Shown here: positions 1 through 64,000 of the stretch, piece after piece
How positions within the stretch are numbered: position 1 is the stretch's first letter
How the letters are laid out: each line of letters begins with the position of its first letter
Assembly (NCBI GenBank): GCA_050252075.1
Contig: JBFWLP010000003.1
Location: 2,195-66,194, forward strand
Source of the DNA: Burkholderiaceae bacterium
Lineage (GTDB): Bacteria > Pseudomonadota > Gammaproteobacteria > Burkholderiales > Burkholderiaceae_B
Length of the DNA: 64,000 nucleotides
Reading direction: 5' to 3'
Program-made: the position numbers and the translations under genes
The notes under the pieces: generated by a model
What the model saw: the letters and a program-made list of their open reading frames with translations, nothing else
Told to the model about the DNA's origin: nothing
The model's database searches: none

Positions 1-687
1 GCAGTGGTGGGCGGCGTGGCCGTGCTGGTCATTTCCCATTACATCTATCCCATGATCGCACTCATGCACGCCACACCGTCAGCGGCGCTTACGCGCGGTA
101 TCGGCCTGGTGGCGCTATGCTGTTCGCTGATTGTGGCCGGTCTGATTATTATTGTGCTTATCGATGCCCCCTGGCAACTGTTCAGCCATCACAAGAAGTT
201 GCGTATGTCCCGCCAGGACGTCAAGCAAGAGCACAAGGAAAGTGAAGGCGACCCCTACGTCAAAGGGCGTATACGGCAACAGCAGCGGGCCATGGCCCGC
301 CGGCGCATGATGGCCGAGGTACCCAAGGCCGATGTCGTGATCACCAACCCCACCCACTATGCCGTGGCCCTGTCTTACCAGGAAGGCCAGGGCGGCGCGC
401 CGCGCGTCATTGCCAAGGGGTCGGGGCACCTGGCCGCCCGCATTCGCCAGGTGGGTGTGGAGCATCGCATTCCACTGCTCAGTGCACCGCCGCTGGCCCG
501 CGCCCTGTATCACCATGTCGAGATCGGGCACGAAATTCCCACAGCGCTGTATACCGCGGTGGCCGAGGTGCTGGCATGGGTGTTCCAGCTGCGGCGCTGG
601 AACCCGGTGGTCGGCGAGGCGCCGCCCGAGCCGGTGAATTTGCAGGTTCCCCGCGATCTCGACCCTGAACCGCAAGGTGCCGCATGA
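1..687 (+). CDS. flhB: Flagellar export apparatus protein FlhB (5' truncated at window edge)
   Basis: Frame is open from base 1. Carries the NPTHYAVAL autocleavage motif and a YscU/FlhB-type C-terminal domain. Stop overlaps the flhA ATG (ATGA at 684-687). Confidence 0.9.
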   Translation, partial: AVVGGVAVLVISHYIYPMIALMHATPSAALTRGIGLVALCCSLIVAGLIIIVLIDAPWQLFSHHKKLRMSRQDVKQEHKESEGDPYVKGRIRQQQRAMARRRMMAEVPKADVVITNPTHYAVALSYQEGQGGAPRVIAKGSGHLAARIRQVGVEHRIPLLSAPPLARALYHHVEIGHEIPTALYTAVAEVLAWVFQLRRWNPVVGEAPPEPVNLQVPRDLDPEPQGAA

Positions 688-2798
688 ACGGGTTACTGGC
701 ACTGATCAAGCAGAACGGCTCGGCCCACGCCCGGCTCATGGCCGGCCCGGTCCTGATTCTCATGGTTCTGGCCATGATGATTCTGCCGCTGCCGCCCTTC
801 ATTCTCGACTTGCTGTTCACGTTCAATATTTCCCTGGCCGTCATGATCCTGCTGGTGGCCATGTTCACGAAAAAGCCGCTCGATTTCGCGGCGTTTCCCG
901 CCGTGCTGCTGTTTGCCACGTTGCTGCGCCTGGCGCTGAACGTGGCTTCCACCCGTGTTGTGCTGCTCAACGGCCACGAAGGGCCTGATGCCGCCGGCAA
1001 GGTCATCGAGGCCTTCGGCCATTTTCTGGTGGGCGGCGATTTCGCGGTCGGCATTATTGTTTTCATTATTCTGGTCATTATCAATTTTGTGGTCATTACC
1101 AAGGGGGCGGGGCGTATTGCCGAAGTGGGCGCCCGTTTCACCCTGGATGCCATGCCCGGCAAGCAAATGGCCATCGATGCCGACCTGAACGCCGGCCTGA
1201 TCGGCGAAGAGGAAGCCCGGCGCCGGCGCCTGGAAGTGGCCCAGGAAGCCGAGTTCTACGGCTCCATGGACGGTGCCAGCAAGTTTGTGCGCGGCGATGC
1301 CGTGGCGGGCTTGCTGGTTATGATCATCAATATTATCGGCGGCCTGATCATCGGGGTGGGGTCGCACGATCTGTCTTTCGCCGAAGCCGGTCGCGTGTAT
1401 ACCCTGCTGACCATCGGCGACGGGCTGGTGGCGCAGATACCGGCACTGGTCATTTCCACGGCGGCCGGCGTGGTGGTGTCGCGGGTGGCAACCGACCAGG
1501 ACGTTGGCCAGCAAATGGTGGGCCAACTGTTCAGCAACCCCAATGTGCTGTTCATTACCTCGGGCATCATGGCATTGATGGGGCTGATACCCAATATGCC
1601 GCATGTGGCCTTTTTGCTGCTTGCGGCCGCCATGGCCGGCGGCGGGTGGCTGCTGTACAAGCGCCAGCAGCAGGAGAAGGCCCAAACGGCCCAAGAGCCG
1701 GCGGCCACGCTGGCCGCCGCGCAGGCCGCTGCGGCCGAAGCTACCTGGGACGATGTATCGCTGGTGGATCCCCTGGGGCTGGAAGTGGGCTACCGCTTGA
1801 TCAATCTGGTGGATCACTCGCAGAACGGCGAACTGCTGCATCGTATTCGCAGCCTGCGCAAGAAGTTCGCGCAAGATGTCGGTTTTCTGCCGCCCGTGGT
1901 GCATATCCGCGACAACCTGGAGCTCAAGCCGAACGATTACCGCATTATGCTGTTTGGCGTCGAAGTAGGGCGCGGGGCGGCCGTGCCGGGCCAGTGGCTT
2001 GCCATTGACCCAGGCGGCGTCTCCATGAAACTGCCGGGGGCCGTCACCAAGGATCCCGCCTTTGGGCTGCCGGCGGTGTGGATCGACGTGGAGCTGCGGG
2101 AACAGGCACAGATCGCCGGCTATACCGTGGTAGATGCCAGTACCGTGATCGCCACCCATCTGAACCATTTGATGCATCGCCACAGTGCGCGTCTGCTGGG
2201 CCGTCAGGAAGTTCAGCAATTGCTGGATCACATCGGTCGCGAAGCACCGCAGGTGGTCGAAGACCTGGTGCCGAAAACCGTCAGCATGACGCTGCTGCAA
2301 AAAGTCATGCGCGGCCTGCTCGACGAAGACGTACCCATTCGCGATTTGCGCAGCATTCTGGAAACCATCGCCGAGCACGCCCCCAGGCTGTCGGCCCAGA
2401 ACACGGCGGGTACCGGGCCCGACGCGAACGAATTGCTGCAGCTGGTGCGCGTGTCGCTGGGTCGGGCGATTACCCAGCAATGGTTTGCCGGCGACGACGA
2501 GTTGCGGGTCATCGGGCTGGATCCGCGCCTGGAGCGGGTACTTACGCAGGCGTTGACCACCAGCGGGGCACTCGAACCCGGTCTGGCAGACAGCCTGCTT
2601 ACCGAAGCACAGCGCACCATTCAGTTCCAGGAAGAAAACGGCGATCCGACCGTGCTGGTCGTACCCCCCTTGTTACGTCCGTCATTGGCACGCTTTCTTC
2701 GGCCGAATTTTCCCCAGTTGGGGGTATTGTCGAACGCCGAGCTCCCCGAGGAGCGGCGGCTTAGAATTACTGCAGTGATCGGCGGAGGCGCTTCGTGA
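684..2798 (+). CDS. flhA: Flagellar export gate protein FlhA
   Basis: 704 aa with a multi-TM N-terminus. Conserved GARFTLDAMPGKQMAIDADLNAGLI block and a large cytoplasmic C-domain. Translationally coupled to flhB and flhF. Confidence 0.95.
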   Translation: MNGLLALIKQNGSAHARLMAGPVLILMVLAMMILPLPPFILDLLFTFNISLAVMILLVAMFTKKPLDFAAFPAVLLFATLLRLALNVASTRVVLLNGHEGPDAAGKVIEAFGHFLVGGDFAVGIIVFIILVIINFVVITKGAGRIAEVGARFTLDAMPGKQMAIDADLNAGLIGEEEARRRRLEVAQEAEFYGSMDGASKFVRGDAVAGLLVMIINIIGGLIIGVGSHDLSFAEAGRVYTLLTIGDGLVAQIPALVISTAAGVVVSRVATDQDVGQQMVGQLFSNPNVLFITSGIMALMGLIPNMPHVAFLLLAAAMAGGGWLLYKRQQQEKAQTAQEPAATLAAAQAAAAEATWDDVSLVDPLGLEVGYRLINLVDHSQNGELLHRIRSLRKKFAQDVGFLPPVVHIRDNLELKPNDYRIMLFGVEVGRGAAVPGQWLAIDPGGVSMKLPGAVTKDPAFGLPAVWIDVELREQAQIAGYTVVDASTVIATHLNHLMHRHSARLLGRQEVQQLLDHIGREAPQVVEDLVPKTVSMTLLQKVMRGLLDEDVPIRDLRSILETIAEHAPRLSAQNTAGTGPDANELLQLVRVSLGRAITQQWFAGDDELRVIGLDPRLERVLTQALTTSGALEPGLADSLLTEAQRTIQFQEENGDPTVLVVPPLLRPSLARFLRPNFPQLGVLSNAELPEERRLRITAVIGGGAS

Positions 2799-5251
2799 AC
2801 ATCAGTCGTTTTTTTGGCATCACCAACCGTGAGGCCATGCGCCAGGTTCGGCTGGCGCTCGGTCCCGATGCCCTTATCCTGTCGAACCGTCGCGTCAATG
2901 GCGGCGTCGAGATTCTGGCCACCGATGCCACATCTATGCCGGTCGACGAGGACGGTCAGTGGATCGGTGAATTGCCCTCCCTGACTGAAGCGGACCACAG
3001 CCTGCCCGAGCCCGACACCGATACGCCGTTTTCAGCACCTGCGCCAACGTCTGATACCTGGGTGCCGGCCGGCGAGCCCGAGCCGGTGGCCCCGGCCGAT
3101 GAGCGCGTCGAGCTCATGAGCGCCATTGGCGAGCTGCGCGGCGCGCTGGAAAATCGCATCGACGAACTGATGTGGTCGAATCAGCTGAGCCGCACTCCGC
3201 AGGCTGTGAGTGTGTTCCAGACATTGCTGAGCTGTGGATTCAGCACGGCGCTGCTGCGGGCCATGTTAAAGCGCCTGCCGCAGAATGTGTCGCAACGGGC
3301 GGCGCTCGACTGGGCACGACGTGAGCTGGTCAAGAATCTGCCGGTGCTGGGTGCGGAAGACGCGTTGTGGATCCCCGGACGGGTGCTGGCGCTGGTGGGG
3401 CCCACGGGCGTGGGTAAAACCACCACGGTGGCCAAGCTGGCGGCGCGCTGTGTGCGTCGCCACGGGCCGCAGGGCCTGGTGCTCGTCACTACCGACACCT
3501 ACCGTATCGGCGCGCACGAGCAGCTTAGAATTTACGGCGACATGCTGGGGGTTCCCGTGCACGTGGTGAACAACGCGCACGATCTGGTTCAGGTGATGGC
3601 GACCATCCATCCGGAGCAGACGGTCATCATCGACAATATCGGCATGAGCCAGCGGGATCGCTACATTGCCGACCAGGCCGCCATGCTGGCGGCTTCCACA
3701 CGCCCGGTCGGGCGCCTGCTGGTGCTCAATGCGTCCAGCCAGGGGGACACCCTTGACGAAGTCGCCCGTACCTACAGCAATGACGGCGGAACAGGGCTGC
3801 TCGGCTGCATCATTACCAAAATGGACGAAGCGAGCCGCCCCGGAGCGGCGCTGGATACCGCGATCCGGTACCGGCTGCCCATACATTATGTTTCTGTGGG
3901 CCAGAAGGTGCCCGAAGATCTGGTTTTCCCGCAGGCCGACGACCTGATCGACCAGGCCCTGACACACCGGGCCGGTGCCGGTGGCTTGTATGCCCCGTCG
4001 GAAGCCGATTTTGCGGCGCTGCTTGCCGCATCCCAGGCCACATCCCTGGAAAAAACATCACAAGAAAACGCCCAGCGGCAGCAGTGGCTGCCCATGCTGT
4101 TGTCGGTAACAGGGGCAGGCGCCGGCCTGGACATGGCACAGCTGCGTCTGGCCTGCGATACCCTGGAAGAGCATCTGGCCCCGCGCGAGGCGCTGGGGTT
4201 ATGGCGACACGCCATGGCGCAGTCCGGCACCGAGGCCGGCCACGCCCGGCCCGCCGTCGATATCGACGCCACCTTGCGCCATCTGGCTCGGGTGGTGCAA
4301 CAAATGCACAACGACAAGGCCAACGGCCTGCCGGTCATTGCCGTGCATGATCAGGTGACCTTGCCCGCCAACCTGCAGGGCGGGGGGCGGTTGCGCGCCT
4401 CGCTGCTGTTTTCCGGCCAGGGGCACCCCTGGGCGTCCACCTTGCAGCTTTCCCAGTTGTCGGGCGGTTGGCTGCCTTCCCACGGTGCGGCGTTCCACAC
4501 CCCGTTACCGGCCGTTGAACTGTTGCGGCATCAGGTTTTTCAGCTTGGCCAGCAGCTTGGGAAAACGCCGGTCGTGCATGTGTTCGACGGCGGTTCGCCC
4601 GCCGCGTGGCAAGCCCTGGAAAGCGATGGCGTTGACTGGCTGGCGTTGATCTCACCCACCACACGTGTGTACACCGACGACTGCGCTACGCTGGCCGGTG
4701 CCGTGGCGTTGTCATTGCCGTATCAGCCTCTTACCGATTTCACGGCCTGGCCTGCATTGGTGAACATTGCCAACCGGCCGGCGGCGTCGGTGGTTGTCTG
4801 GGCGGCGGATCAGAGGGTTCAGGTTCAGGCGCGCGGCGTACCGGCGACCACACTGCGTCTGGTGTCGGTGCGCATTGTCGACCGTGAAACCGGTGATCTG
4901 GTTCGCTCCGTGCTGGGGCTGGCCAATGTCGATGAGTCGCGTTTGTCCACCGACACGCTGGCCGCCTGGCTGGTGATGCGCCACGAGGCCAAAATGGTTA
5001 TGCGCCATGCGGCAACGGCCTGGCGTCAACTGGCGGGCCCGCAAGCGCCGGCCTTGCAACGCCAACTGGCCTTGACAGCCGCACAACTGGGGCTGGCTGC
5101 CTGGCAAGTGCAGCAGGATCCAAAACTTGGGTTGGTGCGGCGCGTAGCCATGGCGTTGGTGGGCAAGCGTACATTGCCGGCCTCGCTGGCCGCGCCGGTG
5201 CTGATCAAATTGTTTGCCGCCCGCGACATGGTGGCCGGCGAGGCCGGATAG
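2795..5251 (+). CDS. flhF: Flagellar SRP-type GTPase FlhF with a long uncharacterised C-terminal extension
   Basis: GTG start overlaps the flhA stop (GTGA). N-terminus MNISRFFG..REAMRQVRLALGPDALILSNR is typical of FlhF. GTPase motifs GPTGVGKTTT, TTDTYRIGA, IIDNIG and IITKMDEA are present. Residues about 391-818 have no motif I recognise. Confidence 0.85.
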   Translation: MNISRFFGITNREAMRQVRLALGPDALILSNRRVNGGVEILATDATSMPVDEDGQWIGELPSLTEADHSLPEPDTDTPFSAPAPTSDTWVPAGEPEPVAPADERVELMSAIGELRGALENRIDELMWSNQLSRTPQAVSVFQTLLSCGFSTALLRAMLKRLPQNVSQRAALDWARRELVKNLPVLGAEDALWIPGRVLALVGPTGVGKTTTVAKLAARCVRRHGPQGLVLVTTDTYRIGAHEQLRIYGDMLGVPVHVVNNAHDLVQVMATIHPEQTVIIDNIGMSQRDRYIADQAAMLAASTRPVGRLLVLNASSQGDTLDEVARTYSNDGGTGLLGCIITKMDEASRPGAALDTAIRYRLPIHYVSVGQKVPEDLVFPQADDLIDQALTHRAGAGGLYAPSEADFAALLAASQATSLEKTSQENAQRQQWLPMLLSVTGAGAGLDMAQLRLACDTLEEHLAPREALGLWRHAMAQSGTEAGHARPAVDIDATLRHLARVVQQMHNDKANGLPVIAVHDQVTLPANLQGGGRLRASLLFSGQGHPWASTLQLSQLSGGWLPSHGAAFHTPLPAVELLRHQVFQLGQQLGKTPVVHVFDGGSPAAWQALESDGVDWLALISPTTRVYTDDCATLAGAVALSLPYQPLTDFTAWPALVNIANRPAASVVVWAADQRVQVQARGVPATTLRLVSVRIVDRETGDLVRSVLGLANVDESRLSTDTLAAWLVMRHEAKMVMRHAATAWRQLAGPQAPALQRQLALTAAQLGLAAWQVQQDPKLGLVRRVAMALVGKRTLPASLAAPVLIKLFAARDMVAGEAG

Positions 5252-5280
5252 CTCGTCGCCCGGCCATTGCTCAGGCTTTC

Positions 5281-5298
5281 AGCCGGCCAAGGCCGGCT
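5281..5298 (+). terminator. Weak stem-loop between convergent flhF and flgN
   Basis: AGCCGG-CCAAGG-CCGGCT (6-bp stem), followed a few nt later by GGTTTTT. Lies 30 nt after the flhF stop. Confidence 0.3.
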
Positions 5299-5311
5299 TC
5301 TTCAAGGTTTT

Positions 5312-5788
5312 TCAGGCTTTTACTTCGCGTTGCGAGCCGCGCCCCGACGCCGGGGTGGCCCGGCCACGAGCATCGTACAAATTGCCTTGGCCACTAATGG
5401 TACGCAGTGCGTGCAGGGTTTGCTGGTTGTTCTTCAGAAACGTGTCGATGAGCACGCCATTGCTGTTGTTCAGTTCATTGGCCCGGCGTGCCGTGAACAG
5501 CAGCTGGTTCACCACTGGTTCCAGCGTGGGGTGCTGCGCCACAGCGCTTTCCAGCCCCTTGCGCCCCGAGGGGTAACCCATTTGCAGCAGCCAGTACTCG
5601 CGCTGGCGGCCAATGGCGCTGAGACGATCGGCGTAATCGGTTTTCTTTTCCGTGTTGCGGGGAAGCTCGGTTTCGGATTGGGTATTCACCAGAACCTGTG
5701 CTTCTTCTTCCAGCACGCCGATAAATTCACGCGCCAGTTTAAGCTCCTGTTCCAGGCACTGATGCAGGGAAATCAGGGTGGTGCTCAT
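5312..5788 (-). CDS. flgN: Flagellar chaperone FlgN (for FlgK/FlgL)
   Basis: 158 aa, helical and Q/L-rich (MSTTLISLHQCLEQELKLAREFIGVLEEE...). Sits directly after flgM with a 1-nt gap. Confidence 0.8.
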   Translation of the reverse strand: MSTTLISLHQCLEQELKLAREFIGVLEEEAQVLVNTQSETELPRNTEKKTDYADRLSAIGRQREYWLLQMGYPSGRKGLESAVAQHPTLEPVVNQLLFTARRANELNNSNGVLIDTFLKNNQQTLHALRTISGQGNLYDARGRATPASGRGSQREVKA

Positions 5789-5789
5789 T

Positions 5790-6080
5790 TTATTTCAGCA
5801 GCTCGCGTGCACTGGCCAGCAGACCGTCGGCAATGCGGGAGGCGTCGATTTTGAGCTCGCCCGATGCCAGGGCGTCGCGCAGGGCCTGAACCTTGACCAC
5901 GTTGATGTCGCTGCTTGCGTTTTCCAGGCTGGCCATGTGGCGTGCGGTGACACTGAGGTCGACCGTGCTGCTGCCGGGCTGGGTGGCTTGGCCCGCCGCA
6001 CCGGAGCGTGCGCCGCCGCTACGGTTGCCCGACAGGGTTTCCGTGGCCAGCGAGGTAAGGGAGGAAGGTGTGATTTTCAA
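5790..6080 (-). CDS. flgM: Anti-sigma-28 factor FlgM
   Basis: 96 aa. C-terminus VKVQALRDALASGELKIDASRIADGLL is typical of FlgM. A sigma-28 promoter lies upstream. Confidence 0.9.
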   Translation of the reverse strand: MKITPSSLTSLATETLSGNRSGGARSGAAGQATQPGSSTVDLSVTARHMASLENASSDINVVKVQALRDALASGELKIDASRIADGLLASARELLK

Positions 6081-6127
6081 GGCAGTTCTCCGGGCATGGG
6101 CGTAGTGTATCGCGCTTCGTGTAATGT

Positions 6128-6154
6128 GTAACGGCAGAGCCGGAAAATTCTTTA
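6128..6154 (-). promoter_or_regulatory. Sigma-28 (FliA) promoter for flgMN
   Basis: Minus strand reads TAAAGAAT-N11-GCCGTTAC (consensus TAAAGTTT-N11-GCCGATAA). The -10 element ends 48 nt upstream of the flgM ATG. Confidence 0.75.
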
Positions 6155-6169
6155 GGGGATACCCCTGAA

Positions 6170-6901
6170 TTACATAGGTACGTTCACCGTGCTGCCGTCA
6201 ATCACCGTGGCGGTGATGATCTGGCCGGACGATGTGCGAACCTGAATCGAGCTGCCGGGGTTGCCGCTTTGCAACGCCTGGCCTTCGCCGGTGGCGATGA
6301 ACCCGGTGCCTCGCGCGATGGTGCGCACCATTTGCCCGCGCTGGATGGACTCGGGGTGACGCAGGGCCCCCGCCTTGATGGGGGCGCCCGACGGGATGCG
6401 CTGGGTGGTGATAAAGCCGACGGCCTGGCTGGGATCGACAATGGTACCGCGCGACAAGCGCAATACATCGCCTTCGCGGGCCATCATGTCGTCCAGGGTG
6501 AGCATTTCTCCGGGCTGGATCATGCGGTTGGCCACGTAAAAGAAGCCGTCGACACTCAGGTTGACCTGCACATAGGTTGTCCAGGGGCGGGGCGCCATGC
6601 AACGCACGCCTACGTTCATGCGCGAGCGCAGGCGCTGGCCGGTGGGCAGATAAACCTGAAGATCGTCGCAGGCGGGTTGATTGGTCAGGCGGGGCTTTTC
6701 GACGGAAACCGACGCCTTGCCCGGGTAGATTTCGGCCTGGGCGAGCATGTAGTCTTCGACCAGAGCGACCACGGCTTCGGGATCCTGGGCGCCGGATGCC
6801 GCCCCGGCGGTATTGCCCGCGGCCGCGGCGATGCCGGTGATCACCAACAGCAGCAGGATGACCGTTTGGCAGGCAGCGCGCAAGGAAGGGGTTATTTGCA
6901 T
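6170..6901 (-). CDS. flgA: P-ring assembly chaperone FlgA
   Basis: Start moved to the internal ATG at 6901 (MQITPSLRAACQTVILLLLVITGIAAAA signal peptide). FlgA/SAF-like C-terminus (IQVRTSSGQIITATVIDGSTVNV). Confidence 0.85.
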   Translation of the reverse strand: MQITPSLRAACQTVILLLLVITGIAAAAGNTAGAASGAQDPEAVVALVEDYMLAQAEIYPGKASVSVEKPRLTNQPACDDLQVYLPTGQRLRSRMNVGVRCMAPRPWTTYVQVNLSVDGFFYVANRMIQPGEMLTLDDMMAREGDVLRLSRGTIVDPSQAVGFITTQRIPSGAPIKAGALRHPESIQRGQMVRTIARGTGFIATGEGQALQSGNPGSSIQVRTSSGQIITATVIDGSTVNVPM

Positions 6902-7092
6902 GCTGAAATTGTATTGCCACACCGTTCGGCGTGCATTGGATGAATTAACTGGAAATTCGTCGTTTATTTCGCACTTTGTTCCAGGGCAAGCGGATTTACG
7001 ATGCAGGTATGGCGAAGGAAAGGATAAAGGGTGTGCATTCACCCGGTTCTTTCCGGAATTTGCAAGTGCATGAAAAACCCGGTGAACCCCGC

Positions 7093-7506
7093 ATGATCGA
7101 CCGAATTGCCAACGAACTGAAATTCTATCAAGAAGCGGTTGCCTTGCGTAACCAGCGTCAGGAAGTGCTGGCTGCAAACATTGCCAACGCCGATACGCCC
7201 AATTACAAGGCCCGCGATTTCGATTTCGGCTCGGCGCTGCAGCAAGCCATGGGCAATGGCGGGGCCATGCCGTTGCCGAATGTGCATCTGTCGCTAACGT
7301 CCGCCCGGCACATTCCCGGCCAGGCTGCCGCGCCCCAGCATGCCGAACTGCTGTACCGCCAGCCTTTGCAGCCCAGTCTGGACGGCAACACCGTCGACAT
7401 GGATGTCGAGCGCGTTGCGTTTGCCGACAACACCCAGCGCTATCAGGCCGATCTTGCCATCATTTCCTCGCGTATCAAGGGAATCATGGCGGCGCTGCAG
7501 CAGTAA
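7093..7506 (+). CDS. flgB: Proximal rod protein FlgB
   Basis: Start taken at the ATG at 7093 (MIDRIANELKFYQEAVALRNQRQEVLAANIANADTPNYKARD). The upstream extension in the ORF track overlaps the divergent promoter region. Confidence 0.9.
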   Translation: MIDRIANELKFYQEAVALRNQRQEVLAANIANADTPNYKARDFDFGSALQQAMGNGGAMPLPNVHLSLTSARHIPGQAAAPQHAELLYRQPLQPSLDGNTVDMDVERVAFADNTQRYQADLAIISSRIKGIMAALQQ

Positions 7507-7533
7507 CCCGAATTCCCGTAAAGGTACGTTTTT

Positions 7534-7950
7534 ATGTCTTCCATGACCATTTTCCAGATTGCCGGTTCCGCGCTCACAGCACAGTCGCAGCGCATGAACG
7601 TCACGGCCAGCAATCTGGCGAACGCCGAAAGTGTGGCCGGGCCCGATGGCCAGCCCTACAAGGCGCGGCAGGTGGTTTTTCAGATGGCGCCCATGGCCGG
7701 TCAAGCCTATGCGCCGGCGGTGGGCGGGGTGCAGGTTACCCAGGTGCTGGAAAGCAATGCGCCGCCTCGCCTGCAATACGATCCCAAGCACCCGCTGGCC
7801 AATGCCGACGGCTATGTCACCCTGCCCTATGTCGATGTCGTGGCCGAAACGGTCAACATGATTTCCGCATCGCGTTCGTACCAGGCCAATGTGGAAGTCA
7901 TCAATACGGCCAAGAGCCTGATGATGCGCACGCTGTCGATCGGCCAGTAA
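7534..7950 (+). CDS. flgC: Proximal rod protein FlgC
   Basis: 138 aa. Motifs [24 protein letters not shown] and [11 protein letters not shown]. Confidence 0.95.
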
Positions 7951-7984
7951 GCCCTCGGCAAGCACTTATTACCGGAGCCTCATA

Positions 7985-8674
7985 ATGAGCACCATCAACC
8001 CCGCATCCGCGTCAACTGCCTCTACGGCGGCCATGTCGGCTGCCCAGCGCGGCACGCAAACCCTCATGGGCGACACGCAAGACCGCTTCCTTACCCTGCT
8101 GGTTACCCAGCTGAAGAATCAGGATCCCCTGAATCCGCTCGACAACAACGAAGTTACGTCTCAAATTGCGCAGCTGTCGACCGTCAATGGCATTAACCAG
8201 CTGAACAACACCTTGCTGGCGCTGGCCGGGCAAATGGATGTTTCGCAATCCATGCAGGCGGCATCGTTGATCGGCAAGCAGGTGCTGGTGCCGGGGGCCA
8301 AGGTGCTGCTGGGGGGTGAAGACGGCAACAAGGTTGCCACACCCTTCGGCATCGATCTTATTTCGCCGGCTGCCAAAATTACCGTCAACATTCTGGATGC
8401 CGGCGGCATGGCCGTGCGCAAGCTGGAACTGGGCCCTCAGCCCGAAGGCGTGGCTTCAGTGGGCTGGGACGGTAAGGGCGAGGGCGGCGTGGAGCTGGCC
8501 GCCGGCGCTTATACGGTGCAGGTTACCGCCGTGGGCGGTGACGGTGCTCCGGTGGGGGTCAACCCCTTAATGGCCGGCAAGGTGGCCAGTGTGGTGAACA
8601 CCGGTCAGGGGCCCAAGCTTGACCTGGGTCTGGCCGGCACATTCTCGTTGCTGGATATCAAGAAAATTATGTAG
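7985..8674 (+). CDS. flgD: Hook capping/scaffold protein FlgD
   Basis: 229 aa. FLTLLVTQLKNQDPLNPLDN motif, and sits in the flgC-flgE position. Confidence 0.95.
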   Translation: MSTINPASASTASTAAMSAAQRGTQTLMGDTQDRFLTLLVTQLKNQDPLNPLDNNEVTSQIAQLSTVNGINQLNNTLLALAGQMDVSQSMQAASLIGKQVLVPGAKVLLGGEDGNKVATPFGIDLISPAAKITVNILDAGGMAVRKLELGPQPEGVASVGWDGKGEGGVELAAGAYTVQVTAVGGDGAPVGVNPLMAGKVASVVNTGQGPKLDLGLAGTFSLLDIKKIM

Positions 8675-8760
8675 GCGGTTGGGTCGGGCTTCCCCGTGCG
8701 GAGCCGGGTTTCAACGGTTTTTAACGATCAATACGTAGCAAGCACTTCGCGAGGTTAATC

Positions 8761-9966
8761 ATGGGTTTCGGTCAGGCACTTAGCGGCTTAAACGCCGCCG
8801 CCAGCAATCTGGACATTATCGGCAACAACATTGCCAACGCCGGTACGGTGGGTTTCAAAAGCAGCACCGCCCAATTCGCCGACGTTTACGCCAACGCATC
8901 GGTGGGCCTGGGTACCCAGCTCATCGGCGTGAAACAAAGCTTCGACACCGGCACCATATCGAACACGGGCAACGCCTTCGATATTGCCGTCGACGGCCCC
9001 AAAGGCTTTTTCCGGGTGCTGGATGCCAACGGCGTCATTATGTATACCCGCAACGGCCAATTTGGTCCTGACAAGGACAACTTCCTGGTCAACGCCCAGG
9101 GCCACCAGCTGACCGGTTACGACGTGGAAACGGGCACGCGCCTGCAGCCCATACAGATTCCCACGGGAAATATTCCGCCGCGATTCACCAGCGATGTTGA
9201 AGTGCGCATGAACGTTGACGCAAGCGCCACCGAACCCACCCTGGCTTTTGATCCCGACGATCCCGATACGTACAACCACTCCCTGCCCATCAATGTGTTC
9301 GATCAACAGGGCACTATGCACCAGATGGTTCAATATTTCCGGAAAACGGCCACTGCCAATGAGTGGAACGTGTATTACGTGATCAATGGCGCCACGACAT
9401 CGGTCGACGGCGGTGCTGCCGGAGCACCCGGAACGGTTACCTTTAATGCCGACGGAACACTCGACGCGGCATTCACGCCATTTTCGGTTGCCTTCACGGC
9501 CACGGATCCGGATGCCTCGCTCAATGGCTTGACATTCACCGCCGACTACGCGGGTTCCACTCAGTACCAGGGCGACTTCAACTATTCTTTCAAGCAAGAC
9601 GGCTACCCCACGGGTGAATACGCCAGTACCTCCATTGAGCCCGACGGCGCCATCATTGCGAACTACACCAACGGCGAAAGCAAGGAAATCGGCGCGCTGG
9701 TGCTGGCCGACTTTGTGAGCGTGAACGGCCTGAAGGCGGCCGGCGGCAACGCCTGGGTGGAAACCGGGGCGTCGGGCCAGCCGATTCTGGGCCGCCCGGG
9801 CAGCAACAGCCTGGCCACGGTGATCAGCATGGCGGTGGAAGAGTCCAACGTGGACCTGAGCCAGGAGCTGGTGAATCTGATCATTGCCCAACGCACTTAT
9901 CAGGCGAACTCGCAAACCATTAAAACGCAGGATCAGATCCTGCAAAGCCTGATGTCGCTGCGTTAA
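8761..9966 (+). CDS. flgE: Flagellar hook protein FlgE
   Basis: 401 aa. N-terminus MGFGQALSGLNAAASNLDIIGNNIANAGTVGFK and C-terminus IIAQRTYQANSQTIKTQDQILQSL. Confidence 0.95.
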   Translation: MGFGQALSGLNAAASNLDIIGNNIANAGTVGFKSSTAQFADVYANASVGLGTQLIGVKQSFDTGTISNTGNAFDIAVDGPKGFFRVLDANGVIMYTRNGQFGPDKDNFLVNAQGHQLTGYDVETGTRLQPIQIPTGNIPPRFTSDVEVRMNVDASATEPTLAFDPDDPDTYNHSLPINVFDQQGTMHQMVQYFRKTATANEWNVYYVINGATTSVDGGAAGAPGTVTFNADGTLDAAFTPFSVAFTATDPDASLNGLTFTADYAGSTQYQGDFNYSFKQDGYPTGEYASTSIEPDGAIIANYTNGESKEIGALVLADFVSVNGLKAAGGNAWVETGASGQPILGRPGSNSLATVISMAVEESNVDLSQELVNLIIAQRTYQANSQTIKTQDQILQSLMSLR

Positions 9967-9984
9967 GCGACAGGTTAAAACGGC

Positions 9985-10731
9985 ATGGATCGCGTTATTT
10001 ACACCGCTGCCGGCGGCGCCGCCCGGGTGCTTGAGCAGCAGTCCATCATCAGCAACAACCTGGCCAACGTGAACACCACGGGGTTCCGTGCACAGCTGGC
10101 GGCGTACCGGTCGGCGCCGCTGGTGGGGCAGGAGCCTGCGTTGCCAACACGGGTGGCCAGCGTGGCCAGTACGCCCGGCAGCCATATGGCCGAAGGCGTG
10201 ATGATGGAAACGGGCCACGCCCTGGATCTGGCGATCCGGGGCGAAGGCTGGTTTGCCGTGCTGACGCCGCAGGGCGAGGCCTACACGCGTGCGGGCGAAC
10301 TGGCTGTAAACCCGGAAGGTTTCCTGGTGAACCAGCTGGGGTTCCCCATGCTGCTCGAAGACGGTATGCCCATTGAAGTGCCTGATCGCGGGTCGATAAC
10401 CTTTTCCGACGACGGCCAGATTTCAGCCTTGGGTGCGGGCGACAACCCGGCCGATATCCAGGCCCTGGGGCGGCTAAAACTGGTGAATCCCCCGGCCGAT
10501 GCGCTGATCCGTGGCGACGACTCCCTGTTTCGCCTGCCCAACGGCCAGGTGGCGCCGGCCAGCGAGGCGGTGAAAGTGGTGGCGGGCTTTGTCGAGAAAA
10601 GCAATGTGAATCCGGCCGAGGCCATGGTGGGCATGATAGCCAACGCACGCCGCTTTGAGCTGCAAATGAAAATTATCCAGGACGCCAGCGCCAACGCCGA
10701 GCGCGCCAATTCGTTGTTGTCCAGCCAATAA
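9985..10731 (+). CDS. flgF: Proximal rod protein FlgF
   Basis: 248 aa. [15 protein letters not shown] motif and a rod-type C-terminus. Confidence 0.9.
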   Translation: MDRVIYTAAGGAARVLEQQSIISNNLANVNTTGFRAQLAAYRSAPLVGQEPALPTRVASVASTPGSHMAEGVMMETGHALDLAIRGEGWFAVLTPQGEAYTRAGELAVNPEGFLVNQLGFPMLLEDGMPIEVPDRGSITFSDDGQISALGAGDNPADIQALGRLKLVNPPADALIRGDDSLFRLPNGQVAPASEAVKVVAGFVEKSNVNPAEAMVGMIANARRFELQMKIIQDASANAERANSLLSSQ

Positions 10732-10770
10732 GCGGCGGGCTTCGCAAGAAATCGTAAAAGGATACTGAAA

Positions 10771-11556
10771 ATGATACGTTCGCTCTGGATCTCGAAGACC
10801 GGCCTGGAAGCCCAGCAAACCGGTATGGACGTGATCTCCAACAACCTGGCCAACGTGAACACCACCGGCTTCAAGCGCAGCCGTGCGGTCTTTGAAGACC
10901 TCATGTACCAAACCATACGGCAGCCCGGGGCGCAGGTGGGGGCGGCCAACCAGTTGCCGTCGGGCCTGCAGCTGGGCACCGGTGTTCGCACGGTGGCTAC
11001 CGAGCGCATCTTTTCCCAGGGCAATCTGATCAATACCGGCAACAGCATGGACATTGCCATTGAAGGGCGCGGTTTCCTGCAGGTGGAAATGCCCGATGGC
11101 ACGTTTGCCTACACCCGCGACGGCAGCCTGCAAGTGGACCAGAACGGCCAGATCGTGACAGCCGGTGGCTATCCCATCCAGCCGCCTATCAATATTCCCG
11201 ACAACGCGCTCAGCATCACCATTGCACGCGACGGCACGGTGTCGGTAACGCAACCGGGTGCAGTGGGTACCAATGTGGAAGTGGGGCAGTTGCAGCTGAG
11301 CACGTTTGTGAACCCCACCGGCTTGCTTAGCGCCGGCGAAAACCTGTATGCCGAAACCGATGCGTCGGGGCCGGCCAATTTTGCCCAGCCCGGCCTGGAC
11401 GGCGCGGGCCTGATTCTGCAGCAGTTTGTGGAAAGCGCCAACGTGAATGTGGCCGAAGAACTGGTAAACATGATCGCCACCCAGCGGGCCTATGAAATGA
11501 ACAGCAAGGCAATCCAGACATCCGACCAGATGCTGGCCCGGTTAGGACAACTGTAA
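10771..11556 (+). CDS. flgG: Distal rod protein FlgG
   Basis: 261 aa. [35 protein letters not shown] ... [20 protein letters not shown]. Confidence 0.95.
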
Positions 11557-12242
11557 TGTTTAATGTGGCTGTTCGGGCTGCCCTTGCCATGGCAGTGTTG
11601 ATCGTGTCCGGATGTGCCCTGGTGCCGCCGGAGCCGGTGGTGACCGGCCCGCTCACCGCGCCGCCGCCCATGCCGGTGGCGGTGCCGTCCGTCGAGGCCA
11701 ACGGTGCCATTTACCAGCCGACGGCGTATGGCAGCTACCCTTTGTTTGAAGACCGTCGCCCCCGCAACGTGGGGGATATCGTAACCGTCGTCATTCAAGA
11801 GCGCACGAACGCGGCCAAGAACGTACAAACCACCACCGACCGCAACAGCAGTGGCATGTTCGGTGCCGAGATCGTTCCCGACCTTCTGCCGTCGTCGCTG
11901 GGCGGCCAGGGCTTTGAAATGTCGGGTGAGAACTCGCTCGATGGCCGTGGTTCCACCCGCGCCGACAATACTTTCACCGGCACCCTGACCACCACCGTGG
12001 TGGGCGTGCTGCCCAACGGAAACCTGCAAATTGCGGGCGACAAGCAAATGGCTATCAATCGGGGCAGCGAGCATATCCGTTTTTCCGGCGTGGTCGACCC
12101 GCGCTCGATCACCGGCAATGGCACGGTACTGTCCACCCAGGTGGCCGACGCGCGCATCGAGTTTCGCAGCAAAGGCACCATGGATGAAGTGCAAACCATG
12201 GGTTGGCTGCAACGCTTTTTCCTGAACGTTTCACCGTTCTGA
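11556..12242 (+). CDS. flgH: L-ring lipoprotein FlgH
   Basis: 228 aa. Lipobox [22 protein letters not shown] and [10 protein letters not shown] motifs. ATG overlaps the flgG TAA. Confidence 0.95.
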
Positions 12243-12252
12243 TGGATTGATC

Positions 12253-13386
12253 ATGACTATCCCTGCTCCCCTTCGTCGTGTTGGCCGCCTGGGCGCGGCC
12301 GTATGGCTGAGCCTGCTTCTTGGGTGGCCATTGGCCGCTCAGGCCGACCGCATCAAGGATCTGGCTTCCATCCAGGGCGTGCGTGAGAACCAGCTGGTGG
12401 GCTATGGCCTGGTGGTCGGGCTGGACGGCAGCGGTGATCAGGTGCGCCAAAGCCCCTTCACCCAGCAAAGCCTGACCAATATGCTGTCGCAACTGGGTAT
12501 TACGGTGCCGCAAGGTACAAATATGCAGGTCAAGAACGTAGCCGCCGTGATGGTGACGGCTCGTTTGCCGGCCTTTGCGCGCCCCGGCCAGTCGGTCGAC
12601 GTGGTGGTGTCATCCATGGGGAACGCCAAAAGCTTGCGCGGCGGCACCTTGCTCATGACACCGCTAAAAGGGGCCAATGGCCAGGTGTACGCCATTGCAC
12701 AAGGCAACCTGCTGGTGGGCGGTGCGGGTGCCGAGGCCGGCGGCTCCAGTGTGCAGGTCAACCAGCTGAACGGCGGCATTATTCCCAGCGGCGCGATCGT
12801 GGAACGCGGTGTACCCACGGTGTATGTGCGCGACGGCGTCGTGAATCTGGAAATGAACACCACCGATTTCGGCGCCACTCAGGCCGTGGTGGCCGCGCTG
12901 AACAAAAAATTCGGCAAGGGTATTGCCAAGGCCCTGGACGGCCGTGTGGTTCAGGTTCGGTCGCCCATCGACCCCACCCAGCAATCGGCCTTTCTGTCTC
13001 AGCTCGAAAATCTTGATGTGCGGCTGCCGCCGGCGCGTGCCCGCGTAGTGATCAATGCCCGCACCGGCTCGGTGGTGATGAACCGTACCGTCACAATTGA
13101 CGAGGCGGCCATTGCCTATGGCAACCTGTCGGTCACCATCAATCGCCAGGCCGAAGTCAATCAGCCCGACACGCCGTTCGCGGGTGGCCAAACGGTGGTC
13201 ACCGACAACACCCAGATTGAAATGCGTACCCAGCAAGGCTCGCTGCAGCGGGTCACCACCAGTGCCAATCTGGCCGATGTGGTGCGTGCCCTGAACGCGC
13301 TGGGCGCCACGCCTCAGGATCTGCTGTCCATTTTGCAGAACCTGAAAAGCGCCGGCGCCTTGCGCGCCGACCTGGAAATCATCTAG
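12253..13386 (+). CDS. flgI: P-ring protein FlgI
   Basis: I prefer the ATG at 12253 over the TTG at 12247 used by the ORF track. Signal peptide followed by [30 protein letters not shown]. Confidence 0.95.
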
Positions 13387-13401
13387 CGATCCGGGGGCGT
13401 C

Positions 13402-14400
13402 ATGCGATTCGTTCAGTACGTACCTCGTCCGTCCGGCGATCAGCTGAATACCTTCGATTTCAACGGCTTGAATCAGATGCGCCGCGGCGTGCAGGGGGGG
13501 TCCCAGCACGAGGTCCGCGAGGCAGCCCACCAGTTCGAGGCCCTGTTTATCCAGCAAATGCTGAAACAGTCGCGGCAGGTGGCTCCCGAATCCTCGTTGT
13601 TCAACAGCGACCAGACACGCCTGGTGCAAAGCTTGCAAGATGAGCAGGTGGCGGCCCAGCTGGCCGACCCCGGCATGGGTCTGGCCAAGGCCATACTGGA
13701 TCAGATTCGCCGTGTTCAAGGCGTTGCCGCCGATGGCCAGGTGCCCACATTCGAGGGCAAGGAACGTCCGCCCGAGATGGCTTCGTCGCGCCTGCCGCAT
13801 CTGCAGTCGGTGGTGGGTGATGCAACGCGCCCCGAACATGCGTCGTCGATTGGCTCACTAATCGAGCTGATCACCCAGGGGGCCGCCGCCGTTGGCGAAC
13901 GGATACAGTCGGCCATTCGTGGCGCTCCACAGCATATTCAGCAATTTGTATCGCGCATGCGTGATGCCGCGCGCATCGCGTCGGCGGAAAGCGGAGTTCC
14001 TGAAAAACTGATTCTTAGCCAAGCCGCACTGGAGTCGGGCTGGGGGCGACGTGAAATTCGCGGTGAAGACGGCAGCACCAGTTACAACCTGTTCGGCATC
14101 AAGGCAACCGGCGGCTGGAGCGGGAAGGTGGTTCACATTACCACCACGGAATATATTGACGGTGAGCCGCGCAAACTGACCCAGCCGTTCCGCGCCTACA
14201 GTTCCTACGCGGAATCGTTTGCCGATTATGCCCGGCTGATCAGCAAGAACAGCCGGTACGCCGAGGTGCTCACGGCGCCGTCGGCCGAAGAGGCCGCCCG
14301 TCGTATTCAGGCCGCCGGTTACGCCACCGATCCGGCGTATGCCGACAAGCTCATTTCCATTATGCAGTACTTCGAAACCACGGGGATGACCCGGGGGTAG
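13402..14400 (+). CDS. flgJ: Rod-cap / peptidoglycan hydrolase FlgJ
   Basis: 332 aa. N-terminal rod-binding motif (AAHQFEALFIQQMLKQSR). C-terminal glucosaminidase-like domain (LSQAALESGWG...YNLFGIK). Confidence 0.9.
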   Translation: MRFVQYVPRPSGDQLNTFDFNGLNQMRRGVQGGSQHEVREAAHQFEALFIQQMLKQSRQVAPESSLFNSDQTRLVQSLQDEQVAAQLADPGMGLAKAILDQIRRVQGVAADGQVPTFEGKERPPEMASSRLPHLQSVVGDATRPEHASSIGSLIELITQGAAAVGERIQSAIRGAPQHIQQFVSRMRDAARIASAESGVPEKLILSQAALESGWGRREIRGEDGSTSYNLFGIKATGGWSGKVVHITTTEYIDGEPRKLTQPFRAYSSYAESFADYARLISKNSRYAEVLTAPSAEEAARRIQAAGYATDPAYADKLISIMQYFETTGMTRG

Positions 14401-14532
14401 GCCGGCCTGTTCCTGCCGGGCCGTTGATCACGGCGGCAACGGCGATCGCGGCGCCAGTCACTATGCCAACCGCGATTGCCGGGTACCCCTGTGAAAACCC
14501 GGATTAACAGCCAAAAGATGCCTGTAAAAGCA

Positions 14533-14559
14533 TAAATCTTTTCGCCAGAATGCCGTTAA
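14533..14559 (+). promoter_or_regulatory. Sigma-28 promoter for flgKL
   Basis: TAAATCTT-N11-GCCGTTAA. The -10 element ends 60 nt upstream of the flgK ATG. Confidence 0.7.
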
Positions 14560-14618
14560 CCTATACAACATGCCATCACAGGGCGGGTTTTTCGCCCTGA
14601 ACGCTACGGAATTCTGCC

Positions 14619-16286
14619 ATGAGCTTAACGAATCTAGGGTTATCGGGGTTAACGGCGGCGCAAAATCGCCTGATCACAACCGGTCACAACATCGATAATG
14701 CCGCTACCGAAGGCTACAACCGGCAGGCGGTAGCCGTGGAGACCGCCGGTGCGCGGGCGACCAGCGCCGGGTATTACGGTCGCGGTGTGCAAGTGGTTAC
14801 CGTTCAGCGTGCTTACGACAACTTTATGTACCGGCAACTGGTCAACGCCGAAACCGCCCAGGCATCGTTCACCAGCTATCAAAACGAAATCACCCAGGTG
14901 AACAATTTGTTCGCCGACCGCACAGTGGGCATTTCGCCCGCCATGCAGAAATTCTTCGACGGGGTTCACGCGGTGGCTTCGGCGCCGGCCGACAGCGCGG
15001 CGCGCCAGGAAATGCTGGGCCGGGCCAACAGCCTGGCCGCCCAGATCAACGATACCAATGCGTTTCTGAATAACCAGCGCAACAATATCAATACGCAATT
15101 AACCACCCTGGTCAGCCAGATCAACAGCCAGGCCGAGCGGGTCAACAGCCTGAATCTGCAAATTGCGCAAGCCCGGGCCTCGTCCTCGTCGCACGAGCCG
15201 AACGATCTGCTCGACCAGCGCGATCAGGTGGTACGTGAACTGAGCCAGCTGGTGGGTGTTACGGTCATCGAGCAGGAAGGCAAATACAATTTAACCCTGG
15301 GCGGCGGGCAAACGTTATTGGGCGGCACGTCGGTATTTCCGCTGCAGGCGGTGCCGGCCAGCGGCGATCCCTCGCGCCTGGTGGTGGCGGCAACGGCCAC
15401 GGGTTCCGGGGGTACCCCGGTTGCCAAGATCATCGATGAAACCCGCCTGACCGGCGGGCAACTGGGCGGGCTGCTTCAGTACCGGCGCGAATCGCTTGAC
15501 GCCGTCCAGAACGAGCTGGGCCGCCTGGCGGTGGGCCTTACCCATGCCTTCAACAGCGTTCATGCCACCGGGGCTGATCTGGCCGGCACTGCCGGCGGCG
15601 AATTCTTCCGCATTGGCGACATTACCGCCGTGCCCGGAAAGAACAACAGCGGTACCGGGCCGGCGGTTACGGCCGCCATTACCACCGCCGGCGATCTGTC
15701 GGCACAAGATTACGAAATCAGGCTCACCGACGCCACGGCGCCGGGAACCTACACCATCACCCGTCTGCCCGATGGCCAGGCGCAAACCTATACGGTCGAT
15801 GCCGGCCAGGAAATTGAAATCGACGGCGTCACGTTCGGCAATCTTGACGGCGCGCACACGGCAGGCGACTCCTGGGTAGTGCAGCCAACCCGCCAGGCGG
15901 CCGCCCAGTTTTCGGTATCCATTTCCGATCCGGCAAAAATTGCCGTGGCCAAACCCAATACCGGTACTGCCAACGGCGAAATCGGTCTTCAGCTGGCGCA
16001 GCTGCAAACCGCCAAGATCATGGGCAGCGGCAGTCTCAGCCCGAACGAGGCCTTCTCGCAAATCGTGAACCGTGTTGCCGTGCAAGCGCAGCAAAACGCC
16101 ACATCGGTGAAAGCCCAGGAAGCCCTGGTGGCCCAGAATCTGAAGACGCAGCAGTCGCTGTCGGGGGTTAACCTGAATGAAGAGTTCGTCAATCTTGAAC
16201 GCTTCCAGGAGCAGTTCCGCGCCGCTTCACGGCTTATCGACGTAAGCTCCAAGCTGTTTGAAACACTGATCAATCTGCGTTCTTAA
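14619..16286 (+). CDS. flgK: Hook-filament junction protein FlgK
   Basis: 555 aa. N-terminus LSGLTAAQNRLITTGHNIDNAATEGYNRQ and C-terminus SGVNLNEEFVNLERFQEQFRAASRLI. Confidence 0.95.
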   Translation: MSLTNLGLSGLTAAQNRLITTGHNIDNAATEGYNRQAVAVETAGARATSAGYYGRGVQVVTVQRAYDNFMYRQLVNAETAQASFTSYQNEITQVNNLFADRTVGISPAMQKFFDGVHAVASAPADSAARQEMLGRANSLAAQINDTNAFLNNQRNNINTQLTTLVSQINSQAERVNSLNLQIAQARASSSSHEPNDLLDQRDQVVRELSQLVGVTVIEQEGKYNLTLGGGQTLLGGTSVFPLQAVPASGDPSRLVVAATATGSGGTPVAKIIDETRLTGGQLGGLLQYRRESLDAVQNELGRLAVGLTHAFNSVHATGADLAGTAGGEFFRIGDITAVPGKNNSGTGPAVTAAITTAGDLSAQDYEIRLTDATAPGTYTITRLPDGQAQTYTVDAGQEIEIDGVTFGNLDGAHTAGDSWVVQPTRQAAAQFSVSISDPAKIAVAKPNTGTANGEIGLQLAQLQTAKIMGSGSLSPNEAFSQIVNRVAVQAQQNATSVKAQEALVAQNLKTQQSLSGVNLNEEFVNLERFQEQFRAASRLIDVSSKLFETLINLRS

Positions 16287-16302
16287 TTCAGGAAGCCCTG
16301 CC

Positions 16303-17838
16303 ATGCGCATCAGTTCCACTGTTTTCTTTGAAACCGGGCTCAACTCCATTACGGCGCAACAGTCCGATCTACTGCACATCTATCAGCAAGTCAGTACGGG
16401 CAAGCGCATGGTTACGCCTTCCGACGACCCGCTTGCCGCCTCGCAGGCTATCAATATCAGCCAGGCCCAGTCGCTGAACCAGCGTTTTTCCGAAAATCGC
16501 GAAGTGGCCAAACGCAACTTGGGGTTGTCGGAAAGCACGCTCGACAACACGGTGCTGTTGCTGCAAGACATCAAGACGCGTCTGGTGGAAGCCTCGAACG
16601 GCACCTTGTCCGATTCCGACCGCTCTACGCTGGCCGGGGTGTTTTCCGACGCCCGCGATTCGCTGCTGGGCCTGGCCAATGCCACCGACGGCAACGGCCA
16701 GTTTCTGTTTTCGGGGGCCAAGGGCAACACGGCTGCTTTCCAGGACATCAACGGAAAAATCGAATACATGGGCGATCAGGGTGCGCGCAGAATTCAAGCC
16801 GATCAAACCCGCCAGATCATTGCCAGCGATGTCGGCTCGCAGATTTTTGCCCGCGCTACCCCCGGCACCACCGACTACGTTACGCGGGCGGGCACCAATA
16901 CCGGCAACGGCTTTGCCAGCAATCCGGCTATTACCGATCCGTCCGGCGCCAATATCGGCAATGTATTCGAGGTAACGTTCACCAGCCCGGACCGCTACAG
17001 CGTTGTGGTGAAGGATCCCCTGGGGGCCACGGTGCAAACGGTCACCAACCAGGTGTACAACGCCGACGTCAGCAAAAGCCTGGCCCTGCCCGGCGGGGTG
17101 CAGATCCAGTTTACGGGCCAGCCGGCCATCAATGACACTTTCTTTGTCGAGCCGGCCCACATGCCCGACATGCTGGCATCGGCCGGGGTGCAAACCGGTA
17201 CCGGTTCCATCAGCTCACCGCTGGTGAACGACTATTCCATCTATAACGCCACGTACAGTTACGACATTGAGTTCACCGCGCTGAATGAATACACCGTGGT
17301 CATGAAAGACAGTGCCAATAACCCGGTCGAAACCCTGACCAACCAAACCTTTGTTCCTGGGCGTGAAAACGTATTGTCGTTGCCCGGGGGCGTTCAGGTG
17401 AAGGTGTCGGGAAATCCGGCGGTCAATGATACATTTTCCGTGGTACCCACTGACGACACCATCAAAACCGATCTGAACATTTTTGATACGCTCGACAGTG
17501 TGATCGAAGCCTTGCGCACCCCGTCCAACGGCAACCCCGCCGCGTCGGCCTACGTGCAAAATACCCTGGCCAGTGCCATGCAGCGCATCGACATCAATTA
17601 CAACAACGTCATTACCGTACGCGCTTCCGTTGGCGCACGCATGAACGAGCTCGACTCGCTCGATGCCAATGGCAGTCAGCGGGCACTGAACTATTCGCAG
17701 GAACTTTCCCGCCTGGAAGACCTGGACTACTACACCGCCACCACGCAATTGCAGCTGCGTACGGCCGCCCTGGAAGCTGCTTCACTGGCCTTCAAGAAAA
17801 TCCAGAACACCAGCCTGTTCAACATGGGTTCCAATTGA
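16303..17838 (+). CDS. flgL: Hook-filament junction protein FlgL (long form with internal duplication)
   Basis: 511 aa with flagellin-like N- and C-terminal helices (SDDPLAASQAINISQ...; RASVGARMNELD). The central region contains two ~90-aa repeats. Confidence 0.9.
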   Translation: MRISSTVFFETGLNSITAQQSDLLHIYQQVSTGKRMVTPSDDPLAASQAINISQAQSLNQRFSENREVAKRNLGLSESTLDNTVLLLQDIKTRLVEASNGTLSDSDRSTLAGVFSDARDSLLGLANATDGNGQFLFSGAKGNTAAFQDINGKIEYMGDQGARRIQADQTRQIIASDVGSQIFARATPGTTDYVTRAGTNTGNGFASNPAITDPSGANIGNVFEVTFTSPDRYSVVVKDPLGATVQTVTNQVYNADVSKSLALPGGVQIQFTGQPAINDTFFVEPAHMPDMLASAGVQTGTGSISSPLVNDYSIYNATYSYDIEFTALNEYTVVMKDSANNPVETLTNQTFVPGRENVLSLPGGVQVKVSGNPAVNDTFSVVPTDDTIKTDLNIFDTLDSVIEALRTPSNGNPAASAYVQNTLASAMQRIDINYNNVITVRASVGARMNELDSLDANGSQRALNYSQELSRLEDLDYYTATTQLQLRTAALEAASLAFKKIQNTSLFNMGSN

Positions 17839-18182
17839 CGCGCGCGCTTCGTTCCTTCGGGCTGGCCGCGCTGGTTGCGCTGAGCGGGTGTACCACCACC
17901 GGCAGCAGTTTTGATTCATCGGCGCTGCCGGCACTGGTGCCCGGCCAGACCACCATGGCCCAGGCCAGTGCCTTGCTGAAGTCTGACCCCGTGCAGGTGT
18001 ACCGGCGGCTCGACGGCTCGGCCACGGCCATCTGGGCACACAAGGCCAGCTGGGTGCCCGATGCCGTGTATTTCAATCAGGAATTGTGGCTGGCGTTCGG
18101 CCCCGACGGCACCTACCAGCGTATTGTGAAAGGCACGAATATTCCCCGGGCCAACCAGTTTGGCAGCCATAATCCGCCGTAA
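17835..18182 (+). CDS. Small lipoprotein of unknown function, translationally coupled to flgL
   Basis: 115 aa. TTG start overlaps the flgL TGA (TTGA). Lipoprotein signal FGLAALVALSGC. The mature part loosely resembles a SmpA/OmlA (BamE-like) fold, judged by eye only. Confidence 0.6.
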   Translation: MTRALRSFGLAALVALSGCTTTGSSFDSSALPALVPGQTTMAQASALLKSDPVQVYRRLDGSATAIWAHKASWVPDAVYFNQELWLAFGPDGTYQRIVKGTNIPRANQFGSHNPP

Positions 18183-18231
18183 ATCCGCCTGCTGCAATTC
18201 ACCTGCCGTAATTCGCCTTAATCCGCACCAG

Positions 18232-18277
18232 TTACACCATCTGCACCAATCACACCAATCGCACCGATCGCACCGAT
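18232..18277. repeat. Degenerate 9-10 bp tandem repeat (about 5 units, CNCACCRAT)
   Basis: TTACACCAT CTGCACCAAT CACACCAAT CGCACCGAT CGCACCGAT, in the convergent gap between the lipoprotein gene and fliR. Preceded by AATYCRCCT-like repeats at 18182-18228. Confidence 0.7.
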
Positions 18278-18286
18278 CTCCCGCTT

Positions 18287-19075
18287 TCAGCCGCCCGCCA
18301 GCATGTAGGCCATTTTCGCCATGGTGGTGTAGGCCTCTTCAAACAATCGTGACAAAAACGGTGCCGACTGGGGCAGCACAATGGCCAGCAGCACCAGCCC
18401 GGTGAGCAGGCTCATGGGAAAGCCCACGGCAAATACCGAAAGTTGCTGGGCCGTGCGGTTCAATATGCCCAGCGCCAGGCTGATGGTCAGCAATATGATA
18501 ATCAGGGGCAGGGCCAGCAGCATGCCCGACACCATGATTTGCGAACTCCATTCCAGCAATACACCCCAGCCGTCGGTGCGCAAGGGGTTCACGGCAATGG
18601 GAAGAATATCGAAGGTGCGTACCAGGCCTCCCAGCATGAGCAGGTGCCCGTTTACGGCCATGAACAGCAGCAGGGCCATGGTGTTCATAAAGCGCGAGAG
18701 TACGGCGGTGTTGGCGCCGGTGGCCGGGTCAAAAAAGCTGGCGAAGGAAAGCCCCATCTGCAGCCCGATGAATTCGCCGGCCGTTTGCACGGCGGCAAAG
18801 ACAATGCGCATGACCAGCCCCATGGCGATGCCGATCATCACTTGCTGGAAGGCGATCCACAAGCCCGTCCAGGACGCCGGCGGAACATCGGGCAAGGGGC
18901 CCAGGGTGGGGGCCACCGCCACGGTGACCACGGCGCCCAGGCCTACTTTGATACGGGTGGGAATTGCCGCGTCGCCCAGCAGCGGCGCCGTGGCCAGCAG
19001 CCCCATGATGCGGAACATGGGCCACAAAAAGGCGGCGATCCACTCGTAGAGCTGGGTGTCGGTGACCGAAATCAC
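18287..19075 (-). CDS. fliR: Export apparatus protein FliR
   Basis: 262 aa polytopic membrane protein at the end of fliOPQR. Confidence 0.9.
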   Translation of the reverse strand: MISVTDTQLYEWIAAFLWPMFRIMGLLATAPLLGDAAIPTRIKVGLGAVVTVAVAPTLGPLPDVPPASWTGLWIAFQQVMIGIAMGLVMRIVFAAVQTAGEFIGLQMGLSFASFFDPATGANTAVLSRFMNTMALLLFMAVNGHLLMLGGLVRTFDILPIAVNPLRTDGWGVLLEWSSQIMVSGMLLALPLIIILLTISLALGILNRTAQQLSVFAVGFPMSLLTGLVLLAIVLPQSAPFLSRLFEEAYTTMAKMAYMLAGG

Positions 19076-19090
19076 GGCGCGTCGTCCGGC

Positions 19091-19360
19091 TTACTGCACC
19101 AGGTTGGGCAAGCCCGTTAACAGGGTCTGTATGTAGTCCACCATGGTGCCGATAAGCCACGGACCCAGCAACACCAGTGCCAAGCCGACGGCCAGCAATT
19201 TGGGAATGAATGACAGTGTCATTTCATTGATCTGGGTGGCGGCCTGAAAGATGCTGATCACCAAACCCACCACCAGTGTCACCAGCAGCAGGGGGCCGGC
19301 CATGCTCAGGGCAATTTTCATGGCCTCGTAGGTCATGGACATGACGGCTTCGGAGTTCAT
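19091..19360 (-). CDS. fliQ: Export apparatus protein FliQ
   Basis: 89 aa with two TM segments (GPLLLVTLVVGLVISIFQAATQINEMTLSFIPK). Confidence 0.95.
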   Translation of the reverse strand: MNSEAVMSMTYEAMKIALSMAGPLLLVTLVVGLVISIFQAATQINEMTLSFIPKLLAVGLALVLLGPWLIGTMVDYIQTLLTGLPNLVQ

Positions 19361-19372
19361 GGCGGCGGTCTC

Positions 19373-20146
19373 CTAGGGATAAAAGCTGCGGGCCAGCGAC
19401 CCCAGCAACAAATGCCAGCCATCGGCCAGAACGAACAGCATCAGTTTGAACGGCAGTGAAATAGTCACCGGCGGCACCATCATCATACCCAGAGCCATCA
19501 GTACGCTGGCCACCACCAGATCGATGATCAGGAAGGGAATGAAAATGGTGAAACCGATCTGAAAGGCCGTTTTCAGCTCACTGGTCACAAAGGCCGGAAC
19601 CAGAACACGCAGCGGCGTGTCGGCGGGCGTTTCCAGCGGGCCTACATTGGCCATGTTGGCAAACAGGATCAGGTCGGCTTCGCGGGTTTGCGTCAGCATA
19701 AAGGTGTGCAAGGGGCCCACGGCTTGCTGCAGTGCCTGTTCAAAATTCAGCGCCCCGGTGCTCAGCGGCAGGTAGGCCTGCTGATAAATCTGGTCAAATA
19801 CCGGTGACATGGCATAGAACGTCAGGAACAGCGCCAGGGCAACCAGCACAGAGTTGGGCGGCGACGCGCCGGTTCCCATGGCCTGCCGCAACAAGCCCAG
19901 CACGATCACAATGCGTGTAAAGCCGGTCATGAGCAGCAGCATGGCCGGCAAAAACGACATCATGGTCAGCATGACCAGCGTTTGCAGGCTCAGCGACCAG
20001 GTTTGACTGCCATCGGGGTTGCTGGACGACGTTATGGCCGGCAGCGTGGCCTGCGCCCAAGCCGCGTCGGGCCGAACCAGCAGCAGCGCCAGCAGCACCC
20101 CGCAAACATACCGGAACACCGGCGAAAAACCACGATCAGCCATCAT
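19373..20146 (-). CDS. fliP: Export apparatus protein FliP
   Basis: 257 aa. Signal-like N-terminus and conserved [16 protein letters not shown] and [19 protein letters not shown] blocks. Confidence 0.95.
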
Positions 20147-20559
20147 CTTCGCTTCAACGACTGCGCCAGCACCCGGGAAAAAGCCCCCATCCGTCCCGAA
20201 TCCGGTGCGCTCAACCCGCCGGCGGAGTCGTTGGGGTCAGAGTAAATTTCGGGGTCAGAGCAGCCCTTGGGGTCAGAGTAAGCGCCGGCAGCCGCTGCGT
20301 CGTGGCTCTGCCCGGCAGGCAGCGTATGCAGCAAGGTGATGGATTGGGCCGTAACGCCCAGCACCAGGCGTGTGTCTTCCACCTGAACCATGGCAACATA
20401 ATTGCGCCCGCCCAGGCTTTGAGCCCCCAGAACTTTCATGCTGCGCGCCTGCCCCTTGCGATGCCAGCCGGCCCGGCGGGTAAGCCATGCCGCGCCAAGA
20501 ATGAGCAGCACGACAACGACCAGGCTGATGATCACCCGCAGGATATCGGCTTCTTGCAT
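20143..20559 (-). CDS. fliO: Export apparatus protein FliO
   Basis: 138 aa with a single N-terminal TM segment. Sits between fliN and fliP, and its stop overlaps the fliP start. Contains the in-frame 18-bp repeat block. Confidence 0.8.
20233..20286. repeat. 3 x 18-bp direct tandem repeat (GGGGTCAGAGYA + 6 nt) inside fliO
   Basis: Units at 20233-20250, 20251-20268 and 20269-20286. On the coding strand they read in frame as [18 protein letters not shown]. Confidence 0.9.
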
Positions 20560-20563
20560 TGTT

Positions 20564-21253
20564 TCAGCGGCGGCTGTTCAGCCGGTGAATGCGATCGGCC
20601 GGCGTAATGATGTCGGTCACGCGAATGCCGTATTTATCGTCGACCACCACCACCTCGCCCTGGGCGATCAGGTAGCCGTTGACATAAATATCCATGGGTT
20701 CGCCCGCCAGCCCGTCCAGCTCGACCACCGAGCCTTGTCCCAGCTGCAGTATGTTCTTGATGGTCAGGCGGGTGCGCCCCAGTTCCACCGACAGCTGCAC
20801 GGGGATGTCCATCACCATGTCGATATCGGCGCTGGTTTCCACCGGATCACCGCTCAAAGGCTGGAACACCTGCGCGGCGGCGGCATTGGCGTTGGCGCGC
20901 TGCTCCAGGCGGCGCGCCCGGTCGGAGCTTGCCGGCCCGGGGCCTGGGCCGGGGGCAGTACCTGCGGCGGCTGCAGCACCGGCGGCACCCGTACCGCCCG
21001 ATGCGGGCGCGGTGGCGCCGGCTGTCGGAGGTGTTTTGGGAGCACGCTGTCCGGGTGCGGCTTTGCCGCGCTGTGCCGCCGTTTGTTCGGCTAGCGCGGC
21101 AGCCCAGTCATCGTTGTCTTTGCGCAACCCCGCGGCCTGGTTCTCGCGAGCGGCATTGGCCCGGGTTTCCTCGGACAGGGCGGAAGCCCAGTCCAGATCG
21201 CCGGGCTCGTTGTCCGGGGTAGGGGGTGCGGGGTCTTTGTCGGAGTCGGTCAT
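20564..21253 (-). CDS. fliN: C-ring protein FliN with extended N-terminus
   Basis: 229 aa. C-terminal SpoA domain (IPVQLSVELGRTRLTIKNILQLGQGSVVELDGLAGEPMDIYVNG). The first ~140 aa are an acidic, Ala/Gly/Pro-rich region. Confidence 0.9.
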   Translation of the reverse strand: MTDSDKDPAPPTPDNEPGDLDWASALSEETRANAARENQAAGLRKDNDDWAAALAEQTAAQRGKAAPGQRAPKTPPTAGATAPASGGTGAAGAAAAAGTAPGPGPGPASSDRARRLEQRANANAAAAQVFQPLSGDPVETSADIDMVMDIPVQLSVELGRTRLTIKNILQLGQGSVVELDGLAGEPMDIYVNGYLIAQGEVVVVDDKYGIRVTDIITPADRIHRLNSRR

Positions 21254-21263
21254 GGGCGTTTGC

Positions 21264-22265
21264 TTAAGAAAAATCGGGTTCTGCGTTGGTAAGTAACTGG
21301 TTCACCCGCAGGGCGTAGCGCCCGCGCGATGTGCCGTAGGTGCCTTCCAGCACGGGTACCCCGCCAACGCTGGCGGTAATAAGGCCGGGAAGCTCAATAG
21401 GCAGCACATCGCCCACTTGCAGTTTCAGCAAGCTGGAAATCGAGCTCTCGATACGGGCAAATTCGGCCACCAGTTCGATATCGGCACTACGTACCTGCTG
21501 GGAAAGACGTTTTGTCCAGCGCTGGTCGGTCGTGTCGGCGGCGGCATCTTGCAAGGGGCGTGTCAGCAGATCGCGAATGGGTTCGATCATGGAATAGGGC
21601 AGGCAAATATGCATGCGCCCGCCGCCCTGGGAACCCATTTCGATATTGAAGGTGGAAACCACCACAATTTCATTGCTGCTGGCAATGCTGGCGAACTTGG
21701 TGTGCATTTCCGAGCGCACGTACTCGAACTCTACGGGATACACCTGCTCCCAGGAGGCACCGTAGCTTTCCAGGGCATTGGATAACAGGCGGCGAATGAT
21801 GCGCTGCTCGGTGCTGGTGAAATCACGCCCTTCAACGCGTGTGTTGTAGCGCCCGGTGCCGCCGAACACGCTGTCGATGATCAGAAACACCAGGCTGGGG
21901 TCGAAGGTAAACAGCGCGGTGCCGCGCAGCGGCTTCATGGCCACCATGTTCAGGTTGCTGGGTACCGGCAGGTTGCGTTCGAAGTCGGCGTACTTCTGGA
22001 TGCGCATGGCGCCCACGCTGATGTCGGCGTTACGGCGCATGAAGGTGAACAGTGCCGTACGCAGACGGCGTGCAAACCGCTCGTTGATGAGCTCCAGCGT
22101 TTGCATGCGATGGCGTACCACCCGGTCGGGCGACGTAAGGTCGTAGGCACGAACGCCGTGAAGGCTGATCTCTTCGTCGGGGGTTGCCTGACGTTCGCCG
22201 GTAAACTCGGCGAGTATCGCGTCAACTTCCTCCTGGGTCAGAGCGTTCTGGAAAGCCATAGTCAA
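21264..22265 (-). CDS. fliM: C-ring switch protein FliM
   Basis: 333 aa. N-terminal CheY-P binding-type motif LTQEEVDAIL and a SpoA-like C-terminus. Confidence 0.95.
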   Translation of the reverse strand: MTMAFQNALTQEEVDAILAEFTGERQATPDEEISLHGVRAYDLTSPDRVVRHRMQTLELINERFARRLRTALFTFMRRNADISVGAMRIQKYADFERNLPVPSNLNMVAMKPLRGTALFTFDPSLVFLIIDSVFGGTGRYNTRVEGRDFTSTEQRIIRRLLSNALESYGASWEQVYPVEFEYVRSEMHTKFASIASSNEIVVVSTFNIEMGSQGGGRMHICLPYSMIEPIRDLLTRPLQDAAADTTDQRWTKRLSQQVRSADIELVAEFARIESSISSLLKLQVGDVLPIELPGLITASVGGVPVLEGTYGTSRGRYALRVNQLLTNAEPDFS

Positions 22266-22320
22266 AAATCACCAACGTAATGCCAAGAAACTGCGAATGG
22301 ATCGAGCAACGGCGCTATTG

Positions 22321-22815
22321 TTATTGAATAACGAATGCGGTAAACAGAACGTCTGTGATCACCGGGCCTTTGGGCTGGGGTGCATACGGCTGACTGAGCG
22401 TGTCTTTAAGCTGTTGCACCAGTACCCCGCGGCCATCGGCCGTTTGCACGACATCGGGGCGCTGTTGCGACAGCAAACGCAGCACACGATCACGTACTTC
22501 GGGCATGTAGTCGGTGAGCATGGCCTGCGATGCGTCGTCGGCCACCCGGATCGTAATGCCGGCATACAGAATGCGCGTTTTGTAATCGCCCGCCAGGGTA
22601 ACGGTAAAGGGTTCCAGCGCGGTAAAGATGGGGCTGGGCAACGGTGCGGGCTTTTCCTCGACCTGAACCGGCGTGGCGGCCAGCCCCATCAGGGCCTGGC
22701 GAATGTTATCTGAAAAATAATACGCCAGACCGGCTAAAGAGCCTACCACCAGCACGACGGTGAGTACCAGTAAAAGTAGCCACTTGAGTACGGGAAGAAT
22801 GGGAATTTTAGGCAT
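22321..22815 (-). CDS. fliL: Flagellar basal-body associated protein FliL
   Basis: 164 aa with a single TM segment (LKWLLLLVLTVVLVV). Sits upstream of fliM. Confidence 0.85.
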   Translation of the reverse strand: MPKIPILPVLKWLLLLVLTVVLVVGSLAGLAYYFSDNIRQALMGLAATPVQVEEKPAPLPSPIFTALEPFTVTLAGDYKTRILYAGITIRVADDASQAMLTDYMPEVRDRVLRLLSQQRPDVVQTADGRGVLVQQLKDTLSQPYAPQPKGPVITDVLFTAFVIQ

Positions 22816-22876
22816 GCTGCGAATCTGCTTTCGGTGGTGACGTTAAAAAATTGACCAGCGGGGCGCGAAGGGTGGT

Positions 22877-24388
22877 TCAGGCGAACGTGTCGATAAGCGC
22901 ATTCGATGCCACGGCGCGGGTGGGTGGCATGGCTGGCGCAGTCGAGGGTTGCGCGGAGGCGCTTCCCGGGAATGCGTGGTTGCCTGCGGAACCCGATGAG
23001 TTCCCCGAACCCTGGCCTTGCTGGGCGAATGACTGCTGCTGTGCGCTGTGGTCGCTGACATCGGCTTGACCCAGGGTGATGCCCGACTGGGCCAGCAGCT
23101 GCTGCAGCTGGGGCAGTGCGTTTTCTACGCTTTGGCGAACAGCGGCATGCGCCGATACAAATGCCGCCTGCAGGGTGGATTCGTTCAGGTTGATGGAAAT
23201 GCGGATGGGCCCCAGATCGGGTGGGTCGAGGCGCATTTCAATAGTGTGCCCGCCGGCCGGGTTTGATTGAGCCAGCGCGGTAATCTGGCGACCGAATTCG
23301 GTTCCCCAGTCGGGATGGTGGATGGGCAGCGCCACTTGCCCCGACGCCGTCGGGGCTGCTGCGCTGATTACCTGCAAACCGGGCGAAACCGATGGGGAAA
23401 ACGCCGCACCGGCCGCCTGCGTGTCATGCCGTGCCAGCCAGTCGGCCTGCATCAGGGTGGCGCTGGGCATAGGGTCGGACGGAACACCGCGCGCCTGTGA
23501 CAGCGCGGTGAAGAAATCGGGGGCGATCTCGGGTTCCTGGCCGCTTTCCAGCGCCATGGCCCGGTGATGTGCCACTTGAACCGCATGCTTCAGCCCGGCA
23601 AGCGCGGCTTCGCGCTGGCTGCCGACGGGGCGGGTGGCGGCCGAGGCGGGCGCCCGAAGCGCTGCGGTATCGTCGGCGGTTAGCGCGTTGGTTGTACGCA
23701 TGGCGCTTGTACGGGCTGCCAGGGCGGTGTTGCTAGTGGCGTCGGCAGCAAGGGTTTGAGCCGATTCTCTGGCGGCGCCCCGTGCCTGGGCCGCAAGGGC
23801 CGCCTGACCGGCTTCGGATGTGCCCGCCTGTGCGCCGCGCGACTGCGACAGGCCCTGCGTACGGGCGACATCGGCCGTATGTTTGATGTCAGCGAATGCG
23901 GTGTCGGCAGCGTTGCCGCCGGCAGACAGGCCACCGCCGGACAAACGCCCGTTAACGGCCGCCGGTGCTTGACCGTTCAGGGGCGATTGCCCTTTGGCGT
24001 TCGCAGCGTCGCGACCAGAGTGCCCTGTGGCGGTTGCGCCGGCGCGGGTCGCCGAAACCGTATTTCCCCAGCGTGCCTGGATGCCCTGTCGTACGGCGGC
24101 CGCTTCGGCGGCCAGTGTCAGTGTTGTGGCGGGCTGAGCAGCAACATGGCCGGCGGCGGCTGCGGCTCCCGCCTGCGCGGCGGTGGCATCAGAGGCTGCC
24201 GCGGTGTCGGCGGCGGATGATTCACGTTCGGTTCGCTTTTGCGGATCGCGGGCGGGCGGTGTGGCCCGTTGCGCCGACAGCACGTTGGCAAACCCGGAGT
24301 GGCCGGCATCGGCGTGATTGACGTTTGCGCTGTGCACGCCGCCCGGCGTTGAGGCGGGTAGGACTGTTATAAGTTGTTGTGTCGTCAT
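22877..24388 (-). CDS. fliK: Hook-length control protein FliK
   Basis: 503 aa, Ala/Gln/Ser/Pro-rich. C-terminal Flg_hook-type block (IEMRLDPPDLGPIRISINLNESTLQAAFVSAHAAVRQSVENALPQLQQLLAQSGITLG). Confidence 0.85.
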   Translation of the reverse strand: MTTQQLITVLPASTPGGVHSANVNHADAGHSGFANVLSAQRATPPARDPQKRTERESSAADTAAASDATAAQAGAAAAAGHVAAQPATTLTLAAEAAAVRQGIQARWGNTVSATRAGATATGHSGRDAANAKGQSPLNGQAPAAVNGRLSGGGLSAGGNAADTAFADIKHTADVARTQGLSQSRGAQAGTSEAGQAALAAQARGAARESAQTLAADATSNTALAARTSAMRTTNALTADDTAALRAPASAATRPVGSQREAALAGLKHAVQVAHHRAMALESGQEPEIAPDFFTALSQARGVPSDPMPSATLMQADWLARHDTQAAGAAFSPSVSPGLQVISAAAPTASGQVALPIHHPDWGTEFGRQITALAQSNPAGGHTIEMRLDPPDLGPIRISINLNESTLQAAFVSAHAAVRQSVENALPQLQQLLAQSGITLGQADVSDHSAQQQSFAQQGQGSGNSSGSAGNHAFPGSASAQPSTAPAMPPTRAVASNALIDTFA

Positions 24389-24417
24389 GGGGTGCCTGCA
24401 CTAAAGCGAAGGGTGGC

Positions 24418-24867
24418 TTACGAGGGTTGGCGCAATCGTCGGTAAAGCGCGGCCGAGTATTCGTCGCTCTGGCGTTGCTCGCGTCGGTTATGCTGTTGCT
24501 GCAAACGCAGGTGCTGACGCGTTTGCAGGGCTTCGTACGAGTTAATTCGCCGCTTCTGAGCCAACCAACGTTCGCGAATTGCATCAATTCGGTGTTCCAA
24601 CTGCTGAACGACCTTATTTTGCTGCGAAATGGCCTGATCCAAAGTGGCGATAAACTGCCTAAAATTGTGGTAATTCGCGGCCGACAACCCCGATTCCGTG
24701 GCGTGTTGCAAGCGCTGGGCATAGTCAAGCCGGTACTCGTGCAAGGCGTCGAGCTGGGTTTGGGCGTTGCGTCTTTCCGCCGTGGCTTGCTGCAGCTCTT
24801 TCGCAATGTCGTCGGCTTCCTTGACCGCCAGCTCGATCAGCGTGGTGAGCGAGGTTTGCTTATGCAC
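24418..24867 (-). CDS. fliJ: Export chaperone / stalk protein FliJ
   Basis: 149 aa coiled-coil, Q/R/L-rich. Overlaps the fliI end by 8 nt. Confidence 0.85.
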
Positions 24868-26371
24868 GGTTTACTCCCGTAGCAGGGGCACGCCGCCCCG
24901 CACCGGCCGGTGCGCCCGCGCCTGAACCTGTGCTGTTGCGGCGAAACAGGGTGGCCAGTTCGCCGGTGGCAGCCGGGTAATCGATGCGTGTGGTCATGCC
25001 CTGCTGCAGGTACGATTCCAGCCACGGATACTTTTCAATGGCTTCATCAATTTGCGGGTCGTTGCCGGGCGTATAAGCCCCCACGGCGATCAGGTCGCGG
25101 TTTCGTTGGTAGCGCGACAACATGCGCTTGAATTGATGCACCAGATTCAGCTGTTCCTGCGGCACGATGGCCGACATGACCCGCGAAATGGAGCTTTCGA
25201 TGTCAATGGCAGGGTAGTGGCCTGACTCGGCCAGCGTGCGCGACAGCACAATGTGGCCATCGAGGATGGCTCGTGCCGAATCGGCAATGGGGTCTTGCTG
25301 GTCGTCGCCCTCGGTGAGCACTGTGTAAAACGCGGTAATCGATCCGGCCGCGTTGTCGTCATGGGCCGTGCCGTTGCCGGCGCGTTCTACCAGCGCGGGC
25401 AGTTTGGCAAACACCGAGGGCGGATAGCCCTTGGTGGCCGGCGGTTCGCCGATTGCCAGGGCTATCTCGCGCTGCGCCATGGCGTAGCGGGTGAGTGAAT
25501 CCATGATCAGCAATACATGCCGCCCCTGGTCGCGGAAGTGTTCCGCCAGGCGCGTGGCATACACGGCGCCTTGCATGCGCAGCAGGGGAGACACATCGGC
25601 CGGCGCGGCGACCACCACCGACCGGGCCAGCCCTTCGGCGCCCAGGTTGTGCTCGATGAATTCTTTCACCTCGCGCCCGCGCTCGCCGATCAGCCCGACG
25701 ACAATAATGTCGGCCTGGGTGTATCGGGCCATCATGCCCAGCAACACGCTTTTTCCAACCCCCGATCCGGCAAACAACCCCATGCGCTGGCCTCGCCCCA
25801 CCGTTAGCAGGCCGTTGATGGCACGCACGCCCACGTCGAGCACGGTATCGATGGGTGCGCGATCCAGCGGGTTGAGCACTGGCGCCGTCAGCGCGGCGGA
25901 ACCGGCATGCGTCAGCGGGCCCTTGCCATCGAGCGGGCGGCCGGCGCCGTCGACAACGCGACCCAGCAGGGCATTGCCCACCGGCAACTGGCGCGACAGC
26001 AGGGGCGAGGGCGGCACCCGGTGCTCGGCCTGCCGTGGCAGGGGAACCGGCGCCGGCTCGGTGGCTTGCAGCGGAACCACGGTTGCGCCGGGCGGAAGAC
26101 CGGCGATCTCGCTTTGGGGCATCAAATACAGCGTGTTGTCGTGAAAGCCAACCACCTCGGCATCGGCCCAGACATCCTGGCCTTCGATCAGCTGGATCTT
26201 GCAGGCCGCCCCCACCGCCAGCTGCAGGCCCGTGGCTTCCAGCACCAGCCCCGTGGCGCGGGTGATACGCCCCGCTTTATGCCAGAGCTCGGTGGCTGAT
26301 ACGCGCTGGGCGGCCAGTTCCAGCTGGGCTTGCCAGCGCTCTTCGGGCGATGCCAGTGTGGCGGCGGTCAT
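24860..26371 (-). CDS. fliI: Flagellum-specific ATPase FliI
   Basis: Start set at the ATG at 26371, overlapping the fliH stop (ATGA). Walker [14 protein letters not shown] and Walker [10 protein letters not shown]. Confidence 0.95.
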
Positions 26372-27126
26372 GACGGCCTGCCGGGCAGTGATTCCGGATG
26401 GCCCAGCGCCGTGGTGGCGCGCCGCCATCGGGTGGCCAGGGTGGCATCGATAGTGCCCAGTGGCGTTTGCGCGAGGCAGTCGCCGGGCTGCAGAGCCGGG
26501 TCGGCAACGAGTTGCCAGTGCGTAATGGTGGGGTCGCTTTCCAGGTACGTGCTTACGCGTTCATGGTCGTCGGGATGCACGCGCAAGGTGAGCAGAACAT
26601 CGCGATGCTGATACGACTGCACAATGTCGCGAACCATGTACAGGATTGTTTCGGGGTGTTGCTCCAGTTGCGTGTGCAGCACGCGTTCGGCAATGCGTAT
26701 GGCCAGTTGAACCAGTTGCTGGCCAACGGCCTCTTCCACATGGGCCAGTGCTTGCGACACAGTGTCAGTTAGCCGTGCCAGGCGCGCCACCTCTTCGCCG
26801 GCGGCATTCATGCCCGCTGCGTGGCCGGCGGTGAACCCCGTATCGTAGCCCGCCTGGTGCCCTTGCTGCTGGCCCTCGGCCGTACCTTCTTCAATGCCTT
26901 TGCTGTACCCGGCCCGATAACCTTCGGCATGGCCTTGCGATTGCGCCGCTTCGCGCAGTGCATTCAGCTCGGCTTCCAGCTGCCGGGGATCGGGACGCTG
27001 CGGTGTTGCGTCTTCCGTGGCGTCGTGCAGGGGTTCAGGCGGCGGTGGCGGTGTGTCAAGCCGCTGCGGCACCCAGCGCTGCCAGGGCGTTGCGCCGGTA
27101 TGTGGGTTGCCCGGCTGATCAGACAT
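26368..27126 (-). CDS. fliH: Flagellar export ATPase regulator FliH
   Basis: 252 aa. Acidic N-terminus, GY-rich helical repeats ([25 protein letters not shown]) and a FliH-type C-terminus. Confidence 0.85.
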
Positions 27127-28129
27127 ATTCCTCGTTGCCCGAGCGATTCAGGGAAATTTGCCCCGATTCGGCAAGACGTCGTACCACGGCCAGAATGTTG
27201 CGCTGTTCTTCTTCGACCTTGGACATACGTACCGGCCCCAGGGCTTCCAGGTCTTCGCGCAGCATTTCGGCAGCGCGGTTGGACATATTCCGGAAAATCT
27301 TGTTGCGCACTTCGTCGGGTGCGCCCTTGAGCGCAATGGTAAGGGCATTGGTATCGATTTCGCGCAAAATAGTCTGCACCGCAACATCTTCGATGTCGGC
27401 GATATTGTCGAACACAAACATTTCGTCGACCACCCGCTGGGCGAGTTCGGCGTCGGTGTCGCGCAGGTTGGTGACCACTGATTCCTCGTCGGTCGAGCTC
27501 ATGAAGTTCAGCAGTTCGGCAGCGGTACGTACACCGCCCATTTTGCTGCGTTTGGTTCCCTGGCCGGAGAGCACATCGTTCAGCACCTCGGTCAGTTCCT
27601 GCAGTGCGGCCGGCTGCACCCCGCCGAAGGTGGCAATGCGCAGCATAACGTCGTTGCGCAGGCGCTCGTCGAGCAGCGTGAGTACGGCGGACGCGCGTTC
27701 GCGTTCCAGGTGGACCAGAATGGTGGCGATGATCTGAGGGTGTTCCTCGGCGATCAGTTCGGCCACGCTGCCCGGGTCCAGCACGTTCAGGGCGTCAATA
27801 CCGCTGTTGATGCGCACCCCGTCGTCGAGAATGTCTTCGATCACGCCGGCGGCGCGGTCGGTGCCCAGTGCCTTGCTGAGCACCGATTTAATGTAGTCGT
27901 CGGCCCCCAGGTTGACCGCCATGTACTGGTCGGCATCTTCGCGGAACTCTTCCAGCACGCGGTCGGCGTCGTTGCGGGTAACCTGACGGATATTGGCCAT
28001 GGCCAGGCCGATTTCCTGAACTTCCTTGCCCGACATGTAGCGGAACACTTCCGCGGCCGTGTTCTCGCCCAGCGACATGATCAGGATAGCGCAGCGTTCC
28101 AGATGCGGGTTATGTTTCCGAAGGGCCAT
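27119..28129 (-). CDS. fliG: Rotor/switch protein FliG
   Basis: 336 aa. EEHPQIIATIL and MFVFDNI motifs. Confidence 0.95.
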   Translation of the reverse strand: MALRKHNPHLERCAILIMSLGENTAAEVFRYMSGKEVQEIGLAMANIRQVTRNDADRVLEEFREDADQYMAVNLGADDYIKSVLSKALGTDRAAGVIEDILDDGVRINSGIDALNVLDPGSVAELIAEEHPQIIATILVHLERERASAVLTLLDERLRNDVMLRIATFGGVQPAALQELTEVLNDVLSGQGTKRSKMGGVRTAAELLNFMSSTDEESVVTNLRDTDAELAQRVVDEMFVFDNIADIEDVAVQTILREIDTNALTIALKGAPDEVRNKIFRNMSNRAAEMLREDLEALGPVRMSKVEEEQRNILAVVRRLAESGQISLNRSGNEEYV

Positions 28130-29780
28130 TCTTGCTCTCCATCCATTGACGCAACACCATGGCCACGGCGCGCGGGTCGCGCTCGGCCAGCTGGCGTGCC
28201 ATATTCAGGTTGCTTTCGTAGCGGTTCATCTCGGCGGCCAGGCGGGCTTCGGCCTCGGCCTGCTCGCGGTTCAGTTTTTCGCTTTCGCGCTCGGCGTAGG
28301 CGCGGGCCTGTTCTTCGCGTGCCTTTTCAACCATACGGCGCAACCACAATTGCCACAGCAGATAAATGACAAAGCCAACAATCAGGTACTTGACCAATTG
28401 CAAACTGTAATCCAGATACAGCGGGTTTTGCCAGAACGGAATGCCGGGTTCTGGGGTGAACTGGCTGTTCACCACGCTGAGCGAGTCGCCGCGTTCGGCC
28501 GAATACCCCATGGCCTGGCGAACCAGTTCGTTCAGTTGTTCAAGTTCCGGCGCGGGCAGCGGTGCCGGTTCGCCGTCGAGCTCGCGATAATTCACCACCA
28601 CGGCGACGGACAGGCGGCGTATCTGGCCGATGGCGTCTTTGGTGTGGCTGATGGTGCGGTCAACTTCGTAGTTGATGGTGGCGTCGGAGCGGGCGCTGCC
28701 TTGGGCTTCGGCGGTTTGCGTGGTGACGGCATTGGGCGCATTGGGTGCGTTCTGCGCATTGGCCTGGTTCTGCGGATTCTGCGCCGCCGGCGGGACGTCG
28801 ATGGGGGCGACGGCGGTTCCAGGAGGCTGATTCGTAAGCGCGCCCGGAATGCCCTGCGGGGGCAGCACGCCGTTTTCAGTGGATGCACTGGATTGCCGGC
28901 TGCGCACCGCCGCCTGGCCCGGTTGCTGGTTGGGCCGGTAGACCTCGGAGGTTTGTTCGCGCTGAGAAAAGTCGAGATCGGCGCTGACCTGCGCTCGTAC
29001 ATTGCCCGCACCCACAATGGGGTTGAGCAGGGTAAGAATGCGTTGAACCGTTCGTTGCTCAATGTCGTGCACCAGGTCGCGGCGCGTGGCGTCCATGGCG
29101 GCATCGCCGGTGGGTGCCGTAAGCAGACGGCCGTTCTGGTCAACCACCGAGACGTTTTCGGCCGTTAAATGGGGAACACTGGACGACACCAGCCAGGTTA
29201 CCGCATTGACCTGGGCTTCGCTGAGCGTGCGGCCCGGGTACAGCGTAACCAGCACCGACGCGGTCGGGGGCTGGCGATCGCGCACAAACAGCGATTCGCG
29301 CGGAATGGCCAGGTGAACCCGAGCATGCTGCACCGCATGCAGCGACTGGATGGAGCTGCTCAGTTCGCCTTCCAGAGCCCGCTGGTAGGTGACCTGCTCG
29401 GCAAACTGGCTGGCGCCGAAACGTGTCTGGTCGAGCAGTTCGAACCCGGCCTCGCCGCTGCGCGGCAGCCCTTGCTGGGCCAGTTGCAGGCGCGCTTCGT
29501 GCACTTTGTCGGCCGGCACCAGGATGGCATTGCCCGACTCGGCCAGCCGGTACGGCACGTTCATTTGGGTGAGCGCCTGCACAATGGCGCCGCCGTCGCG
29601 GTCTTCGATATTGGAAAACAGCACTTTGTAATCGGGGGTGCGCAGCCACAACAAGGCCACGGCCAGAAGGGCTATGGCGCCGGCTGCCACACCCAGCTGG
29701 ACGGTGCGGGGCCAGCCGGCGATGGAATTCAGGCCGGGAATCGATGGCAGGCGGGCCATCCAGTTGGCCGCCGTGCTCAT
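28110..29780 (-). CDS. fliF: MS-ring protein FliF
   Basis: 556 aa. N-terminal TM segment, YscJ/FliF-type ring domain and a second TM segment near the C-terminus (VKYLIVGFVIYLLWQLWL). Confidence 0.95.
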   Translation of the reverse strand: MSTAANWMARLPSIPGLNSIAGWPRTVQLGVAAGAIALLAVALLWLRTPDYKVLFSNIEDRDGGAIVQALTQMNVPYRLAESGNAILVPADKVHEARLQLAQQGLPRSGEAGFELLDQTRFGASQFAEQVTYQRALEGELSSSIQSLHAVQHARVHLAIPRESLFVRDRQPPTASVLVTLYPGRTLSEAQVNAVTWLVSSSVPHLTAENVSVVDQNGRLLTAPTGDAAMDATRRDLVHDIEQRTVQRILTLLNPIVGAGNVRAQVSADLDFSQREQTSEVYRPNQQPGQAAVRSRQSSASTENGVLPPQGIPGALTNQPPGTAVAPIDVPPAAQNPQNQANAQNAPNAPNAVTTQTAEAQGSARSDATINYEVDRTISHTKDAIGQIRRLSVAVVVNYRELDGEPAPLPAPELEQLNELVRQAMGYSAERGDSLSVVNSQFTPEPGIPFWQNPLYLDYSLQLVKYLIVGFVIYLLWQLWLRRMVEKAREEQARAYAERESEKLNREQAEAEARLAAEMNRYESNLNMARQLAERDPRAVAMVLRQWMESKNGPSET

Positions 29781-30078
29781 CGGCTACCTCGGGGGTGGCA
29801 ACTGCAGGGTGCGGGAAGCATCAAACGGGACATCAGCAAGGTTTGCATGCGGCAGGGTTAGGTAAGTTGAGGCTGCATTATTGCCTGACCGGCCCGTTTG
29901 CCAAGCGCTGAAAAACACCATTTTTGGGTGTTATTTAGCTGCTATGGCCCGCACGCCGGGGCCATGCCCGGCCTGTAGCGAAGAATAGCGAGTAATTTTT
30001 GCCTTTGTTAGATCGCTTGCCGGCGATCGGCGTTCGGTATAGTGGCAGCTACTGTGTACTCACTTTCTGGTTAACGTC

Positions 30079-30420
30079 ATGGCTATCGACAAACTAACCG
30101 CCATTGAAAACGTGCTCGCGCAAATGCGCGTTATGTCCCAGGCGGCTTCAGCCGGGGCAGCGGTTGGCGCGCCGGGTAACGGGCACTCGTCCGTGAACGG
30201 CGGTTTCGCCGGCGAACTGGCACGTTCGCTTGAAAAAGTGGCCGAATTGCAGAATCAGTCGTCGGCCCAGGCCCGGGCGTTTCAACTGGGCGAGCCCAAT
30301 ATATCGCTGAACGATGTCATGATCGACATGCAAAAGGCCAGCATTGCCTTTCAAACCACTGTGCAGGCTCGCAACCGTTTGGTGGCGGCTTACCAGGAAA
30401 TTGCCAGTATGCCGATCTAA
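30079..30420 (+). CDS. fliE: Hook-basal body complex protein FliE
   Basis: 113 aa. C-terminus VMIDMQKASIAFQTTVQARNRLVAAYQEI. Divergent from fliF. Confidence 0.9.
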   Translation: MAIDKLTAIENVLAQMRVMSQAASAGAAVGAPGNGHSSVNGGFAGELARSLEKVAELQNQSSAQARAFQLGEPNISLNDVMIDMQKASIAFQTTVQARNRLVAAYQEIASMPI

Positions 30421-30740
30421 GCCTGGGTGCCAGGGCCTGCCTGGTCGGAAGCGGCCAGAAGTTCCTGGTGTTTCCGGCCGCCCTCAAGCGAGTACAGCCA
30501 TGCCAGCAGTTCGGCCACCGCCACATACAACTGCGGTGGAATATGGGCGTCAAGGTTCACCTGCATCAGCAGCCCCACCAGTTCGGGCGATTCATGCACG
30601 TACAGGCCGTGTTCCTTGGCGGTACGAATAATGTTGTCGGCCACGGTGCCATAGCCCTTGGCCACCACGCGCGGCGCCGCATCGGTTTTATCGTAGGCAA
30701 TGGCAACGGCGCTGGCCCGGCCGTCGTCGCGGGGTCTCAT
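30417..30740 (-). CDS. Stand-alone FlhB C-terminal (CC subdomain)-like protein, EscU/YscU/FlhB family
   Basis: 107 aa. Aligns by eye with the post-NPTH part of the FlhB in this window: AVAIAYDKTDAAPRVVAKGYG...IPPQLYVAVAELLAWLYSL against YAVALSYQEGQGGAPRVIAKGSG...IPTALYTAVAEVLAWVFQL. It has no TM region and no NPTH motif. Confidence 0.8.
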   Translation of the reverse strand: MRPRDDGRASAVAIAYDKTDAAPRVVAKGYGTVADNIIRTAKEHGLYVHESPELVGLLMQVNLDAHIPPQLYVAVAELLAWLYSLEGGRKHQELLAASDQAGPGTQA

Positions 30741-32350
30741 AGCGGCCCCCTGGCGCCCGTACCGCCGGCAGCGTCGTATTTGTCCCAGTAATCGTCATCG
30801 ATCAGATCGGCCAGCGGCGACGCCGCCGGGCCTTCCGCACGGGCGGCCGGTTCGGGCGCCGTGTCGTGGCGGCTGACGGAAAGCTGGCTGAGCACCAGCC
30901 CCTGCGCGCTGTAACGGCTGCGCAAGGCGTCGAGCTGTTGCGCCAGCATCGGCGCCGAATCGGGCGCAACCAGCCGCATGACCACCTGTTGATCCGTCAG
31001 TGTAATGCGCGCCTGAACCTGCCCCAGCTCGGGCAGATCAACGGTGAGGGTGGTTGCCCAATGGGCCGGGTGCTCGTCGCCGTTCATGTCTTGCCAGGCT
31101 TCCCGCCGCTCGATCTGCCATTCGGTGGGGGCATCGGGCCACACTTCGCCACGCCAGGCGACCTGCTGGTTCGCCAGCACGTCGAGCTGCTGGCGAACCA
31201 GCAGATGGGTTTTGGGATCCATGGCATTCAGACCCGACGCCAATGTGCCCGCGCCTGCGCCGGCAGCGGTGGCGGCGGATGCAGCCGCCGGTGGAGCGCC
31301 CGCCGGTGCCCCCGGACTGGCGGCCTGAACCGGGGCGCCGGGCATTGGTCCGGCCGATGCCGTGTTCGGAGCACCCTGGCGCAAGGCCGGCGAGGCAGTT
31401 TGCGCGGCCAGCTGGGCTTGCGGTTCTTGCCGAAGCTGCGATGGGGCCATTTTGCCGAATGCCAGCTGGGCCAGGTGCGCTTCGTAAAACATGCCGCTGT
31501 TCTGAATGGCTGCCGAGAGCGCCTGCGCCAGTTGCCCGGCAACCTGCCCTGCTACTTGGCCCGAAAGGGCTGCCGCTGCCGTTGTACCCGCCGCGGCGCC
31601 GGTCGCCGAGGCGGCTGACCCGGGCGCGGACGTTGACAAGGCCGGCGCCCCGCCGGCAGCACCCGAAGGAGAGCCGACCGCCTGGCCCGACGGCCCGGCC
31701 GATGCGCCGGCGCTGCCCGACGCACCCGGTGTTCCGGAAGGTGACGTCTGTGCGTTCGATGACCCCGGTGCGGATCCAGATTGCGGGGTGCCGCCCGCCG
31801 ATGGCGGCGTGGCACCTGTGGGTGCCGCCGGGCTGCCGGATGCCGACGATGACCCACCCGCCCCGGGCGAGGCGGCTTGCCCGGCAGAGGGTTGGCTTTG
31901 CCGGCCTTCGCCCTGGGCTTGCCCCTGCGGGCCGAACGGAAACAACGGGCGTCGGTGGTGGGTTAAGGGCGGCGATTCGGGATAACCGGCCAGCAGCGCC
32001 AGTATGGTTTGTGCGGCAAACCCCAGGCGGGTAGGGGCCGAGGCCGTGGCCGCCGTGCTGGGCGCGTTGCGTGCCTGCAATAGTTCGGCGGTTTTGGGAT
32101 CGAGCCGGCTGCGATCAATGGTTTGCCGGTTCGACTGTTCGGTATGGCTGCGGGCACGATCAACGGCTTCACGCGGGTCGCGCTGGGTGTCGTTGGGCAG
32201 GGCGTCGGTGCGTGCCGCCGTGCCGGGCTGGCTGACCGCGTCGGGCCGGGCGCCCGTAACCAGATTCGATTGCTGGGAAAGCGTGGTTCCCAGCATGGCA
32301 TCGAGACGCTGCACCAGCAGGGTGCCGAGGGCCGACGGGCCGGAGCTCAT
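30737..32350 (-). CDS. FliK-like (hook-length-control-like) protein, second paralog
   Basis: 537 aa with a very low-complexity Ala/Gly/Ser/Pro centre. The C-terminal block (LTVDLPELGQVQARITLTDQQVVMRLVAPDSAPMLAQQLDALRSRYSAQGLVLSQLSVS) resembles the FliK C-domain. Start overlaps the fliT stop, and its own stop overlaps the next gene's start. Confidence 0.65.
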   Translation of the reverse strand: MSSGPSALGTLLVQRLDAMLGTTLSQQSNLVTGARPDAVSQPGTAARTDALPNDTQRDPREAVDRARSHTEQSNRQTIDRSRLDPKTAELLQARNAPSTAATASAPTRLGFAAQTILALLAGYPESPPLTHHRRPLFPFGPQGQAQGEGRQSQPSAGQAASPGAGGSSSASGSPAAPTGATPPSAGGTPQSGSAPGSSNAQTSPSGTPGASGSAGASAGPSGQAVGSPSGAAGGAPALSTSAPGSAASATGAAAGTTAAAALSGQVAGQVAGQLAQALSAAIQNSGMFYEAHLAQLAFGKMAPSQLRQEPQAQLAAQTASPALRQGAPNTASAGPMPGAPVQAASPGAPAGAPPAAASAATAAGAGAGTLASGLNAMDPKTHLLVRQQLDVLANQQVAWRGEVWPDAPTEWQIERREAWQDMNGDEHPAHWATTLTVDLPELGQVQARITLTDQQVVMRLVAPDSAPMLAQQLDALRSRYSAQGLVLSQLSVSRHDTAPEPAARAEGPAASPLADLIDDDYWDKYDAAGGTGARGPL

Positions 32351-32721
32351 GGGTTAAATACAGGCGCCGAATAGGTTTGCAGTACGGCTTGTTGTCGTTT
32401 CAGGGTGCCCAGCAGGTGGCTAAGGCGCTCCAGCTCGGGGGTGACCAGGTGCCGGATGCAGGCATCGTTGTCGAGTATGCGGATAAGAATGTCGCGCCGG
32501 GCGTTGCGGTCGTCGGTGGACAGTTCGGGAAACTCCTGGAGCCGGGCGACTTCGGTGTTATAGGCCTGACCGAGTTCGATGACTTTATCCCAGTGTTTTG
32601 CCTGCGCCTCGGTCAGCATGCGCCCGGAAATGCGTTCAATAACCTGGTACTGCTGGAGCAGGCGGGTGGCCGATTGCAAGGGAGCGCCTGGTGGGGGAGT
32701 AGACATAAGGTAAGAAAGCAT
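32347..32721 (-). CDS. fliT: Flagellar chaperone FliT
   Basis: About 124 aa, helical (KHWDKVIELGQAYNTEV...ILIRILDNDACIRHLVTPELERLSHLLG). Sits after fliS. Start is uncertain (ATG at 32721 or 32706); the 185-aa track ORF would overlap fliS. Confidence 0.7.
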   Translation of the reverse strand: MLSYLMSTPPPGAPLQSATRLLQQYQVIERISGRMLTEAQAKHWDKVIELGQAYNTEVARLQEFPELSTDDRNARRDILIRILDNDACIRHLVTPELERLSHLLGTLKRQQAVLQTYSAPVFNP

Positions 32722-32761
32722 AAATACCCAGCGATGAAAAGAGTGATTCGTTGCTGCCCGA

Positions 32762-33232
32762 TTAACCTGCCGCTGCCAGCTCGGTGTGTGCCGATGCCGC
32801 CGGGCCGGGCTTGCCGGCCGCCGCAGGTTCGGTGACTTCCTTCCAGGCCGAGGCAATTTCCGTAAGGATGCGCTCGGCGGTGTCGAGACGCGACATGTCG
32901 CCATGCAGGTTCGCCTGAAGAAGGTTATAAATGATCAGGTCGTAACTGGTAATCAGGCTTTTGGCTACCTGGCCACCCGCTTCTTCGTTCACCGCAGCTT
33001 TCAGGCCCGAACCCACGATATCGATGGCTTTGGATATGGTTTGCCCCCGGCCGGGGATATCGCCGTTTTCCATGTGCAGCCGTGCTTTCATGATGGCGGC
33101 GCGGGCGCCGTTGAACAGCAGGGTGATCAGGCGTTCCGGGCTGGCCGACAGCACTTCCGTTTCCAGCCCCACATTGGCGTAAGACTGTGCCGATTTTTGG
33201 CGACCGGCGCCGCGTGGCATGGTGTAGGTCAT
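32762..33232 (-). CDS. fliS: Flagellin chaperone FliS
   Basis: 156 aa. SPERLITLLFNGARAAIMKA... and YDLIIYNLLQANL motifs. ATG overlaps the fliD stop. Confidence 0.9.
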   Translation of the reverse strand: MTYTMPRGAGRQKSAQSYANVGLETEVLSASPERLITLLFNGARAAIMKARLHMENGDIPGRGQTISKAIDIVGSGLKAAVNEEAGGQVAKSLITSYDLIIYNLLQANLHGDMSRLDTAERILTEIASAWKEVTEPAAAGKPGPAASAHTELAAAG

Positions 33233-34638
33233 TTCTGTTGTCCCCCAAGCTGGCTGAGCGCCGACAGTTGCTGCGTTAGGTAGGTGCTGGTGGAATTCAT
33301 TTGGGCGATCAGTTTGTCGAGCTGAATGAACTGGTTGCGATAGACTTCCATTTTGGTGTCGATACGTTCGGAAGCCGCGTCGTATTGCTGGTTCAGCACT
33401 TTCAGGTTGCTGTTGATGCTTTTGGTGGCACTGCTGAGCAGGCCGTCGGTTTTGACGTAAACGTCGGTGGCCGTGGTAATCCGCCCGCTAAGGGCGGTGC
33501 CGCCCGACAGCAGGTTTTTTACGTCGACCAGGTTGTCTTTCAGCGCTTCGGTAAGCGCATCGTTGTCAACCTTCAGGGTGCCGGTGGTGGGGTCGGTGGT
33601 GATGCCCATTTGCGACAGGTTGCGCACGGTACCCGTGCTGCCCGATACATTAATGGCTTCACGCACCTGGCTTTGAATGCGGCGTGCCAGGGAGTCGCCC
33701 GTGAGCGCACTGCCCCGTTGTGTATCGGTGTTGTACGAGGTGAGCGATTTGATCGAGTTTTGCAGCTTGTTGTAGGCCGAAACGAACGCGTTGACGGCAT
33801 CTTTGGCCACGGTATCGTCGCGCTGGATGGACAGGCTTTCGGGTGCCGTGTTTTCTTTGGTCAGGTTGAGCGTAACGCCTTCAATGGCATCGGTGAGAGT
33901 GTTGGTTTGACTGGTGACATCGATGCCGTTGATGGTAAGCGTGGCGTTCTTTGCGGCGGTTTCGCTGAGCGCACTGGCGGGATCGCCCTGAGTAAAGCCC
34001 AAGGCGTCGTTCAGTGCGGTGACATCGGTGCCGGCGTCGACCCCGGCGACAGTAATGGATTTGACCGCCGCCTGTTCGCCCATGCCTTCGGCATTGAGCA
34101 ACAGATAGTGCGGGTTCGCGGGATCGCCGTTGTTCACCAGCGTAGCCTGAACGCCCACGCCCGACGTATTGTTGATGGCCTGGGTGATGCCTTCGAGCGA
34201 GGTGTCGTCGGCGGCTACACTAATGGTTGTGGTGGTGCCGTCGACCAGTTCAACATTAACGGTAACATCGCCCGAGGCCAGGGCCGTATCGCGGCTGGCC
34301 TGCCCGGTGGCGCTTTTGAGCGTTTGCGCGCTGGCCAGCTGGGTTACCTGAATTTGATAGTTGCCGGCGATGGCACTGCTGGAGGCCGTGGCGGAAAACG
34401 CCTCGCTGCCTGTGGTTGCTTTCAGGGCGCCAAACGTTTCGGCTTTTTCCAGGGTGGCGGCCGCGGTTTTCAGCCCTTCCAGCGCGCTTTTAATGGTTCC
34501 GTAGGCCGACAACCGGCTTTTTTCGGCACTGAGGCGGTTGCTGATAAGGTTGAGCGACTGGCTTTCACTGGTTCGCAGATTGGACAGCAATTGATCCAGT
34601 GGAAGACCTGAACCAACGCCGATGGATGAAATGGCCAT
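33229..34638 (-). CDS. fliD: Filament cap protein FliD
   Basis: 469 aa. N-terminus ISSIGVGSGLPLDQLLSNLRTSE and C-terminus YRNQFIQLDKLIAQMNSTSTYLTQQL. Confidence 0.95.
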   Translation of the reverse strand: MAISSIGVGSGLPLDQLLSNLRTSESQSLNLISNRLSAEKSRLSAYGTIKSALEGLKTAAATLEKAETFGALKATTGSEAFSATASSSAIAGNYQIQVTQLASAQTLKSATGQASRDTALASGDVTVNVELVDGTTTTISVAADDTSLEGITQAINNTSGVGVQATLVNNGDPANPHYLLLNAEGMGEQAAVKSITVAGVDAGTDVTALNDALGFTQGDPASALSETAAKNATLTINGIDVTSQTNTLTDAIEGVTLNLTKENTAPESLSIQRDDTVAKDAVNAFVSAYNKLQNSIKSLTSYNTDTQRGSALTGDSLARRIQSQVREAINVSGSTGTVRNLSQMGITTDPTTGTLKVDNDALTEALKDNLVDVKNLLSGGTALSGRITTATDVYVKTDGLLSSATKSINSNLKVLNQQYDAASERIDTKMEVYRNQFIQLDKLIAQMNSTSTYLTQQLSALSQLGGQQK

Positions 34639-34674
34639 GAAATACTCCCGATGCGGGTATTGTGCTACTTTTGG

Positions 34675-34692
34675 CCGGGCATCAATGCCCGG
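34675..34692 (-). other. Perfect 7-bp stem-loop between flaG and fliD
   Basis: CCGGGCA-TCAA-TGCCCGG with no U-tract on the minus strand. Possible RNA processing or stability element rather than a terminator. Confidence 0.4.
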
Positions 34693-34756
34693 TTAAACCA
34701 CGAAAACGACTGGTACTTTGGGCATTTACCGCCCGCGAAGAACCGCGCCGCACTGC

Positions 34757-35155
34757 CTAAACGCGCGTGTCGACCCCGCCGCCCTGCATTTGAACGATAG
34801 CCCGCGCCACCTTCAGCACGGCTTCCGAAGGCACCTTGCGAATGACCTCGCCGCTTTCGGCATCGATGATGGAGACGACCAGCCGTTGGGCTTCGTCGTC
34901 CATTTCAAAGCGCATACCCGTGCGCCACGAACGTAACGATTCGTTCACTTTTTCCAGGGCGTCGGCAACCGATTGCTGCGGGTCGCGGGCAAAATCGGAC
35001 TGCTGCTGTTGCTGTTGCGAGTTTTCTGCACTTTTGGCCGATGCGGCGCCCGTAACGTGCACGGCCGGATCCGGCTGCACGCTGGGGTACTGAACGGCCG
35101 TCGGAGCAACACCTGATACAGCGGGGGCGACTCCGGAGGCGATTGGGCTGACCAT
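34757..35155 (-). CDS. flaG: FlaG-family flagellar protein
   Basis: 132 aa. C-terminus LRFEMDDEAQRLVVSIIDAESGEVIRKVPSEAVL is typical of FlaG. First gene after a sigma-28 promoter. Confidence 0.85.
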   Translation of the reverse strand: MVSPIASGVAPAVSGVAPTAVQYPSVQPDPAVHVTGAASAKSAENSQQQQQQSDFARDPQQSVADALEKVNESLRSWRTGMRFEMDDEAQRLVVSIIDAESGEVIRKVPSEAVLKVARAIVQMQGGGVDTRV

Positions 35156-35207
35156 GATGGACTCCTTGGTATTCGAATAACCTGAAACACGTACGCTTCT
35201 ACACGCG

Positions 35208-35234
35208 TTAACGGCAGTCGTTCACGAAACTTTA
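35208..35234 (-). promoter_or_regulatory. Sigma-28 promoter for the flaG-fliDST operon
   Basis: Minus strand reads TAAAGTTT-N11-GCCGTTAA. The -10 element ends 53 nt upstream of the flaG ATG. Confidence 0.8.
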
Positions 35235-35250
35235 ATTTATTCAATTAAGT

Positions 35251-35280
35251 TTGAAAACCCGTGCTTTTCATTTGTATGGT
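35251..35280 (+). promoter_or_regulatory. Candidate sigma-70-type promoter for fliA
   Basis: TTGAAA-N18-TATGGT, about 80 nt upstream of the fliA ATG. Pattern match only. Confidence 0.3.
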
Positions 35281-35361
35281 GCATGCTACGAAATGAAACA
35301 ATAGGCCTGCAGTCATCCAATGGTACAGTTTGGCGTTTTGCGTTCTACATACACATAATTC

Positions 35362-36126
35362 ATGGCAAGTTCCGAAGACATTCTGGTTGGGCAGTATGCG
35401 CCGCTGGTGCGCCGTTTGGCGTTGCAGCTGGTTTCGCGCTTGCCCCCCAGCGTGGAACTGGATGATCTGATTCAGGCCGGCCTGATGGGTTTGCTGGATG
35501 CCGTTCGGCGCTATCAGGAAATGCCCGAAGCCCAGTTTGAAACGTATGCGTCCACCCGCATACGCGGCGCCATGCTCGACGAACTGCGCAGCCAGGACTG
35601 GCTGCCACGCAGCGCCCGCAGCAAAAGCCGCACCATTGAGCACACCATACAGAAACTTACCCACGAACAGCTGCGGCCGCCGACCGAATCTGAAATTGCC
35701 GGTGCGCTGGGCGTGCCCCTGCCCGACTACCACGCCATGCTCGACGACGCGCGCGGCGTACAAATCGTCCATTACGAGGATCTGGCCCGCAATATCGACG
35801 AGGGGGCGGCGCATCCGCTGGATTTCGGCAGTGACCAGGCCCCGCTGAGCACCCCGTGGGACAACCCGCTAACCGTGCTGGAATCGGCCGGCTTGCGGCA
35901 TGCCCTGGTGGCCGCCATCGGGGCACTGCCCGAACGCGAGCAACTGGTGCTGTCACTGCAATTCGAGCAAGACCTGAACCAGAAAGAAATCGCCGCCGTC
36001 ATGGGCATTACCGAAGGCCGGGTGTCGCAGCTGCGATCCCAGGCCGTGGCCCGGCTGCGTGCCTCGCTGGCCGCAGGGGCATGGGATGAAAGCCCGGGCG
36101 ATGACTTGTTGTCGGGTTTGTTGTAG
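35362..36126 (+). CDS. fliA: Flagellar sigma factor FliA (sigma-28)
   Basis: 254 aa. Region 2 (DDLIQAGLMGLLDAVRRYQ) and region 4 HTH (LNQKEIAAVMGITEGRVSQLRSQAV). Confidence 0.95.
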   Translation: MASSEDILVGQYAPLVRRLALQLVSRLPPSVELDDLIQAGLMGLLDAVRRYQEMPEAQFETYASTRIRGAMLDELRSQDWLPRSARSKSRTIEHTIQKLTHEQLRPPTESEIAGALGVPLPDYHAMLDDARGVQIVHYEDLARNIDEGAAHPLDFGSDQAPLSTPWDNPLTVLESAGLRHALVAAIGALPEREQLVLSLQFEQDLNQKEIAAVMGITEGRVSQLRSQAVARLRASLAAGAWDESPGDDLLSGLL

Positions 36127-36224
36127 CAAACGGATTGTCCCGTTTACGGCCGTTATTCCCGCCTTTACACCGGCATTTCCCTTGGTATTCTGGCTTTCTT
36201 AGAAGACTGCTCAAGGTGGCGTGA

Positions 36225-37544
36225 ATGCGGGTAACTATTTTTGGAATCGGTTATGTGGGCCTGGCGCAGGCCGCCGTACTGGCCCAGGTGGGTCACGATG
36301 TGGTGTGCGTGGATGTTGATGCCGACAAGGTCGACGCCCTGAACCAGGGGAAAATTCCCATTTACGAACCCGGCCTTACCGCCCTGGTGCGTGACAACGC
36401 GGCGGCAGGGCGGTTGGTCTTCACCACCGATGCCGATGCCGGTGTAAAACACGCCGAAGTGCAGTTCATTGCGGTGGGCACCCCCCCCGACGAGGACGGT
36501 TCGGCCGATCTGCGCCATGTGCTTGCCGTTGCGGAAACCATTGGCCGCCACATGAACGGCCATCGTGTGGTCATAGACAAATCCACCGTGCCGGTAGGCA
36601 CGGCCGAAAAAGTGGCCGACCGCCTGCGCGCCGTGCTGGCCGGGCGACAGGCCTCGCACCTGACCTTCGACGTGGTGTCCAACCCGGAGTTCCTGAAAGA
36701 GGGTTCCGCCGTGGGCGACTGCATGCGCCCCGACCGTATTATTGTGGGCACCGACAGCAGCCACGCCGAAGACGTAATGCGCGAGCTTTATGCCCCGTTC
36801 AACCGCAATCACGAAAAAATGATTGTCATGGATGTACGCAGCGCCGAGCTGACCAAATACGCCGCCAACGGTATGCTGGCAACAAAAATCAGCTTCATGA
36901 ATGAAATAGCCAACGTGGCCGAGCGCCTGGGCGCCGACATTGAACTGGTGCGCCAGGGCATTGGTTCGGACCCCCGTATCGGCTACGACTTTATTTATGC
37001 CGGCGCCGGCTACGGCGGGTCGTGCTTTCCCAAAGATATTAAAGCCCTGATCAAGACCGCACACGATTGCGGGGTTGAGGCCTGGATACTGAAAGCGGTT
37101 GAACAACGCAATGCCGAGCAGAAAACCGTGCTGTTCCAGAAAATAGCCCGGCATTTCGGCGACCTGGCCGGCAAAGTGATTGCGGTGTGGGGGCTAAGCT
37201 TCAAGCCCAATACCAATGACATGCGGGACGCACCCAGCCGTGTGCTGATGGAAGCCCTGTGGAGCGCGGGCGCCGTGGTGCAGGCCTACGACCCCGAAGC
37301 CATGGAAGAAGCCCAGCGGCTGTATGCCGCACGCGACGAACTGGTGCTGTGCGGCACCAAAGAGGCGGCTCTGCGCGGCGCGGATGCCCTGGCCATCGTG
37401 ACCGACTGGCAGGTATTCAAGGCGCCCGACTTCGACTATATAAAAGAAAAACTGAAAACCCCTGTGGTGTTCGACGGCCGGAATTTATATGATCCCGCCC
37501 GCATGCAGCGCAGGGGGTTCACGTATTATTCGATTGGGCGCTGA
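36225..37544 (+). CDS. ugd: UDP-glucose 6-dehydrogenase
   Basis: 439 aa. Rossmann motif [16 protein letters not shown], catalytic-Cys block YGGSCFPKD, and [15 protein letters not shown]. Confidence 0.9.
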
Positions 37545-37619
37545 GTCGATTAAAAGTGGCGCCCGGCTGTTGTAAAGGGTTTGCCAGAGTGGGCGATAGT
37601 TTCGCAGTGCTTTTTATCG

Positions 37620-40600
37620 CTAATTTAAATGGCTTCGAATGCGGCCTGCCAGATCCTTGCTGCCATAAGCGTCGTCGAGTATTAATGCCAATTTTTCACG
37701 CTGGGTTTTACTTAGCTTATGAAGCTGGTTGATGTCCCTGATATAAACCGCATCTGCGGTTGTCAGCTGGTTTATGCCTTGGTGAATTTGCCCTTTCAGC
37801 ACGTATGGTGCAAATAGCCGTATACGCTGCTCAAGCAACGTGTGCAGCATGAAACCATGTTCGCGCATCCACTGATCGATTTCCGCGAACAATGGTTGAT
37901 TTTCGTATAGCGGAATAAAGTTGACTTCGGTTTGTATAACCAAGGCATCCTTGAGCTTTTGTTCGCCATGACGGAAAACAGCCAGCTCGCCGCCTTGAAT
38001 ATCAATTTTCAACCAGTCAATGTGGTCTATTTCATTGATGTCATCCAGCCGCACGGTTGTCAAGGGGATTTCCTGGCGTACTTTTGCCCAGTCGGGGTAT
38101 CCCTGAAAGTGGTTCAGTAACGCTGCGTTCGGCTTGAGGGTTGACGTCATTCCTGACGCCTGGCAAACATAGAGCGTCGCTGCACGTCCGTCGCCTACGG
38201 CGTAAGGCAGGTAGGTTTCGTTCGGCCCTTTGGTGCGTAACAGTGTATTTAGAGCGTCGGTCTGGGGTTCAAAACCCACCAGCTTTACCTGCTTTTTCTG
38301 CAGCAGCTTTTTATACGGAGGGTCGCCGTCGATCGGATTTGCTCCGATATCGACCACGTACAGCTCTTTTGAGTTCGCCGCTACGTTTGAATGCTGGGAG
38401 TCGTCCATGGATGTCAGGATGGCTTGGTTGAGTGGGGTATCTGCAGGGCTTGCACCCGGCAAGTAGCGCCCATCGTCTTGCAGAGCAGGTAACGTTGTTT
38501 TTACCGAAGTGGTATCAGAATGCCCCGCTTGTGCTTGATTAATAAAGCGGGCATCCAGCCAAGCGCGATAACGTTCCGCGTCGGTGGTGCTGATAGTAGC
38601 CAGCAGCGAGTAAGGCAAGTCGTAAATCTGGAAAGCGGTGTGCAGCAAAAAGGCAAGCTTGCGCTTGTCATTTTCGGGCCTCTGTTCCAGCATAGCTGGT
38701 GACGGAACAAATAACGCATCGAAACTAAGCAGCTTGGTAGCCTGCGTGCCTGAAGGATCGATTTGCTGATTAAAATAGCTGAAATAAGAAGGATTGCTGA
38801 ACTGATAAAAATCGAAACCCTTGTCTTTCAGAAACCCTTGCAGTGCGTCAAGCGTAGCCTGGTTCTGATACCTTGGTGTGGCGTTTAGTCGTACTTGAAT
38901 CAGTAGCGCTGAGGCCAGTTTGGATGATGCATTTTCCAGCAGTGTTAATGCATCGGTAGTTTCATCCATTAACAGCCAGTCCAGTTTTTCAACGCCATCA
39001 ATATCGTCTAAACGGCTGCTGGGTAAACTGACCTTGGCCAATGTATGAATGGGGTCGATAGCTTGTGCGCCATCATCACTGGCACCCAATGGTACTAAGG
39101 TTGAGGAATGCTGGTTATTCAAACATGCGTGCAGTGTCGCCGCAGACCCATTACCAAGAACGTGGTTCGGCACATAATGTAGATCGTTGCCGGAAAGCTG
39201 GCCAGCGTAATCCTTAAGCCGCGCTGCGGGGTCGAATACGACGGCTTCATGTACCTGAAGGTTCAGCAACGGTTTAAAGCGGTCGTCGGTGAGCAGTCGG
39301 CCGCCATGGTCGATCGCCACCAGTTTCCCGTTGAAAGAAAAGGAAAAATCCTTCGCCTTATCGTCAGCCCAAAGCCCGGGTAATTCAAAAGGTTTTGTTT
39401 CGCCGTCAAACCACGCTTTACCTTGTTTGTCCAGGGTTAACGCCGCAGGGGGTTTGCCTTCACAATAGCGGCTCCAGATGGCTCGCATAGCCAATGTAAA
39501 GTTCTTGGCGAACCGTTTGTAATCGCACAACGGCGATTTCTGCACCTGTTCCGGCAGCTTCTGGCGCAAGATTGCAAGATACTGCGGATTCATGGCCAGT
39601 TCGACGGCAATATCCTTGTACTGATCCCAATCGTTGGCCACCAGTTCCGGCAGACCGGCATTGGTCAAATGCGTGGCGCTGTGGCGCCCTGCAAAGGTGG
39701 GGCCGGGGTAGGTTACCACCGGCACCCCCATAATCAAGGATTCGCACGTAGTTAGCCCGCCGGAATATGGCCAGGGGTCTAGCGCAACATCAATTTTGTT
39801 GTACGTATCCAGTAGTTCGTAGTGCGGTGAATGGCCTTCAAATTCGATTCGTGAAGGCTCGATGCCGTGCTCGAGGAACTGGCTGCGAATACGATCTAAA
39901 AACTCCTGGTGGTCGTATTGGGGGCCTTTCAGAAGCAGATGGCTTTGCGGCACGCGATGCAGAATATCGGCCCAGTGCTGAACAATGACAGGGTTGATTT
40001 TTGAAGGATTGTTGAAGCAGCCGAATGTGATGTGGTTGTTTTCAAAGAAAGGCACATTTTTTATCGAAGGCCTGTCTCCCCGGGGGGTGTAGCAAATGTA
40101 ATCGTCAGGTAGGCGAATTATTTTTTCGGTATAGAAATTGTCGCAGCCGTTAGGGGTTTCTATTTCGTCGCTCAGAAAATAATCAATCGTATCAAGGCCG
40201 GTTGTATTTATCTGCCCCCCAACCCATTTCACTTGGATTGGGCTAGGCTTGGTTGCCATGGTCAATAGCCTGTTACCCTCGGTGTGGCCACATAGATCAA
40301 AAAGGATATCTATTTGATCATCTTGTATCTTGTCGGATAAAGCATCATGACTGAGTGCAGTTACACTTTGCCAGTAATCGAAACGGCTCTTGAATAGTTC
40401 TGTAATAGAGTCAGAATCATCGCGCATGCTGTATGCATGTAGCTCAAACTCTGATGGCGACAGGCGGCGCATTGACGAGATTATCATCTGGCCTACGGGA
40501 TGGATCCGAAGCCCTGCTGAAATAAACCCTAACTTTAACTTTCTATTAGGGTCTTTATTTGTTTTTTCCCTAGGTTTTGTTTTTACCTTGAATATTTTTT

Positions 40601-41354
40601 TCCAATCCAAGTGCTTCTGAAAAATATACTCGTTGCTGTGTGCAGGGTTGTAATGCAATGACATCAAATAGTTCGAATAAATTTCGACTCTTTCAGGGTC
40701 AAGCTTATGCGCTTTCAAATAGGCGTTTTCCGCTTTTTCGTAGGCTCCTATTGAGCGATAGGCGCCGGCAATATTCGATAAAGTGGCCGTATTGTTTGGA
40801 TTGTCCTTTAATATTTTCTCCAGGACATATAGCCCCTCAGAAAAATTTCCTTTTTTTGTAAATGAATTTGCTTTTCGGTTGCTTAATATTATATTTTCAG
40901 GGTGCTGTGTAAGGGCAAGATCTAACTCTTCTAAGCACTCATCGTACTTCCCCAGGTCGTACAAAAGTTTAGTGTGCAAATCACTCAAGGTAAAAGATTG
41001 CTTATTGATGCTCGATGCTTTTTTTGCATGTATTAAAGCAGTGATGAGGTCGTGTTTTGTGTACGCAATTTTTGCCAGTGCTTCTTCTAGTGCTTCGTCG
41101 CTTGGCAACAACCCTTGTATGCTTGTTATTATCTTTTCTGATTCTAAATGTTTGCCTTCTGCAAAAAGTGATAGTGCCAGAATTTTTTGCAGCTCTGGGT
41201 CGTTCAGAAACGGACTGTTTGACTCGTCAAACCAGTTAATTATCGCTTTAAAATTATTGTTTTTGTAAAGTGACAACAGGGATGTTAGTGCCTGCTGTTT
41301 GGTGTTGTAAGCGCTGGCTTTTCCAGTGCTTCGCTGCTTGTTTTTACGGTTCAT
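37620..41354 (-). CDS. Multidomain putative flagellin-modifying enzyme: TPR repeats + GT41 (SPINDLY/OGT-like) glycosyltransferase + two FkbM-type methyltransferase modules
   Basis: 1244 aa, clearly AT-richer than its surroundings. Residues ~1-260 are TPR-like helices. Residues ~270-650 carry GT41 blocks (IDILFDLCGHTEGNRLL..KPSPIQVKWVGG..TTGLDTIDYFLSDE; FGCFNNPSKINP; DVALDPWPYSGGLTTCESLIMGVPVVT). Residues ~690-880 are a degenerate FkbM-like module. Residues ~1010-1244 are an FkbM module (VVDIGAN...WLKIDIQGGEL). Lies directly downstream of fliC. Confidence 0.8.
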   Translation of the reverse strand: MNRKNKQRSTGKASAYNTKQQALTSLLSLYKNNNFKAIINWFDESNSPFLNDPELQKILALSLFAEGKHLESEKIITSIQGLLPSDEALEEALAKIAYTKHDLITALIHAKKASSINKQSFTLSDLHTKLLYDLGKYDECLEELDLALTQHPENIILSNRKANSFTKKGNFSEGLYVLEKILKDNPNNTATLSNIAGAYRSIGAYEKAENAYLKAHKLDPERVEIYSNYLMSLHYNPAHSNEYIFQKHLDWKKIFKVKTKPREKTNKDPNRKLKLGFISAGLRIHPVGQMIISSMRRLSPSEFELHAYSMRDDSDSITELFKSRFDYWQSVTALSHDALSDKIQDDQIDILFDLCGHTEGNRLLTMATKPSPIQVKWVGGQINTTGLDTIDYFLSDEIETPNGCDNFYTEKIIRLPDDYICYTPRGDRPSIKNVPFFENNHITFGCFNNPSKINPVIVQHWADILHRVPQSHLLLKGPQYDHQEFLDRIRSQFLEHGIEPSRIEFEGHSPHYELLDTYNKIDVALDPWPYSGGLTTCESLIMGVPVVTYPGPTFAGRHSATHLTNAGLPELVANDWDQYKDIAVELAMNPQYLAILRQKLPEQVQKSPLCDYKRFAKNFTLAMRAIWSRYCEGKPPAALTLDKQGKAWFDGETKPFELPGLWADDKAKDFSFSFNGKLVAIDHGGRLLTDDRFKPLLNLQVHEAVVFDPAARLKDYAGQLSGNDLHYVPNHVLGNGSAATLHACLNNQHSSTLVPLGASDDGAQAIDPIHTLAKVSLPSSRLDDIDGVEKLDWLLMDETTDALTLLENASSKLASALLIQVRLNATPRYQNQATLDALQGFLKDKGFDFYQFSNPSYFSYFNQQIDPSGTQATKLLSFDALFVPSPAMLEQRPENDKRKLAFLLHTAFQIYDLPYSLLATISTTDAERYRAWLDARFINQAQAGHSDTTSVKTTLPALQDDGRYLPGASPADTPLNQAILTSMDDSQHSNVAANSKELYVVDIGANPIDGDPPYKKLLQKKQVKLVGFEPQTDALNTLLRTKGPNETYLPYAVGDGRAATLYVCQASGMTSTLKPNAALLNHFQGYPDWAKVRQEIPLTTVRLDDINEIDHIDWLKIDIQGGELAVFRHGEQKLKDALVIQTEVNFIPLYENQPLFAEIDQWMREHGFMLHTLLEQRIRLFAPYVLKGQIHQGINQLTTADAVYIRDINQLHKLSKTQREKLALILDDAYGSKDLAGRIRSHLN

Positions 41355-41493
41355 GACAGATCACGTAGGGGGCTTGTAGTGGCTGGGTTATCAGCTGATT
41401 CTACAATTGCCTGACTATTTCTGTGGTACGAATAGCAGGTAAAAAAAGCACTATTTGGCTAGATTGTTTTGGAAAATAAACTCTTTAGCCATG

Positions 41494-41529
41494 AAAAACG
41501 GGCTCTCCAAATAGCGGAGAGCCCGTTTT
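41494..41529 (-). terminator. Rho-independent terminator after fliC
   Basis: 11-bp GC-rich stem ACGGGCTCTCC/GGAGAGCCCGT with a 7-nt loop, followed by TTTTT on the minus strand. Lies 20 nt after the fliC stop. Confidence 0.8.
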
Positions 41530-41549
41530 GTAAGCTACCTGGCGTCAAA

Positions 41550-42713
41550 TTAACGCAGCAGAGACAACACGCCTTGAGGCAACTGATTCGCTTGCGCCAG
41601 AACGGAGGTTCCAGCCTGTTGCAGAATCTGAGAGCGAGTCATATTTGCTACTTCCACCGCGTAGTCTGCATCTTCGATTCGCGAACGGGCAGCCGTCAGG
41701 TTTGTCGAATTCGTTTGCAGGTTGGTGATGGCAGTTTCAAGACGGTTTTGAATCGCCCCGAGATCAGATCTTAAGGTGTCTACGGTTGTCAAGGCCGTGT
41801 CCAGGGCAGCCAACGGATTATCCGTTGCGCCAGTTTTTAGTGCCCGTGCAGTCAGATCACTCATGTCCAGCGTGAAAGCGGCAGTAGTGGTGGCTGTTGC
41901 AGCATCGTTCGGGTTTAGTGCAACATAATATACACGGTTCTCTAAGCCCGTTTCTGCCTGTTCTGTTGAGGTAAGAGCAGCGACTGTGACTTGGGCAAAC
42001 CAGTTGCCTGCGTCGTCTACGAGCGCGTTAGCGGTATCGATCGTGACCGTGCCTGTAGTGATTCCAAGATCCGTTTTAAATTCTGCAGTGCCAGCCGCTG
42101 TAACCGATGAGTCTGCAATCTCTGTGGTTTCGCCCCATGCGGCCTCAAATGCAGCAGTAGATGCTGCAACTGGGGTGCCTTTCGCGCCATTGACATTGAA
42201 TGTCGACAGGTCAAGTGAATTGGAGGTAATCGCTTCCAGATCAATTTCGATCACTTCACCGTCATTGGCACCCACCTGAATGTTCAGTGTGGTGTCGTTC
42301 GCCAGAACTTTTACGCCGTTGAAGTCGGTTTGTGCTGAAATACGGTCAATTTCAGCCAGGCGTTGATTAATTTCAGCCTGCAGTGAGTCGCGGTCGGCAG
42401 TCGTGTATGTATCGTTCAGTGACTGAACGGCCAGTTCACGAATGCGTTGCAGGTTGGTGTTGACTTCGTTCAGCGCGCCTTCGGCGGTTTGGGCTACCGA
42501 AATACCGTCGTTGGCGTTACGCTGGGCTTGTGCCAGGCCGCGAGTTTGTGCGCTCATGCGGTTGGCAATGGCCTGGCCGGCGGCGTCGTCTTTGGCGCTG
42601 TTGATGCGCAGGCCCGACGACAGGCGCTCAATGGCGTTGCCCAGGGCGGATTGGGATTTCTGCAGGTTGTTCTGAGCAACCAGGGACAGATAGTTGGTGT
42701 TGATAACTGACAT
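41550..42713 (-). CDS. fliC: Flagellin FliC
   Basis: Start at the ATG at 42713, with AAGGAG 7 nt upstream. MSVINTNYLSLVAQNNLQKSQSALGNAIERLSSGLRINSAKDDAAGQAIANR... C-terminus SQILQQAGTSVLAQANQLPQGVLSLLR. The central domain is Thr/Ala/Ser-rich. Confidence 0.95.
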   Translation of the reverse strand: MSVINTNYLSLVAQNNLQKSQSALGNAIERLSSGLRINSAKDDAAGQAIANRMSAQTRGLAQAQRNANDGISVAQTAEGALNEVNTNLQRIRELAVQSLNDTYTTADRDSLQAEINQRLAEIDRISAQTDFNGVKVLANDTTLNIQVGANDGEVIEIDLEAITSNSLDLSTFNVNGAKGTPVAASTAAFEAAWGETTEIADSSVTAAGTAEFKTDLGITTGTVTIDTANALVDDAGNWFAQVTVAALTSTEQAETGLENRVYYVALNPNDAATATTTAAFTLDMSDLTARALKTGATDNPLAALDTALTTVDTLRSDLGAIQNRLETAITNLQTNSTNLTAARSRIEDADYAVEVANMTRSQILQQAGTSVLAQANQLPQGVLSLLR

Positions 42714-42844
42714 GATGAACTCCTTCGAGTAACAAATACGGCGACACGAGATCCGCCTGATTGCCAAGAAGAAAACGTTGGGTTTCTGTGCCGTATTACT
42801 GGTTTACACCCTGACTTAAAGCCGTTTCTTCCTGTTCACTCTCG

Positions 42845-42871
42845 TTAACGGCCCGGTTTGGAACAACTTTA
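42845..42871 (-). promoter_or_regulatory. Sigma-28 promoter for fliC
   Basis: Minus strand reads TAAAGTTG-N11-GCCGTTAA. The -10 element ends 132 nt upstream of the fliC ATG. Confidence 0.8.
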
Positions 42872-42991
42872 GGGCGAATCGCATAAATATTTTTGGCTTC
42901 ATGCGTTACATGTATGTGGGTGGATTCTTCTTCTCAAACGACTCCGGTGCGTCGTATAACCCTGTTTGGCAGACTGCATAAGGGGGGGGCG

Positions 42992-44197
42992 ATGAAATTT
43001 GGTTTTACGGATCCCATGTTTGAAACGTGGGCGCAGCGGGCGCTGCTGAATGTGCCGGGCGGCGGGGCCGAGGTGGGCGAGGTGGCGGCCATGGTGGGCC
43101 GTATTCCCGATGGGGATCGAGGGGCGTGGTTTGCGGCCTGGACGGCGTTGGCCGACAAATTGTCGGACCAGGCCGGGCAGTGCCTGCGCCAGGGGCACCG
43201 GGCAAGTGCCCGGCAGCTGTTTCAGCGGGCCAGTACGTATTACCGCTTGTCGTATCCGTTGTTGTTCGGGCGGCCCACCGATGCCCGGGTGGTTCAGGGG
43301 TATCAGCGTGAGGCGCAGGCGTTTGCGCAGGCGGCGGCGCTTTTTTCCGAGCCGGTGCAGGCGGTGGAGATTCCGTATGAAAATACGACGTTGCCGGGGT
43401 ACTTTTATTCGGGCGGGCCGGGCACGCGTCCGTTGGTGGTGTGTACCAATGGCTACGATGAAACCTTGCATGCCATGCACTATGCCCATGCGGTGGCGGC
43501 GCAGCAGCGCGGCTACCATGTACTGGTGTTCGACGGCCCTGGGCAGGGGCGGGCGCTGATCGAACAAGGGCTAACCATGCGGCCTGACTGGGAAGCCGTG
43601 GTGCAGCAGGTGGTGGATTATGCAGTGGCGTTGCCGGGCGTGGATGCCTTGCGCATTGCCCTGGTGGGGTGGAGTTTTGGCGGGTATCTGGCGCCGCGGG
43701 CGGCGGCGGGCGAGCCGCGTATTGCGGCGTTAATTGCCGATCCGGGCCAGTGGGATATGCTGGATGCGGTGCGCGGCATGTTCAGCAAGATGGGGGCCGG
43801 TGAGCTGGCCCGGGCGTTGCCGCAGGCCACGGAAAGCGATTTGCAGCCGGTGGTGCAGGCCATACAGGCCAATCCGGCCCTGCGCTGGACAGTCATGCAG
43901 CGCGGTTACTGGGTGCATGGGGTGGATTCGTTTTCGGGGTATGTGCAGGCGCTGGCGCAGTTTCGCCTGTCGCACCTGGCCGGGCAAATTGCCTGCCCCA
44001 CGCTGCTCACGTGGGCGAAAGACGATCCTATTGCCGCCTTTGCCCCGGTGCTGTATGAATCGCTGAACTGCCCGAAAACCCTAATAACATTCAGTGCCGA
44101 TGAAGGCACCGGGGGCCATTGCGAAACGTTGGCACGCTCGGTGTATCACCAGCGCGCCTACGATTGGCTGGGGCAGGTGTTCAACCACCCAGGTTGA
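42992..44197 (+). CDS. Alpha/beta-fold hydrolase
   Basis: Start moved to the ATG at 42992, after AAGGGGGG. Nucleophile elbow GWSFGG. Overall resembles the FrsA / dienelactone-hydrolase-like family, judged by eye. Confidence 0.65.
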   Translation: MKFGFTDPMFETWAQRALLNVPGGGAEVGEVAAMVGRIPDGDRGAWFAAWTALADKLSDQAGQCLRQGHRASARQLFQRASTYYRLSYPLLFGRPTDARVVQGYQREAQAFAQAAALFSEPVQAVEIPYENTTLPGYFYSGGPGTRPLVVCTNGYDETLHAMHYAHAVAAQQRGYHVLVFDGPGQGRALIEQGLTMRPDWEAVVQQVVDYAVALPGVDALRIALVGWSFGGYLAPRAAAGEPRIAALIADPGQWDMLDAVRGMFSKMGAGELARALPQATESDLQPVVQAIQANPALRWTVMQRGYWVHGVDSFSGYVQALAQFRLSHLAGQIACPTLLTWAKDDPIAAFAPVLYESLNCPKTLITFSADEGTGGHCETLARSVYHQRAYDWLGQVFNHPG

Positions 44198-45152
44198 GGT
44201 TGCGCGATTTAACCAGCTCGGCCCATTTTCTGGCGTCGGTGCCGATGAACTCTTCGGTTTGTTGCGGGGTGCTGGGGCCGGTGATCATGCCGGCCGCCTC
44301 AACGGCGGTTTTGAATTTGTCGGTTTTCATAATGTCGTTGAGCAGGGCGTTCACCTTGGCAATGCGGTCGGCGGGCGTGCCTTGCGTGGTGGCAACGGCA
44401 AACCACTGGGTGGCGTCGTAGCCCTTGATGCCGGCTTCCTGCACGGTGGGTACCTGGGGCAGGCTGGGCAGGCGGTAGGTGGTGGTGACGGCATAGGGCT
44501 TGAGCGCGCCCGACTTCAGGTGCGGCAGCACGGGTGTGGGGCCCAGAATGGCCAGCGGTACCTGGGCGCCGACAACGTCGGTAACGGCCTGGCCGCCTCC
44601 TTTGTAGGGAATCTGGGTCATTTGCACGCCGGCCAGGTCATTCACCAGTTCACCGGCCAGGTGTTGCGAGGTGCCGGTGCCCGATGTGGCGTAGTTCCAC
44701 CGGCCGGGGTTGGCCTTGGCGCTGGCAATCACTTCCTGCAGTGTGTTTTCCGGGTTTTTGGACGGCCCGGTAATGATCATGGGGCCTTGGGCCAGCAATA
44801 CCACCGGCGCCAGTTCTTTGCCGACCGATGGTTCCGGGCGCGGGAAAATGATGGGGCCGGGCACGGTGATCAGCAGGGTGTCTTTGGGGTCGGCCTTGGC
44901 CACGAATTGCAGGGCGATCGAGCCGGATGCGCCGGGGCGGTTTTCCACCACGACCGACTGGCCCAGTTTTTCGCCTAGCTGTTCGGCGGCAATGCGGGTC
45001 AGCACGTCGGCGGTGCCGCCGGGTGCGAAACCGACAATCCAGCGCACAGGGGCTTGCGGCCAGTTCTCGGCTGCCAGGGCCGGCGCCGACAGGGCCAGGG
45101 TGCAGGCGGCCAGCAGGCCGCGCAGCAACAGGGGGTGTTTCAGATTTTTCAT
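44181..45152 (-). CDS. Bug-family (TctC-like) periplasmic solute-binding protein
   Basis: 323 aa. Signal peptide followed by WPQAPVRWIVGFAPGGTADVLTRIAAEQL...ENRPGASG, typical of tripartite tricarboxylate transporter receptors. Confidence 0.85.
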   Translation of the reverse strand: MKNLKHPLLLRGLLAACTLALSAPALAAENWPQAPVRWIVGFAPGGTADVLTRIAAEQLGEKLGQSVVVENRPGASGSIALQFVAKADPKDTLLITVPGPIIFPRPEPSVGKELAPVVLLAQGPMIITGPSKNPENTLQEVIASAKANPGRWNYATSGTGTSQHLAGELVNDLAGVQMTQIPYKGGGQAVTDVVGAQVPLAILGPTPVLPHLKSGALKPYAVTTTYRLPSLPQVPTVQEAGIKGYDATQWFAVATTQGTPADRIAKVNALLNDIMKTDKFKTAVEAAGMITGPSTPQQTEEFIGTDARKWAELVKSRNLNLGG

Positions 45153-45179
45153 GGGGTTGTCCAGTAAGCAAGAAAGGGG

Positions 45180-46511
45180 TTAGTGGGTGTCCGGGGCGCC
45201 CGGTAGTGTGTTGGGGTGCGCTTTTACGCTGTCGTTGAAGGCGCGGATCATGCGCAGCATGGGGCCCATCACCCAGGTGTTGAAGATCAGCACATCGCTT
45301 TCTTCCTTGGGGTCGGTCAGCAGGTTGAACAGGTAGGGCGATTCCAGCTTGCCTTCACCCTTGTTCACCTCGGGCTCCCAGTAAAAGTGCAGTTTCCAGT
45401 GGCGCCATTTCACGGCGCGCAGGTCGTTCTTGATGTAGAAGAGGAACCCTTCGCGGTTCGATTTCTCGTTGCCCAGGAAAAATTCGGTCTGGTCCACCCC
45501 GTCGATGGGTTTGCCGGCGGGCAAGGGTGCACCGGCCAGGCCGGCCAGGGTGGTGAACAGGTCGGTAACATGCACGATTTCGTTGCTGACCCGCCCCGGC
45601 TGCACTTTGCCGGGCCAGCGGATAATGAAGGGCACGCGCAGGCTGCCTTCCATGGCGGTGTGGTAGGTGCCTGTCCACATGCCGGCCGACCCGCGGTAGG
45701 GGCGGCGAAATTCCGGGCCGTTGTCGCTGGCAAAAATGAAGACGGTATTTTCGGCAATGCCCAGGTCGTCCACTGCCTGCATGATCTGGCCAACCCGATG
45801 ATCCATCTCGATGACCGAGTCGGGGAAATCGCCCGCGCCGGAGCGTCCGGTAAAGTCGGGGTGCGGCAGGGTGGGGAAATGCAGGTGCACCATGGGGAAG
45901 TACAGGAAGAACGGCTGGTTTTGCCGGTGCCGGCGCTGCATGAAGTCGACGCTGCGGTCGACCAGGTCGGCGTCGATGCCGCGGCGCGCGTCCAGGTCGT
46001 ACACCTTGACATTGCGCGAGGGTTCGCCCGCCTTGCCTTCCATAATGTACGGCAGGTCAACCACACTGGGGTCGTATCCCACGGTCGACGTGAACTGACT
46101 TTCGTCGGTGGTGCGGGGTATGCCGTACCACTCGTCGAAGCCGCGATCCGACGGGAAGCGGCCTTCAATGTCGCCCAGGTGCCATTTGCCGAAATGGGCG
46201 GTGGCGTAGCCTTGCTGCGACAGCAGCTGGGCCAGCGTGGTTTCGTCGCGCGTCAGGCCCTGGGGCAAACCGGCGGGCACCGACTGCAGGCAGCCGGTGC
46301 GTATGGGGTGGCGCCCGCTCATCAAGGCCGAGCGCGTGGGCACGCAGTCGCTTTCCACGTTGAAGTTTTGCAGCAGCAAGCCTTGCGAGGCCAGGCGGTC
46401 GATATGGGGGGTGGGCTGGCCGCGCAGGGCGCCGCCGCCGTAGCAGCCCAGTTCACCCCAGCCCAGGTTGTCGGCAAGAATTAAAACGATGTTCGGTTTC
46501 TGGCAGGTCAT
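45180..46511 (-). CDS. Arylsulfatase-family (formylglycine-dependent) sulfatase
   Basis: Start at the ATG at 46511 (MTCQKPNIVLILADNLGWGE). CxPxR motif CVPTRSALMSG. No obvious signal peptide. Confidence 0.8.
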   Translation of the reverse strand: MTCQKPNIVLILADNLGWGELGCYGGGALRGQPTPHIDRLASQGLLLQNFNVESDCVPTRSALMSGRHPIRTGCLQSVPAGLPQGLTRDETTLAQLLSQQGYATAHFGKWHLGDIEGRFPSDRGFDEWYGIPRTTDESQFTSTVGYDPSVVDLPYIMEGKAGEPSRNVKVYDLDARRGIDADLVDRSVDFMQRRHRQNQPFFLYFPMVHLHFPTLPHPDFTGRSGAGDFPDSVIEMDHRVGQIMQAVDDLGIAENTVFIFASDNGPEFRRPYRGSAGMWTGTYHTAMEGSLRVPFIIRWPGKVQPGRVSNEIVHVTDLFTTLAGLAGAPLPAGKPIDGVDQTEFFLGNEKSNREGFLFYIKNDLRAVKWRHWKLHFYWEPEVNKGEGKLESPYLFNLLTDPKEESDVLIFNTWVMGPMLRMIRAFNDSVKAHPNTLPGAPDTH

Positions 46512-46626
46512 TGCGCCGGTGTTTCCAAAAAGATAAATAAATTGCCAAGCACAGTGGCATTGCATTATAGGTAGGGGTGGTTTCGTGATTTAATTCCCAA
46601 TTGTTGGTAATTAAGTCTTTTTTGGA

Positions 46627-47541
46627 ATGAATTTAAGTTTTCGCGACCTGGAGTACTTCCTGGCCATGGCGGAAACGGGCCACATGGGGCAGGCCGCGCT
46701 GCGTTGCGGCGTAACCCAGTCGGCTCTGTCGAAGTCGCTGCGCCGCCTGGAAGAGGAAACCGGGCTCACCCTGTTTGATCGCAGTGCGCGCCGTATCTGG
46801 CTGAATGCGTCGGGTGTGGCGTTTCTGGAACATGCCCGTCGCTTGCACGCCCAGTATCAGGATGCCTTGCTGCATACGTCGGCGCTGACGCTGGGCGAGG
46901 CCGGTTTGCTGCGCCTGGGGGCCACGGGCGCCACGCTCGATTCCCTGGTGCTGCCCGCCCTGGGGCGTTTGTTGCCCCAGCGCCCGGCGCTGCGGGCCTG
47001 CCTGACGGTGGGGCTGTCCGATGATCTGTTCGATCAGGTGGTGCAGGGTGCGCTGGACATGGCGGTGGCGCCGGTGTACGCACGTACGGCGGTGCCCGAC
47101 GGCACCGAAAAGACGGTGCTGCGCGAAGACGCCATGCATATTGTGGTACGGTCCGGGCACCCTTTGCTGGCCCGCACCCCTTTGCAGCTGGCCGATACCC
47201 TGGACTACCCATGGATTTTGCCGCTGGTGCAGTCGTCGGCGCGGCAGGCTCTGTTCCGTTACTTTGAAATGCACGGGCTGGCGTCGCCGCGCCCGGCCAT
47301 GGAGGTGCCGTTTGTGTCGCCGGGCACGCTGGCGCTGGTGGAGCAGGGCGACTTCATTTCCTTTGCCCACGGTAATGCCGCCGATCTGGTGCGGCGCCAT
47401 GCCGTGCATGTCTTGCCCATTTATGTACCGATTGCCCGCCAGCTGTGCCTGTTAACCCGCCGGGGCGGCACCTGGACACCCCTGATGCAGGCCTTTGATC
47501 AAACGCTGCGGGAGTCGCTGAGTGCCAGAGCCATGGCGTAA
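46627..47541 (+). CDS. LysR-family transcriptional regulator
   Basis: 304 aa. N-terminal HTH (FRDLEYFLAMAETGHMGQAALRCGVTQSALSKSLRRLEEE). Divergent from the sulfatase gene. Confidence 0.9.
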   Translation: MNLSFRDLEYFLAMAETGHMGQAALRCGVTQSALSKSLRRLEEETGLTLFDRSARRIWLNASGVAFLEHARRLHAQYQDALLHTSALTLGEAGLLRLGATGATLDSLVLPALGRLLPQRPALRACLTVGLSDDLFDQVVQGALDMAVAPVYARTAVPDGTEKTVLREDAMHIVVRSGHPLLARTPLQLADTLDYPWILPLVQSSARQALFRYFEMHGLASPRPAMEVPFVSPGTLALVEQGDFISFAHGNAADLVRRHAVHVLPIYVPIARQLCLLTRRGGTWTPLMQAFDQTLRESLSARAMA

Positions 47542-48530
47542 GCGGCGCGCAGCGAGGCGGGGTCGGCCAGGCCTTTTCCCGCGATGTCGAAGGCGGTGCC
47601 GTGATCCACGCTGGTACGCACAAAGGGCAGGCCCACCGTAACGTTCACGCCCTCGTCAACGCCCAGGTACTTTACGGGGATCAGGCCCTGGTCGTGGTAT
47701 TGCGCCACCACAATGTCGAATTCGCCCTGGCGCGCCCGCATGAAAACCGTGTCGCCCGGCCAGGGGCCGCTGGCATTGATGCCTTCGGCACACGCCTGCG
47801 CAATGGCCGGAGCGATGATGCGGATTTCCTCGTTGCCGAACTTGCCGTCTTCACCGGCATGCGGGTTCAGGCCCGCCACGGCCACCCGGGGCCGGGCAAT
47901 GCCGGCCTGCCGGCAGGCCAGGTGAGCCAGGCGAATGGTTTGCAGTTCGGCCTGCAGGGTGATCAGTGCCGGCACCTTGGCCAGGGGCTCGTGAATGGTG
48001 ACCAGAATGACGCGCAGCTGTTCATTGGCCAGCATCATGGCCACCTGCGGCGTGCCGGTGCGCTGGGCCAGAATTTCGGTGTGGCCGGGGTGGTCGATGC
48101 CGCCGGCCTGCATGGCTTTTTTGTGCAGGGGGGCGGTGACAATGGCCCGGATATGGCCGGCCCGGGCGTCGTCGATGGCCTGGCACAGGTATTCGTAGGC
48201 GGCCCGCCCCGCCTGGGCGCTGATTTTGCCGGGCGGCAAATCGGACGGCAGGGGTTCCCAGCGGTTCACCACAGGCAGCGTGTGGCCGGTACTGCCGCCA
48301 TGATCGGGCCATTGCCCGGTAATGTCGCACACCTGTATGTGGTCGCCCAGCCCCAGCCGCCGGGCCGTGGTTTGCAGAATGCCGGCGTCGCCGTACACCA
48401 CGGCCGGGTGGCTTAACGGGCGGGTGAAGAGCTTGACCACGATTTCCGGCCCGATGCCGGCCGCGTCGCCCAGGGTGATACCCACCGGGCGCGAGGAGGC
48501 GGTGAGCGCGGTTCCGGCGGGGTGAGCCAC
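47499..48530 (-). CDS. PdxA-family NAD-dependent dehydrogenase (4-hydroxythreonine-4-phosphate dehydrogenase-like)
   Basis: 343 aa. GITLGDAAGIGPEIVVK and DHPGHTE motifs. GTG start is assumed, so the start is uncertain. Confidence 0.75.
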   Translation of the reverse strand: MAHPAGTALTASSRPVGITLGDAAGIGPEIVVKLFTRPLSHPAVVYGDAGILQTTARRLGLGDHIQVCDITGQWPDHGGSTGHTLPVVNRWEPLPSDLPPGKISAQAGRAAYEYLCQAIDDARAGHIRAIVTAPLHKKAMQAGGIDHPGHTEILAQRTGTPQVAMMLANEQLRVILVTIHEPLAKVPALITLQAELQTIRLAHLACRQAGIARPRVAVAGLNPHAGEDGKFGNEEIRIIAPAIAQACAEGINASGPWPGDTVFMRARQGEFDIVVAQYHDQGLIPVKYLGVDEGVNVTVGLPFVRTSVDHGTAFDIAGKGLADPASLRAAYAMALALSDSRSV

Positions 48531-48535
48531 GGCGG

Positions 48536-50299
48536 TTACAGCGCCTCGCTGGCGTAGTCGGCCAGGCGCGAGCGTTCACCGCGCTGCAGGGTGATGTGCC
48601 CGGCATGCGGCCAGCCCTTGAAGCGGTCGACCACGTAGGTTAGCCCCGAGCTGCCTTCGGTAAGGTAGGGGGTGTCGATTTGCGCGATGTTGCCCAGGCA
48701 AATGATTTTTGTGCCGGGGCCGGCCCGAGTGACCAGGGTTTTCATTTGCTTGGGGGTAAGGTTCTGGGCCTCGTCGATGATCAGGTACTTGTTCAGGAAG
48801 GTTCGGCCGCGCATGAAGCTCATGGACTTGATCTTGATGCGCGAGCGTATGAGGTCCATGGTGGCGTTCTTGCCGCTGTCGTTGCCGCCGGCGTTGTGGG
48901 CCATGCCGCCGTGGGTGCCCAGATGCAGCACTTCCAGGTTGTCTTCCAGCGCGCCCATCCAGGGGGCCATTTTTTCTTCCTCGGTGCCGGGCAGAAAGCC
49001 GATCTCATCGCCCACGGGCACTGTGGCGCGGGTAATGATGATTTCGCTGTAGCGCTTGGTTTCCAGGGTTTGCGTCAGTGCCGCCGCCAGGGCCAGCAAT
49101 GTTTTGCCGGTACCGGCCTGACCCAGCAGCGACACGAAGTCGATGTCAGGGTTCATGAGCAGGTTCAGGGCGAAGTTCTGTTCGCGGTTGCGCGCCGTGA
49201 TGCCCCACACGTTGTTCTTGGCGTGGCTGTAGTCGCGCAGCGTGGCCAGCACGGCGCTTCGACCGCTGACTTCCTTCACCTGGGCCTGCAGGGGCAGGTC
49301 GCCGTCGAAGTACACGAATTCGTTGACGATGAATTCGGAACACAGCGGGCCGCGAACCCGGTAATAGGTGGTTCCCCCTTGCTGCCACGATTCAACGTCT
49401 TTGCCGTGTTTGGTCCAGAAATTGGCCGGCAAAGGCATAACGCCGTCGTACAGCAGGTCGGTGTCGTCGATGACGTGATCGTTCAGGTAGTCTTCGGCGG
49501 CCAGGCCCAGCGACCGGGCTTTCAGACGCATATTGATGTCTTTGGACACCAGAATGACATCACGCCCCTTGTGCAGCGACTTGAGCGCATGCACAACCCC
49601 CAGGATGGCGTTGTCGGCCTTGCCGGGCGGCAGTTCGATGGGCAGTTTGGCGCTGAGCGGCTGGGTCTGGAAGTGCAGCGTGCCCAGAGCATCGGTATTG
49701 CCCAGGGCATCGAGTGCGGCACCGTTTTCGAAGGCTGTGGGCGTTTCAGCCAGACCGTCCAGGTAGCGGCTGACCTGCCGCGCATTGCGGGCCACTTCCG
49801 ACATGCCTTTCTTCTGGTGGTCCAGCTCTTCGAGCACAATCATGGGCAGGAAAATGTCGTGTTCCTGGAAGCGGAACAGCGAGTTCGAGTCGTGCAGAAG
49901 CACGTTGGTGTCCAGCACAAAGAGTTTGCGCTTGCCCACCGGCAGGGCCTTTTTCTTGCTGTTGTTACGGGCGGGGGCTGTTCTGGCCGGGGCGGCGGCC
50001 GGTGTGGCGGGGGCCTGCGGTGCGGGGGCCGGAACGGCGGTTGCCTGCACCGGCACGGGTGCGGGCGTTGCTGCCGATGTTGCTGCCGGCGTCGACGGTG
50101 CTGCGCCGGTCTTGGCGGGCGTGGCGGGTACGGTGACCGGAGCCGCTGTTTTCAGCAGTGCAGCCGTGGGCGTTGCCTTTTTGCGGGCCCCACGGCGCGT
50201 GCCGGCAGCCGGCTCGTCGTGCGTTTGGGGTGGGGCGGATGGGGTGGCAACGGGATCAACCTTGTCACCCATACGGGTTGGCAACTTGGGAAGCGGCAT
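48536..50299 (-). CDS. PIN domain + PhoH-like ATPase
   Basis: 587 aa. PIN block (FVLDTNVLLHD...LPMIVLEELD) and P-loop GQAGTGKTLLALAAAL. The first ~110 aa are an Ala/Pro/Thr-rich extension. Confidence 0.85.
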   Translation of the reverse strand: MPLPKLPTRMGDKVDPVATPSAPPQTHDEPAAGTRRGARKKATPTAALLKTAAPVTVPATPAKTGAAPSTPAATSAATPAPVPVQATAVPAPAPQAPATPAAAPARTAPARNNSKKKALPVGKRKLFVLDTNVLLHDSNSLFRFQEHDIFLPMIVLEELDHQKKGMSEVARNARQVSRYLDGLAETPTAFENGAALDALGNTDALGTLHFQTQPLSAKLPIELPPGKADNAILGVVHALKSLHKGRDVILVSKDINMRLKARSLGLAAEDYLNDHVIDDTDLLYDGVMPLPANFWTKHGKDVESWQQGGTTYYRVRGPLCSEFIVNEFVYFDGDLPLQAQVKEVSGRSAVLATLRDYSHAKNNVWGITARNREQNFALNLLMNPDIDFVSLLGQAGTGKTLLALAAALTQTLETKRYSEIIITRATVPVGDEIGFLPGTEEEKMAPWMGALEDNLEVLHLGTHGGMAHNAGGNDSGKNATMDLIRSRIKIKSMSFMRGRTFLNKYLIIDEAQNLTPKQMKTLVTRAGPGTKIICLGNIAQIDTPYLTEGSSGLTYVVDRFKGWPHAGHITLQRGERSRLADYASEAL

Positions 50300-50343
50300 G
50301 TAGTCGGGCTCCTGCGTGTTATGTGCGTGTTATTGGCGTGTTC

Positions 50344-50808
50344 TTACGATTCGCGCACGGCCTGAAGGACCTCGTCGACATGGCCGGGCACTTTTACGCC
50401 GCGCCATTCGCGCAGCAGTGTTCCGTCAGCATCGATCAGGAACGTGCTGCGTTCAATTCCGCGTACTTGTTTACCGTACATGTTTTTCAGTTTCATGACG
50501 CCGAACTGCGTGCAAAGCGTTTCGTCGGGGTCGGAAATGAGCGGAAAAGGCAGGTTCTGTTTCTCGGTGAAATTCTGGTGCGACTTGAGCGAGTCGCGCG
50601 ACACGCCCATGATCTGGCAGCCGGCGGCCCGGAATGCGTCGTAGGTGTCGCGAAACCCCTGGGCTTCGGTGGTGCAGCCGGGGGTGTTGTCTTTGGGATA
50701 AAAAAACAACACCACTTTTTGCCCGGCCAGATCGGGCAAGTGGATTTCGCCTTGGGTGCTGTCGGCTGTAAACGAGGGGACAGGTTGTCCTTGGGCTAGA
50801 TCAGTCAT
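50344..50808 (-). CDS. bcp: Peroxiredoxin Bcp (thiol peroxidase)
   Basis: 154 aa. FFYPKDNTPGCTTEA active-site motif. Confidence 0.9.
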   Translation of the reverse strand: MTDLAQGQPVPSFTADSTQGEIHLPDLAGQKVVLFFYPKDNTPGCTTEAQGFRDTYDAFRAAGCQIMGVSRDSLKSHQNFTEKQNLPFPLISDPDETLCTQFGVMKLKNMYGKQVRGIERSTFLIDADGTLLREWRGVKVPGHVDEVLQAVRES

Positions 50809-51254
50809 GCGATTTCCTTGTTGGGAAGCAGGGCCACCACCACGCGGCGCCCTTCGGCCATCAGAATATTGTAGGTGCGTGCGGCGGCCTCAGTGCTCAT
50901 GGCTTCCACACCGATACCCAGGTCGAGCAGCGGGCGTACTACATGGGCGGGCAGCAAATACTGCCGCAGCCCGGTGCCCACCAGCATGACCTCGGGGGCG
51001 CCGGCCGGCCGCTCGCGCGGGCCGGTGTTCAGGAAGTCGGCCGGGTTGCCGGGCGCGGTGTCGGCAAGCCCGGCCACCGTGCGCAATTCGGCACTGGTAA
51101 TGTGCGCCGGTGCGCTAACGTGCCACTGTTCGATGGGGCCTTCGGGGCCGAAATACACCGCATGATGGAAGTCGACCTCGTTGATCTGGATGTAATCGGG
51201 GCCGTACGCCGTGACGGTGTTCAGCGCCGGATTGTTTTCACGTTGCAATTGCAA
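50805..51254 (-). CDS. Mth938/DUF498-like small protein
   Basis: Blocks ITAYGPDYIQINEV and LVGTGLRQYLLP...GIGVEAMSTEAAARTYNIL. I prefer the in-frame TTG at 51254, which lies 7 nt after an AGGAG, over the track start at 51356. Confidence 0.6.
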   Translation of the reverse strand: MQLQRENNPALNTVTAYGPDYIQINEVDFHHAVYFGPEGPIEQWHVSAPAHITSAELRTVAGLADTAPGNPADFLNTGPRERPAGAPEVMLVGTGLRQYLLPAHVVRPLLDLGIGVEAMSTEAAARTYNILMAEGRRVVVALLPNKEIA

Positions 51255-51413
51255 AGCATCACTCCTGACAATGGGTTGATGATAGCGCAAACCGCGGCCG
51301 GTTCGCCCGCCCCGGCGTGCCGTGTTGCTTCGCTTGCGCGACGCAGCAATATTCATCGCCCAATCGTTTAAACTAGTCAGTTATTTACTGTACTTTGTCA
51401 TCTAAGGAACATC

Positions 51414-52601
51414 ATGACGAACTTCCCGCGTATTGAACGGTTGCCGCCCTATGTATTCAATATTACCGGTGAACTCAAGATGGCGGCGCGCCGGCGCGGT
51501 GAGGACATTATCGATATGTCCATGGGTAACCCCGATGGCCCAACCCCCAAACATATCGTCGACAAACTGGTTGAAGTGGCCAGCCGCCCCGACACGCACG
51601 GCTATTCGGTGTCCAAAGGCATTCCGCGCTTGCGCCGTGCCATTTCGGGCTGGTACGAGCGCCGCTACAACGTGGCCATCGACCCCGATTCCGAGGCCAT
51701 AGTCACCATCGGCTCGAAAGAGGGGCTGGCCCACCTGATGCTGGCAACGCTCGATCGCGGCGACACGGTGCTGGTGCCCAACCCCAGCTACCCCATCCAT
51801 ATTTACGGCGCGGTCATTGCCGGGGCCAATATCCGTTCGGTGCCCATGACGCCGGGCCTGGACTTCTTCGAGGAAATCGAGCGCGCGGTTCGCGAAACCA
51901 TTCCCAAGCCGAAAATGATGATCCTGGGGTTCCCCAGCAATCCCACGGCGCAGTGCGTAGATTTATCGTTCTTCGAGCGTATTATCGGGCTGGCCCGGGA
52001 ACATAATATTCTGGTGGTGCACGATCTGGCCTATGCCGACATTACCTTCGACGGCTATGTGGCGCCTTCCATTATGCAGGTGCCGGGCGCACGCGATGTT
52101 GCCGTGGAGTTTTTCACCATGAGCAAGAGCTACAACATGGCCGGCTGGCGTGTGGGCTTCATGGTGGGCAACCAGGAATTGGTGAATGCGCTGGCGCGCA
52201 TCAAAAGCTACCACGACTACGGCACGTTCACGCCCATTCAGGTGGCGTCAATTGCCGCCCTGGAAGGCCCCCAAGACTGCGTGAAGCAGGTGGTGGAACA
52301 GTACAAAAACCGTCGCGATGTGCTGGCCAAAGGTTTGCATGAAGCCGGCTGGGTGGTCGATATTCCGAAAGCGTCCATGTACATCTGGGCCAAAATTCCC
52401 GAGCCTTACCAGAAAATGGGGTCGCTCGAATTTTCCAAGCGCGTGCTGGCCGATGCGAAAGTGGCGGTGTCGCCCGGTATCGGTTTCGGCGACTACGGCG
52501 ATGAATACGTTCGCTTTGCGCTGATTGAAAACGAGCAACGCACTCGCCAGGCGGTGCGCGGCGTGAAGGAAATGTTCCGAAAAGACGGGTTGATGAAATG
52601 A
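51414..52601 (+). CDS. Class I/II pyridoxal-phosphate aminotransferase
   Basis: 395 aa. [15 protein letters not shown]-lysine block. Stop overlaps the hom ATG. Confidence 0.85.
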
Positions 52602-53902
52602 CGACACCGATGAAAGTGGGTTTGCTGGGTCTGGGCGTTGTCGGTGGCGGCACCTGGAAGGTTTTGCAGAAAAATGCGCAGGAAATTGCGCGTCGTGCGG
52701 GTCGTAGCATTCAGGTGGCGGGTATTGCCGTGCGCGATGTCGAAAAGGCGCGTGCCCTGGTGGGCGACGCGGTGCCGGTTACCAGCGACCCCTTGTCGCT
52801 GGTGCGCGACCCCGACATCGATGTCATTGTGGAACTGATCGGCGGCGATTCCACGGCGTACGAAATGATCATGGAAGCCATTGCCCAGGGCAAGCACGTG
52901 GTAACGGCGAACAAGGCGTTGCTGGCCAAGTACGGCAACGAGGTGTTTGCCGCCGCCCATGCCAAGGGCGTCATGGTTACCTTCGAAGCAGCGGTGGCCG
53001 GGGGTATTCCCATTATCAAAGCCATTCGCGAGGGCCTGACGGCCAACCGCATCGAGTCGGTGGTGGGCATTATCAACGGCACCACCAATTTCATCTTGTC
53101 GGAAATGCGGTCGCGCGGGCAGCCGTTTTACTCGGTGCTGGCCGAAGCCCAGCATTTGGGATACGCCGAAGCCGATCCCACCTTCGATATTGAAGGGGTC
53201 GATGCCGCGCACAAGCTTACCTTGCTGTCCGCCATGGCATTCGGCATTCCGGTGCAATTTGAAAAAGCCCATATCGAAGGCATTACGAACCTGGCGCCGG
53301 AAGACATTCAGCACGCCGAGCGCCTGGGTTACCGGATCAAGCTGCTGGGCATTACGCGTCGCCGCCCCAACGGCATCGAGCTGCGGGTGCACCCCACGCT
53401 GGTGCCCACCAATTGCTTGCTGGCCAATGTTGAAGGGGCCATGAACGCGGTGCTGGTGCAAGGCGATGCCGTCGGCCCTTCGCTGTATTACGGGCAGGGC
53501 GCGGGCGAATTGCCCACGGCGTCGGCCGTGGTGGCCGATCTGGTTGACGTCGCCCGCTTGCAGGCGGCTGATCACGATCACCGTGTGCCTTATCTGGCGT
53601 TCCAGCTCGACGCCATGGATGACACTCCCGTTATGCCCATGGAAGACGTGGTGTCGTCGTATTACCTGCGCCTGCGTGTGCAGGACCGTCCGGGTGTTCT
53701 GGCCGATGTGGCCCGTATTCTGGCCAATGCCGGCATCTCTATCGGTTCCATGATCCAGGAACCCAATGGCGAGGCTGAAGCCGACATCATCTTCCTGACC
53801 CACGAGGCCCGCGAGGGGGCCATTGCCCAGGCGATGGACCAGATTCGTACCTTGCCCGTGGTGCAGTCCGAGCTGATTCTGCTGCGCGTGGAGAATATCT
53901 GA
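52598..53902 (+). CDS. hom: Homoserine dehydrogenase
   Basis: 434 aa. NAD motif [12 protein letters not shown], a catalytic domain and a C-terminal ACT domain ([22 protein letters not shown]). Confidence 0.95.
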
Positions 53903-55314
53903 TGAAATACCTTACAACGCGCGGGGGCATGGAACCCAAGCCGTTCAGTGACATTCTTCTGGAAGGGCTGGCCACCGACGGCGGCCTGGCGTTGCCCGAA
54001 AGCTATCCGGTGGTGTCCGCCGACACCCTGCAGGCCTGGCGCCGCTTGTCGTACGCCGGCCTGGCCACCGAGATTCTGTCGCTGTTCATCGACGACATTT
54101 CCCGCGATGACCTGGACCGCCTTACACACGCGGCTTATCGCCCCGACGTTTTCGGCAGCGAGCAGATCGTGCCCCTGAAGCCGCTGGACGGCGGGTTGAC
54201 CCTGCTGGGCTTGTCGGAAGGCCCCACTTTGGCTTTCAAAGACATGGCCATGCAGTTTCTGGGTCATATTTTTGAGTATGTTCTTACGCGGCGCGGCACC
54301 ACATTGAACATTCTGGGTGCCACGTCGGGCGACACCGGTTCGGCGGCCGAATATGCCTTGCGCGGAAAGCAGGGCGTGTCCGTGTTCATGCTGTCGCCTC
54401 ATGGCCGCATGAGCGATTTCCAGCGTGCGCAAATGTATTCCCTGCAAGACGCCAATATCCACAACCTTGCGGTCAAGGGTGTGTTTGATGACTGCCAGGA
54501 TATCGTCAAGGCTTTGTCGGGCGATCTGGCGTTCAAGGCGCGCTACCATCTGGGGGCGGTGAATTCGATCAACTGGGCGCGCATTGCGGCGCAGGTAGTG
54601 TATTACTTCTGGGGCTGGCTGCGCGCCACCCAAAGAGCAGACCAGCAGGTGTCGTTCGCGGTGCCGTCGGGCAACTTCGGGAATATTCTGGCGGGCCACA
54701 TTGCACGCCAGATGGGGCTGCCCGTGCGCCGTCTGGTACTGGCCACCAATGAAAACAATGTGCTGGAAGAGTTTTTCCGCACCGGTGTCTACCGGCCCCG
54801 GTCGGCCCAGAACACGCATGCCACGTCCAGTCCGTCCATGGACATTTCCCGGGCATCGAACTTCGAGCGTTTTGTCTTCGATCTGCTCGACCGCGATCCG
54901 GCGCGGGTGCGTCAGGCCTGGAACCAGCTGGCTTCGCAAGGCTACTTCGATCTTACCGATATGAAGCCGCTGTTTGAGTCGCGCTTTGGCTTTGTGGCGG
55001 GTGTCAGCAATCACGCCGACCGCCTGGCCACCATTCGTTCGGTGTCCAGTAGCACCGGTGTGCTCATCGATCCACACACGGCCGACGGTGTGAAGGTGGC
55101 GCGCGAGTACGTTGAGCCCGGCGTGCCCATGCTGGTGCTGGAAACGGCGTTGCCGGCCAAGTTCAATGAAACCATCCGCGAAGCCATCGGGCGCGACGCT
55201 CCGATACCCCCGCATTTGCACGACCTGGCCACGTTGCCGCAAAAAGTGCAGGTGATGGAGTGCCGGGTCGACGATGTTCGTCGCTACATCGAGACGCATG
55301 CTCCAGCTGGCTAA
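53902..55314 (+). CDS. thrC: Threonine synthase
   Basis: 470 aa. PLP-lysine block GPTLAFKDMAMQF. ATG overlaps the hom stop. Confidence 0.95.
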   Translation: MKYLTTRGGMEPKPFSDILLEGLATDGGLALPESYPVVSADTLQAWRRLSYAGLATEILSLFIDDISRDDLDRLTHAAYRPDVFGSEQIVPLKPLDGGLTLLGLSEGPTLAFKDMAMQFLGHIFEYVLTRRGTTLNILGATSGDTGSAAEYALRGKQGVSVFMLSPHGRMSDFQRAQMYSLQDANIHNLAVKGVFDDCQDIVKALSGDLAFKARYHLGAVNSINWARIAAQVVYYFWGWLRATQRADQQVSFAVPSGNFGNILAGHIARQMGLPVRRLVLATNENNVLEEFFRTGVYRPRSAQNTHATSSPSMDISRASNFERFVFDLLDRDPARVRQAWNQLASQGYFDLTDMKPLFESRFGFVAGVSNHADRLATIRSVSSSTGVLIDPHTADGVKVAREYVEPGVPMLVLETALPAKFNETIREAIGRDAPIPPHLHDLATLPQKVQVMECRVDDVRRYIETHAPAG

Positions 55315-55687
55315 TGTCGCCGCCATCGGTATCGGCGCTGCGCTGGGGGCCGTGTTCCGCTGGTTGCTGGGGTTGTGGCTGAATCAACCCTATTTGTCGT
55401 TGCCCTGGGGAACACTGGCCGCCAATTTTATCGGGGCCTACCTTATTGGCCTGGCCCTGGGGGCGTTGTCACTGTTTCCCGAGGTTCCAGTGTGGCTGCG
55501 CCTGTTTTTCGTTACCGGCTTTCTGGGCGGCCTGACCACCTTTTCCACTTTTTCGGGCGAATCCTTCGGTATGCTGGAGCGTGGCGAGTACCTGACCGCG
55601 CTGGGGTATATGGGCGGCAGCGTGGCCGGCTGTATCGCCTTGACCGCCGTGGGGTTTGTGACCGTTCACGCCCTGATCAAGCCCTGA
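55298..55687 (+). CDS. crcB: Fluoride channel CrcB/FluC
   Basis: About 129 aa with four TM segments. GFLGGLTTFSTFS motif. Start (ATG 55298) lies inside the thrC 3' end. Confidence 0.85.
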   Translation: MLQLANVAAIGIGAALGAVFRWLLGLWLNQPYLSLPWGTLAANFIGAYLIGLALGALSLFPEVPVWLRLFFVTGFLGGLTTFSTFSGESFGMLERGEYLTALGYMGGSVAGCIALTAVGFVTVHALIKP

Positions 55688-57080
55688 AGGCCTGGGGGGC
55701 GGCCGCCGTGGCGCCGTCCAGCTGGTCGGCCAGGCAGCGCGCGGCGCGCCGGCCGCTGCGTACCGCGCCTTCCAGCACCGCCGGGTAGCCTGTGGCCGTC
55801 CAGTCGCCCGCCACGACCACATTCGGCCATGCCGTAACATTGTCCGGGCGATCCAGCCCCGGCAACGCGGCGAATGTGGCTCGCTTCTCGACAATCAGGC
55901 TGTATCCGGTCACCGGCGGTAAATCCCCCCCTTGCTCCCGCACCTGGCCCGCCACCGCACTTGCCAGCCAGTCACCCTCCGCCTGCACCACCCCCACCGC
56001 ATCACTCACCACCACATGAACTTTGGGGTCAGAGTAAAAGTCGGGGTCAGAGTAAAACCCGTGCGGATTGAACAGCCATTGCCCTACCTGGCCTTCATGC
56101 GGGTTGTCGTGCAGCAGGTACATGGGGGTCTGTGTGACCCAGGGACGTTCCAGACGCAGTGTAAGGGTGGCAATGGGTCGATAGGTGAAGGCCGCCAGCG
56201 AGGACAGCAGTTGCCCGCTGCCGGGCATGGCCGGCAACTGCGCCGCCAATTGGCGCGCCGGTGCAGCTTGCGTGGCGATCACCAGGGCGTTGAAATGCTC
56301 GCCATTCACATACAGACTACGCGCATTTTCCCATTGCAGACGGCGCACGGGAGTACGCCATCGAACCATCGCGGCATGTTGCGTCTGCAACTGCCGCACG
56401 GCGGTGTCGCACCACAAGGCCGTAAGGTCAACTCGGGGAATCAGTACGTCAGTAGCTTGTCGGGTCGCGCCCCCGAGGCTGTCTTTCAGTACCCGCCAAA
56501 GCAGCTGCGCACAGGCCTCATGGGCGGGCGTGTTCAGCGCCGCCACGCACAGGGGTTCCCAGAAGTGGCGCAGCAGGGCGGCCGACGGTCTTGAAGGTGC
56601 CAGCCATTTCGCGACAGTGACGGATGGCGGGGCTGTTTTCAGGGCCCGATGCAGGAAGAGCGCGAATCGCGCACGGTCGGCCGTACTGACGCCGCGCACG
56701 GTGAGCAGGGCCGCGATCCGGTTCCAGGGCGCGGGCCAGGCCGGTGTGCCAAGCCGGAAGGTTCCATCCAGGCTTTCCAGTCGCAGGGGTTCGCGATAAA
56801 AGCGTTGTTCGGCGTCCAGCCCCAGTTCCCGCATGAGCGCCAGTGTTTCGGTATACGCACCCAGCAACAGGTGCTGGCCGTTGTCGATGATCCACGATTC
56901 GCCCGGCGTGGCGCCGTGTACCGGCGCCTTGATCCTGCGCGCCCGGCCGCCAACGGTGTCGGACGCCTCGAAGACGGTCACCTGGTACCCCTGGCGCGCC
57001 AGGGAGAGCGCGCAACTAAGGCCAGCCCACCCGGCGCCTGCAATGGCCACATGATGGCCGGCGCCTGCACCCAGACTCAC
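55677..57080 (-). CDS. hpnE: Hydroxysqualene dehydroxylase HpnE (FAD-dependent amine-oxidase fold)
   Basis: GTG start at 57080 overlaps the hpnD stop (GTGA). FAD motif VAIAGAGWAGLSCALSLARQGYQVTVFEASDTVGGR. Follows hpnC and hpnD. Contains the 2 x 18-bp repeat. Confidence 0.8.
   Translation of the reverse strand: MSLGAGAGHHVAIAGAGWAGLSCALSLARQGYQVTVFEASDTVGGRARRIKAPVHGATPGESWIIDNGQHLLLGAYTETLALMRELGLDAEQRFYREPLRLESLDGTFRLGTPAWPAPWNRIAALLTVRGVSTADRARFALFLHRALKTAPPSVTVAKWLAPSRPSAALLRHFWEPLCVAALNTPAHEACAQLLWRVLKDSLGGATRQATDVLIPRVDLTALWCDTAVRQLQTQHAAMVRWRTPVRRLQWENARSLYVNGEHFNALVIATQAAPARQLAAQLPAMPGSGQLLSSLAAFTYRPIATLTLRLERPWVTQTPMYLLHDNPHEGQVGQWLFNPHGFYSDPDFYSDPKVHVVVSDAVGVVQAEGDWLASAVAGQVREQGGDLPPVTGYSLIVEKRATFAALPGLDRPDNVTAWPNVVVAGDWTATGYPAVLEGAVRSGRRAARCLADQLDGATAAAPQAFRA
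56025..56060. repeat. 2 x 18-bp direct tandem repeat (GGGGTCAGAGTAAAA + 3 nt) inside hpnE
   Basis: Units at 56025-56042 and 56043-56060. They read in frame on the coding strand as FYSDPD FYSDPK. The core is the same as in the fliO repeat. Confidence 0.9.
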
Positions 57081-57946
57081 GGCCGGCCGAGACGCTTTAC
57101 CAGACCGTGCCCACCGCTCACCCACGTTTTCCAGGCAAGCCAGAGCTTGCGGATGGGGGTCAGGGAAATGCGCTGGTCCAGAACGCGCCATTGCTCGTCG
57201 TCGATTTCGTGCAGCAGGGTGTTGTAGATGGCGGCCATGAGCAGCCCGGGGCGCTGGCTGCGGATGTCCTGGGCGGGCAGCGCTTGCATGGCCTCGCGGT
57301 ATAGCGCATGCGTACGTTCCGACTGCGCTTTCATGAGCTCGGTGAAACCGGGTGTGTAGATGCCATTCAGAATATCCGCTTCGCGTACACCGAAGGCCTT
57401 CAGATCGGACAAGGGCAGGTAAATGCGGCCCCGCCGGGCATCGTCGCCGACGTCGCGAATGATGTTGGTCATTTGAAACGCCAGCCCCAGTTTCTGCGCG
57501 TAATCGAGGGTTTCGGGCCGGGTGTAGCCGAAAATGGCCGCTGAAAGCTCGCCCACCACACCCGCCGCATGCCAGCAGTAGCGGCGCAATGCCGCCCAGT
57601 CGTCGTAGCGGTGGCGGTCCAGATCCATTTCCATGCCTTCGATGATGGCATAAAGGTGATCCTGATTCAGGCCGAACGGCGCGATATGAGGGGCCAGCGC
57701 CTGCATTACAGGGTGCTCGGCCGAACCGTGTTCGTACAGCATTTCCACCTGCTTGCGCCACCACACCAGTTTCATGCGGGCCACCGAGGTTTCATGGACT
57801 TCGTCGACGATGTCGTCGACCTCGCGGCAAAACGCATAGAGCGCGGTAATGGCGCGTCGTCTGTCGGGAGGAAGAAACAGAAACGCATAGTAAAAGCTGG
57901 AGCCACTTTGCGCTGCTTTGTTTTGGCAGTACTCGTCGGGGGTCAT
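57077..57946 (-). CDS. hpnD: Presqualene diphosphate synthase HpnD
   Basis: Start taken at the ATG at 57946 (MTPDEYCQNKAAQSGSSFYYAFLFLP). Squalene/phytoene synthase motifs (YAFCREVDDIVD, IIRDVGDDARRGRIYLP). Confidence 0.85.
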   Translation of the reverse strand: MTPDEYCQNKAAQSGSSFYYAFLFLPPDRRRAITALYAFCREVDDIVDEVHETSVARMKLVWWRKQVEMLYEHGSAEHPVMQALAPHIAPFGLNQDHLYAIIEGMEMDLDRHRYDDWAALRRYCWHAAGVVGELSAAIFGYTRPETLDYAQKLGLAFQMTNIIRDVGDDARRGRIYLPLSDLKAFGVREADILNGIYTPGFTELMKAQSERTHALYREAMQALPAQDIRSQRPGLLMAAIYNTLLHEIDDEQWRVLDQRISLTPIRKLWLAWKTWVSGGHGLVKRLGRP

Positions 57947-57962
57947 GAAAACGTTGCTGGCC

Positions 57963-58844
57963 TTAGAGAGTTGGAGTGCGGTGTTCGAGTGAGTGAGTAT
58001 ATCGGTCAAAGCGCAGGGTTCGCCACGCCAGCCGGGCCCAGTCGGCCTTGCCCAGCACGGGGCGGTTCCCGAAAACGTCGTAGTTTAATTCGTCCAGCCG
58101 TTCGAGTATGCGTAATCCGCCCAGCACCACCAGGCGCAGCTCGATACCAATACGCCCGCCCAGCCGGCAAGCCAGGGGCGCACCATCGAGCAGCAGGCGG
58201 CGCGCGCCTGCAACCTGTTCACGCATGAGGGGTGCCCAACCGGGCGCGGGCCGCGAACCTTGCACGGCATGGCCGATGTCTTGTTCGTCGATGCCAAAGG
58301 CCAGCATGCGGGCCTGGGGAATGTAAATTCGCTGTTTTTGCCAGTCGATCGCCACATCTTGCCAGAAGTTGGCCAGTTGCAGACCGGTGCAAATGGCGTC
58401 GCTGTCTCGCAGGTTCTGCAGGCCGGCCGCACCGTACAGGTGCAGCATCAGGCGTCCCACCGGGTTGGCCGACCGCCGGCAGTAGTCGAGCAAGGCTTCG
58501 TTATCGGCGTAGCGCGTTGTGGTGACGTCTTGTTCGAAGGCCGAGAGCAGGTCGGTGAAGGGTTTGACGGGCAACTGGTAGCGCCGGATCACTTGTTCCA
58601 GGCGATAAAACAAGGCCGCACGCGGATGATCAGCCGCCAGGGGCTGCTCGCCACCCTGCATGGCATGCAGGGCCTGCCGGTAGTCGGCCAGCTGGGCCAG
58701 GCGTTCGGCCGGTGCGGCATCGCCTTCGTCGGCAATGTCGTCGGCTGTGCGTGCAAACTGGTAAATAGCCTGCACGGCCGGGCGCAAACGACGCGGCAGC
58801 AGCAGCGATGCAACAGGAAAGTTTTCGTAGTGATCAACGGCCAT
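57963..58844 (-). CDS. hpnC: Hydroxysqualene synthase HpnC
   Basis: 293 aa. HYENFPVASLLLPRRLRPAV..YQFARTADDIADEG. Confidence 0.85.
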   Translation of the reverse strand: MAVDHYENFPVASLLLPRRLRPAVQAIYQFARTADDIADEGDAAPAERLAQLADYRQALHAMQGGEQPLAADHPRAALFYRLEQVIRRYQLPVKPFTDLLSAFEQDVTTTRYADNEALLDYCRRSANPVGRLMLHLYGAAGLQNLRDSDAICTGLQLANFWQDVAIDWQKQRIYIPQARMLAFGIDEQDIGHAVQGSRPAPGWAPLMREQVAGARRLLLDGAPLACRLGGRIGIELRLVVLGGLRILERLDELNYDVFGNRPVLGKADWARLAWRTLRFDRYTHSLEHRTPTL

Positions 58845-58966
58845 AAGGCCAGAGTATAAGCGAGTGACCGCAGCGAATCAGGGGGCCGGACAGCTAACGT
58901 AGAACTGACATCTTAACGGGAGTGGCCGTTCTGGTTTAGACTTTGCCGTTGCACTCTGGAGAAGTC

Positions 58967-60097
58967 ATGTCCCGGCCCATTTCAGCGACGATTTCCGTTC
59001 CCAATCTACGCCACAATTTACACACCATACAAGGTTTGCTGTCTACTACGCCCGCCCCCCTGCAACCCCCGCATGTGTGGGCGGTCATCAAGGCGCGGGC
59101 CTACGGGCACGGGGTGGCGGCGGCGCTGCAGGCTTTCGCCCAGGCCCAGGGCCTGGCCATGCTCGATCTGCAGGAAGCCTTCGAGTGCCGCGAATCGGGC
59201 TGGACCAAGCCCATCCTGATGCTGGAGGGCTTTTTTCGCCCCGCCGACATCGCCGTCATGCGCACGGGCGGCCTGACGGCCGTGGTTCACAGCCGGGAAC
59301 AGATCGCCATGCTGCAGGCCCAGGCCCCCGACTCCGTCGGGCCGCTCAATGTGTGGCTGAAACTGGACACCGGCATGAATCGCCTGGGGCTGTCGGTTGA
59401 CGATTTGCCCGGCGCCTTGCAGGCACTGCAGACGCTGGCTGCAGAAAAAATTGTTGCGGTGCGCGGCCTCATGACTCACTTCGCCGATGCCGACGGCAAC
59501 GAAACCACAACCTTGCAACAATGCCGCCTGTTCCGGCGAGCTTCAGACGGCCTTGGCTTGCCGGTCAGTGTCTGCAATTCGGCGGCCACCTTGCAGCCCG
59601 CCATCTGGCAATCGTTTCCGGCCGGTACTGAACAATGGGTGCGCCCGGGCATTGCCTTGTACGGCGCGTCGCCGTTCGACCAGCGTCCGGCCTCGTCGTT
59701 TGGCTTGTTGCCCGCGATGACGCTAACATCCGAGCTGATCAGTGTTCGCTCCATTGCCGCCGGTGCCGGCGTGGGCTATGGCCATCGTTTCACCGCTCCT
59801 GAGCCCATGCGGGTGGGAATCGTGGCCTGCGGCTATGCCGACGGCTATCCGCGCCACGCGCCCACCGGCACTCCGGTGACGGTGCATGGTGTGCCCACAC
59901 GCCTGGTGGGGCGGGTTTCCATGGATATGCTGGCCGTTGACCTTACCCCGGTGCCGCAGGCCGTGGTGGGGTCGCCGGTGGTGCTCTGGGGTGAAGGCGG
60001 CCCCGGCGTCGACGCGGTGGCGCAGGCCGCCGGTACCATCGGTTATGAATTGCTTTGCGCGGTGGCACCGCGCGTTCCGAAAAACTATCGGCAGTAA
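58967..60097 (+). CDS. alr: Alanine racemase
   Basis: Start at the ATG at 58967. PLP-lysine block AVIKARAYGHG. C-terminus YELLCAVAPRVP. Confidence 0.9.
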   Translation: MSRPISATISVPNLRHNLHTIQGLLSTTPAPLQPPHVWAVIKARAYGHGVAAALQAFAQAQGLAMLDLQEAFECRESGWTKPILMLEGFFRPADIAVMRTGGLTAVVHSREQIAMLQAQAPDSVGPLNVWLKLDTGMNRLGLSVDDLPGALQALQTLAAEKIVAVRGLMTHFADADGNETTTLQQCRLFRRASDGLGLPVSVCNSAATLQPAIWQSFPAGTEQWVRPGIALYGASPFDQRPASSFGLLPAMTLTSELISVRSIAAGAGVGYGHRFTAPEPMRVGIVACGYADGYPRHAPTGTPVTVHGVPTRLVGRVSMDMLAVDLTPVPQAVVGSPVVLWGEGGPGVDAVAQAAGTIGYELLCAVAPRVPKNYRQ

Positions 60098-60117
60098 CCA
60101 TCCAGAAGGGGACATCG

Positions 60118-60840
60118 GTGAAAGACAAATGTTTTGTGGTAACGGGGGCAACGCGCGGGATCGGCTGGGCGATCAGCCAGCGCCTGGCCGACGCGGGATG
60201 CCATGTCGTGGGCTTGGCGCGCAATACGCAAGACATCGATTTCCCCGGCTATTTGTATGCCTGCGATCTGGCCAATGCGGGGGAAACGGAAGATGTGCTG
60301 CGTCTTGTGCGCGAAAAATACCCGGTTGACGGTGTTGTGAACAATGCCGGGTTGTTGTTGCCCGGGTTGCTGGGCGACATTGATCTTGCGGATCTTTACC
60401 ACGTGTACGACGCGAATGTGCGCGTTTGCGTGCAGGTTACCCAGGCGTTTTTGCCGTCCATGAAGGCGCGCATGCAGGGGCGTATTGTCAACATTACCAG
60501 CCGCGCCGTGCACGGGGTGCCCAACCGAAGCAGCTACGGGGCGGCCAAGGCCGCCATGAATGCGCTGACGCGAACCTGGGCTGTCGAGCTGGCCCCGTTC
60601 GGGGTGACCGTCAATGCGGTGGCGCCCGGCCCTATTGAAACGGAATTTTTCCGCGCCAATCATCCGGTGGGAAGTGACCAGGAAAAAGCCACGCTGGCCG
60701 ATATCCCGCTGGGGCGCCTGGGCGCGCCGGCCGATGTCGCGGCGGCGGTCAGCTTCCTGTTGTCCGACGAAGCGTCGTTCATCACCGGGCAAGTGCTGGG
60801 CGTTGACGGCGGAGGGTCGCTGGTCGGCCGCGCGCGCTAG
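60118..60840 (+). CDS. Short-chain dehydrogenase/reductase (SDR)
   Basis: GTG start at 60118, after AAGGGGA. TGATRGIG cofactor motif and the YGAAKAA catalytic YxxxK. Confidence 0.85.
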   Translation: MKDKCFVVTGATRGIGWAISQRLADAGCHVVGLARNTQDIDFPGYLYACDLANAGETEDVLRLVREKYPVDGVVNNAGLLLPGLLGDIDLADLYHVYDANVRVCVQVTQAFLPSMKARMQGRIVNITSRAVHGVPNRSSYGAAKAAMNALTRTWAVELAPFGVTVNAVAPGPIETEFFRANHPVGSDQEKATLADIPLGRLGAPADVAAAVSFLLSDEASFITGQVLGVDGGGSLVGRAR

Positions 60841-60867
60841 GGCCGGCTTGCCGGTTACACTAACGGC

Positions 60868-62229
60868 ATGGCCAAATCCCGAACCTCGTTTGTATGCACC
60901 GATTGCGGCGGAACCTCTCTGAAATGGGAGGGTAAGTGCCCTCATTGCGGCGCTTGGAACACGCTCGTCGAGCACCAGGAATCGGCCGTGACATCGCACC
61001 GGTTTGCGCCGCTGGCGTCAGCCAGCCCCGTGCGCCGCATTTCCGATATTGAGGCCCGCGAAGAGCCCCGCGAACCCACCGGCATCGGCGAGTTCGACCG
61101 GGTGCTGGGCGGCGGCCTGGTTGACGGGGCGGTGGTGCTGATCGGCGGCGATCCGGGCATTGGCAAATCGACCTTGCTGCTGCAGGCCCTGGTTGCCGTG
61201 TCGAACCGGCGTGAGGTTCTGTACGTAACCGGCGAGGAATCTGCGCAGCAAGTGGCATTGCGCGCCATGCGCCTGGATCTTGTGTCAGACAAGGTCAAGT
61301 TGCTGGCCGAAATCCGCCTGGAAGAAATTACGGCGGCCCTGCTGGAGCACAAGCCTCGTGTCGCCGTGATCGACTCCATACAAACACTGTATTCGTCCAG
61401 CCTGACTGCTGCACCGGGGTCGGTGTCCCAGGTGCGCGAATGCGCCGCCCAGCTTACCCGCCTGGCCAAGCAAACCGGCATCACCATCATTCTGATCGGG
61501 CACGTGACCAAAGACGGTGCCCTGGCCGGCCCCCGTGTGCTGGAGCACATCGTCGACACGGTGCTCTATTTCGAGGGTGATACGCATTCCTCGTTCCGTC
61601 TCATCCGGGCGTTCAAGAATCGCTTTGGCGCGGTCAATGAGCTGGGCGTTTTTGCCATGACCGATCGTGGTTTGCGCGGTGTGGCCAACCCGTCGGCTCT
61701 TTTTCTGTCGCAGCACGCCGAAAACGTTGCCGGATCATGCGTCATGGCAACGCAAGAGGGCACACGCCCGTTGCTGGTCGAAATTCAGGCGCTGGTCGAC
61801 AGCGCCCATGTACCGAATCCGCGCCGGCTGTCCGTCGGGCTGGAAGGTAACCGGCTGGCCATGTTGCTGGCGGTGCTGCATCGCCATGCCGGCATAGCCA
61901 CGTACGATCAGGATGTTTTTGTCAATGCTGTAGGCGGCGTGAAAATTGCCGAGCCGGCGGCCGATCTGGCCGTGTTGCTGGCCATCATGTCCTCGCTCAC
62001 CGGCAGGCCTTTGCCCCAGGGCCTGGTGGTGTTCGGCGAGGTGGGGCTTGCCGGCGAGATCCGCCCGGCTCCGCGTGGGCAGGAGCGCCTGCGCGAAGCC
62101 GCCAAACTGGGGTTCGGCCGGGCCCTGATTCCCCGCGCCAATGCTCCCAAGCAAGCCATCGAGGGTCTGTCTATAATCGCCGTCGACCGCATCGACGAAG
62201 CTATGTCTCGTCTGCGAGAGGGCATTTAA
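60868..62229 (+). CDS. radA: DNA repair protein RadA/Sms
   Basis: 453 aa. Zinc ribbon CTDCGGTSLKWEGKCPHCGAWN, Walker A GDPGIGKST, the KNRFG motif and a Lon-like C-domain. Confidence 0.95.
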   Translation: MAKSRTSFVCTDCGGTSLKWEGKCPHCGAWNTLVEHQESAVTSHRFAPLASASPVRRISDIEAREEPREPTGIGEFDRVLGGGLVDGAVVLIGGDPGIGKSTLLLQALVAVSNRREVLYVTGEESAQQVALRAMRLDLVSDKVKLLAEIRLEEITAALLEHKPRVAVIDSIQTLYSSSLTAAPGSVSQVRECAAQLTRLAKQTGITIILIGHVTKDGALAGPRVLEHIVDTVLYFEGDTHSSFRLIRAFKNRFGAVNELGVFAMTDRGLRGVANPSALFLSQHAENVAGSCVMATQEGTRPLLVEIQALVDSAHVPNPRRLSVGLEGNRLAMLLAVLHRHAGIATYDQDVFVNAVGGVKIAEPAADLAVLLAIMSSLTGRPLPQGLVVFGEVGLAGEIRPAPRGQERLREAAKLGFGRALIPRANAPKQAIEGLSIIAVDRIDEAMSRLREGI

Positions 62230-62240
62230 GGGGCATTATC

Positions 62241-63017
62241 TTGACGTGGTATGTGGTGGTTGCAGGCGCACTGGTTTCCGGTGCGCTTATTGGTTTCACC
62301 GGGGGCGTCCTGGGAATAGGCGGCGGCCTGCTGGCCATACCGTTGCTGGGTCTGGTAATGGGTATGGACCAGCAACTGGCCCAAGGGACGGCCATGATCA
62401 TGGTGCTGCCCGCCGTTCTGGCCACGGTGCGCAAATACAACCAACGGGAACCGATCGACAAGCGCGCGGCCATCACCGGTGCCCTGGCGTCGGTGGCATT
62501 CACCTGGCTGGGCGCCCAGCTTGCCCTGGGCATCGACTCGGGCTTTCTGCGCCGTATTTATGCCGCTTTTGTGCTGGGCATCGCCATCTTTTATTTTTAC
62601 CAGAGCGGGCGGGCCGTGCGGCGCCGGCAGCCTGCGCCGCCGCGGAGCAAGCCCGGGCAGTTTCACATGGGCTGGTTCGCCTTGCTGGGCGCCATTGCCG
62701 GGTTCACCGGCGGGGTGTTTGGTGTGGGGGGGTCGGTACTTGTGGTTCCCATGCTCACTACCTGGTTCCGTTTGTCGCAAACCGATGCGCAGGCGCTGGC
62801 ATTGAGCATGATCATTCCCGGCATGTTCGTTGCGCTGGCTGCCTACGGCATGCACGGGCAGGCCGACTGGTGGGTGGGGTTGCCCATGGCCATCGGCAGT
62901 ATTGCCCTGGTTCCCTATGGCGTACGGCTGGCGTTTTCCTTACCCGAGCCGCGTCTGAAGCTTACATTTGCCTGTATGCTCCTTGTTATCATGGTGCTGT
63001 TACTCGTTAATTCCTGA
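62241..63017 (+). CDS. TauE/SafE (TSUP) family membrane permease
   Basis: 258 aa polytopic protein with duplicated G-rich TM motifs (GFTGGVLGIGGGLLAIPLL; GFTGGVFGVGGSVLVVPML). TTG start as given in the track; start is uncertain. Confidence 0.75.
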   Translation: MTWYVVVAGALVSGALIGFTGGVLGIGGGLLAIPLLGLVMGMDQQLAQGTAMIMVLPAVLATVRKYNQREPIDKRAAITGALASVAFTWLGAQLALGIDSGFLRRIYAAFVLGIAIFYFYQSGRAVRRRQPAPPRSKPGQFHMGWFALLGAIAGFTGGVFGVGGSVLVVPMLTTWFRLSQTDAQALALSMIIPGMFVALAAYGMHGQADWWVGLPMAIGSIALVPYGVRLAFSLPEPRLKLTFACMLLVIMVLLLVNS

Positions 63018-63032
63018 ACGAAGGCTATCGCA

Positions 63033-64000
63033 TGATTTCCTCAATTCGGCTTGGCTGGTCGGCGCTGCGGCGCGACTGGCATTCCGGTGAATTGCGTCTT
63101 CTGGCGCTGGCCCTTGTTATCGCCGTGGCCGCGGTAACCAGTGTGGGGTTTCTGGCCGATCGTGTGTCGCGCGCCCTGGAGCGCGACTCCGCCCAGATGC
63201 TGGGCGCCGATCTGGCCGTGCAAAGCCGGGAGCAGCCGCCCGACCGGTTTGCAAGGCAGGCAACAGATCTGGGGCTGGAAACGGCCGACACGGTTCAGTT
63301 TCCCTCGATGGTCAGTACGGAACAAAATTCGCAACTGGTATCCCTGAAGGCTGTTTCCAGCGGCTATCCGCTGCGCGGGCAGGTGCGCCTTGCCGAGCCG
63401 GGTCAGGCCGGCCTGACCCGTGTGCCCAACGGCCCGCCGGCGCCGGGCACGGCCTGGGCCGATCCGCAGCTGCTGCGTTTGCTGGGGGCCAGCGAGGGAG
63501 ACACGATCGAAGTGGGCGAAATTCCACTGACCATTGCAGCAACCCTGGTGTACGAGCCGGACCGCAGCCTGCAGTTCGTGAATGTTGCGCCTCGGCTGAT
63601 GATCAATTTTGCCGACTTGCCGGCCACCGGGCTGATTGCACCGGGCAGCCGTGTCAGCTATCGCCTGCTGGTGGCGGGTCATCCTGACGCCGTCACGCGC
63701 TATCGCAATTGGCTCGATACAAACCTGGAGCGCGGCCAGGAAGTGCGTACGGTCGAGAACAGCCAGCCGGCGGTGCAGCGTTCGCTGGATCGCGCGAAAC
63801 AGTTCCTGTCGCTGGTTGCCTTGCTGACCGTGATGATTGCGGCGGTCGCGGTGGCGCTGGCCGCCCGCCGTTTCAGTTTGCGCCACCAGGATGGGATAGC
63901 CGTCATGCGCTGCCTGGGCGCGCGTTCGGGGCAACTGGCGGGCATGCTTTGGGTCGAATTCTGCGGCCTGGCTCTTATCGCCTGCGCGGTTGGCACTGTT
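63033..64000 (+). CDS. FtsX-type ABC transporter permease (YbbP-like), 3' truncated at window edge
   Basis: Not in the ORF track because no stop is reached. My own translation from the ATG at 63033 gives MISSIRLGWSALRRDWHSGELRLLALALVIAVAAVTSVGFLADRV... and later LSLVALLTVMIAAVAVALAARRF. The frame is open to base 64000. Confidence 0.7.

What the first reader, a model, noticed from the sequence alone, without database searches (positions are those of the whole stretch)
3965..5251. FlhF carries an unexplained C-terminal region of about 430 aa, and no flhG/fleN follows it
The recognisable FlhF part (B-domain plus SRP-type NG domain with GPTGVGKTTT, DTYRIGA and TKMDEA) ends near residue 390. The ORF then continues uninterrupted to residue 818. 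I can recognise no P-loop, TM segment or repeat in the extra region. In many FlhF-containing clusters the next gene is the MinD-like ATPase FlhG/FleN; here the next gene is convergent flgN. The G3 motif also reads DNIG instead of the usual DTAG. The extension could be a built-in partner or regulatory domain that replaces or recruits FlhG-type control of flagellar number and placement. That idea is speculative.
Basis: partly seen in the sequence, partly recalled or inferred. Interest (0 to 1): 0.6.

Follow-up and report, generated by a model that had tools for sequence, protein, structure and literature searches.

The report
FlhF fused to a tamed transposase
The protein that positions flagella (FlhF) in this bacterium and its whole family, which includes Bordetella and Achromobacter, carries a 400-residue tail that is a captured "jumping-gene" enzyme of the Tn5 type; the tail appears to have lost its transposase function, and the usual partner protein FlhG was not found.

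Summary
Window 2795-5251 (+) is one 818-aa flhF gene. It lies between flhA and a convergent flgN. No FlhG-like gene was found in the 94%-complete assembly.

The extension is not an artefact. About 120 homologues have the same architecture, and 72 loci from named Alcaligenaceae genera carry a long flhF. NCBIfam already models the long form as FlhF (PRK14723).

The new result is what the extension is. An AlphaFold2 model of residues 395-818 is confident (pLDDT 90, pTM 0.88). Its top six PDB matches are all Tn5 transposase or its inhibitor (Foldseek E 3e-9 to 7e-8). Its top match among viral structures is an IS4-family transposase.

The domain looks exapted rather than active:
- It is single-copy and syntenic.
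- It is near-neutral in charge.
- The YREK signature is not recognisable.
- The first catalytic Asp is missing in about 45% of members, including all Bordetella and Achromobacter examined.

It appears to work as an autonomous module. In the Paenalcaligenes hermetiae lineage, flhDC-mot-che-flhBA, the 5' part of flhF and the adjacent flg genes are gone from this site. Only this domain survives there, as a stand-alone gene under purifying selection (dN/dS 0.17).

The function is unknown. My best guess (about 30%) is a dimerisation or partner-binding platform that takes over FlhG-type control.

The parts
684..2798 (+). flhA (704 aa), immediately upstream; its stop overlaps the flhF start
   Evidence: Translation. 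The FHIPEP gene sits in the same position in related loci. tblastn identity to the 72 loci is 64-86%.
2795..5251 (+). flhF, long Alcaligenaceae form, 818 aa, one uninterrupted ORF
   Evidence: NCBIfam PRK14723 (768 positions) matches residues 2-813 at 654.7 bits, below its curated cut-off of 951. TIGR03499 scores 221 bits, above its cut-off of 174.
2795..2929 (+). B-domain core (residues 1-45), followed by a disordered Pro/Ala-rich linker to about residue 101
   Evidence: In the full-length AF2 model the strands and helix at residues 3-43 have pLDDT 92-95, and residues 57-101 have pLDDT below 50. The linker is length-variable in the alignment.
3098..3964 (+). NG domain (residues 102-390), SRP-type GTPase
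   Evidence: Pfam SRP54 covers 197-389, E 1.6e-35. The best PDB structural match is S. putrefaciens FlhF 8r9r, TM 0.90, followed by B. subtilis FlhF 2px0.
3632..3643 (+). G3 motif DNIG (residues 280-283)
   Evidence: DxxG is retained. DN[VIM]G occurs in 59 and DTTG in 22 of the 83 C-domain-bearing FlhFs in which a G3 motif was found. FlhFs without the C-domain have DTIG or DTVG.
3986..4021 (+). Tail motif LYAPSEADFAAL (residues 398-409), the most conserved 12-mer of the extension; lies in a flexible linker
   Evidence: Mean top-residue frequency is 0.85 over 119 sequences. pLDDT is 49-68 in both models. Short FlhFs of Burkholderia and Oxalobacteraceae end with a related tail, sPFxPxDEDMPxLL.
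4052..5248 (+). C-terminal domain (residues 420-818) with a Tn5/IS4 transposase-like fold
   Evidence: AF2 pLDDT 90.3, pTM 0.88. Foldseek against PDB: the top six hits are Tn5 transposase or inhibitor, E 3.4e-9 to 7e-8, probability 1.0, TM about 0.5. The top BFVD hit is an IS4-family transposase, E 1.8e-5.
4052..4315 (+). N-terminal helical part of the C-domain (residues 420-507); holds the invariant W470
   Evidence: Helices 420-437, 447-459, 461-477 and 490-507. Family median net charge is -4, against +6 to +7 for the DNA-binding N-terminus of Tn5 and one Tn5-like transposase. W470 is present in 118 of 119 sequences.
4334..4651 (+). RNase H-like core, order beta1-beta2-beta3-alpha-beta4-alpha-beta5 (residues 514-619), with H518/D519 on beta1 and H595/D598 on beta4
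   Evidence: Secondary structure. H518 is present in 118/119 sequences. Position 519 is acidic in 66/119. H595 is present in 113/119. Position 598 is D or E in 112/119. IS50-like transposases have His at the same two positions, 41/43 each.
4664..4924 (+). Mainly beta-stranded insertion between beta5 and the Glu-bearing helix (residues 624-710)
   Evidence: Strands 624-627, 630-633, 666-679, 682-696 and 702-710. The D2-to-E spacing is 133 residues, against 138 in Tn5.
4949..5239 (+). C-terminal four-helix part (residues 719-815), with E731 and R737 on its first helix and a conserved end, consensus ALLKLFALKEM
   Evidence: Helices 719-746, 752-774, 776-789 and 796-815. Position 731 is acidic in 87/119 and position 737 is R or K in 117/119. 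Residues 802-813 form the second most conserved 12-mer. Net charge is +8.
5312..5788 (-). flgN, convergent with flhF, occupying the position where flhG-fliA sit in Burkholderia and Massilia
   Evidence: PF05130, E 4e-26. The arrangement is the same in 66 of 72 related loci. Contrast loci are L091 and L092.
35362..36126 (+). fliA (sigma-28), about 30 kb from flhF rather than next to it
   Evidence: tblastn with Burkholderia FliA gives 54% identity and E 1e-70 at C3:37562-38278, which is window 35368-36084. The ORF is listed.

Best explanation
This is a genuine single gene: the long form of FlhF that is standard in Alcaligenaceae. Residues 1-390 are an ordinary B-N-G FlhF GTPase. After a flexible linker carrying an ancestral tail motif (398-409), residues 420-818 form an independently folding domain. 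That domain descends from an IS4/IS50(Tn5)-type DDE transposase that became fused in frame to the 3' end of flhF in an ancestor of the family. The fusion point is the junction where related families have flhG-fliA. The domain appears to be no longer a transposase. It is single-copy, fixed in position and, as far as sampled, confined to one family. It has lost the basic charge of the DNA-binding part and a recognisable YREK signature. About 45% of members lack the first catalytic Asp, including all Bordetella and Achromobacter examined. What is kept under selection is the fold, a pocket at the former active site (H518, H595, D/E598, E731, R737), four tryptophans and the last helix. Shown: the fold assignment, the conservation, the degeneration, the absence of FlhG from this assembly, and the domain's autonomy. 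Inferred mechanism (about 0.3): the domain is a GTP-independent self-association or partner-binding platform, by analogy with the dimerising C-terminal helices of Tn5 transposase. It would tether or pair FlhF NG domains and so supply control that other bacteria obtain from FlhG. The stated confidence refers to the identity claim (an exapted Tn5-like domain on a real long FlhF), not to the mechanism.
For: Real gene: the architecture is colinear in 19 + 65 database hits and in 72 loci of named Alcaligenaceae genera. NCBIfam PRK14723 matches residues 2-813.

Fold: AF2 gives pLDDT 90.3 and pTM 0.88. A second, full-length run with a different alignment gives the same secondary structure. In the PDB search the top six hits are all Tn5 transposase or inhibitor (E 3.4e-9 to 7e-8, probability 1.0). 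The next hits, about six orders of magnitude weaker, are other RNase H-fold proteins. The top BFVD hit is an IS4-family transposase.

Topology: the order beta1-3/alpha/beta4/alpha/beta5, then a beta insertion, then a helix carrying Glu, then a helical C-terminus matches the layout of Tn5 transposase as I recall it; no residue-level superposition could be made.

Sequence echoes: the best local hhalign match is PVIAVHDQVTL to Tn5 ELLAIEDTTSL, which contains D97. The invariant H518 and H595 sit exactly where IS50-like transposases have His, at D1-1 and D2-3 (41/43 each). The D1-D2 and D2-E spacings are 79 and 133, against 91 and 138 in Tn5.

Exaptation: the domain is single-copy and the genome holds no Tn5-like transposase. 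Position 519 is acidic in only 66/119, and it is Gly in every Bordetella and Achromobacter sequence examined. Median pI is 6.8, against 9.5-9.9 for real transposases, and the N-helical part is acidic.

Autonomy: the full-length model has pTM 0.56 and a low-confidence linker. Stand-alone C-domain genes occur in the Paenalcaligenes hermetiae lineage between glpD and nrtR. One of these loci keeps a decayed NG remnant. In the window's own genome glpD is followed by flhDC-motAB. For the orphan gene dN/dS is 0.17, p = 1.6e-9.

No FlhG. Short FlhFs of the same order do have flhG-fliA.
Against: No sequence method sees the transposase relationship. Pfam finds nothing for 17 C-domains. A PDB sequence search finds nothing. 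hhalign against a Tn5-like profile is not significant (P about 0.5). Homology therefore rests on a predicted structure plus local motifs.

I could not superpose coordinates, so the equivalence D519/D598/E731 = D97/D188/E326 is topological only. hhalign places E326 two residues away from E731.

The window's own clade keeps all three acidic residues (62/119 sequences), so residual catalysis is not excluded.

The dimerisation/FlhG-surrogate mechanism is analogy only. The selected stand-alone gene argues that the domain does something useful without FlhF. The monomer model shows no docking of the C-domain or the tail motif onto NG.

Absence of FlhG rests on a 94%-complete, 190-contig assembly, and only two short-FlhF comparators were examined.
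Confidence: 0.75

Rival explanations
1. The C-domain is still a working nucleic-acid enzyme or binder. The conserved pocket (H518, H595, D/E598, E731, R737, plus D519 in the window's clade) would bind metal and DNA or RNA. FlhF would then be coupled to a nucleic acid, in the position where the SRP protein Ffh carries its RNA-binding M domain.
For: All three acidic residues are present in the window's protein and in 62/119 family members. The residues around the former active site are among the most conserved. The C-terminal helical part is basic, net +8. The second tier of fold matches is EndoV and Argonaute PIWI. The domain is kept under selection without FlhF. A UniRef record names the orphan 'Nucleotidyltransferase'.
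Against: D1 is lost in about 45% of members, including all Bordetella and Achromobacter examined and the selected orphans. The conserved function therefore cannot need the full triad. The overall charge is near neutral and the former DNA-binding N-terminus is acidic. A YREK signature is not recognisable, whereas it is complete in 43/43 IS50-like transposases.
Confidence: 0.2
2. The domain is a built-in replacement for FlhG in the strict sense: it stimulates or gates FlhF's GTPase in cis.
For: In the loci examined the two features exclude each other. Long flhF has no flhG within 4 kb in 72 loci, and none was found in the own genome. Short flhF in Massilia and Burkholderia is followed by flhG-fliA. 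The fusion sits exactly at the junction that flhG occupies elsewhere.
Against: The domain is not MinD-like, has no Walker A motif and has no DQAxxLR activator helix. The AF2 monomer shows no contact between the C-domain and NG (pTM 0.56, low-confidence linker). The stand-alone and NG-less natural variants persist.
Confidence: 0.15
3. The resemblance is convergence or a more general RNase H-fold ancestry. The domain would not derive from an insertion-sequence transposase.
For: There is no significant sequence or profile similarity. TM-scores are only about 0.5, with RMSD 9-13 A. The structure is a prediction.
Against: The six best PDB hits are all Tn5 transposase or inhibitor and align over nearly the full length of both proteins (386-489 columns; 337 for the truncated inhibitor chain). 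They are about a million times better in E-value than any other RNase H-fold protein. An independent library again gives an IS4 transposase first. The N-helical part, the beta insertion and the helical C-terminus follow in the same order as in Tn5. The two His residues and the D-D-E spacings also match.
Confidence: 0.12
4. The long ORF is an assembly or frameshift artefact that joins flhF to a separate downstream gene.
For: Split versions exist in some records: L009, P. niemegkensis 650 + 137 aa and a frameshifted B. parapertussis FlhF.
Against: A colinear C-domain in frame behind the FlhF NG domain is seen in 70 of 72 independent loci from isolates and MAGs, plus dozens of database proteins. 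L009 is an assembly in which cheB, cheZ, flhB and flhA are also split. NCBIfam has a 768-position model of the long form.
Confidence: 0.01

Closest known systems
FlhF, the SRP-type GTPase that sets flagellar position and number (B. subtilis 2PX0/2PX3; S. putrefaciens 8R9R)
   Same: It has the B-N-G architecture with G1-G5 motifs. TIGR03499 scores above its cut-off. The NG model superposes on S. putrefaciens FlhF with TM 0.90. The gene sits directly after flhB-flhA in the flagellar cluster.
   Different: It carries about 400 extra C-terminal residues forming a separate domain. No flhG partner gene was found. fliA is 30 kb away rather than adjacent. The G3 motif is DN[IV]G rather than DT[AIV]G. 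According to general knowledge the hosts (Bordetella, Achromobacter) are peritrichous and FlhDC-controlled; the own genome does carry flhDC.
Tn5 (IS50) transposase and its inhibitor protein, IS4 family (PDB 1MUH, 1MM8, 1MUS, 3ECP, 4DM0, 1B7E)
   Same: The predicted fold matches over nearly the whole length: N-terminal helices, an RNase H-like core, a beta insertion before the Glu-bearing helix, and a helical C-terminal part. Acidic residues sit at the topological D-D-E positions with similar spacing. His residues lie next to D1 and D2, as in IS50-like transposases.
   Different: There is no detectable sequence similarity. D1 is not conserved and a YREK signature is not recognisable; PMC2266710 reports perfect DDE conservation and YREK as the family hallmark. 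The charge is near neutral and the N-terminal part is acidic. The domain is single-copy and not mobile, and it is fused behind a GTPase.
FlhG/FleN (MinD-type ATPase with an N-terminal DQAxxLR activator helix)
   Same: Only positional and possibly functional. The C-domain occupies the genomic slot that flhG has in Burkholderia and Massilia, and in the loci examined it occurs only where flhG is absent.
   Different: The fold is unrelated. There is no Walker A motif, no DQAxxLR motif and no amphipathic membrane-targeting helix; the hydrophobic moment of the last helix is 0.01-0.07, against 0.28 for the MinD tail.
Domesticated (exapted) DDE transposases in general, for example PiggyMac or THAP9 of eukaryotes
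   Same: A transposase core is fixed at one locus and kept by purifying selection for a host function.
   Different: Those examples are eukaryotic, and the first is still a DNA-cutting enzyme. Here the domain is bacterial, fused to a GTPase of the flagellar system, and its triad is dispensable. Earlier unchecked notes from this scan report dead IS256 cores in flagellar operons of Zixibacteria, which would be a parallel from another IS family.

Membership tests
FlhF (SRP-GTPase family, flagellar) | NG domain with SRP-type G1-G5 motifs, scoring above the curated FlhF model cut-off | tested here: met
   TIGR03499 scores 221 bits against a cut-off of 174. Pfam SRP54 gives E 1.6e-35. The best PDB fold match is S. 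putrefaciens FlhF 8r9r, TM 0.90.
FlhF (SRP-GTPase family, flagellar) | N-terminal B domain and a position in a flagellar cluster next to flhA | tested here: met
   The conserved N-terminus MNISRFFG...GGVEILAT is present. The gene directly follows flhA and the synteny is the same in related loci.
FlhF (SRP-GTPase family, flagellar) | Works with a cognate FlhG/FleN ATPase (typical, not universal) | tested here: not met
   No FlhG-like ORF was found in the 94%-complete genome, and none lies within 4 kb in the 72 related loci.
NCBIfam PRK14723 (long FlhF) | Full-length match above the curated cut-off | tested here: not met
   The match covers residues 2-813 (profile positions 2-766 of 768), but the score of 654.7 bits is below the cut-off of 951. 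The window's protein has the same architecture but is a divergent member.
IS4/IS50 (Tn5-type) DDE transposases | RNase H-like catalytic core with a beta insertion before the Glu helix, plus a helical C-terminal domain | tested here: met
   This holds for a predicted structure only. pLDDT is 90. The Foldseek top hits are Tn5 transposase, E 3e-9, and an IS4 transposase in BFVD.
IS4/IS50 (Tn5-type) DDE transposases | Perfectly conserved DDE triad (PMC2266710) | tested here: not met
   Acidic residues: position 519 in 66/119, position 598 in 112/119, position 731 in 87/119. All three are acidic in only 62/119. In 43 IS50-like transposases the triad is 43/43. The window's own protein has D519, D598 and E731.
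IS4/IS50 (Tn5-type) DDE transposases | Y-(2)-R-(3)-E-(6)-K signature (PMC2266710) | tested here: not met
   The sequence around E731 reads AAWLVMRHEAKMVMR. No Tyr or Arg lies at the required spacing. Only R737, at E+6, recalls the Lys.
IS4/IS50 (Tn5-type) DDE transposases | Match to the family's sequence models (DDE_Tnp_1, Tnp_DNA_bind, Dimer_Tnp_Tn5) | tested here: not met
   No Pfam family matches any of 17 C-domains at E up to 10. hhalign against a Tn5-like profile gives P about 0.5.
IS4/IS50 (Tn5-type) DDE transposases | Part of a mobile element: several copies and variable location (inverted repeats were not searched for) | tested here: not met
   There is one copy in the genome. It lies in the same position, in frame behind flhF, in 72 loci. 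Only 60 nt separate the stop codon from flgN.
FlhG/MinD-type ATPase | Deviant Walker A motif and N-terminal DQAxxLR activator motif | tested here: not met
   The extension has neither. The Burkholderia and Massilia FlhG proteins fetched for comparison do carry DQAEGLRR.

The most novel reading that the evidence does not exclude
The transposase-derived domain is not a passive scaffold. It would be a still-active ligand- or nucleic-acid-binding (possibly catalytic) module with its own function, built on the remodelled DDE pocket (His-His-Asp/Glu-Glu-Arg). In flagellated Alcaligenaceae it would couple FlhF to that ligand or nucleic acid, in the position where the SRP protein Ffh carries its RNA-binding M domain, and it would have made FlhG dispensable. 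It would be valuable enough to be kept as a stand-alone gene after the flagellar genes at that locus were lost.
Probability: 0.15. Interest if true: 0.85.

Novelty: new variant of a known kind. Interest (0 to 1): 0.68.

Why it matters
FlhF/FlhG is the standard model for how bacteria decide where and how many flagella to build. Here a whole family, which includes Bordetella and Achromobacter, uses an FlhF with an extra domain, and no flhG was found next to it in any of the 72 loci or anywhere in the one genome I could search. I found no paper that describes this extra domain; a 2026 Achromobacter preprint notes only 'four distinct structures' in its AlphaFold model.

Recognising the domain as a tamed Tn5-type transposase gives three things:
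- A concrete, testable hypothesis for FlhG-independent control of FlhF: self-association or partner binding through a known fold, with point mutants that can be named now.
- One of the few bacterial cases known to me of a DDE transposase recruited into a host protein and kept for a non-transposition role.
- A natural experiment: B-NG-C, B-C and C-alone variants occur in related bacteria, which separates the domain's function from the GTPase.

It also suggests how the locus was rearranged, by an IS insertion at the flhF/flhG junction.

Tried and rejected
**Sequence routes to the fold.** All were negative: Pfam on the full protein and on 17 C-domains, a PDB sequence search, and hhalign against a Tn5-like profile in global and local modes (P about 0.5). 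Only structure comparison gave the assignment.

**A stand-alone gene in MAG locus L009 (P0044).** Rejected. That assembly also splits cheB, cheZ, flhB and flhA, so it is riddled with frameshifts.

**The last helix (ALLKLFALKEM) as a MinD/FlhG-like amphipathic membrane anchor.** Rejected. Its hydrophobic moment is 0.01-0.07, against 0.28 for the MinD tail.

**LIDQALTHR (386-393) as a built-in DQAxxLR activator.** Rejected. It is the last G-domain helix, which all FlhFs including short ones possess.

**The tail motif docking on NG.** Its pLDDT stays at 49-58 in the full-length model, so there is no support.

**The G3 motif DNIG as a sign of a crippled GTPase.** Rejected. DxxG is intact and the variant is lineage-wide.

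**Searches that could not be completed.**
- The search for related loci with the 17-member alignment failed because it has no conserved stretch. It was redone with 5 sequences. That scan used the single pattern [AGT]LYAP[ST]EAD, so its taxon list is a lower bound.
- The order-level FlhF survey lists only the 150 best rows, which under-represents long forms.
- A literature search on Paenalcaligenes motility was uninformative.


Full report
**Observation**

The window has flhA at 684-2798 and an 818-aa ORF at 2795-5251 on the + strand. A convergent flgN follows at 5312-5788.

- GPTGVGKTTT at residues 202-211
- DTYRIGA at 234-240
- DNIG at 280-283
- TKMDEA at 341-346

Pfam sees only SRP54 at 197-389 (E 1.6e-35) and nothing afterwards. 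NCBIfam TIGR03499 (FlhF) scores 221 bits against a cut-off of 174. The 768-position model PRK14723, also named FlhF, aligns to residues 2-813 at 654.7 bits, below its cut-off of 951. So the long form is already catalogued as an FlhF variant, although its extra part has no description.

**Not an artefact**

A search with residues 400-818 found 19 proteins. All are FlhFs of 653-983 aa. One is 97% identical and 816 aa long, and one is from Achromobacter.

An exhaustive HMMER scan of 1.84 billion representatives with residues 420-818 found only 65 proteins. Every full-length hit is 744-1003 aa with the match at its C-terminus.

A scan of one genome per species returned 72 loci. All loci that carry a genus or family name are Alcaligenaceae, apart from one MAG labelled Pseudomonas sp. 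The genera are:
- Pollutimonas, Pusillimonas, Candidimonas, Eoetvoesiella, Parapusillimonas
- Orrella, Neopusillimonas, Castellaniella, Achromobacter, Bordetella

In 70 of the 72 loci the C-domain lies in frame behind an FlhF NG domain. The alignment shows a well-conserved domain with invariant or near-invariant W470, H518, H595, W615, W669, R680, R737 and W770.

**No FlhG**

The assembly has 190 contigs and is 94% complete. Its only proteins with the MinD/ParA-type (deviant) Walker A motif are MinD (TIGR01968, 346 bits), ApbC and two ParA partition proteins. A CpaE-like protein is the only other hit to the Pfam CbiA (MinD/ParA) model.

For a fair test I fetched real FlhG proteins of the same order. 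In Massilia timonae and a Burkholderia, flhB-flhA-flhF (458 and 599 aa, no C-domain) is followed by a 272-273-aa flhG and then fliA. Those FlhG proteins begin with the DQAEGLRR activator motif. They find nothing better than ApbC or MinD (E 0.004 or worse) in the window's genome, and nothing in the 72 Alcaligenaceae loci.

In 66 of the 72 loci the gene after flhF is a convergent flgN. Four of the other loci end too early to tell, and two (L038 and L084) gave no flgN match. fliA lies 30 kb away, at window 35362-36126.

FlhFs with the C-domain have DNVG, DNIG, DNMG or DTTG. FlhFs without it have DTIG or DTVG. DxxG is always kept.

**What the extension is**

I modelled residues 395-818 with a 47-sequence alignment. 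AlphaFold2 gave mean pLDDT 90.3 and pTM 0.88.

Foldseek against the PDB returned Tn5 transposase or its inhibitor as its six best hits: 4DM0, 1MM8, 1MUH, 3ECP, 1MUS and 1B7E. They have E 3.4e-9 to 7e-8, probability 1.0 and TM about 0.5. The five transposase chains align over 386-489 columns. The next hits are about a million-fold weaker and are other RNase H-fold proteins: endonuclease V, Argonaute PIWI, piggyBat, Mos1 and Hermes.

Against predicted viral structures the best hit is again an IS4-family transposase (E 1.8e-5).

The secondary structure reads as follows:
- four N-terminal helices
- beta1-beta2-beta3-alpha-beta4-alpha-beta5
- a mainly beta insertion of about 90 residues
- four long helices

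This matches the layout of Tn5 transposase as I recall it; I could not check it by superposition. A second, full-length model made with a different 85-sequence alignment reproduced the same elements. Its NG part matched S. putrefaciens FlhF 8R9R with TM 0.90.

**Sequence-level echoes**

No sequence method detects the relationship:
- Pfam finds nothing for 17 C-domains.
- A PDB sequence search finds nothing.
- hhalign against a profile of Tn5 plus 42 IS50-like transposases is not significant.

Even so, the best local hhalign match is PVIAVHDQVTL to Tn5 ELLAIEDTTSL, the strand that carries D97. The longer alignment is colinear over 347 columns and puts VVHVFD on the D188 strand.

The two invariant histidines, H518 and H595, lie one residue before the D1 position and three before the D2 position. 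IS50-like transposases have His at exactly those two positions in 41 of 43 sequences each, in LVLHDTT and VHIGDRE. The spacings are also similar: D1-D2 is 79 residues against 91, and D2-E is 133 against 138.

I take this as good support for descent from an IS50-like transposase (about 0.75). The fold assignment itself I put at about 0.9.

**Exapted, not active**

PMC2266710 gives perfect DDE conservation and the Y-(2)-R-(3)-E-(6)-K signature as the hallmarks of IS4 transposases. My 43 IS50-like sequences show both in 43 of 43. The FlhF domain family differs:
- Position 519 is acidic in 66 of 119 sequences and Gly in 37.
- Position 598 is D or E in 112 of 119.
- Position 731 is acidic in 87 of 119.
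- All three are acidic in only 62 of 119.
- D1 is Gly in every Bordetella and Achromobacter sequence examined, and Ile or Val in the stand-alone genes.
- A YREK signature is not recognisable.
- The domain is near neutral (median pI 6.8), against pI 9.5-9.9 for real transposases.
- Its N-terminal helical part, which binds DNA in Tn5, is acidic (median net charge -4). Only the C-terminal helices are basic.
- It is single-copy, and the genome has no Tn5-like transposase.

The window's own clade keeps D519, D598 and E731, so residual chemistry there cannot be excluded.

**Autonomy of the domain**

Four observations point the same way.

1. The full-length model has pTM 0.56, and residues 391-445 stay at pLDDT 49-79. 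The C-domain is therefore a tethered module with no predicted contact to NG.

2. Three proteins of 362-389 aa consist of the C-domain alone. They are 41-48% identical to each other and 45-51% identical to the C-domain of an 800-aa FlhF that lies in a normal che-flhB-flhA-flhF cluster.
   - All three lie between glpD and an NrtR-like regulator, not among flagellar genes.
   - One belongs to a cluster that contains a hypothetical protein of Paenalcaligenes hermetiae. In that cultured genome there are no flagellar genes within 10 kb.
   - In locus L010 the 735 nt upstream still hold an NG-domain remnant with stops and a frameshift, while the C-domain ORF is intact.
   - In the window's genome glpD is followed directly by flhD-flhC-motA-motB. 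The orphan is therefore what remains after the cluster was lost from that site.
   - Two orphan alleles differ by 32 synonymous and 21 non-synonymous changes. This gives dN/dS 0.17, and a binomial test gives p = 1.6e-9. The gene is under purifying selection.
   - I could not check whether those genomes have flagellar genes elsewhere.

3. One metagenomic contig has, after flhA, a 438-aa protein made of the B-domain joined directly to the C-domain, with no NG.

4. A sister species, P. niemegkensis, has the ordinary cluster with a long flhF that is split in the record.

**The linker motif**

The most conserved 12-mer of the whole extension is LYAPSEADFAAL at residues 398-409. It is not specific to long forms. 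Short FlhFs of Burkholderia and Oxalobacteraceae end with a related acidic-hydrophobic tail, sPFxPxDEDMPxLL. The transposase-like domain was therefore added behind an existing tail. The function of the motif is unknown.

**How it probably works**

These points are shown:
- A normal FlhF GTPase is present.
- A flexible linker joins it to an independently folded, selected domain.
- That domain has a Tn5-like fold and a degenerate catalytic and DNA-binding apparatus.
- There is no FlhG in this assembly.

The mechanism is inferred. My preferred reading (about 0.3) rests on analogy with Tn5 transposase, whose C-terminal helices make the dimer. This is established knowledge of Tn5 that I did not test. 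The C-domain would give FlhF a GTP-independent self-association or partner-binding platform, and would thereby supply the control that FlhG provides elsewhere. The second most conserved segment is the last helix, consensus ALLKLFALKEM, which fits this reading.

Against a pure scaffold role stands the selected orphan gene. It suggests that the domain binds something of value by itself. The conserved His-His-Asp/Glu-Glu-Arg pocket is the obvious site. I give about 0.2 to a retained nucleic-acid or metal-dependent activity, and 0.15 to a strict in-cis FlhG surrogate.

An evolutionary scenario consistent with the data, but untested, is this. An IS50-like element inserted at the flhF/flhG junction in an Alcaligenaceae ancestor. 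The rearrangement removed flhG and moved fliA. The transposase frame fused to flhF.

**Literature and novelty**

I found no paper linking FlhF to a transposase-like domain, and none discussing FlhF/FlhG in Alcaligenaceae. A 2026 preprint on Achromobacter xylosoxidans gives FlhF as 937 aa. It annotates only the FlhF and SRP54 domains and mentions 'four distinct structures' in an AlphaFold model without comment (10.1101/2025.07.29.667465).

Earlier unchecked notes from this scan describe dead IS256 transposase cores fixed in flagellar operons of Zixibacteria, and FlhFs with other C-terminal additions. These are parallels, not evidence. I rate the finding a new variant of a known kind.

**Limits**

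- The fold rests on predictions, and I could not obtain coordinates to superpose residues.
A systematic tally of FlhG against C-domain across the order was not possible, and neither was a check of flagellar genes in P. hermetiae.
- The genome-contig scan used one peptide pattern, so the taxon list is a lower bound.

Noticed in passing
L093:10001-11170 (Paenalcaligenes hermetiae), L010:8001-9146, L011:4834-5922, L008:325-1494: There are stand-alone 362-389-aa genes consisting only of the FlhF C-terminal domain. They lie between glpD and an NrtR-like regulator, with no flagellar genes nearby. They are under purifying selection (dN/dS 0.17). A UniRef record names one 'Nucleotidyltransferase'.
   Followed up: yes
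L010:7421-8000: A decayed remnant of the FlhF NG domain, with stops and a frameshift, lies directly upstream of an intact stand-alone C-domain ORF. Decay has hit the GTPase part while the transposase-like part stays intact.
   Followed up: partly
L095:8001-9317: A metagenomic contig has a 438-aa protein after flhB-flhA made of the FlhF B-domain fused directly to the C-domain, with no NG GTPase. tctB-tctA follow it instead of flgN.
   Followed up: partly
Own genome contig C76:11412-16275 (outside the window): glpD is followed directly by flhD, flhC, motA and motB. glpD therefore flanks the start of the flagellar regulon, which explains the glpD-orphan adjacency in Paenalcaligenes.
   Followed up: yes
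window 3986-4021 (FlhF residues 398-409): The tail motif LYAPSEADFAAL is the most conserved piece of the extension. It is shared in degenerate form with short Burkholderiales FlhFs. It looks like a short linear interaction motif of unknown partner, and it loosely recalls the acidic DWAxAL and EIDALL motifs of FliN and FliM N-termini.
   Followed up: partly
L092:6793-7611 and L091:6370-7191: The FlhG proteins of Burkholderia and Massilia keep the N-terminal DQAEGLRR activator motif. Their Walker A is degenerate (GGPAGVGCTS and SATPEDDKGAM), so their ATPase may be inactive.
   Followed up: no
L094:10001-12357 (Paenalcaligenes niemegkensis); P0234 (Bordetella parapertussis): The long flhF is split into 650 + 137 aa in P. 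niemegkensis. In the B. parapertussis record (622 aa) it is frameshifted after about residue 460. Each is either a pseudogene or a sequencing error.
   Followed up: no
window 35362-36126: fliA (sigma-28) lies 30 kb from flhF rather than in an flhF-flhG-fliA unit as in Burkholderia and Massilia.
   Followed up: partly
G004 and G203 (same GTDB family as the window, another genus): These two genomes of the same family have short FlhF ORFs (480 and 467 aa), so the long form may not be universal in the family as GTDB draws it. G069 (812 aa) and G266 (878 aa) in other families have long ORFs of unknown make-up.
   Followed up: no

Follow-up and report, generated by a model that had tools for sequence, protein, structure and literature searches.

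The closest described relatives of the repeats analysed here are the REP/REPIN elements with their RAYT transposases (Nunvar 2010; Bertels & Rainey 2011, PMC3116915; Bertels 2017, PMC5581495) and the TIRYT or 'TIRtron' elements (Di Nocera, De Gregorio & Rocco 2013, BMC Genomics 14:522; PMC3733652). Flanking of a transposase gene by the most frequent 16-mer of the genome is the criterion of Bertels et al. for REP-associated transposases (PMC5581495). According to the portions of PMC3733652 drawn on here, the inverted repeats that flank TIRYT-type Y1 transposase genes share the sequence GGGGWSAS, and some of them also form moderately abundant dispersed families. The same portions describe intragenic REPs, which often reside in replication and repair genes, and REP ends that serve as stop codons. 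The classic case of in-frame insertion is provided by the RPEs of Rickettsia (PMC10969869). As described in the parts of the literature cited here (Ogata et al. 2000, reviewed in PMC10969869 and PMC3733652), RPEs are ~100-150 bp long, encode a conserved peptide of 30-50 aa, carry a CGTC tag and have no known transposase. An intragenic element that resembles a REP or an RPE is already a known kind, and the results reported below leave the current understanding of REP-like elements unchanged.

The window analysed here comprises 64 kb of DNA (contig C3, positions 2195-66194) from a metagenome-assembled genome (MAG) of 3.36 Mb in 190 contigs with a GC content of 59.7%. Relatives of its FliO protein are named Pusillimonas, Castellaniella, Eoetvoesiella and Paralcaligenes, which places the organism among Alcaligenaceae-type bacteria. 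A sequence-only reading of the window had noted a common 18-bp repeat in fliO (three units) and hpnE (two units), both on the minus strand and both read in an xYSDPx frame, and the sequence and its translation match this description exactly. The fliO array occupies positions 20233-20286 on the minus strand and consists of three direct 18-nt units at 20233-20250, 20251-20268 and 20269-20286 (GGGGTCAGAGTAAATTTC / GGGGTCAGAGCAGCCCTT / GGGGTCAGAGTAAGCGCC). Its core, GGGGTCAGAG, is found on the plus strand, and translation of the minus strand yields three xYSDPx hexapeptides. The host gene (20143..20559, minus strand, 138 aa; Pfam PF04347, FliO, E=2.4e-18) carries the array in a linker between the conserved core of the protein (…LLHTLP) and a conserved C-terminal F..L..R segment.

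The second array, at 56025-56060 on the minus strand, is composed of two direct 18-nt units at 56025-56042 and 56043-56060 (GGGGTCAGAGTAAAAGTC / GGGGTCAGAGTAAAACCC), each of which includes the full 14-mer GGGGTCAGAGTAAA, and is read on the minus strand as FYSDPDFYSDPK (FYSDPD-FYSDPK). It is located in an hpnE-type FAD amine oxidase gene (55677..57080, minus strand; PF01593, Amino_oxidase, E=3.7e-34) that adjoins an hpnD-like ORF at 57077-58009. Public annotation calls a 467-aa form of HpnE, and we inferred the start from the cluster member P0060. Allowing at most one mismatch, the 12-mer GGGGTCAGAGYA occurs five times in the window compared with 0.54 expected occurrences, and none of 100 shuffles reached five.

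The repeat is not confined to fliO and hpnE. The whole-genome search that the sequence-only reading had proposed returned many further copies: the 10-nt core GGGGTCAGAG is present 154 times, compared with a mean of ~6 for letter-shuffled 10-mers and no occurrence of the reversed control. These copies group into 58 clusters, namely 39 multi-unit arrays outside long ORFs (mostly hairpin-forming), five arrays within genes and 14 single cores in long ORFs. The repeat unit can be written as GGGGTCAGAG(T/C)AAAWWW. A typical intergenic cluster consists of one to three tandem 17-nt units (GGGGTCAGAG-YAAAWWW), a short A/T loop and then an equal number of units in inverted orientation, as exemplified by GGGGTCAGAGTAAATTTTTACTCTGACCCC. 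Hairpin energies amount to -30 to -63 kcal/mol for the intergenic clusters and -7 to -16 kcal/mol for the coding arrays, which lack an inverted partner and show no strong folding. A terminal GTAG or CGTC tag was not found on the repeat unit. With 154 copies that are clustered in hairpins on a minority of contigs, the family also differs from DNA uptake sequences, which comprise thousands of copies of a 9- to 12-mer in genes and intergenic regions. A text search of the literature with the core sequence retrieved only primers and unrelated matches, none of them together with the word 'extragenic'.

Intergenic clusters often abut the 3' ends of genes and sometimes provide the stop codon. At least five genes, encoding 293-774 aa, end in '…GSE-TAA' with the stop taken from the outermost unit of a repeat cluster. 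Such donated stops, all outside the window, are found at C28:9984-10049, C31:17122, C32:6222 and C24:18296. The cluster at C28:9984-10049 is a single hairpin cluster whose opposite ends give stops to two convergent genes.

The clusters are unevenly distributed. About 13 of the 190 contigs (363 kb), among them C24, C28, C31, C32, C47, C58, C66 and C80, hold nearly all intergenic clusters at a density of one per 2-6 kb, and the largest contigs (C1, C2, C4-C10) hold none. The contigs that carry the fliO, hpnE, dnaG and phnI arrays contain no intergenic copies, and this separation is not predicted by simple random insertion followed by selection. The repeat-rich contigs could be a chromid, an island or regions of the flexible genome. 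We considered mis-binning as the source of the uneven spread, and it was not supported by GC content, tetranucleotide PCA or gene content. In two cases, C58:21752-21815 and C66:77-140, and C28:32893-32988 and C47:65-126, pairs of clusters have near-identical but non-identical flanks, with some members at contig ends. Such pairs suggest either that segments were duplicated or that strain heterogeneity breaks the assembly at the repeats.

The family is associated with a Y1 (HUH) transposase gene of the RAYT/TIRYT type at C31:16451-17071. Its 206-aa product is the only match in the genome above the cut-off of PF01797 (Y1_Tnp) and contains both the HUH motif (NHVHLLV) and the tyrosine motif YIELNPV. 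Repeat clusters are positioned on both sides of the gene, at 16213-16259 (~190 nt upstream) and at 17076-17122 (5 nt downstream). The top 16-mer of the genome, TTGGGGTCAGAGTAAA, has 57 copies compared with a mean of 2.2 for random windows, and it is present in both flanks of the Y1 gene in inverted orientation. A second and distant Y1-like gene at C24:6472-6927, which surfaced only in a protein search, encodes a protein with 31% identity to the repeat-flanked one. Most genomes of the family, the same-genus one among them, have conserved this paralogue, which may be vertically inherited and domesticated.

By comparison with the known systems, the flanking of a single RAYT-type gene by the top 16-mer is shared with REP/REPIN-RAYT elements, as are short extragenic hairpin-forming repeats that are clustered, form higher-order tandems and lie next to gene 3' ends. 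Unlike in these systems, there is no GTAG tag here, and the Y1 protein scores 76 bits against the NCBIfam model 'REP-associated tyrosine transposase' (NF047646), just under its cut-off of 80. It is only remotely similar to the solved structures of ISDra2 TnpA and E. coli TnpA-REP (4ER8; E=5e-3), and at 206 aa it exceeds the 165 aa of the E. coli RAYT. The distribution of the present family also looks horizontal or patchy, whereas RAYT groups 2 and 3 were reported to be vertically inherited.

The similarity to TIRtrons, as these are described in the parts of PMC3733652 referred to here, comprises a Y1 gene longer than classical RAYTs, inverted GGGGWSAS flanks, a flanking sequence that is also a moderately abundant dispersed family in dimers and clusters, and a patchy distribution among species. 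The sequence GGGGTCAG within the core fits the GGGGWSAS consensus given in that source. Our comparison with TIRYTs covers these flanks, the dispersed family and the length of 206 aa. Two features differ from TIRtrons as covered in the same parts of that paper. In the present family, each hairpin arm is a tandem stack of 17-nt half-palindromes, and there are in-frame direct arrays of period 18 within genes, whereas intragenic copies are given there for GTAG and CGTC REPs.

The 14-mer GGGGTCAGAGYAAA has 109 copies here, none in the same-genus genome and at most one in each of 39 other relatives, and the palindromic form was not detected in 300 genomes from 51 genera of the same family. The same-genus genome has no orthologue of the C31 Y1 transposase and carries only the paralogue with 31% identity. 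The palindrome GGGGTCAGAG-N10-CTCTGACCCC does occur in distant taxa, with many copies on a Pseudomonadales chromosome and further occurrences in Gemmatimonadaceae, Woeseiaceae, Lysobacterales and Alteromonas. A full-length Y1 homologue with 43-55% identity is encoded in 12 of 14 of these distant palindrome-bearing genomes. At six distant loci the core is located upstream (+) and downstream (-) of the gene for the Y1 homologue, that is, as inverted flanks. Either GGGGTCAG or GGGGACAG lies beside Y1 homologues at these six loci and in four Burkholderiales genomes. Y1 homologues of other Burkholderiales families are flanked by the related cores GGGGACAGAC, GGGGTCAGAC, GGGGTCAGACCCC and GGGGTCTGTCCC, in agreement with the GGGGWSAS motif of TIRYT flanks (PMC3733652). 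The core GGGGTCAGAG is conserved across very divergent Y1 enzymes, and its pairing across phyla with one Y1 transposase clade offers a testable case of co-inheritance of enzyme and repeat. In Gemmatimonadaceae and other MAGs (L036, L053, L062, L094, L108 and others), we also observed the GGGGTCAGAG core in tandem-plus-inverted arrays with a period of 16-17 nt. These arrays have different inner stems (for example, GGGGTCAGAGGCTGATCAGCCTCTGACCCC) and adjoin the Y1 homologues with 43-55% identity.

Five of the 58 clusters are direct-only arrays in well-supported genes. In addition to fliO (xYSDPx three times, in the linker) and hpnE (in a loop), both on C3, these are dnaG, phnI and an autotransporter gene. 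The dnaG array on C40 encodes FYSDPNGYSDPD in a Pro-rich linker that leads from the Toprim/DnaB_bind region to the C-terminal DnaB-binding domain. The phnI array on C55 encodes LVSEQKSGSEQKLGSEQ in the opposite orientation, in a tail beyond the Pfam domain, and the autotransporter on C24 carries FTLTPNFALTP in its beta-domain region. Coding arrays use three different frames and both orientations, giving YSDP in three of the five, GSEQ in PhnI and TLTP in the autotransporter, which indicates that the DNA is shared and not the peptide. The proposal of a dispersed repeat that is common to fliO and hpnE at the level of DNA, and not as a protein motif, is borne out.

The period of the repeat differs between genes and intergenic regions. 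Unit spacing is 18 nt in seven of seven cases inside genes but in only six of 61 outside, where 50 of the 61 are 17 nt (Fisher p=1.8e-6). A stop is present in one frame per strand, namely TGA in CTCTGACCCC and, on the other strand, TAA in GGGGTCAGAGTAA. An array with a 17-nt period steps through all three frames and necessarily meets TGA or TAA. To persist in a gene, an array must have a period divisible by three and be read in an open frame. Rare 18-nt variants of intergenic arrays are the likely raw material for the coding arrays. The family thereby provides a clean example of selection on repeat spacing, with 17 nt outside genes, 18 nt inside and the reading frame as the filter for survivors.

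Like intragenic REPs and RPEs, as far as these are treated in the excerpts cited above, the present units are palindromic elements found in frame in unrelated functional genes, including replication genes. The same excerpts suggest that flexible linkers or loops tolerate intragenic REPs and RPEs, and they describe REP ends that can supply stops. By contrast to RPEs, we find direct arrays of 36-54 nt that are made of 6-aa units from one hairpin arm, no CGTC, an Alcaligenaceae-type host and a strain-level change in copy number in one array.

Four coding arrays were aligned with orthologues. Each of them is lineage-specific and located in a variable segment (linker, loop or tail), and the repeat is missing from the orthologues; this agrees with the earlier suggestion that the copies occupy tolerant segments. 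In FliO, the array block and its surroundings amount to ~26 extra residues that are missing from six orthologues in the alignment, including the same-genus protein (123 aa). The HpnE array is in a length-variable loop after a conserved QWLFN, and the same-genus genome has 6 aa fewer in this loop. None of the aligned HpnE orthologues contains the repeat; in other genera the loop is similar in length and contains '…DP…' ('…QDP…'). An AlphaFold model of HpnE, which was built from a four-sequence alignment with a mean pLDDT of 62 and is too poor to serve as evidence, places the array between strands at ~324-327 and 343-348. The DnaG array is in a hypervariable linker and is missing from four relatives, which show 'DPD/EPP/QPD' at the aligned position. 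In PhnI, the tail after a conserved LRR is 32 aa long here and 13-16 aa in orthologues, and the difference corresponds to three 6-aa units.

Unit counts in near relatives indicate that the arrays are inherited as parts of their genes, with occasional gain or loss of one unit. All six near-identical FliO sequences, which belong to two 90% clusters and reach down to 95% identity, have three units; in the array of the relative at 95% identity, only the spacers have changed and the three cores are preserved. HpnE has two units in the 98%-identical P0059, the one relative read, and the lengths of three cluster members (466-467 aa) are compatible with this. PhnI has three units (395 aa) in two sequences and two units (389 aa) in three, and at the DNA level phnI of near-identical strains differs by a clean 18-nt indel with identical flanks. 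The length polymorphism anticipated by the sequence-only reading is hence real for phnI, but neither the six fliO sequences nor the one hpnE relative read showed any.

The same reading had characterized the repeat as a dispersed, frame-preserving minisatellite of coding genes, and this label does not fit a family that is mainly an intergenic hairpin-forming palindrome with a native 17-nt period, is tied to a Y1 gene and forms in-frame arrays in just five of 58 clusters. A self-contained coding minisatellite, with the 18-nt unit originating and multiplying in genes through replication slippage and the intergenic copies being secondary, would account for the gain and loss of whole units in phnI and for the finding that all coding arrays are direct and in frame. 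We consider it very unlikely, given that the dominant unit is non-coding, that units are read in three frames and both orientations, and that a flanked Y1 transposase accompanies the family both in this genome and in distant phyla; moreover, slippage cannot carry a unit between unlinked genes. It is scarcely conceivable that YSDP is a functional peptide motif (for binding or modification, for instance) on which selection acted independently in FliO, HpnE and DnaG. The three of five coding arrays in one frame and the retention of arrays in relatives at 95-98% identity might be cited for it, yet only four or five of the six frames are open, so that three of five in one frame is not significant. 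What the arrays have in common is nucleotide sequence, including synonymous and spacer positions and the exact 14-mer. PhnI reads this DNA as GSEQ and the autotransporter reads it as TLTP, and no orthologue contains the motif. The odd common 'motif' of these unrelated proteins is better explained as hitch-hiking mobile DNA than as function, an explanation that guards against false domain or motif calls.

We also give almost no credence to a binning or assembly artefact, by which repeat-rich contigs would stem from another organism and the in-gene arrays would be chimeric. The genome is a fragmented MAG, 13 of its 190 contigs hold nearly all intergenic clusters and some contig ends fall within clusters, all of which could raise this suspicion. 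However, the repeat-rich contigs lie inside the composition range of the bin and encode typical Alcaligenaceae accessory genes, for example, for Bug/TctC-type binding proteins, and contamination is 0.54%. The same in-gene arrays recur in independent assemblies of other samples (ENA, JGI and Logan), and the fliO junction sequence GCCGGCGGAGYCGTTGGGGTCAGAG was found in a JGI contig; this recurrence excludes the assembly artefact for which the sequence-only reading had allowed. It is unlikely, although several observations are in line with it, that the arrays originated not through insertion by the transposase but through short-patch recombination or gene conversion, with intergenic arrays as donors and core-like native sequence as recipient. 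The HpnE loop exceeds that of the same genus by only 6 aa and has '…QDP…' counterparts in other genera, relatives of DnaG have 'DPD/EPP/QPD' at the aligned position, and several single cores, some reaching the 14-mer, lie in conserved native segments without a change in length (for example, YEIGVRVNIDVLDA). On the other hand, alignments cannot be relied on in hypervariable regions, FliO and PhnI have clearly gained ~18-26 aa through their arrays, and direct evidence of conversion tracts is absent.

The fliO and hpnE units are thus very probably in-frame members of a species-specific, genome-wide palindromic family of the REP-like or 'TIRtron' kind that belongs to the RAYT/TIRYT-type Y1 gene on C31. 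The Y1 enzyme presumably moved the units. We observed no transposition event and could read no target-site signature. According to this explanation, units would occasionally land in genes, and the survivors would be those copies that keep the frame open. Survival would need a direct-only arrangement, a spacer one base longer (period 18) and a stop-free frame (YSDP, TLTP, GSEQ etc.), and the array would have to occupy a part of the protein where additional hydrophilic residues are tolerated, namely a linker, loop or tail. Once in a gene, an array would be passed on within the protein, with whole units gained or lost by slippage or unequal recombination. A point against this explanation is that in the classical REPIN model the mobile unit is an inverted doublet, whereas coding arrays contain direct units only. 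Direct-only arrays might arise when an inserted element loses one arm and undergoes slippage, or else through short-patch conversion. The HpnE array, only one unit longer than the same-genus loop and with '…DP…' loops elsewhere, may reflect a partial replacement or conversion of native sequence.

Elements of this type can add small variable peptide segments, as in the two or three units of PhnI and the FliO linker variants, and can donate stops. More speculatively, and with considerable reservation on our part, GGGGWSAS-type half-palindromes might be a recurrent source of in-frame, copy-number-variable 6-aa cassettes; the FliO linker might have been colonised independently twice in Alcaligenaceae (direct YSDP and palindromic GVRARALTP), and the repeat-transposase pair might be horizontally mobile across phyla, unlike RAYT groups 2 and 3.

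A second FliO lineage (~50% identity) was encountered on metagenome contigs from Alcaligenaceae at L149:2040-2260 and L151:355-520, with variants of 126-178 aa. In this lineage the same linker is extended by in-frame palindromes of 26-27 nt, for example, GGTGTCAGAGCCAGGGCTCTGACACC (GVRARALTP), whose core differs from that of the present genome by one mismatch. This suggests that the linker was colonised independently in the second lineage.

The 14 single cores in long ORFs were evaluated as additional insertions and set aside; they lie mostly in conserved native segments (MnmE, NorB, TolC-type and PuuE-type proteins) of unchanged length. At C21:17098, C113:603, C24:25597 and C67:14716, a single full 14-mer, GGGGTCAGAGYAAA, is present in conserved-looking segments, compared with ~0.05 expected by chance. 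Single units in native segments may derive from conversion by the repeat family, a hint that may be owed to chance. The TolC-type motif YEIGVRVNIDVLDA is an example of a single unit with no obvious change in length.

Follow-up and report, generated by a model that had tools for sequence, protein, structure and literature searches.

A fliK2-flhX accessory pair at the end of the flaG-fliD-fliS-fliT string in a Burkholderiaceae bacterium and its possible role at the flagellar export gate

In Salmonella, FlhB's cleaved C-terminal domain (FlhB-CCD) is both a removable lock of the flagellar export gate and the dock for its early substrates. FliK ejects this domain at hook completion, as sigma-28 genes come on, and early export is abolished when it is lost (Chevance et al., mBio 2026, PMC13344023). 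A 64,000-nucleotide stretch of Burkholderiaceae DNA (GenBank assembly GCA_050252075.1, contig JBFWLP010000003.1; hereafter, the window) carries, directly after flaG, fliD, fliS and fliT, two additional ORFs that resemble the two partners of this reaction. A first-pass annotation of the sequence described a 537-aa ORF whose FliK-type C-domain follows a low-complexity spacer, and a 107-aa ORF that corresponds only to the post-NPTH fragment of FlhB and has neither NPTH nor a membrane anchor. What are these genes, and what would a second copy of each interacting domain do at this position?

The two ORFs are almost certainly the Burkholderiales form of a widespread flagellar accessory pair, fliK2-flhX. 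This pair is already known and named, and the copy in the window is an ordinary case. The name was given in Pseudomonas putida KT2440 (PP_4328/PP_4329), where the pair is FliA-dependent and otherwise uncharacterised (Leal-Morales et al., bioRxiv 10.1101/2021.08.29.457346). The definition of FlhX goes back to Pallen 2005; according to the summary in that preprint, H. pylori FlhX can substitute for deleted FlhB-CC, with export permitted (Wand 2006; Smith 2009). The initial view that no function is established for such a pair is accurate for P. putida; it does not extend to FlhX of H. pylori, whose replacement of FlhB-CC is, in the same summary, experimental.

Table 1. Features of the fliK2-flhX locus and related genes in the window
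Feature	Position	Strand	Remarks
sigma-28-type promoter motif TAAAGTTT-N11-GCCGTTAA	35208..35234	-	upstream of flaG; sole such motif before the six-gene string
flaG	34757..35155	-	Pfam FlaG, E 9e-21
fliD (filament cap)	33229..34638	-	Pfam FliD_N and FliD_C
fliS (flagellin chaperone)	32762..33232	-	Pfam FliS, E 2e-30
fliT	32347..32721	-	Pfam FliT, aa 96-178 of long frame; stop overlaps fliK2 start (ATGA)
fliK2, 537 aa	30737..32350	-	non-ruler protein with FliK-type switch domain
FliK2 N-terminal conserved block, aa 1-45	32216..32350	-	alignment; most conserved part within family
FliK2 central helical block, aa 273-312	31415..31534	-	motif SG(L/M)F(Y/L)E..L, conserved class-wide
FliK2 helix VRQQLxVLANQ, then T3S4/Flg_hook domain, aa 376-495	30866..31225	-	Pfam, AlphaFold, Foldseek
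flhX, 107 aa	30417..30740	-	stand-alone homologue of cleaved FlhB C-terminal domain
fliE	30079..30420	+	Pfam FliE; convergent with flhX, stop codons overlapping
canonical fliK, 503 aa, ending ...NALIDTFA	22877..24388	-	only other Flg_hook gene of the genome
genuine flhB, 3' part	1..687	+	NPTH encoded at 346-357; only other PF01312 gene of the genome

The organization of the locus is given in Table 1. The stop and start codons of the added ORFs had been reported to overlap, and in the window sequence the fliT/fliK2 and fliK2/flhX junctions are both 4-bp ATGA overlaps. Translation of fliT probably begins with the ATG at 32721 or the one at 32706, although the open frame reaches 32904. Canonical fliK lies downstream of a fliFGHIJ string. 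Many long spurious frames on other strands overlap the fliK2-flhX region, and an Rfam search of positions 29700-35500 gave no match. We asked whether a hairpin with a 17-bp stem within fliK2 (31163-31204) might terminate convergent transcription of fliE, and rejected this idea. The hairpin arms have a median complementarity of 10/18 over 95 related loci, in which the helix motif VRQQLxVLANQ encoded there is conserved. Since the arms are unconserved and the peptide is conserved, we regard the hairpin as incidental to the codons that this strain uses.

The promoter assignment of the first-pass annotation, a single sigma-28-type motif upstream of flaG with no other down to the pair, agrees with our searches: the minus strand between 30740 and 35200 contains no further sigma-28-type match at two or fewer mismatches, and no internal promoter was found there. 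The motif has 7 matches in the window versus 2.07 expected; ORFs at 14619 (+) and 42767 (-) are also preceded by it. Judging from this arrangement, co-transcription of fliK2-flhX from the flaG-upstream promoter is plausible. Contigs that span both junctions are present in public runs labelled as metatranscriptomes, but these are low-depth and undirected and may reflect DNA carry-over. Upstream of fliK2 itself, about 3 of 20 class-level loci, whose gene starts are uncertain, have convincing sigma-28-type motifs.

The smaller protein matches the part of FlhB that follows the cleavage site. Pfam PF01312 was matched at its last 74 positions only (262-335 of 335, E 2e-17). The earlier proposal that this ORF can be aligned to the C-terminus of the genuine FlhB of the window was borne out by BLAST, with 42% identity over 77 aa (E 1e-13) and an alignment that starts two residues past NPTH. 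A comparison with FlhB-C structures, suggested at the same time, gave matches of the FlhX profile to the fragment left by cleavage, chain B in crystal structures 3B1S and 3B0Z (E 2e-14), and, distantly, to PscU-C 5CUL (E 2e-4). No NPTH, hydrophobic segment, transmembrane domain or CN linker is found in the 107 aa; DGRAS occupies the place of FlhB NPTHY, and NPTH is absent from 35/35 close and 20/20 class-level homologues. The gene is additional to full-length FlhB, which is encoded by one 386-aa frame in the same genome. FlhX is, as predicted from these alignments, a soluble 107-aa copy of FlhB-CCD that begins just past the autocleavage point. Its fold is assigned by sequence homology because AlphaFold, run on FlhX alone with an alignment of 35 sequences, gave a poor model (pLDDT 53); this model was left out of the fold search.

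The best-scoring NCBIfam model for FlhX is TIGR00789, with 90 bits, below the 117-bit cut-off (117.35) of this model. Because the cut-off was missed here and was also reached by 0/41 relatives and 0/201 class-level genomes, we place the protein in the broader FlhX kind of Pallen 2005 and not as a TIGR00789 equivalog. It resembles this kind (H. pylori HP1575, B. subtilis YlqH, TIGR00789 "FlhB-like flagellar biosynthesis protein") in its size of about 90-120 aa, homology that is confined to the post-NPTH region, lack of a membrane domain and flagellar context. Bacillus YlqG-YlqH was considered as the same module, but the pairing with a FliK-like gene was not borne out: YlqG of B. velezensis, the neighbour of the FlhX-like YlqH, has no significant Flg_hook match in Pfam, and hhalign gave a probability of 0.2%.

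The gate recognition motif (GRM) of export substrates docks at a pocket of FlhB (PMC8983047; for the pocket, also Evans 2013 and Bryant 2022). The Salmonella pocket residues are A286, P287, A341 and L344 (PMC13344023), and these correspond to A22, P23, A76 and L79 of FlhX. The four positions are invariant or nearly so among homologues and are kept class-wide, and FlhX retains all four residues of the early-substrate docking pocket.

For the larger protein, Pfam Flg_hook (PF02120) was detected at aa 425-496 (E 1e-12, 48 bits, cut-off 29.8), and structure matches agree with this result and with the initial description. An AlphaFold model of FliK2 is confident at aa 430-500 (pLDDT 82-93) and shows a helix at 257-297; in Foldseek searches, the confident part hits the C-domain of FliK, 2RRL (prob 0.99), as well as the switch domain of PscP, 5CUK (prob 1.0, with an rmsd of 2.0 A across 64 columns). 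The spacer before the switch domain is a variable Ala/Gly/Ser/Pro-rich linker that aligns poorly among homologues, and only a variable, non-conserved tail follows the domain. A Pfam search of the N-terminal and central blocks revealed no domain, and no conserved gate recognition motif (FxxxPhi) was found in the family alignment.

Both ORFs could in principle be decaying duplicates or chance GC-rich frames without function, and long spurious frames are indeed abundant on other strands here. We identified 4904 homologues of FlhX and 385 of FliK2, both sets with conserved sequence blocks. In public runs, variation between strains in the FliK2 linker takes the form of indels of 9 and 15 nt, only in-frame ones being seen. 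Thousands of homologues, conserved blocks and in-frame indels indicate that the ORFs are real genes. Together with the significant domains, the invariant blocks and a gene order with overlaps that is conserved across a bacterial class, these conservation data effectively refute the chance or decay reading, to which we assign practically no chance.

FliK2 is a T3S4 switch-domain protein that is not orthologous to FliK, the hook ruler. A BLAST comparison with the FliK of the window gave E 2.9, confined to the T3S4 region, with no detectable similarity elsewhere, and fliK2, unlike a FliK orthologue, lies outside the fliJ-fliK-fliL string. The C-termini also differ: FliK2 ends in GARGPL, and FliK of the window, which alone represents canonical FliK in this within-order contrast, ends in LIDTFA. 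A hydrophobic FliK-type tail pattern occurs in 0/98 Burkholderiales FliK2 versus 19/20 FliK2 of other orders, from which the Burkholderiales proteins also differ in their N-terminus. The last five aa of FliK are needed for flipping the switch (PMC13344023). Because the tail that FliK needs is missing, Burkholderiales FliK2 may act on FlhX differently from FliK on FlhB.

These features bear on the idea of a second ruler, in which secreted FliK2 would measure rod, filament or sheath and FlhX would be its dedicated receptor. The layout of FliK2 is superficially FliK-like, in that a T3S4 domain follows a conserved N-terminal region and a long flexible spacer. However, close relatives differ freely in linker length, with a spread of 386 to 583 aa in the family, and strains differ by the in-frame indels; similarity to FliK beyond the T3S4 domain and the FliK-type tail are both lacking. 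In addition, the genome encodes exactly one FlhB and one FlhX (PF01312) and one FliK and one FliK2 (Flg_hook), and therefore has no second flagellar system. We consider a second ruler and receptor very improbable. An injectisome-type SctU was not found either, as the genome has only these 2 PF01312 matches, and the context of the locus is purely flagellar.

A phylogenetic survey of co-occurrence, proposed with the first reading of the locus, revealed that fliK2 and flhX are an obligate pair. At class level, 62 genomes with a short FlhX-type ORF were compared with 30 that have FlhB only. A Flg_hook match was located directly upstream of the FlhX-type ORF, on the same strand, in all 62 of the former, at a distance between domain matches of 16-470 bp (median 82). 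In the FlhB-only group, 25/30 genomes have a single Flg_hook gene and 3/30 have none. Natural FliK2-FlhX fusions were sought and none were found; the long frames around some FlhX matches differ in frame from the Flg_hook matches.

The gene order is likewise stable. The pair was common to 20/20 relatives examined, most of which have the full flaG-fliD-fliS-fliT-fliK2-flhX order, and Cupriavidus metallidurans CH34 has the same order from fliD onward. The fliK2 stop overlaps or abuts the flhX start in 95/98 loci, and at the junction of fliT with fliK2 the spacing is -4 in 36 of 77 related loci and does not exceed +3 in 57 of the 77. The position after fliDST is the norm throughout the order and is not peculiar to this genome. 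Their overlapping codons indicate that fliK2 and flhX are translationally coupled, and in Burkholderiales they are attached to the end of the flaG-fliD-fliS-fliT string, behind a sigma-28-type promoter.

As in P. putida KT2440, a Flg_hook-domain gene directly precedes, on the same strand, the gene for a free-standing FlhB-CC homologue, and both genes are extra to canonical fliK and flhB, a likeness by description rather than by direct alignment to PP_4328/PP_4329. In P. putida the two genes make up a bicistronic operon of their own, read from a dedicated FliA promoter, whereas in the window and throughout the order overlapping codons link them to fliT. The difference is one of organization, not of gene content.

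The Salmonella switch between FliK-C and FlhB-CCD involves the same two domain families (T3S4 and FlhB-CCD), with the pocket residues conserved. Unlike Salmonella FlhB, FlhX is never tethered to the FlhB membrane part and has no autocleavage site; it is the CC portion only, without the four transmembrane helices, CN linker or NPTH of FlhB/SctU. FliK2 shares the C-terminal T3S4 switch domain with Salmonella FliK and differs from it in having no recognisable ruler region or FliK tail. Timing would differ as well, with FliK and FlhB made early and FliK2 and FlhX probably late, as the FliA dependence in P. putida also suggests. The relation to the injectisome pairs YscP-YscU and PscP-PscU is distant, the likeness being that of the FliK2 C-domain to PscP 5CUK and of FlhX to PscU-C 5CUL.

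The best reading of these data, to which we give about an even chance, is that a soluble T3S4-CCD complex, made late, would act at the export gate on the site of FlhB-CCD. FliK2 and FlhX would be produced at roughly equal amounts, the T3S4 domain of FliK2 would bind FlhX as FliK-C binds FlhB-CCD, and FlhX would dock non-covalently at the FlhB-CN site, as the H. pylori "spare part" result suggests. The two molecular steps (binding of FlhX by FliK2 and docking of FlhX at the gate) are slightly favoured. The pair may then control occupancy of the site that the ejected CCD has vacated. This is the most likely role because FliK ejects the Salmonella CCD as sigma-28 genes switch on. Either switched gates would be re-locked or braked, or gates missing a CCD would be re-armed, and FliK2 might be the holder, tether or release factor for FlhX. 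The re-lock or brake direction is rather doubtful. A re-lock made late would oppose flagellin export.

An alternative is that free FlhX is a spare part that replaces prematurely lost FlhB-CCD in basal bodies still being built under active sigma-28. Rod and hook (early) export would be restored by FlhX, and FliK2 would only be a stabilising chaperone. H. pylori FlhX, as summarized in the P. putida preprint, allows export with FlhB-CC deleted, loss of CCD abolishes early export, and the pocket residues of FlhX are conserved; moreover, FlhX lacks the first beta-strand given by FlhB-CN and may need a partner for staying folded. On the other hand, premature CCD loss in wild-type cells is an assumption, a free CCD pool could re-dock after genuine FliK-driven ejection and block switching, and the need for a T3S4 domain in the partner is left unexplained. 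We regard this explanation as unlikely.

Still less probable is that FlhX stays off the gate as a cytoplasmic decoy and titrates binders of FlhB-CCD, for example GRM-bearing rod and hook subunits or the FliK C-domain, such that the switched state is sharpened or protected. FlhX is soluble and untethered, its early-substrate pocket is intact, and a co-made T3S4 partner implies that the CCD-T3S4 interface matters. However, the H. pylori complementation, as cited in that preprint, implies that FlhX can function at the gate; one-to-one coupling to FliK2 would leave little FlhX free; and early substrates have no dock once the CCD is ejected, and a sink for them seems unnecessary.

Within the reading of a T3S4-CCD complex acting at the gate, a more specific version, to which we attach only a small chance, is that FliK2-FlhX makes the supposedly irreversible export switch adjustable. 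After FliK-driven ejection of the CCD and the onset of sigma-28 activity, FlhX would re-dock on FlhB-CN and return the gate towards the early locked state. Together with FlaG, encoded in the same operon, it would brake filament-type export, and the level of free FlhX would be governed by FliK2. Burkholderiales FliK2, which lacks the tail, would be a holder unable to eject, and FliK2 proteins of other orders, which have it, would complete FlhX or release it via a beta-strand mimic of FlhB-CN.

Strict co-occurrence and co-absence, the conserved pocket and a tail loss that is specific to this lineage provide concrete, inexpensive hypotheses, testable in tractable strains such as P. putida KT2440 or C. 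metallidurans CH34. Overall, approximately two thirds of the flagellated Gammaproteobacteria sampled encode, and probably make late, a free FlhB lock together with a private copy of its acting domain.

Two overlapping reading frames at the end of a late flagellar gene string, encoding proteins of 537 and 107 residues, correspond to fliK2-flhX, a pair named in Pseudomonas putida KT2440 (PP_4328/PP_4329), where the two genes make up a functionally uncharacterised, FliA-dependent bicistronic operon that all of Pseudomonas tends to conserve (bioRxiv 10.1101/2021.08.29.457346). As cited in that preprint, FlhX goes back to Pallen 2005, and the Helicobacter pylori protein (HP1575) partially replaces FlhB function (Wand 2006, Smith 2009). 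Comparative studies of Campylobacterota and Actinobacteria use FlhX as a standard marker of flagella, and a Campylobacterota study mentions a flhX-fliK pair in Nitratiruptor. The pair in the window is of this known kind and is not a new system.

On the minus strand of the window, flaG, fliD, fliS, fliT, fliK2 and flhX form a tight string (see table). The overlapping stop and start codons claimed in the first-pass annotation are present as ATGA at both the fliT/fliK2 and fliK2/flhX junctions, and no Shine-Dalgarno-like sequence precedes the fliK2 start, which points to translational coupling. The stop codons of flhX and the convergent fliE overlap at 30417-30420, and no terminator-like site was found between the two genes in the window. 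In relatives (loci L023, L025, L018 and L138), fliE and flhX abut or lie up to about 70 bp apart.

Features of the flagellar gene string and sigma-28-type motifs in the window
Feature	Position	Strand	Remark
flaG	34757-35155	-	
fliD	33229-34638	-	
fliS	32762-33232	-	
fliT	32347 to about 32721	-	
fliK2	30737-32350	-	537-aa ORF
flhX	30417-30740	-	107-aa ORF
fliE	30079-30420	+	convergent with flhX
sigma-28-type motif TAAAGTTT-N11-GCCGTTAA	35208-35234	-	
sigma-28-type motif TAAAG-N14-GCCG(A/T)TAA	14533-14559	+	directly upstream of ORF 14619-16286 (+)
sigma-28-type motif TAAAG-N14-GCCG(A/T)TAA	42845-42871	-	directly upstream of ORF 41550-42767 (-)
sigma-28-type motif TAAAG-N14-GCCG(A/T)TAA	6128-6154	-	
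sigma-28-type motif TAAAG-N14-GCCG(A/T)TAA	37573-37599	+	

A motif scan of the window recovered the sigma-28 motif previously assigned to this string (7 matches observed, 2.07 expected). No other promoter had been detected earlier, and the scans agree: from 30740 to 35200 the minus strand has no further sigma-28-type motif, and no sigma-70 match lies on that strand within the string. An Rfam search of the region returned no RNA family. Four runs labelled as metatranscriptomic yielded near-identical low-depth contigs across fliT/fliK2 (32158-32432) and fliK2/flhX/fliE (30321-30818); these are compatible with co-transcription, although the contigs are undirected, have similar depth over the whole region and may derive from DNA carry-over. 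The pair is placed downstream of a sigma-28-type promoter motif, in a probable operon with the late-stage genes for FlaG, FliD, FliS and FliT. Elsewhere in the window, an 818-aa ORF (2795-5251, +), much longer than typical FlhF proteins, carries a mid-protein SRP-type GTPase motif (GPTGVGKTTT) with long extensions on both sides; the 704-aa ORF ahead of it (684-2798) is presumably flhA.

FlhX had been likened to the fragment that FlhB releases on NPTH autocleavage (the C-terminal domain, CCD), and several comparisons agree. Its match to Pfam Bac_export_2 is confined to the final 74 positions (E 2e-17). Among NCBIfam models it scores best with TIGR00789, 'FlhB-like flagellar biosynthesis protein', reaching 90 bits and falling short of the 117-bit cut-off. 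Identity to the FlhB of the window (3' part at 1-687) is 42%, in an alignment that begins two residues past NPTH. A profile of 35 homologues aligns with chain B, the autocleavage fragment, of the FlhB-C crystals 3B1S and 3B0Z, starting at residue 4 or 5 of that chain (E 2e-14), and, more weakly, with PscU-C. The motif and membrane anchor said to be lacking are indeed absent: DGRAS replaces NPTHY, and the sequence has no hydrophobic segment. The early-substrate docking pocket of Salmonella FlhB, A286, P287, A341 and L344 (PMC13344023 section 12; PMC8983047), corresponds in sequence to FlhX A22, P23, A76 and L79, which are invariant or nearly so in close homologues and retained in 20 class-level homologues. 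An AlphaFold model of FlhX alone was poor (pLDDT 53) and was discarded. By sequence, FlhX is a stand-alone CCD that has kept the pocket intact, encoded alongside a partner carrying the FliK-type switch domain (T3S4, Flg_hook). Such a protein could act as a cytoplasmic decoy, as proposed earlier, but we regard this as distinctly unlikely.

The FliK-type C-terminal block noted in FliK2 is a Flg_hook domain (aa 425-496, E 1e-12), the only region modeled confidently by AlphaFold (pLDDT 82-93); in structure comparison this region matched best to 2RRL, the C-domain of FliK (prob 0.99), and 5CUK, the switch domain of PscP (prob 1.0, rmsd 2.0 A). Compared by BLAST with the window's canonical FliK (22877-24388), FliK2 aligned within the T3S4 region only, at E 2.9, and was ruled out as a FliK orthologue. 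An alignment of 35 homologues revealed conserved blocks at aa 1-45, 100-136, 273-312 (with SGxFYExHL) and 376-495, joined by linkers freely varying in length and composition; a Pfam search of the N-terminal and central blocks gave no family. Strains differ in linker length: contigs in public runs of other samples have in-frame indels in the low-complexity linkers (15 nt missing, 9 nt added, near 31285 and 31804), and a 545-aa variant (P0121) is 94% identical. That the pair forms a second ruler, another earlier proposal, appears very improbable. A near-perfect inverted repeat with a 17-bp stem inside fliK2 (31163-31204) arises because the LLVRQQ codons are the reverse complement of the LLANQQ codons; over 95 related loci the peptide is maintained, but the two arms are complementary at a median of only 10/18 positions, so the repeat is not a conserved RNA structure.

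Only these two FlhB-type ORFs (FlhB, FlhX) and two FliK-type ORFs (FliK, FliK2) occur in the source, a 3.36-Mb metagenome-assembled genome whose sequence is contained in full in a landfill metagenome run. Its named homologues put the genome in Alcaligenaceae, and the same pair occurs in Pollutimonas, Candidimonas, Castellaniella, Bordetella and Achromobacter, under the NCBI names 'EscU/YscU/HrcU family ... switch protein' and 'flagellar hook-length control protein FliK'. A FliK2-like ORF lies immediately 5' of the FlhX-like ORF in 20/20 family- and order-level relatives, most with flaG-fliD-fliS-fliT ahead; in Cupriavidus metallidurans CH34 the order fliD-fliS-fliT-fliK2-flhX is the same, and the string again converges on fliE. 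In 95 of 98 loci, the stop of fliK2 overlaps or abuts the start of flhX. Among 201 sampled genomes of the class, 97 had a FlhB-type match and 67 at least two. All 62 genomes with a short FlhX-type match had a same-strand Flg_hook match immediately upstream, separated by 16-470 bp (median 82), and 59 of them had exactly two Flg_hook genes; the 30 FlhB-only genomes had one (25), none (3) or more than one (2). The two genes have therefore been gained and lost together, and their pairing is obligate; that they are a non-functional relic is scarcely credible. In Bacillus velezensis (NZ_CP083716.1; L137, 1774-3755), the FlhB-like ylqH shares 4 bp with the end of the 567-aa ylqG, annotated as a glycosyl transferase. 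A Pfam search found no Flg_hook domain in YlqG, and hhalign paired its C-terminal residues 469-541 with the T3S4 part of the FliK2 profile at a probability of only 0.2%.

Some traits of the pair are lineage-specific. The final five residues of FliK are required for the switch to flip (Chevance et al. mBio 2026, PMC13344023). With the FliK of the window (...NALIDTFA) as reference, a hydrophobic FliK-like tail (e.g., LLDIKA, LVDEQA, LIDEQA) was found in 19/20 FliK2 sequences belonging to other orders within the class and in 0/98 from the window's order, many of which end no more than 3 residues past the T3S4 domain; the FliK2 of the window ends in ...GARGPL. The N-terminus also differs between these groups, and an N-terminal motif shared outside Burkholderiales (L117-L136), (W/L)xxGQxLxA, is absent from the window's lineage. 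Three traits thus set the Burkholderiales form apart from the Pseudomonas-type description, namely the missing tail, the different N-terminus and the attachment to the fliDST string.

According to Chevance et al. (PMC13344023), the cleaved CCD holds the export gate in early mode and docks early substrates, FliK ejects it once the hook-basal body is complete, and it vanishes while sigma-28-dependent genes turn on. Judging from homology and published work, FliK2-C would bind FlhX as FliK-C binds FlhB-CCD, and FlhX would occupy in trans the site on FlhB-CN (the part before the cleavage site), as suggested by H. pylori; we lean slightly toward both steps taking place. Since these genes turn on just after ejection of the native CCD, the simplest reading is that the pair governs whether the vacated site is filled, with FliK2 as a holder or tether. 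The outcome could be a re-lock or brake on switched gates, a direction we consider rather less likely than not, or the re-arming of gates that lost their CCD too early. That FlhX is instead a spare part for nascent machines seems unlikely. The first-pass observation is confirmed and its interpretation partly supported, the anatomy and the promoter motif being borne out. The lock-ejection model of 2026 now makes fliK2-flhX pairs a more attractive experimental target.
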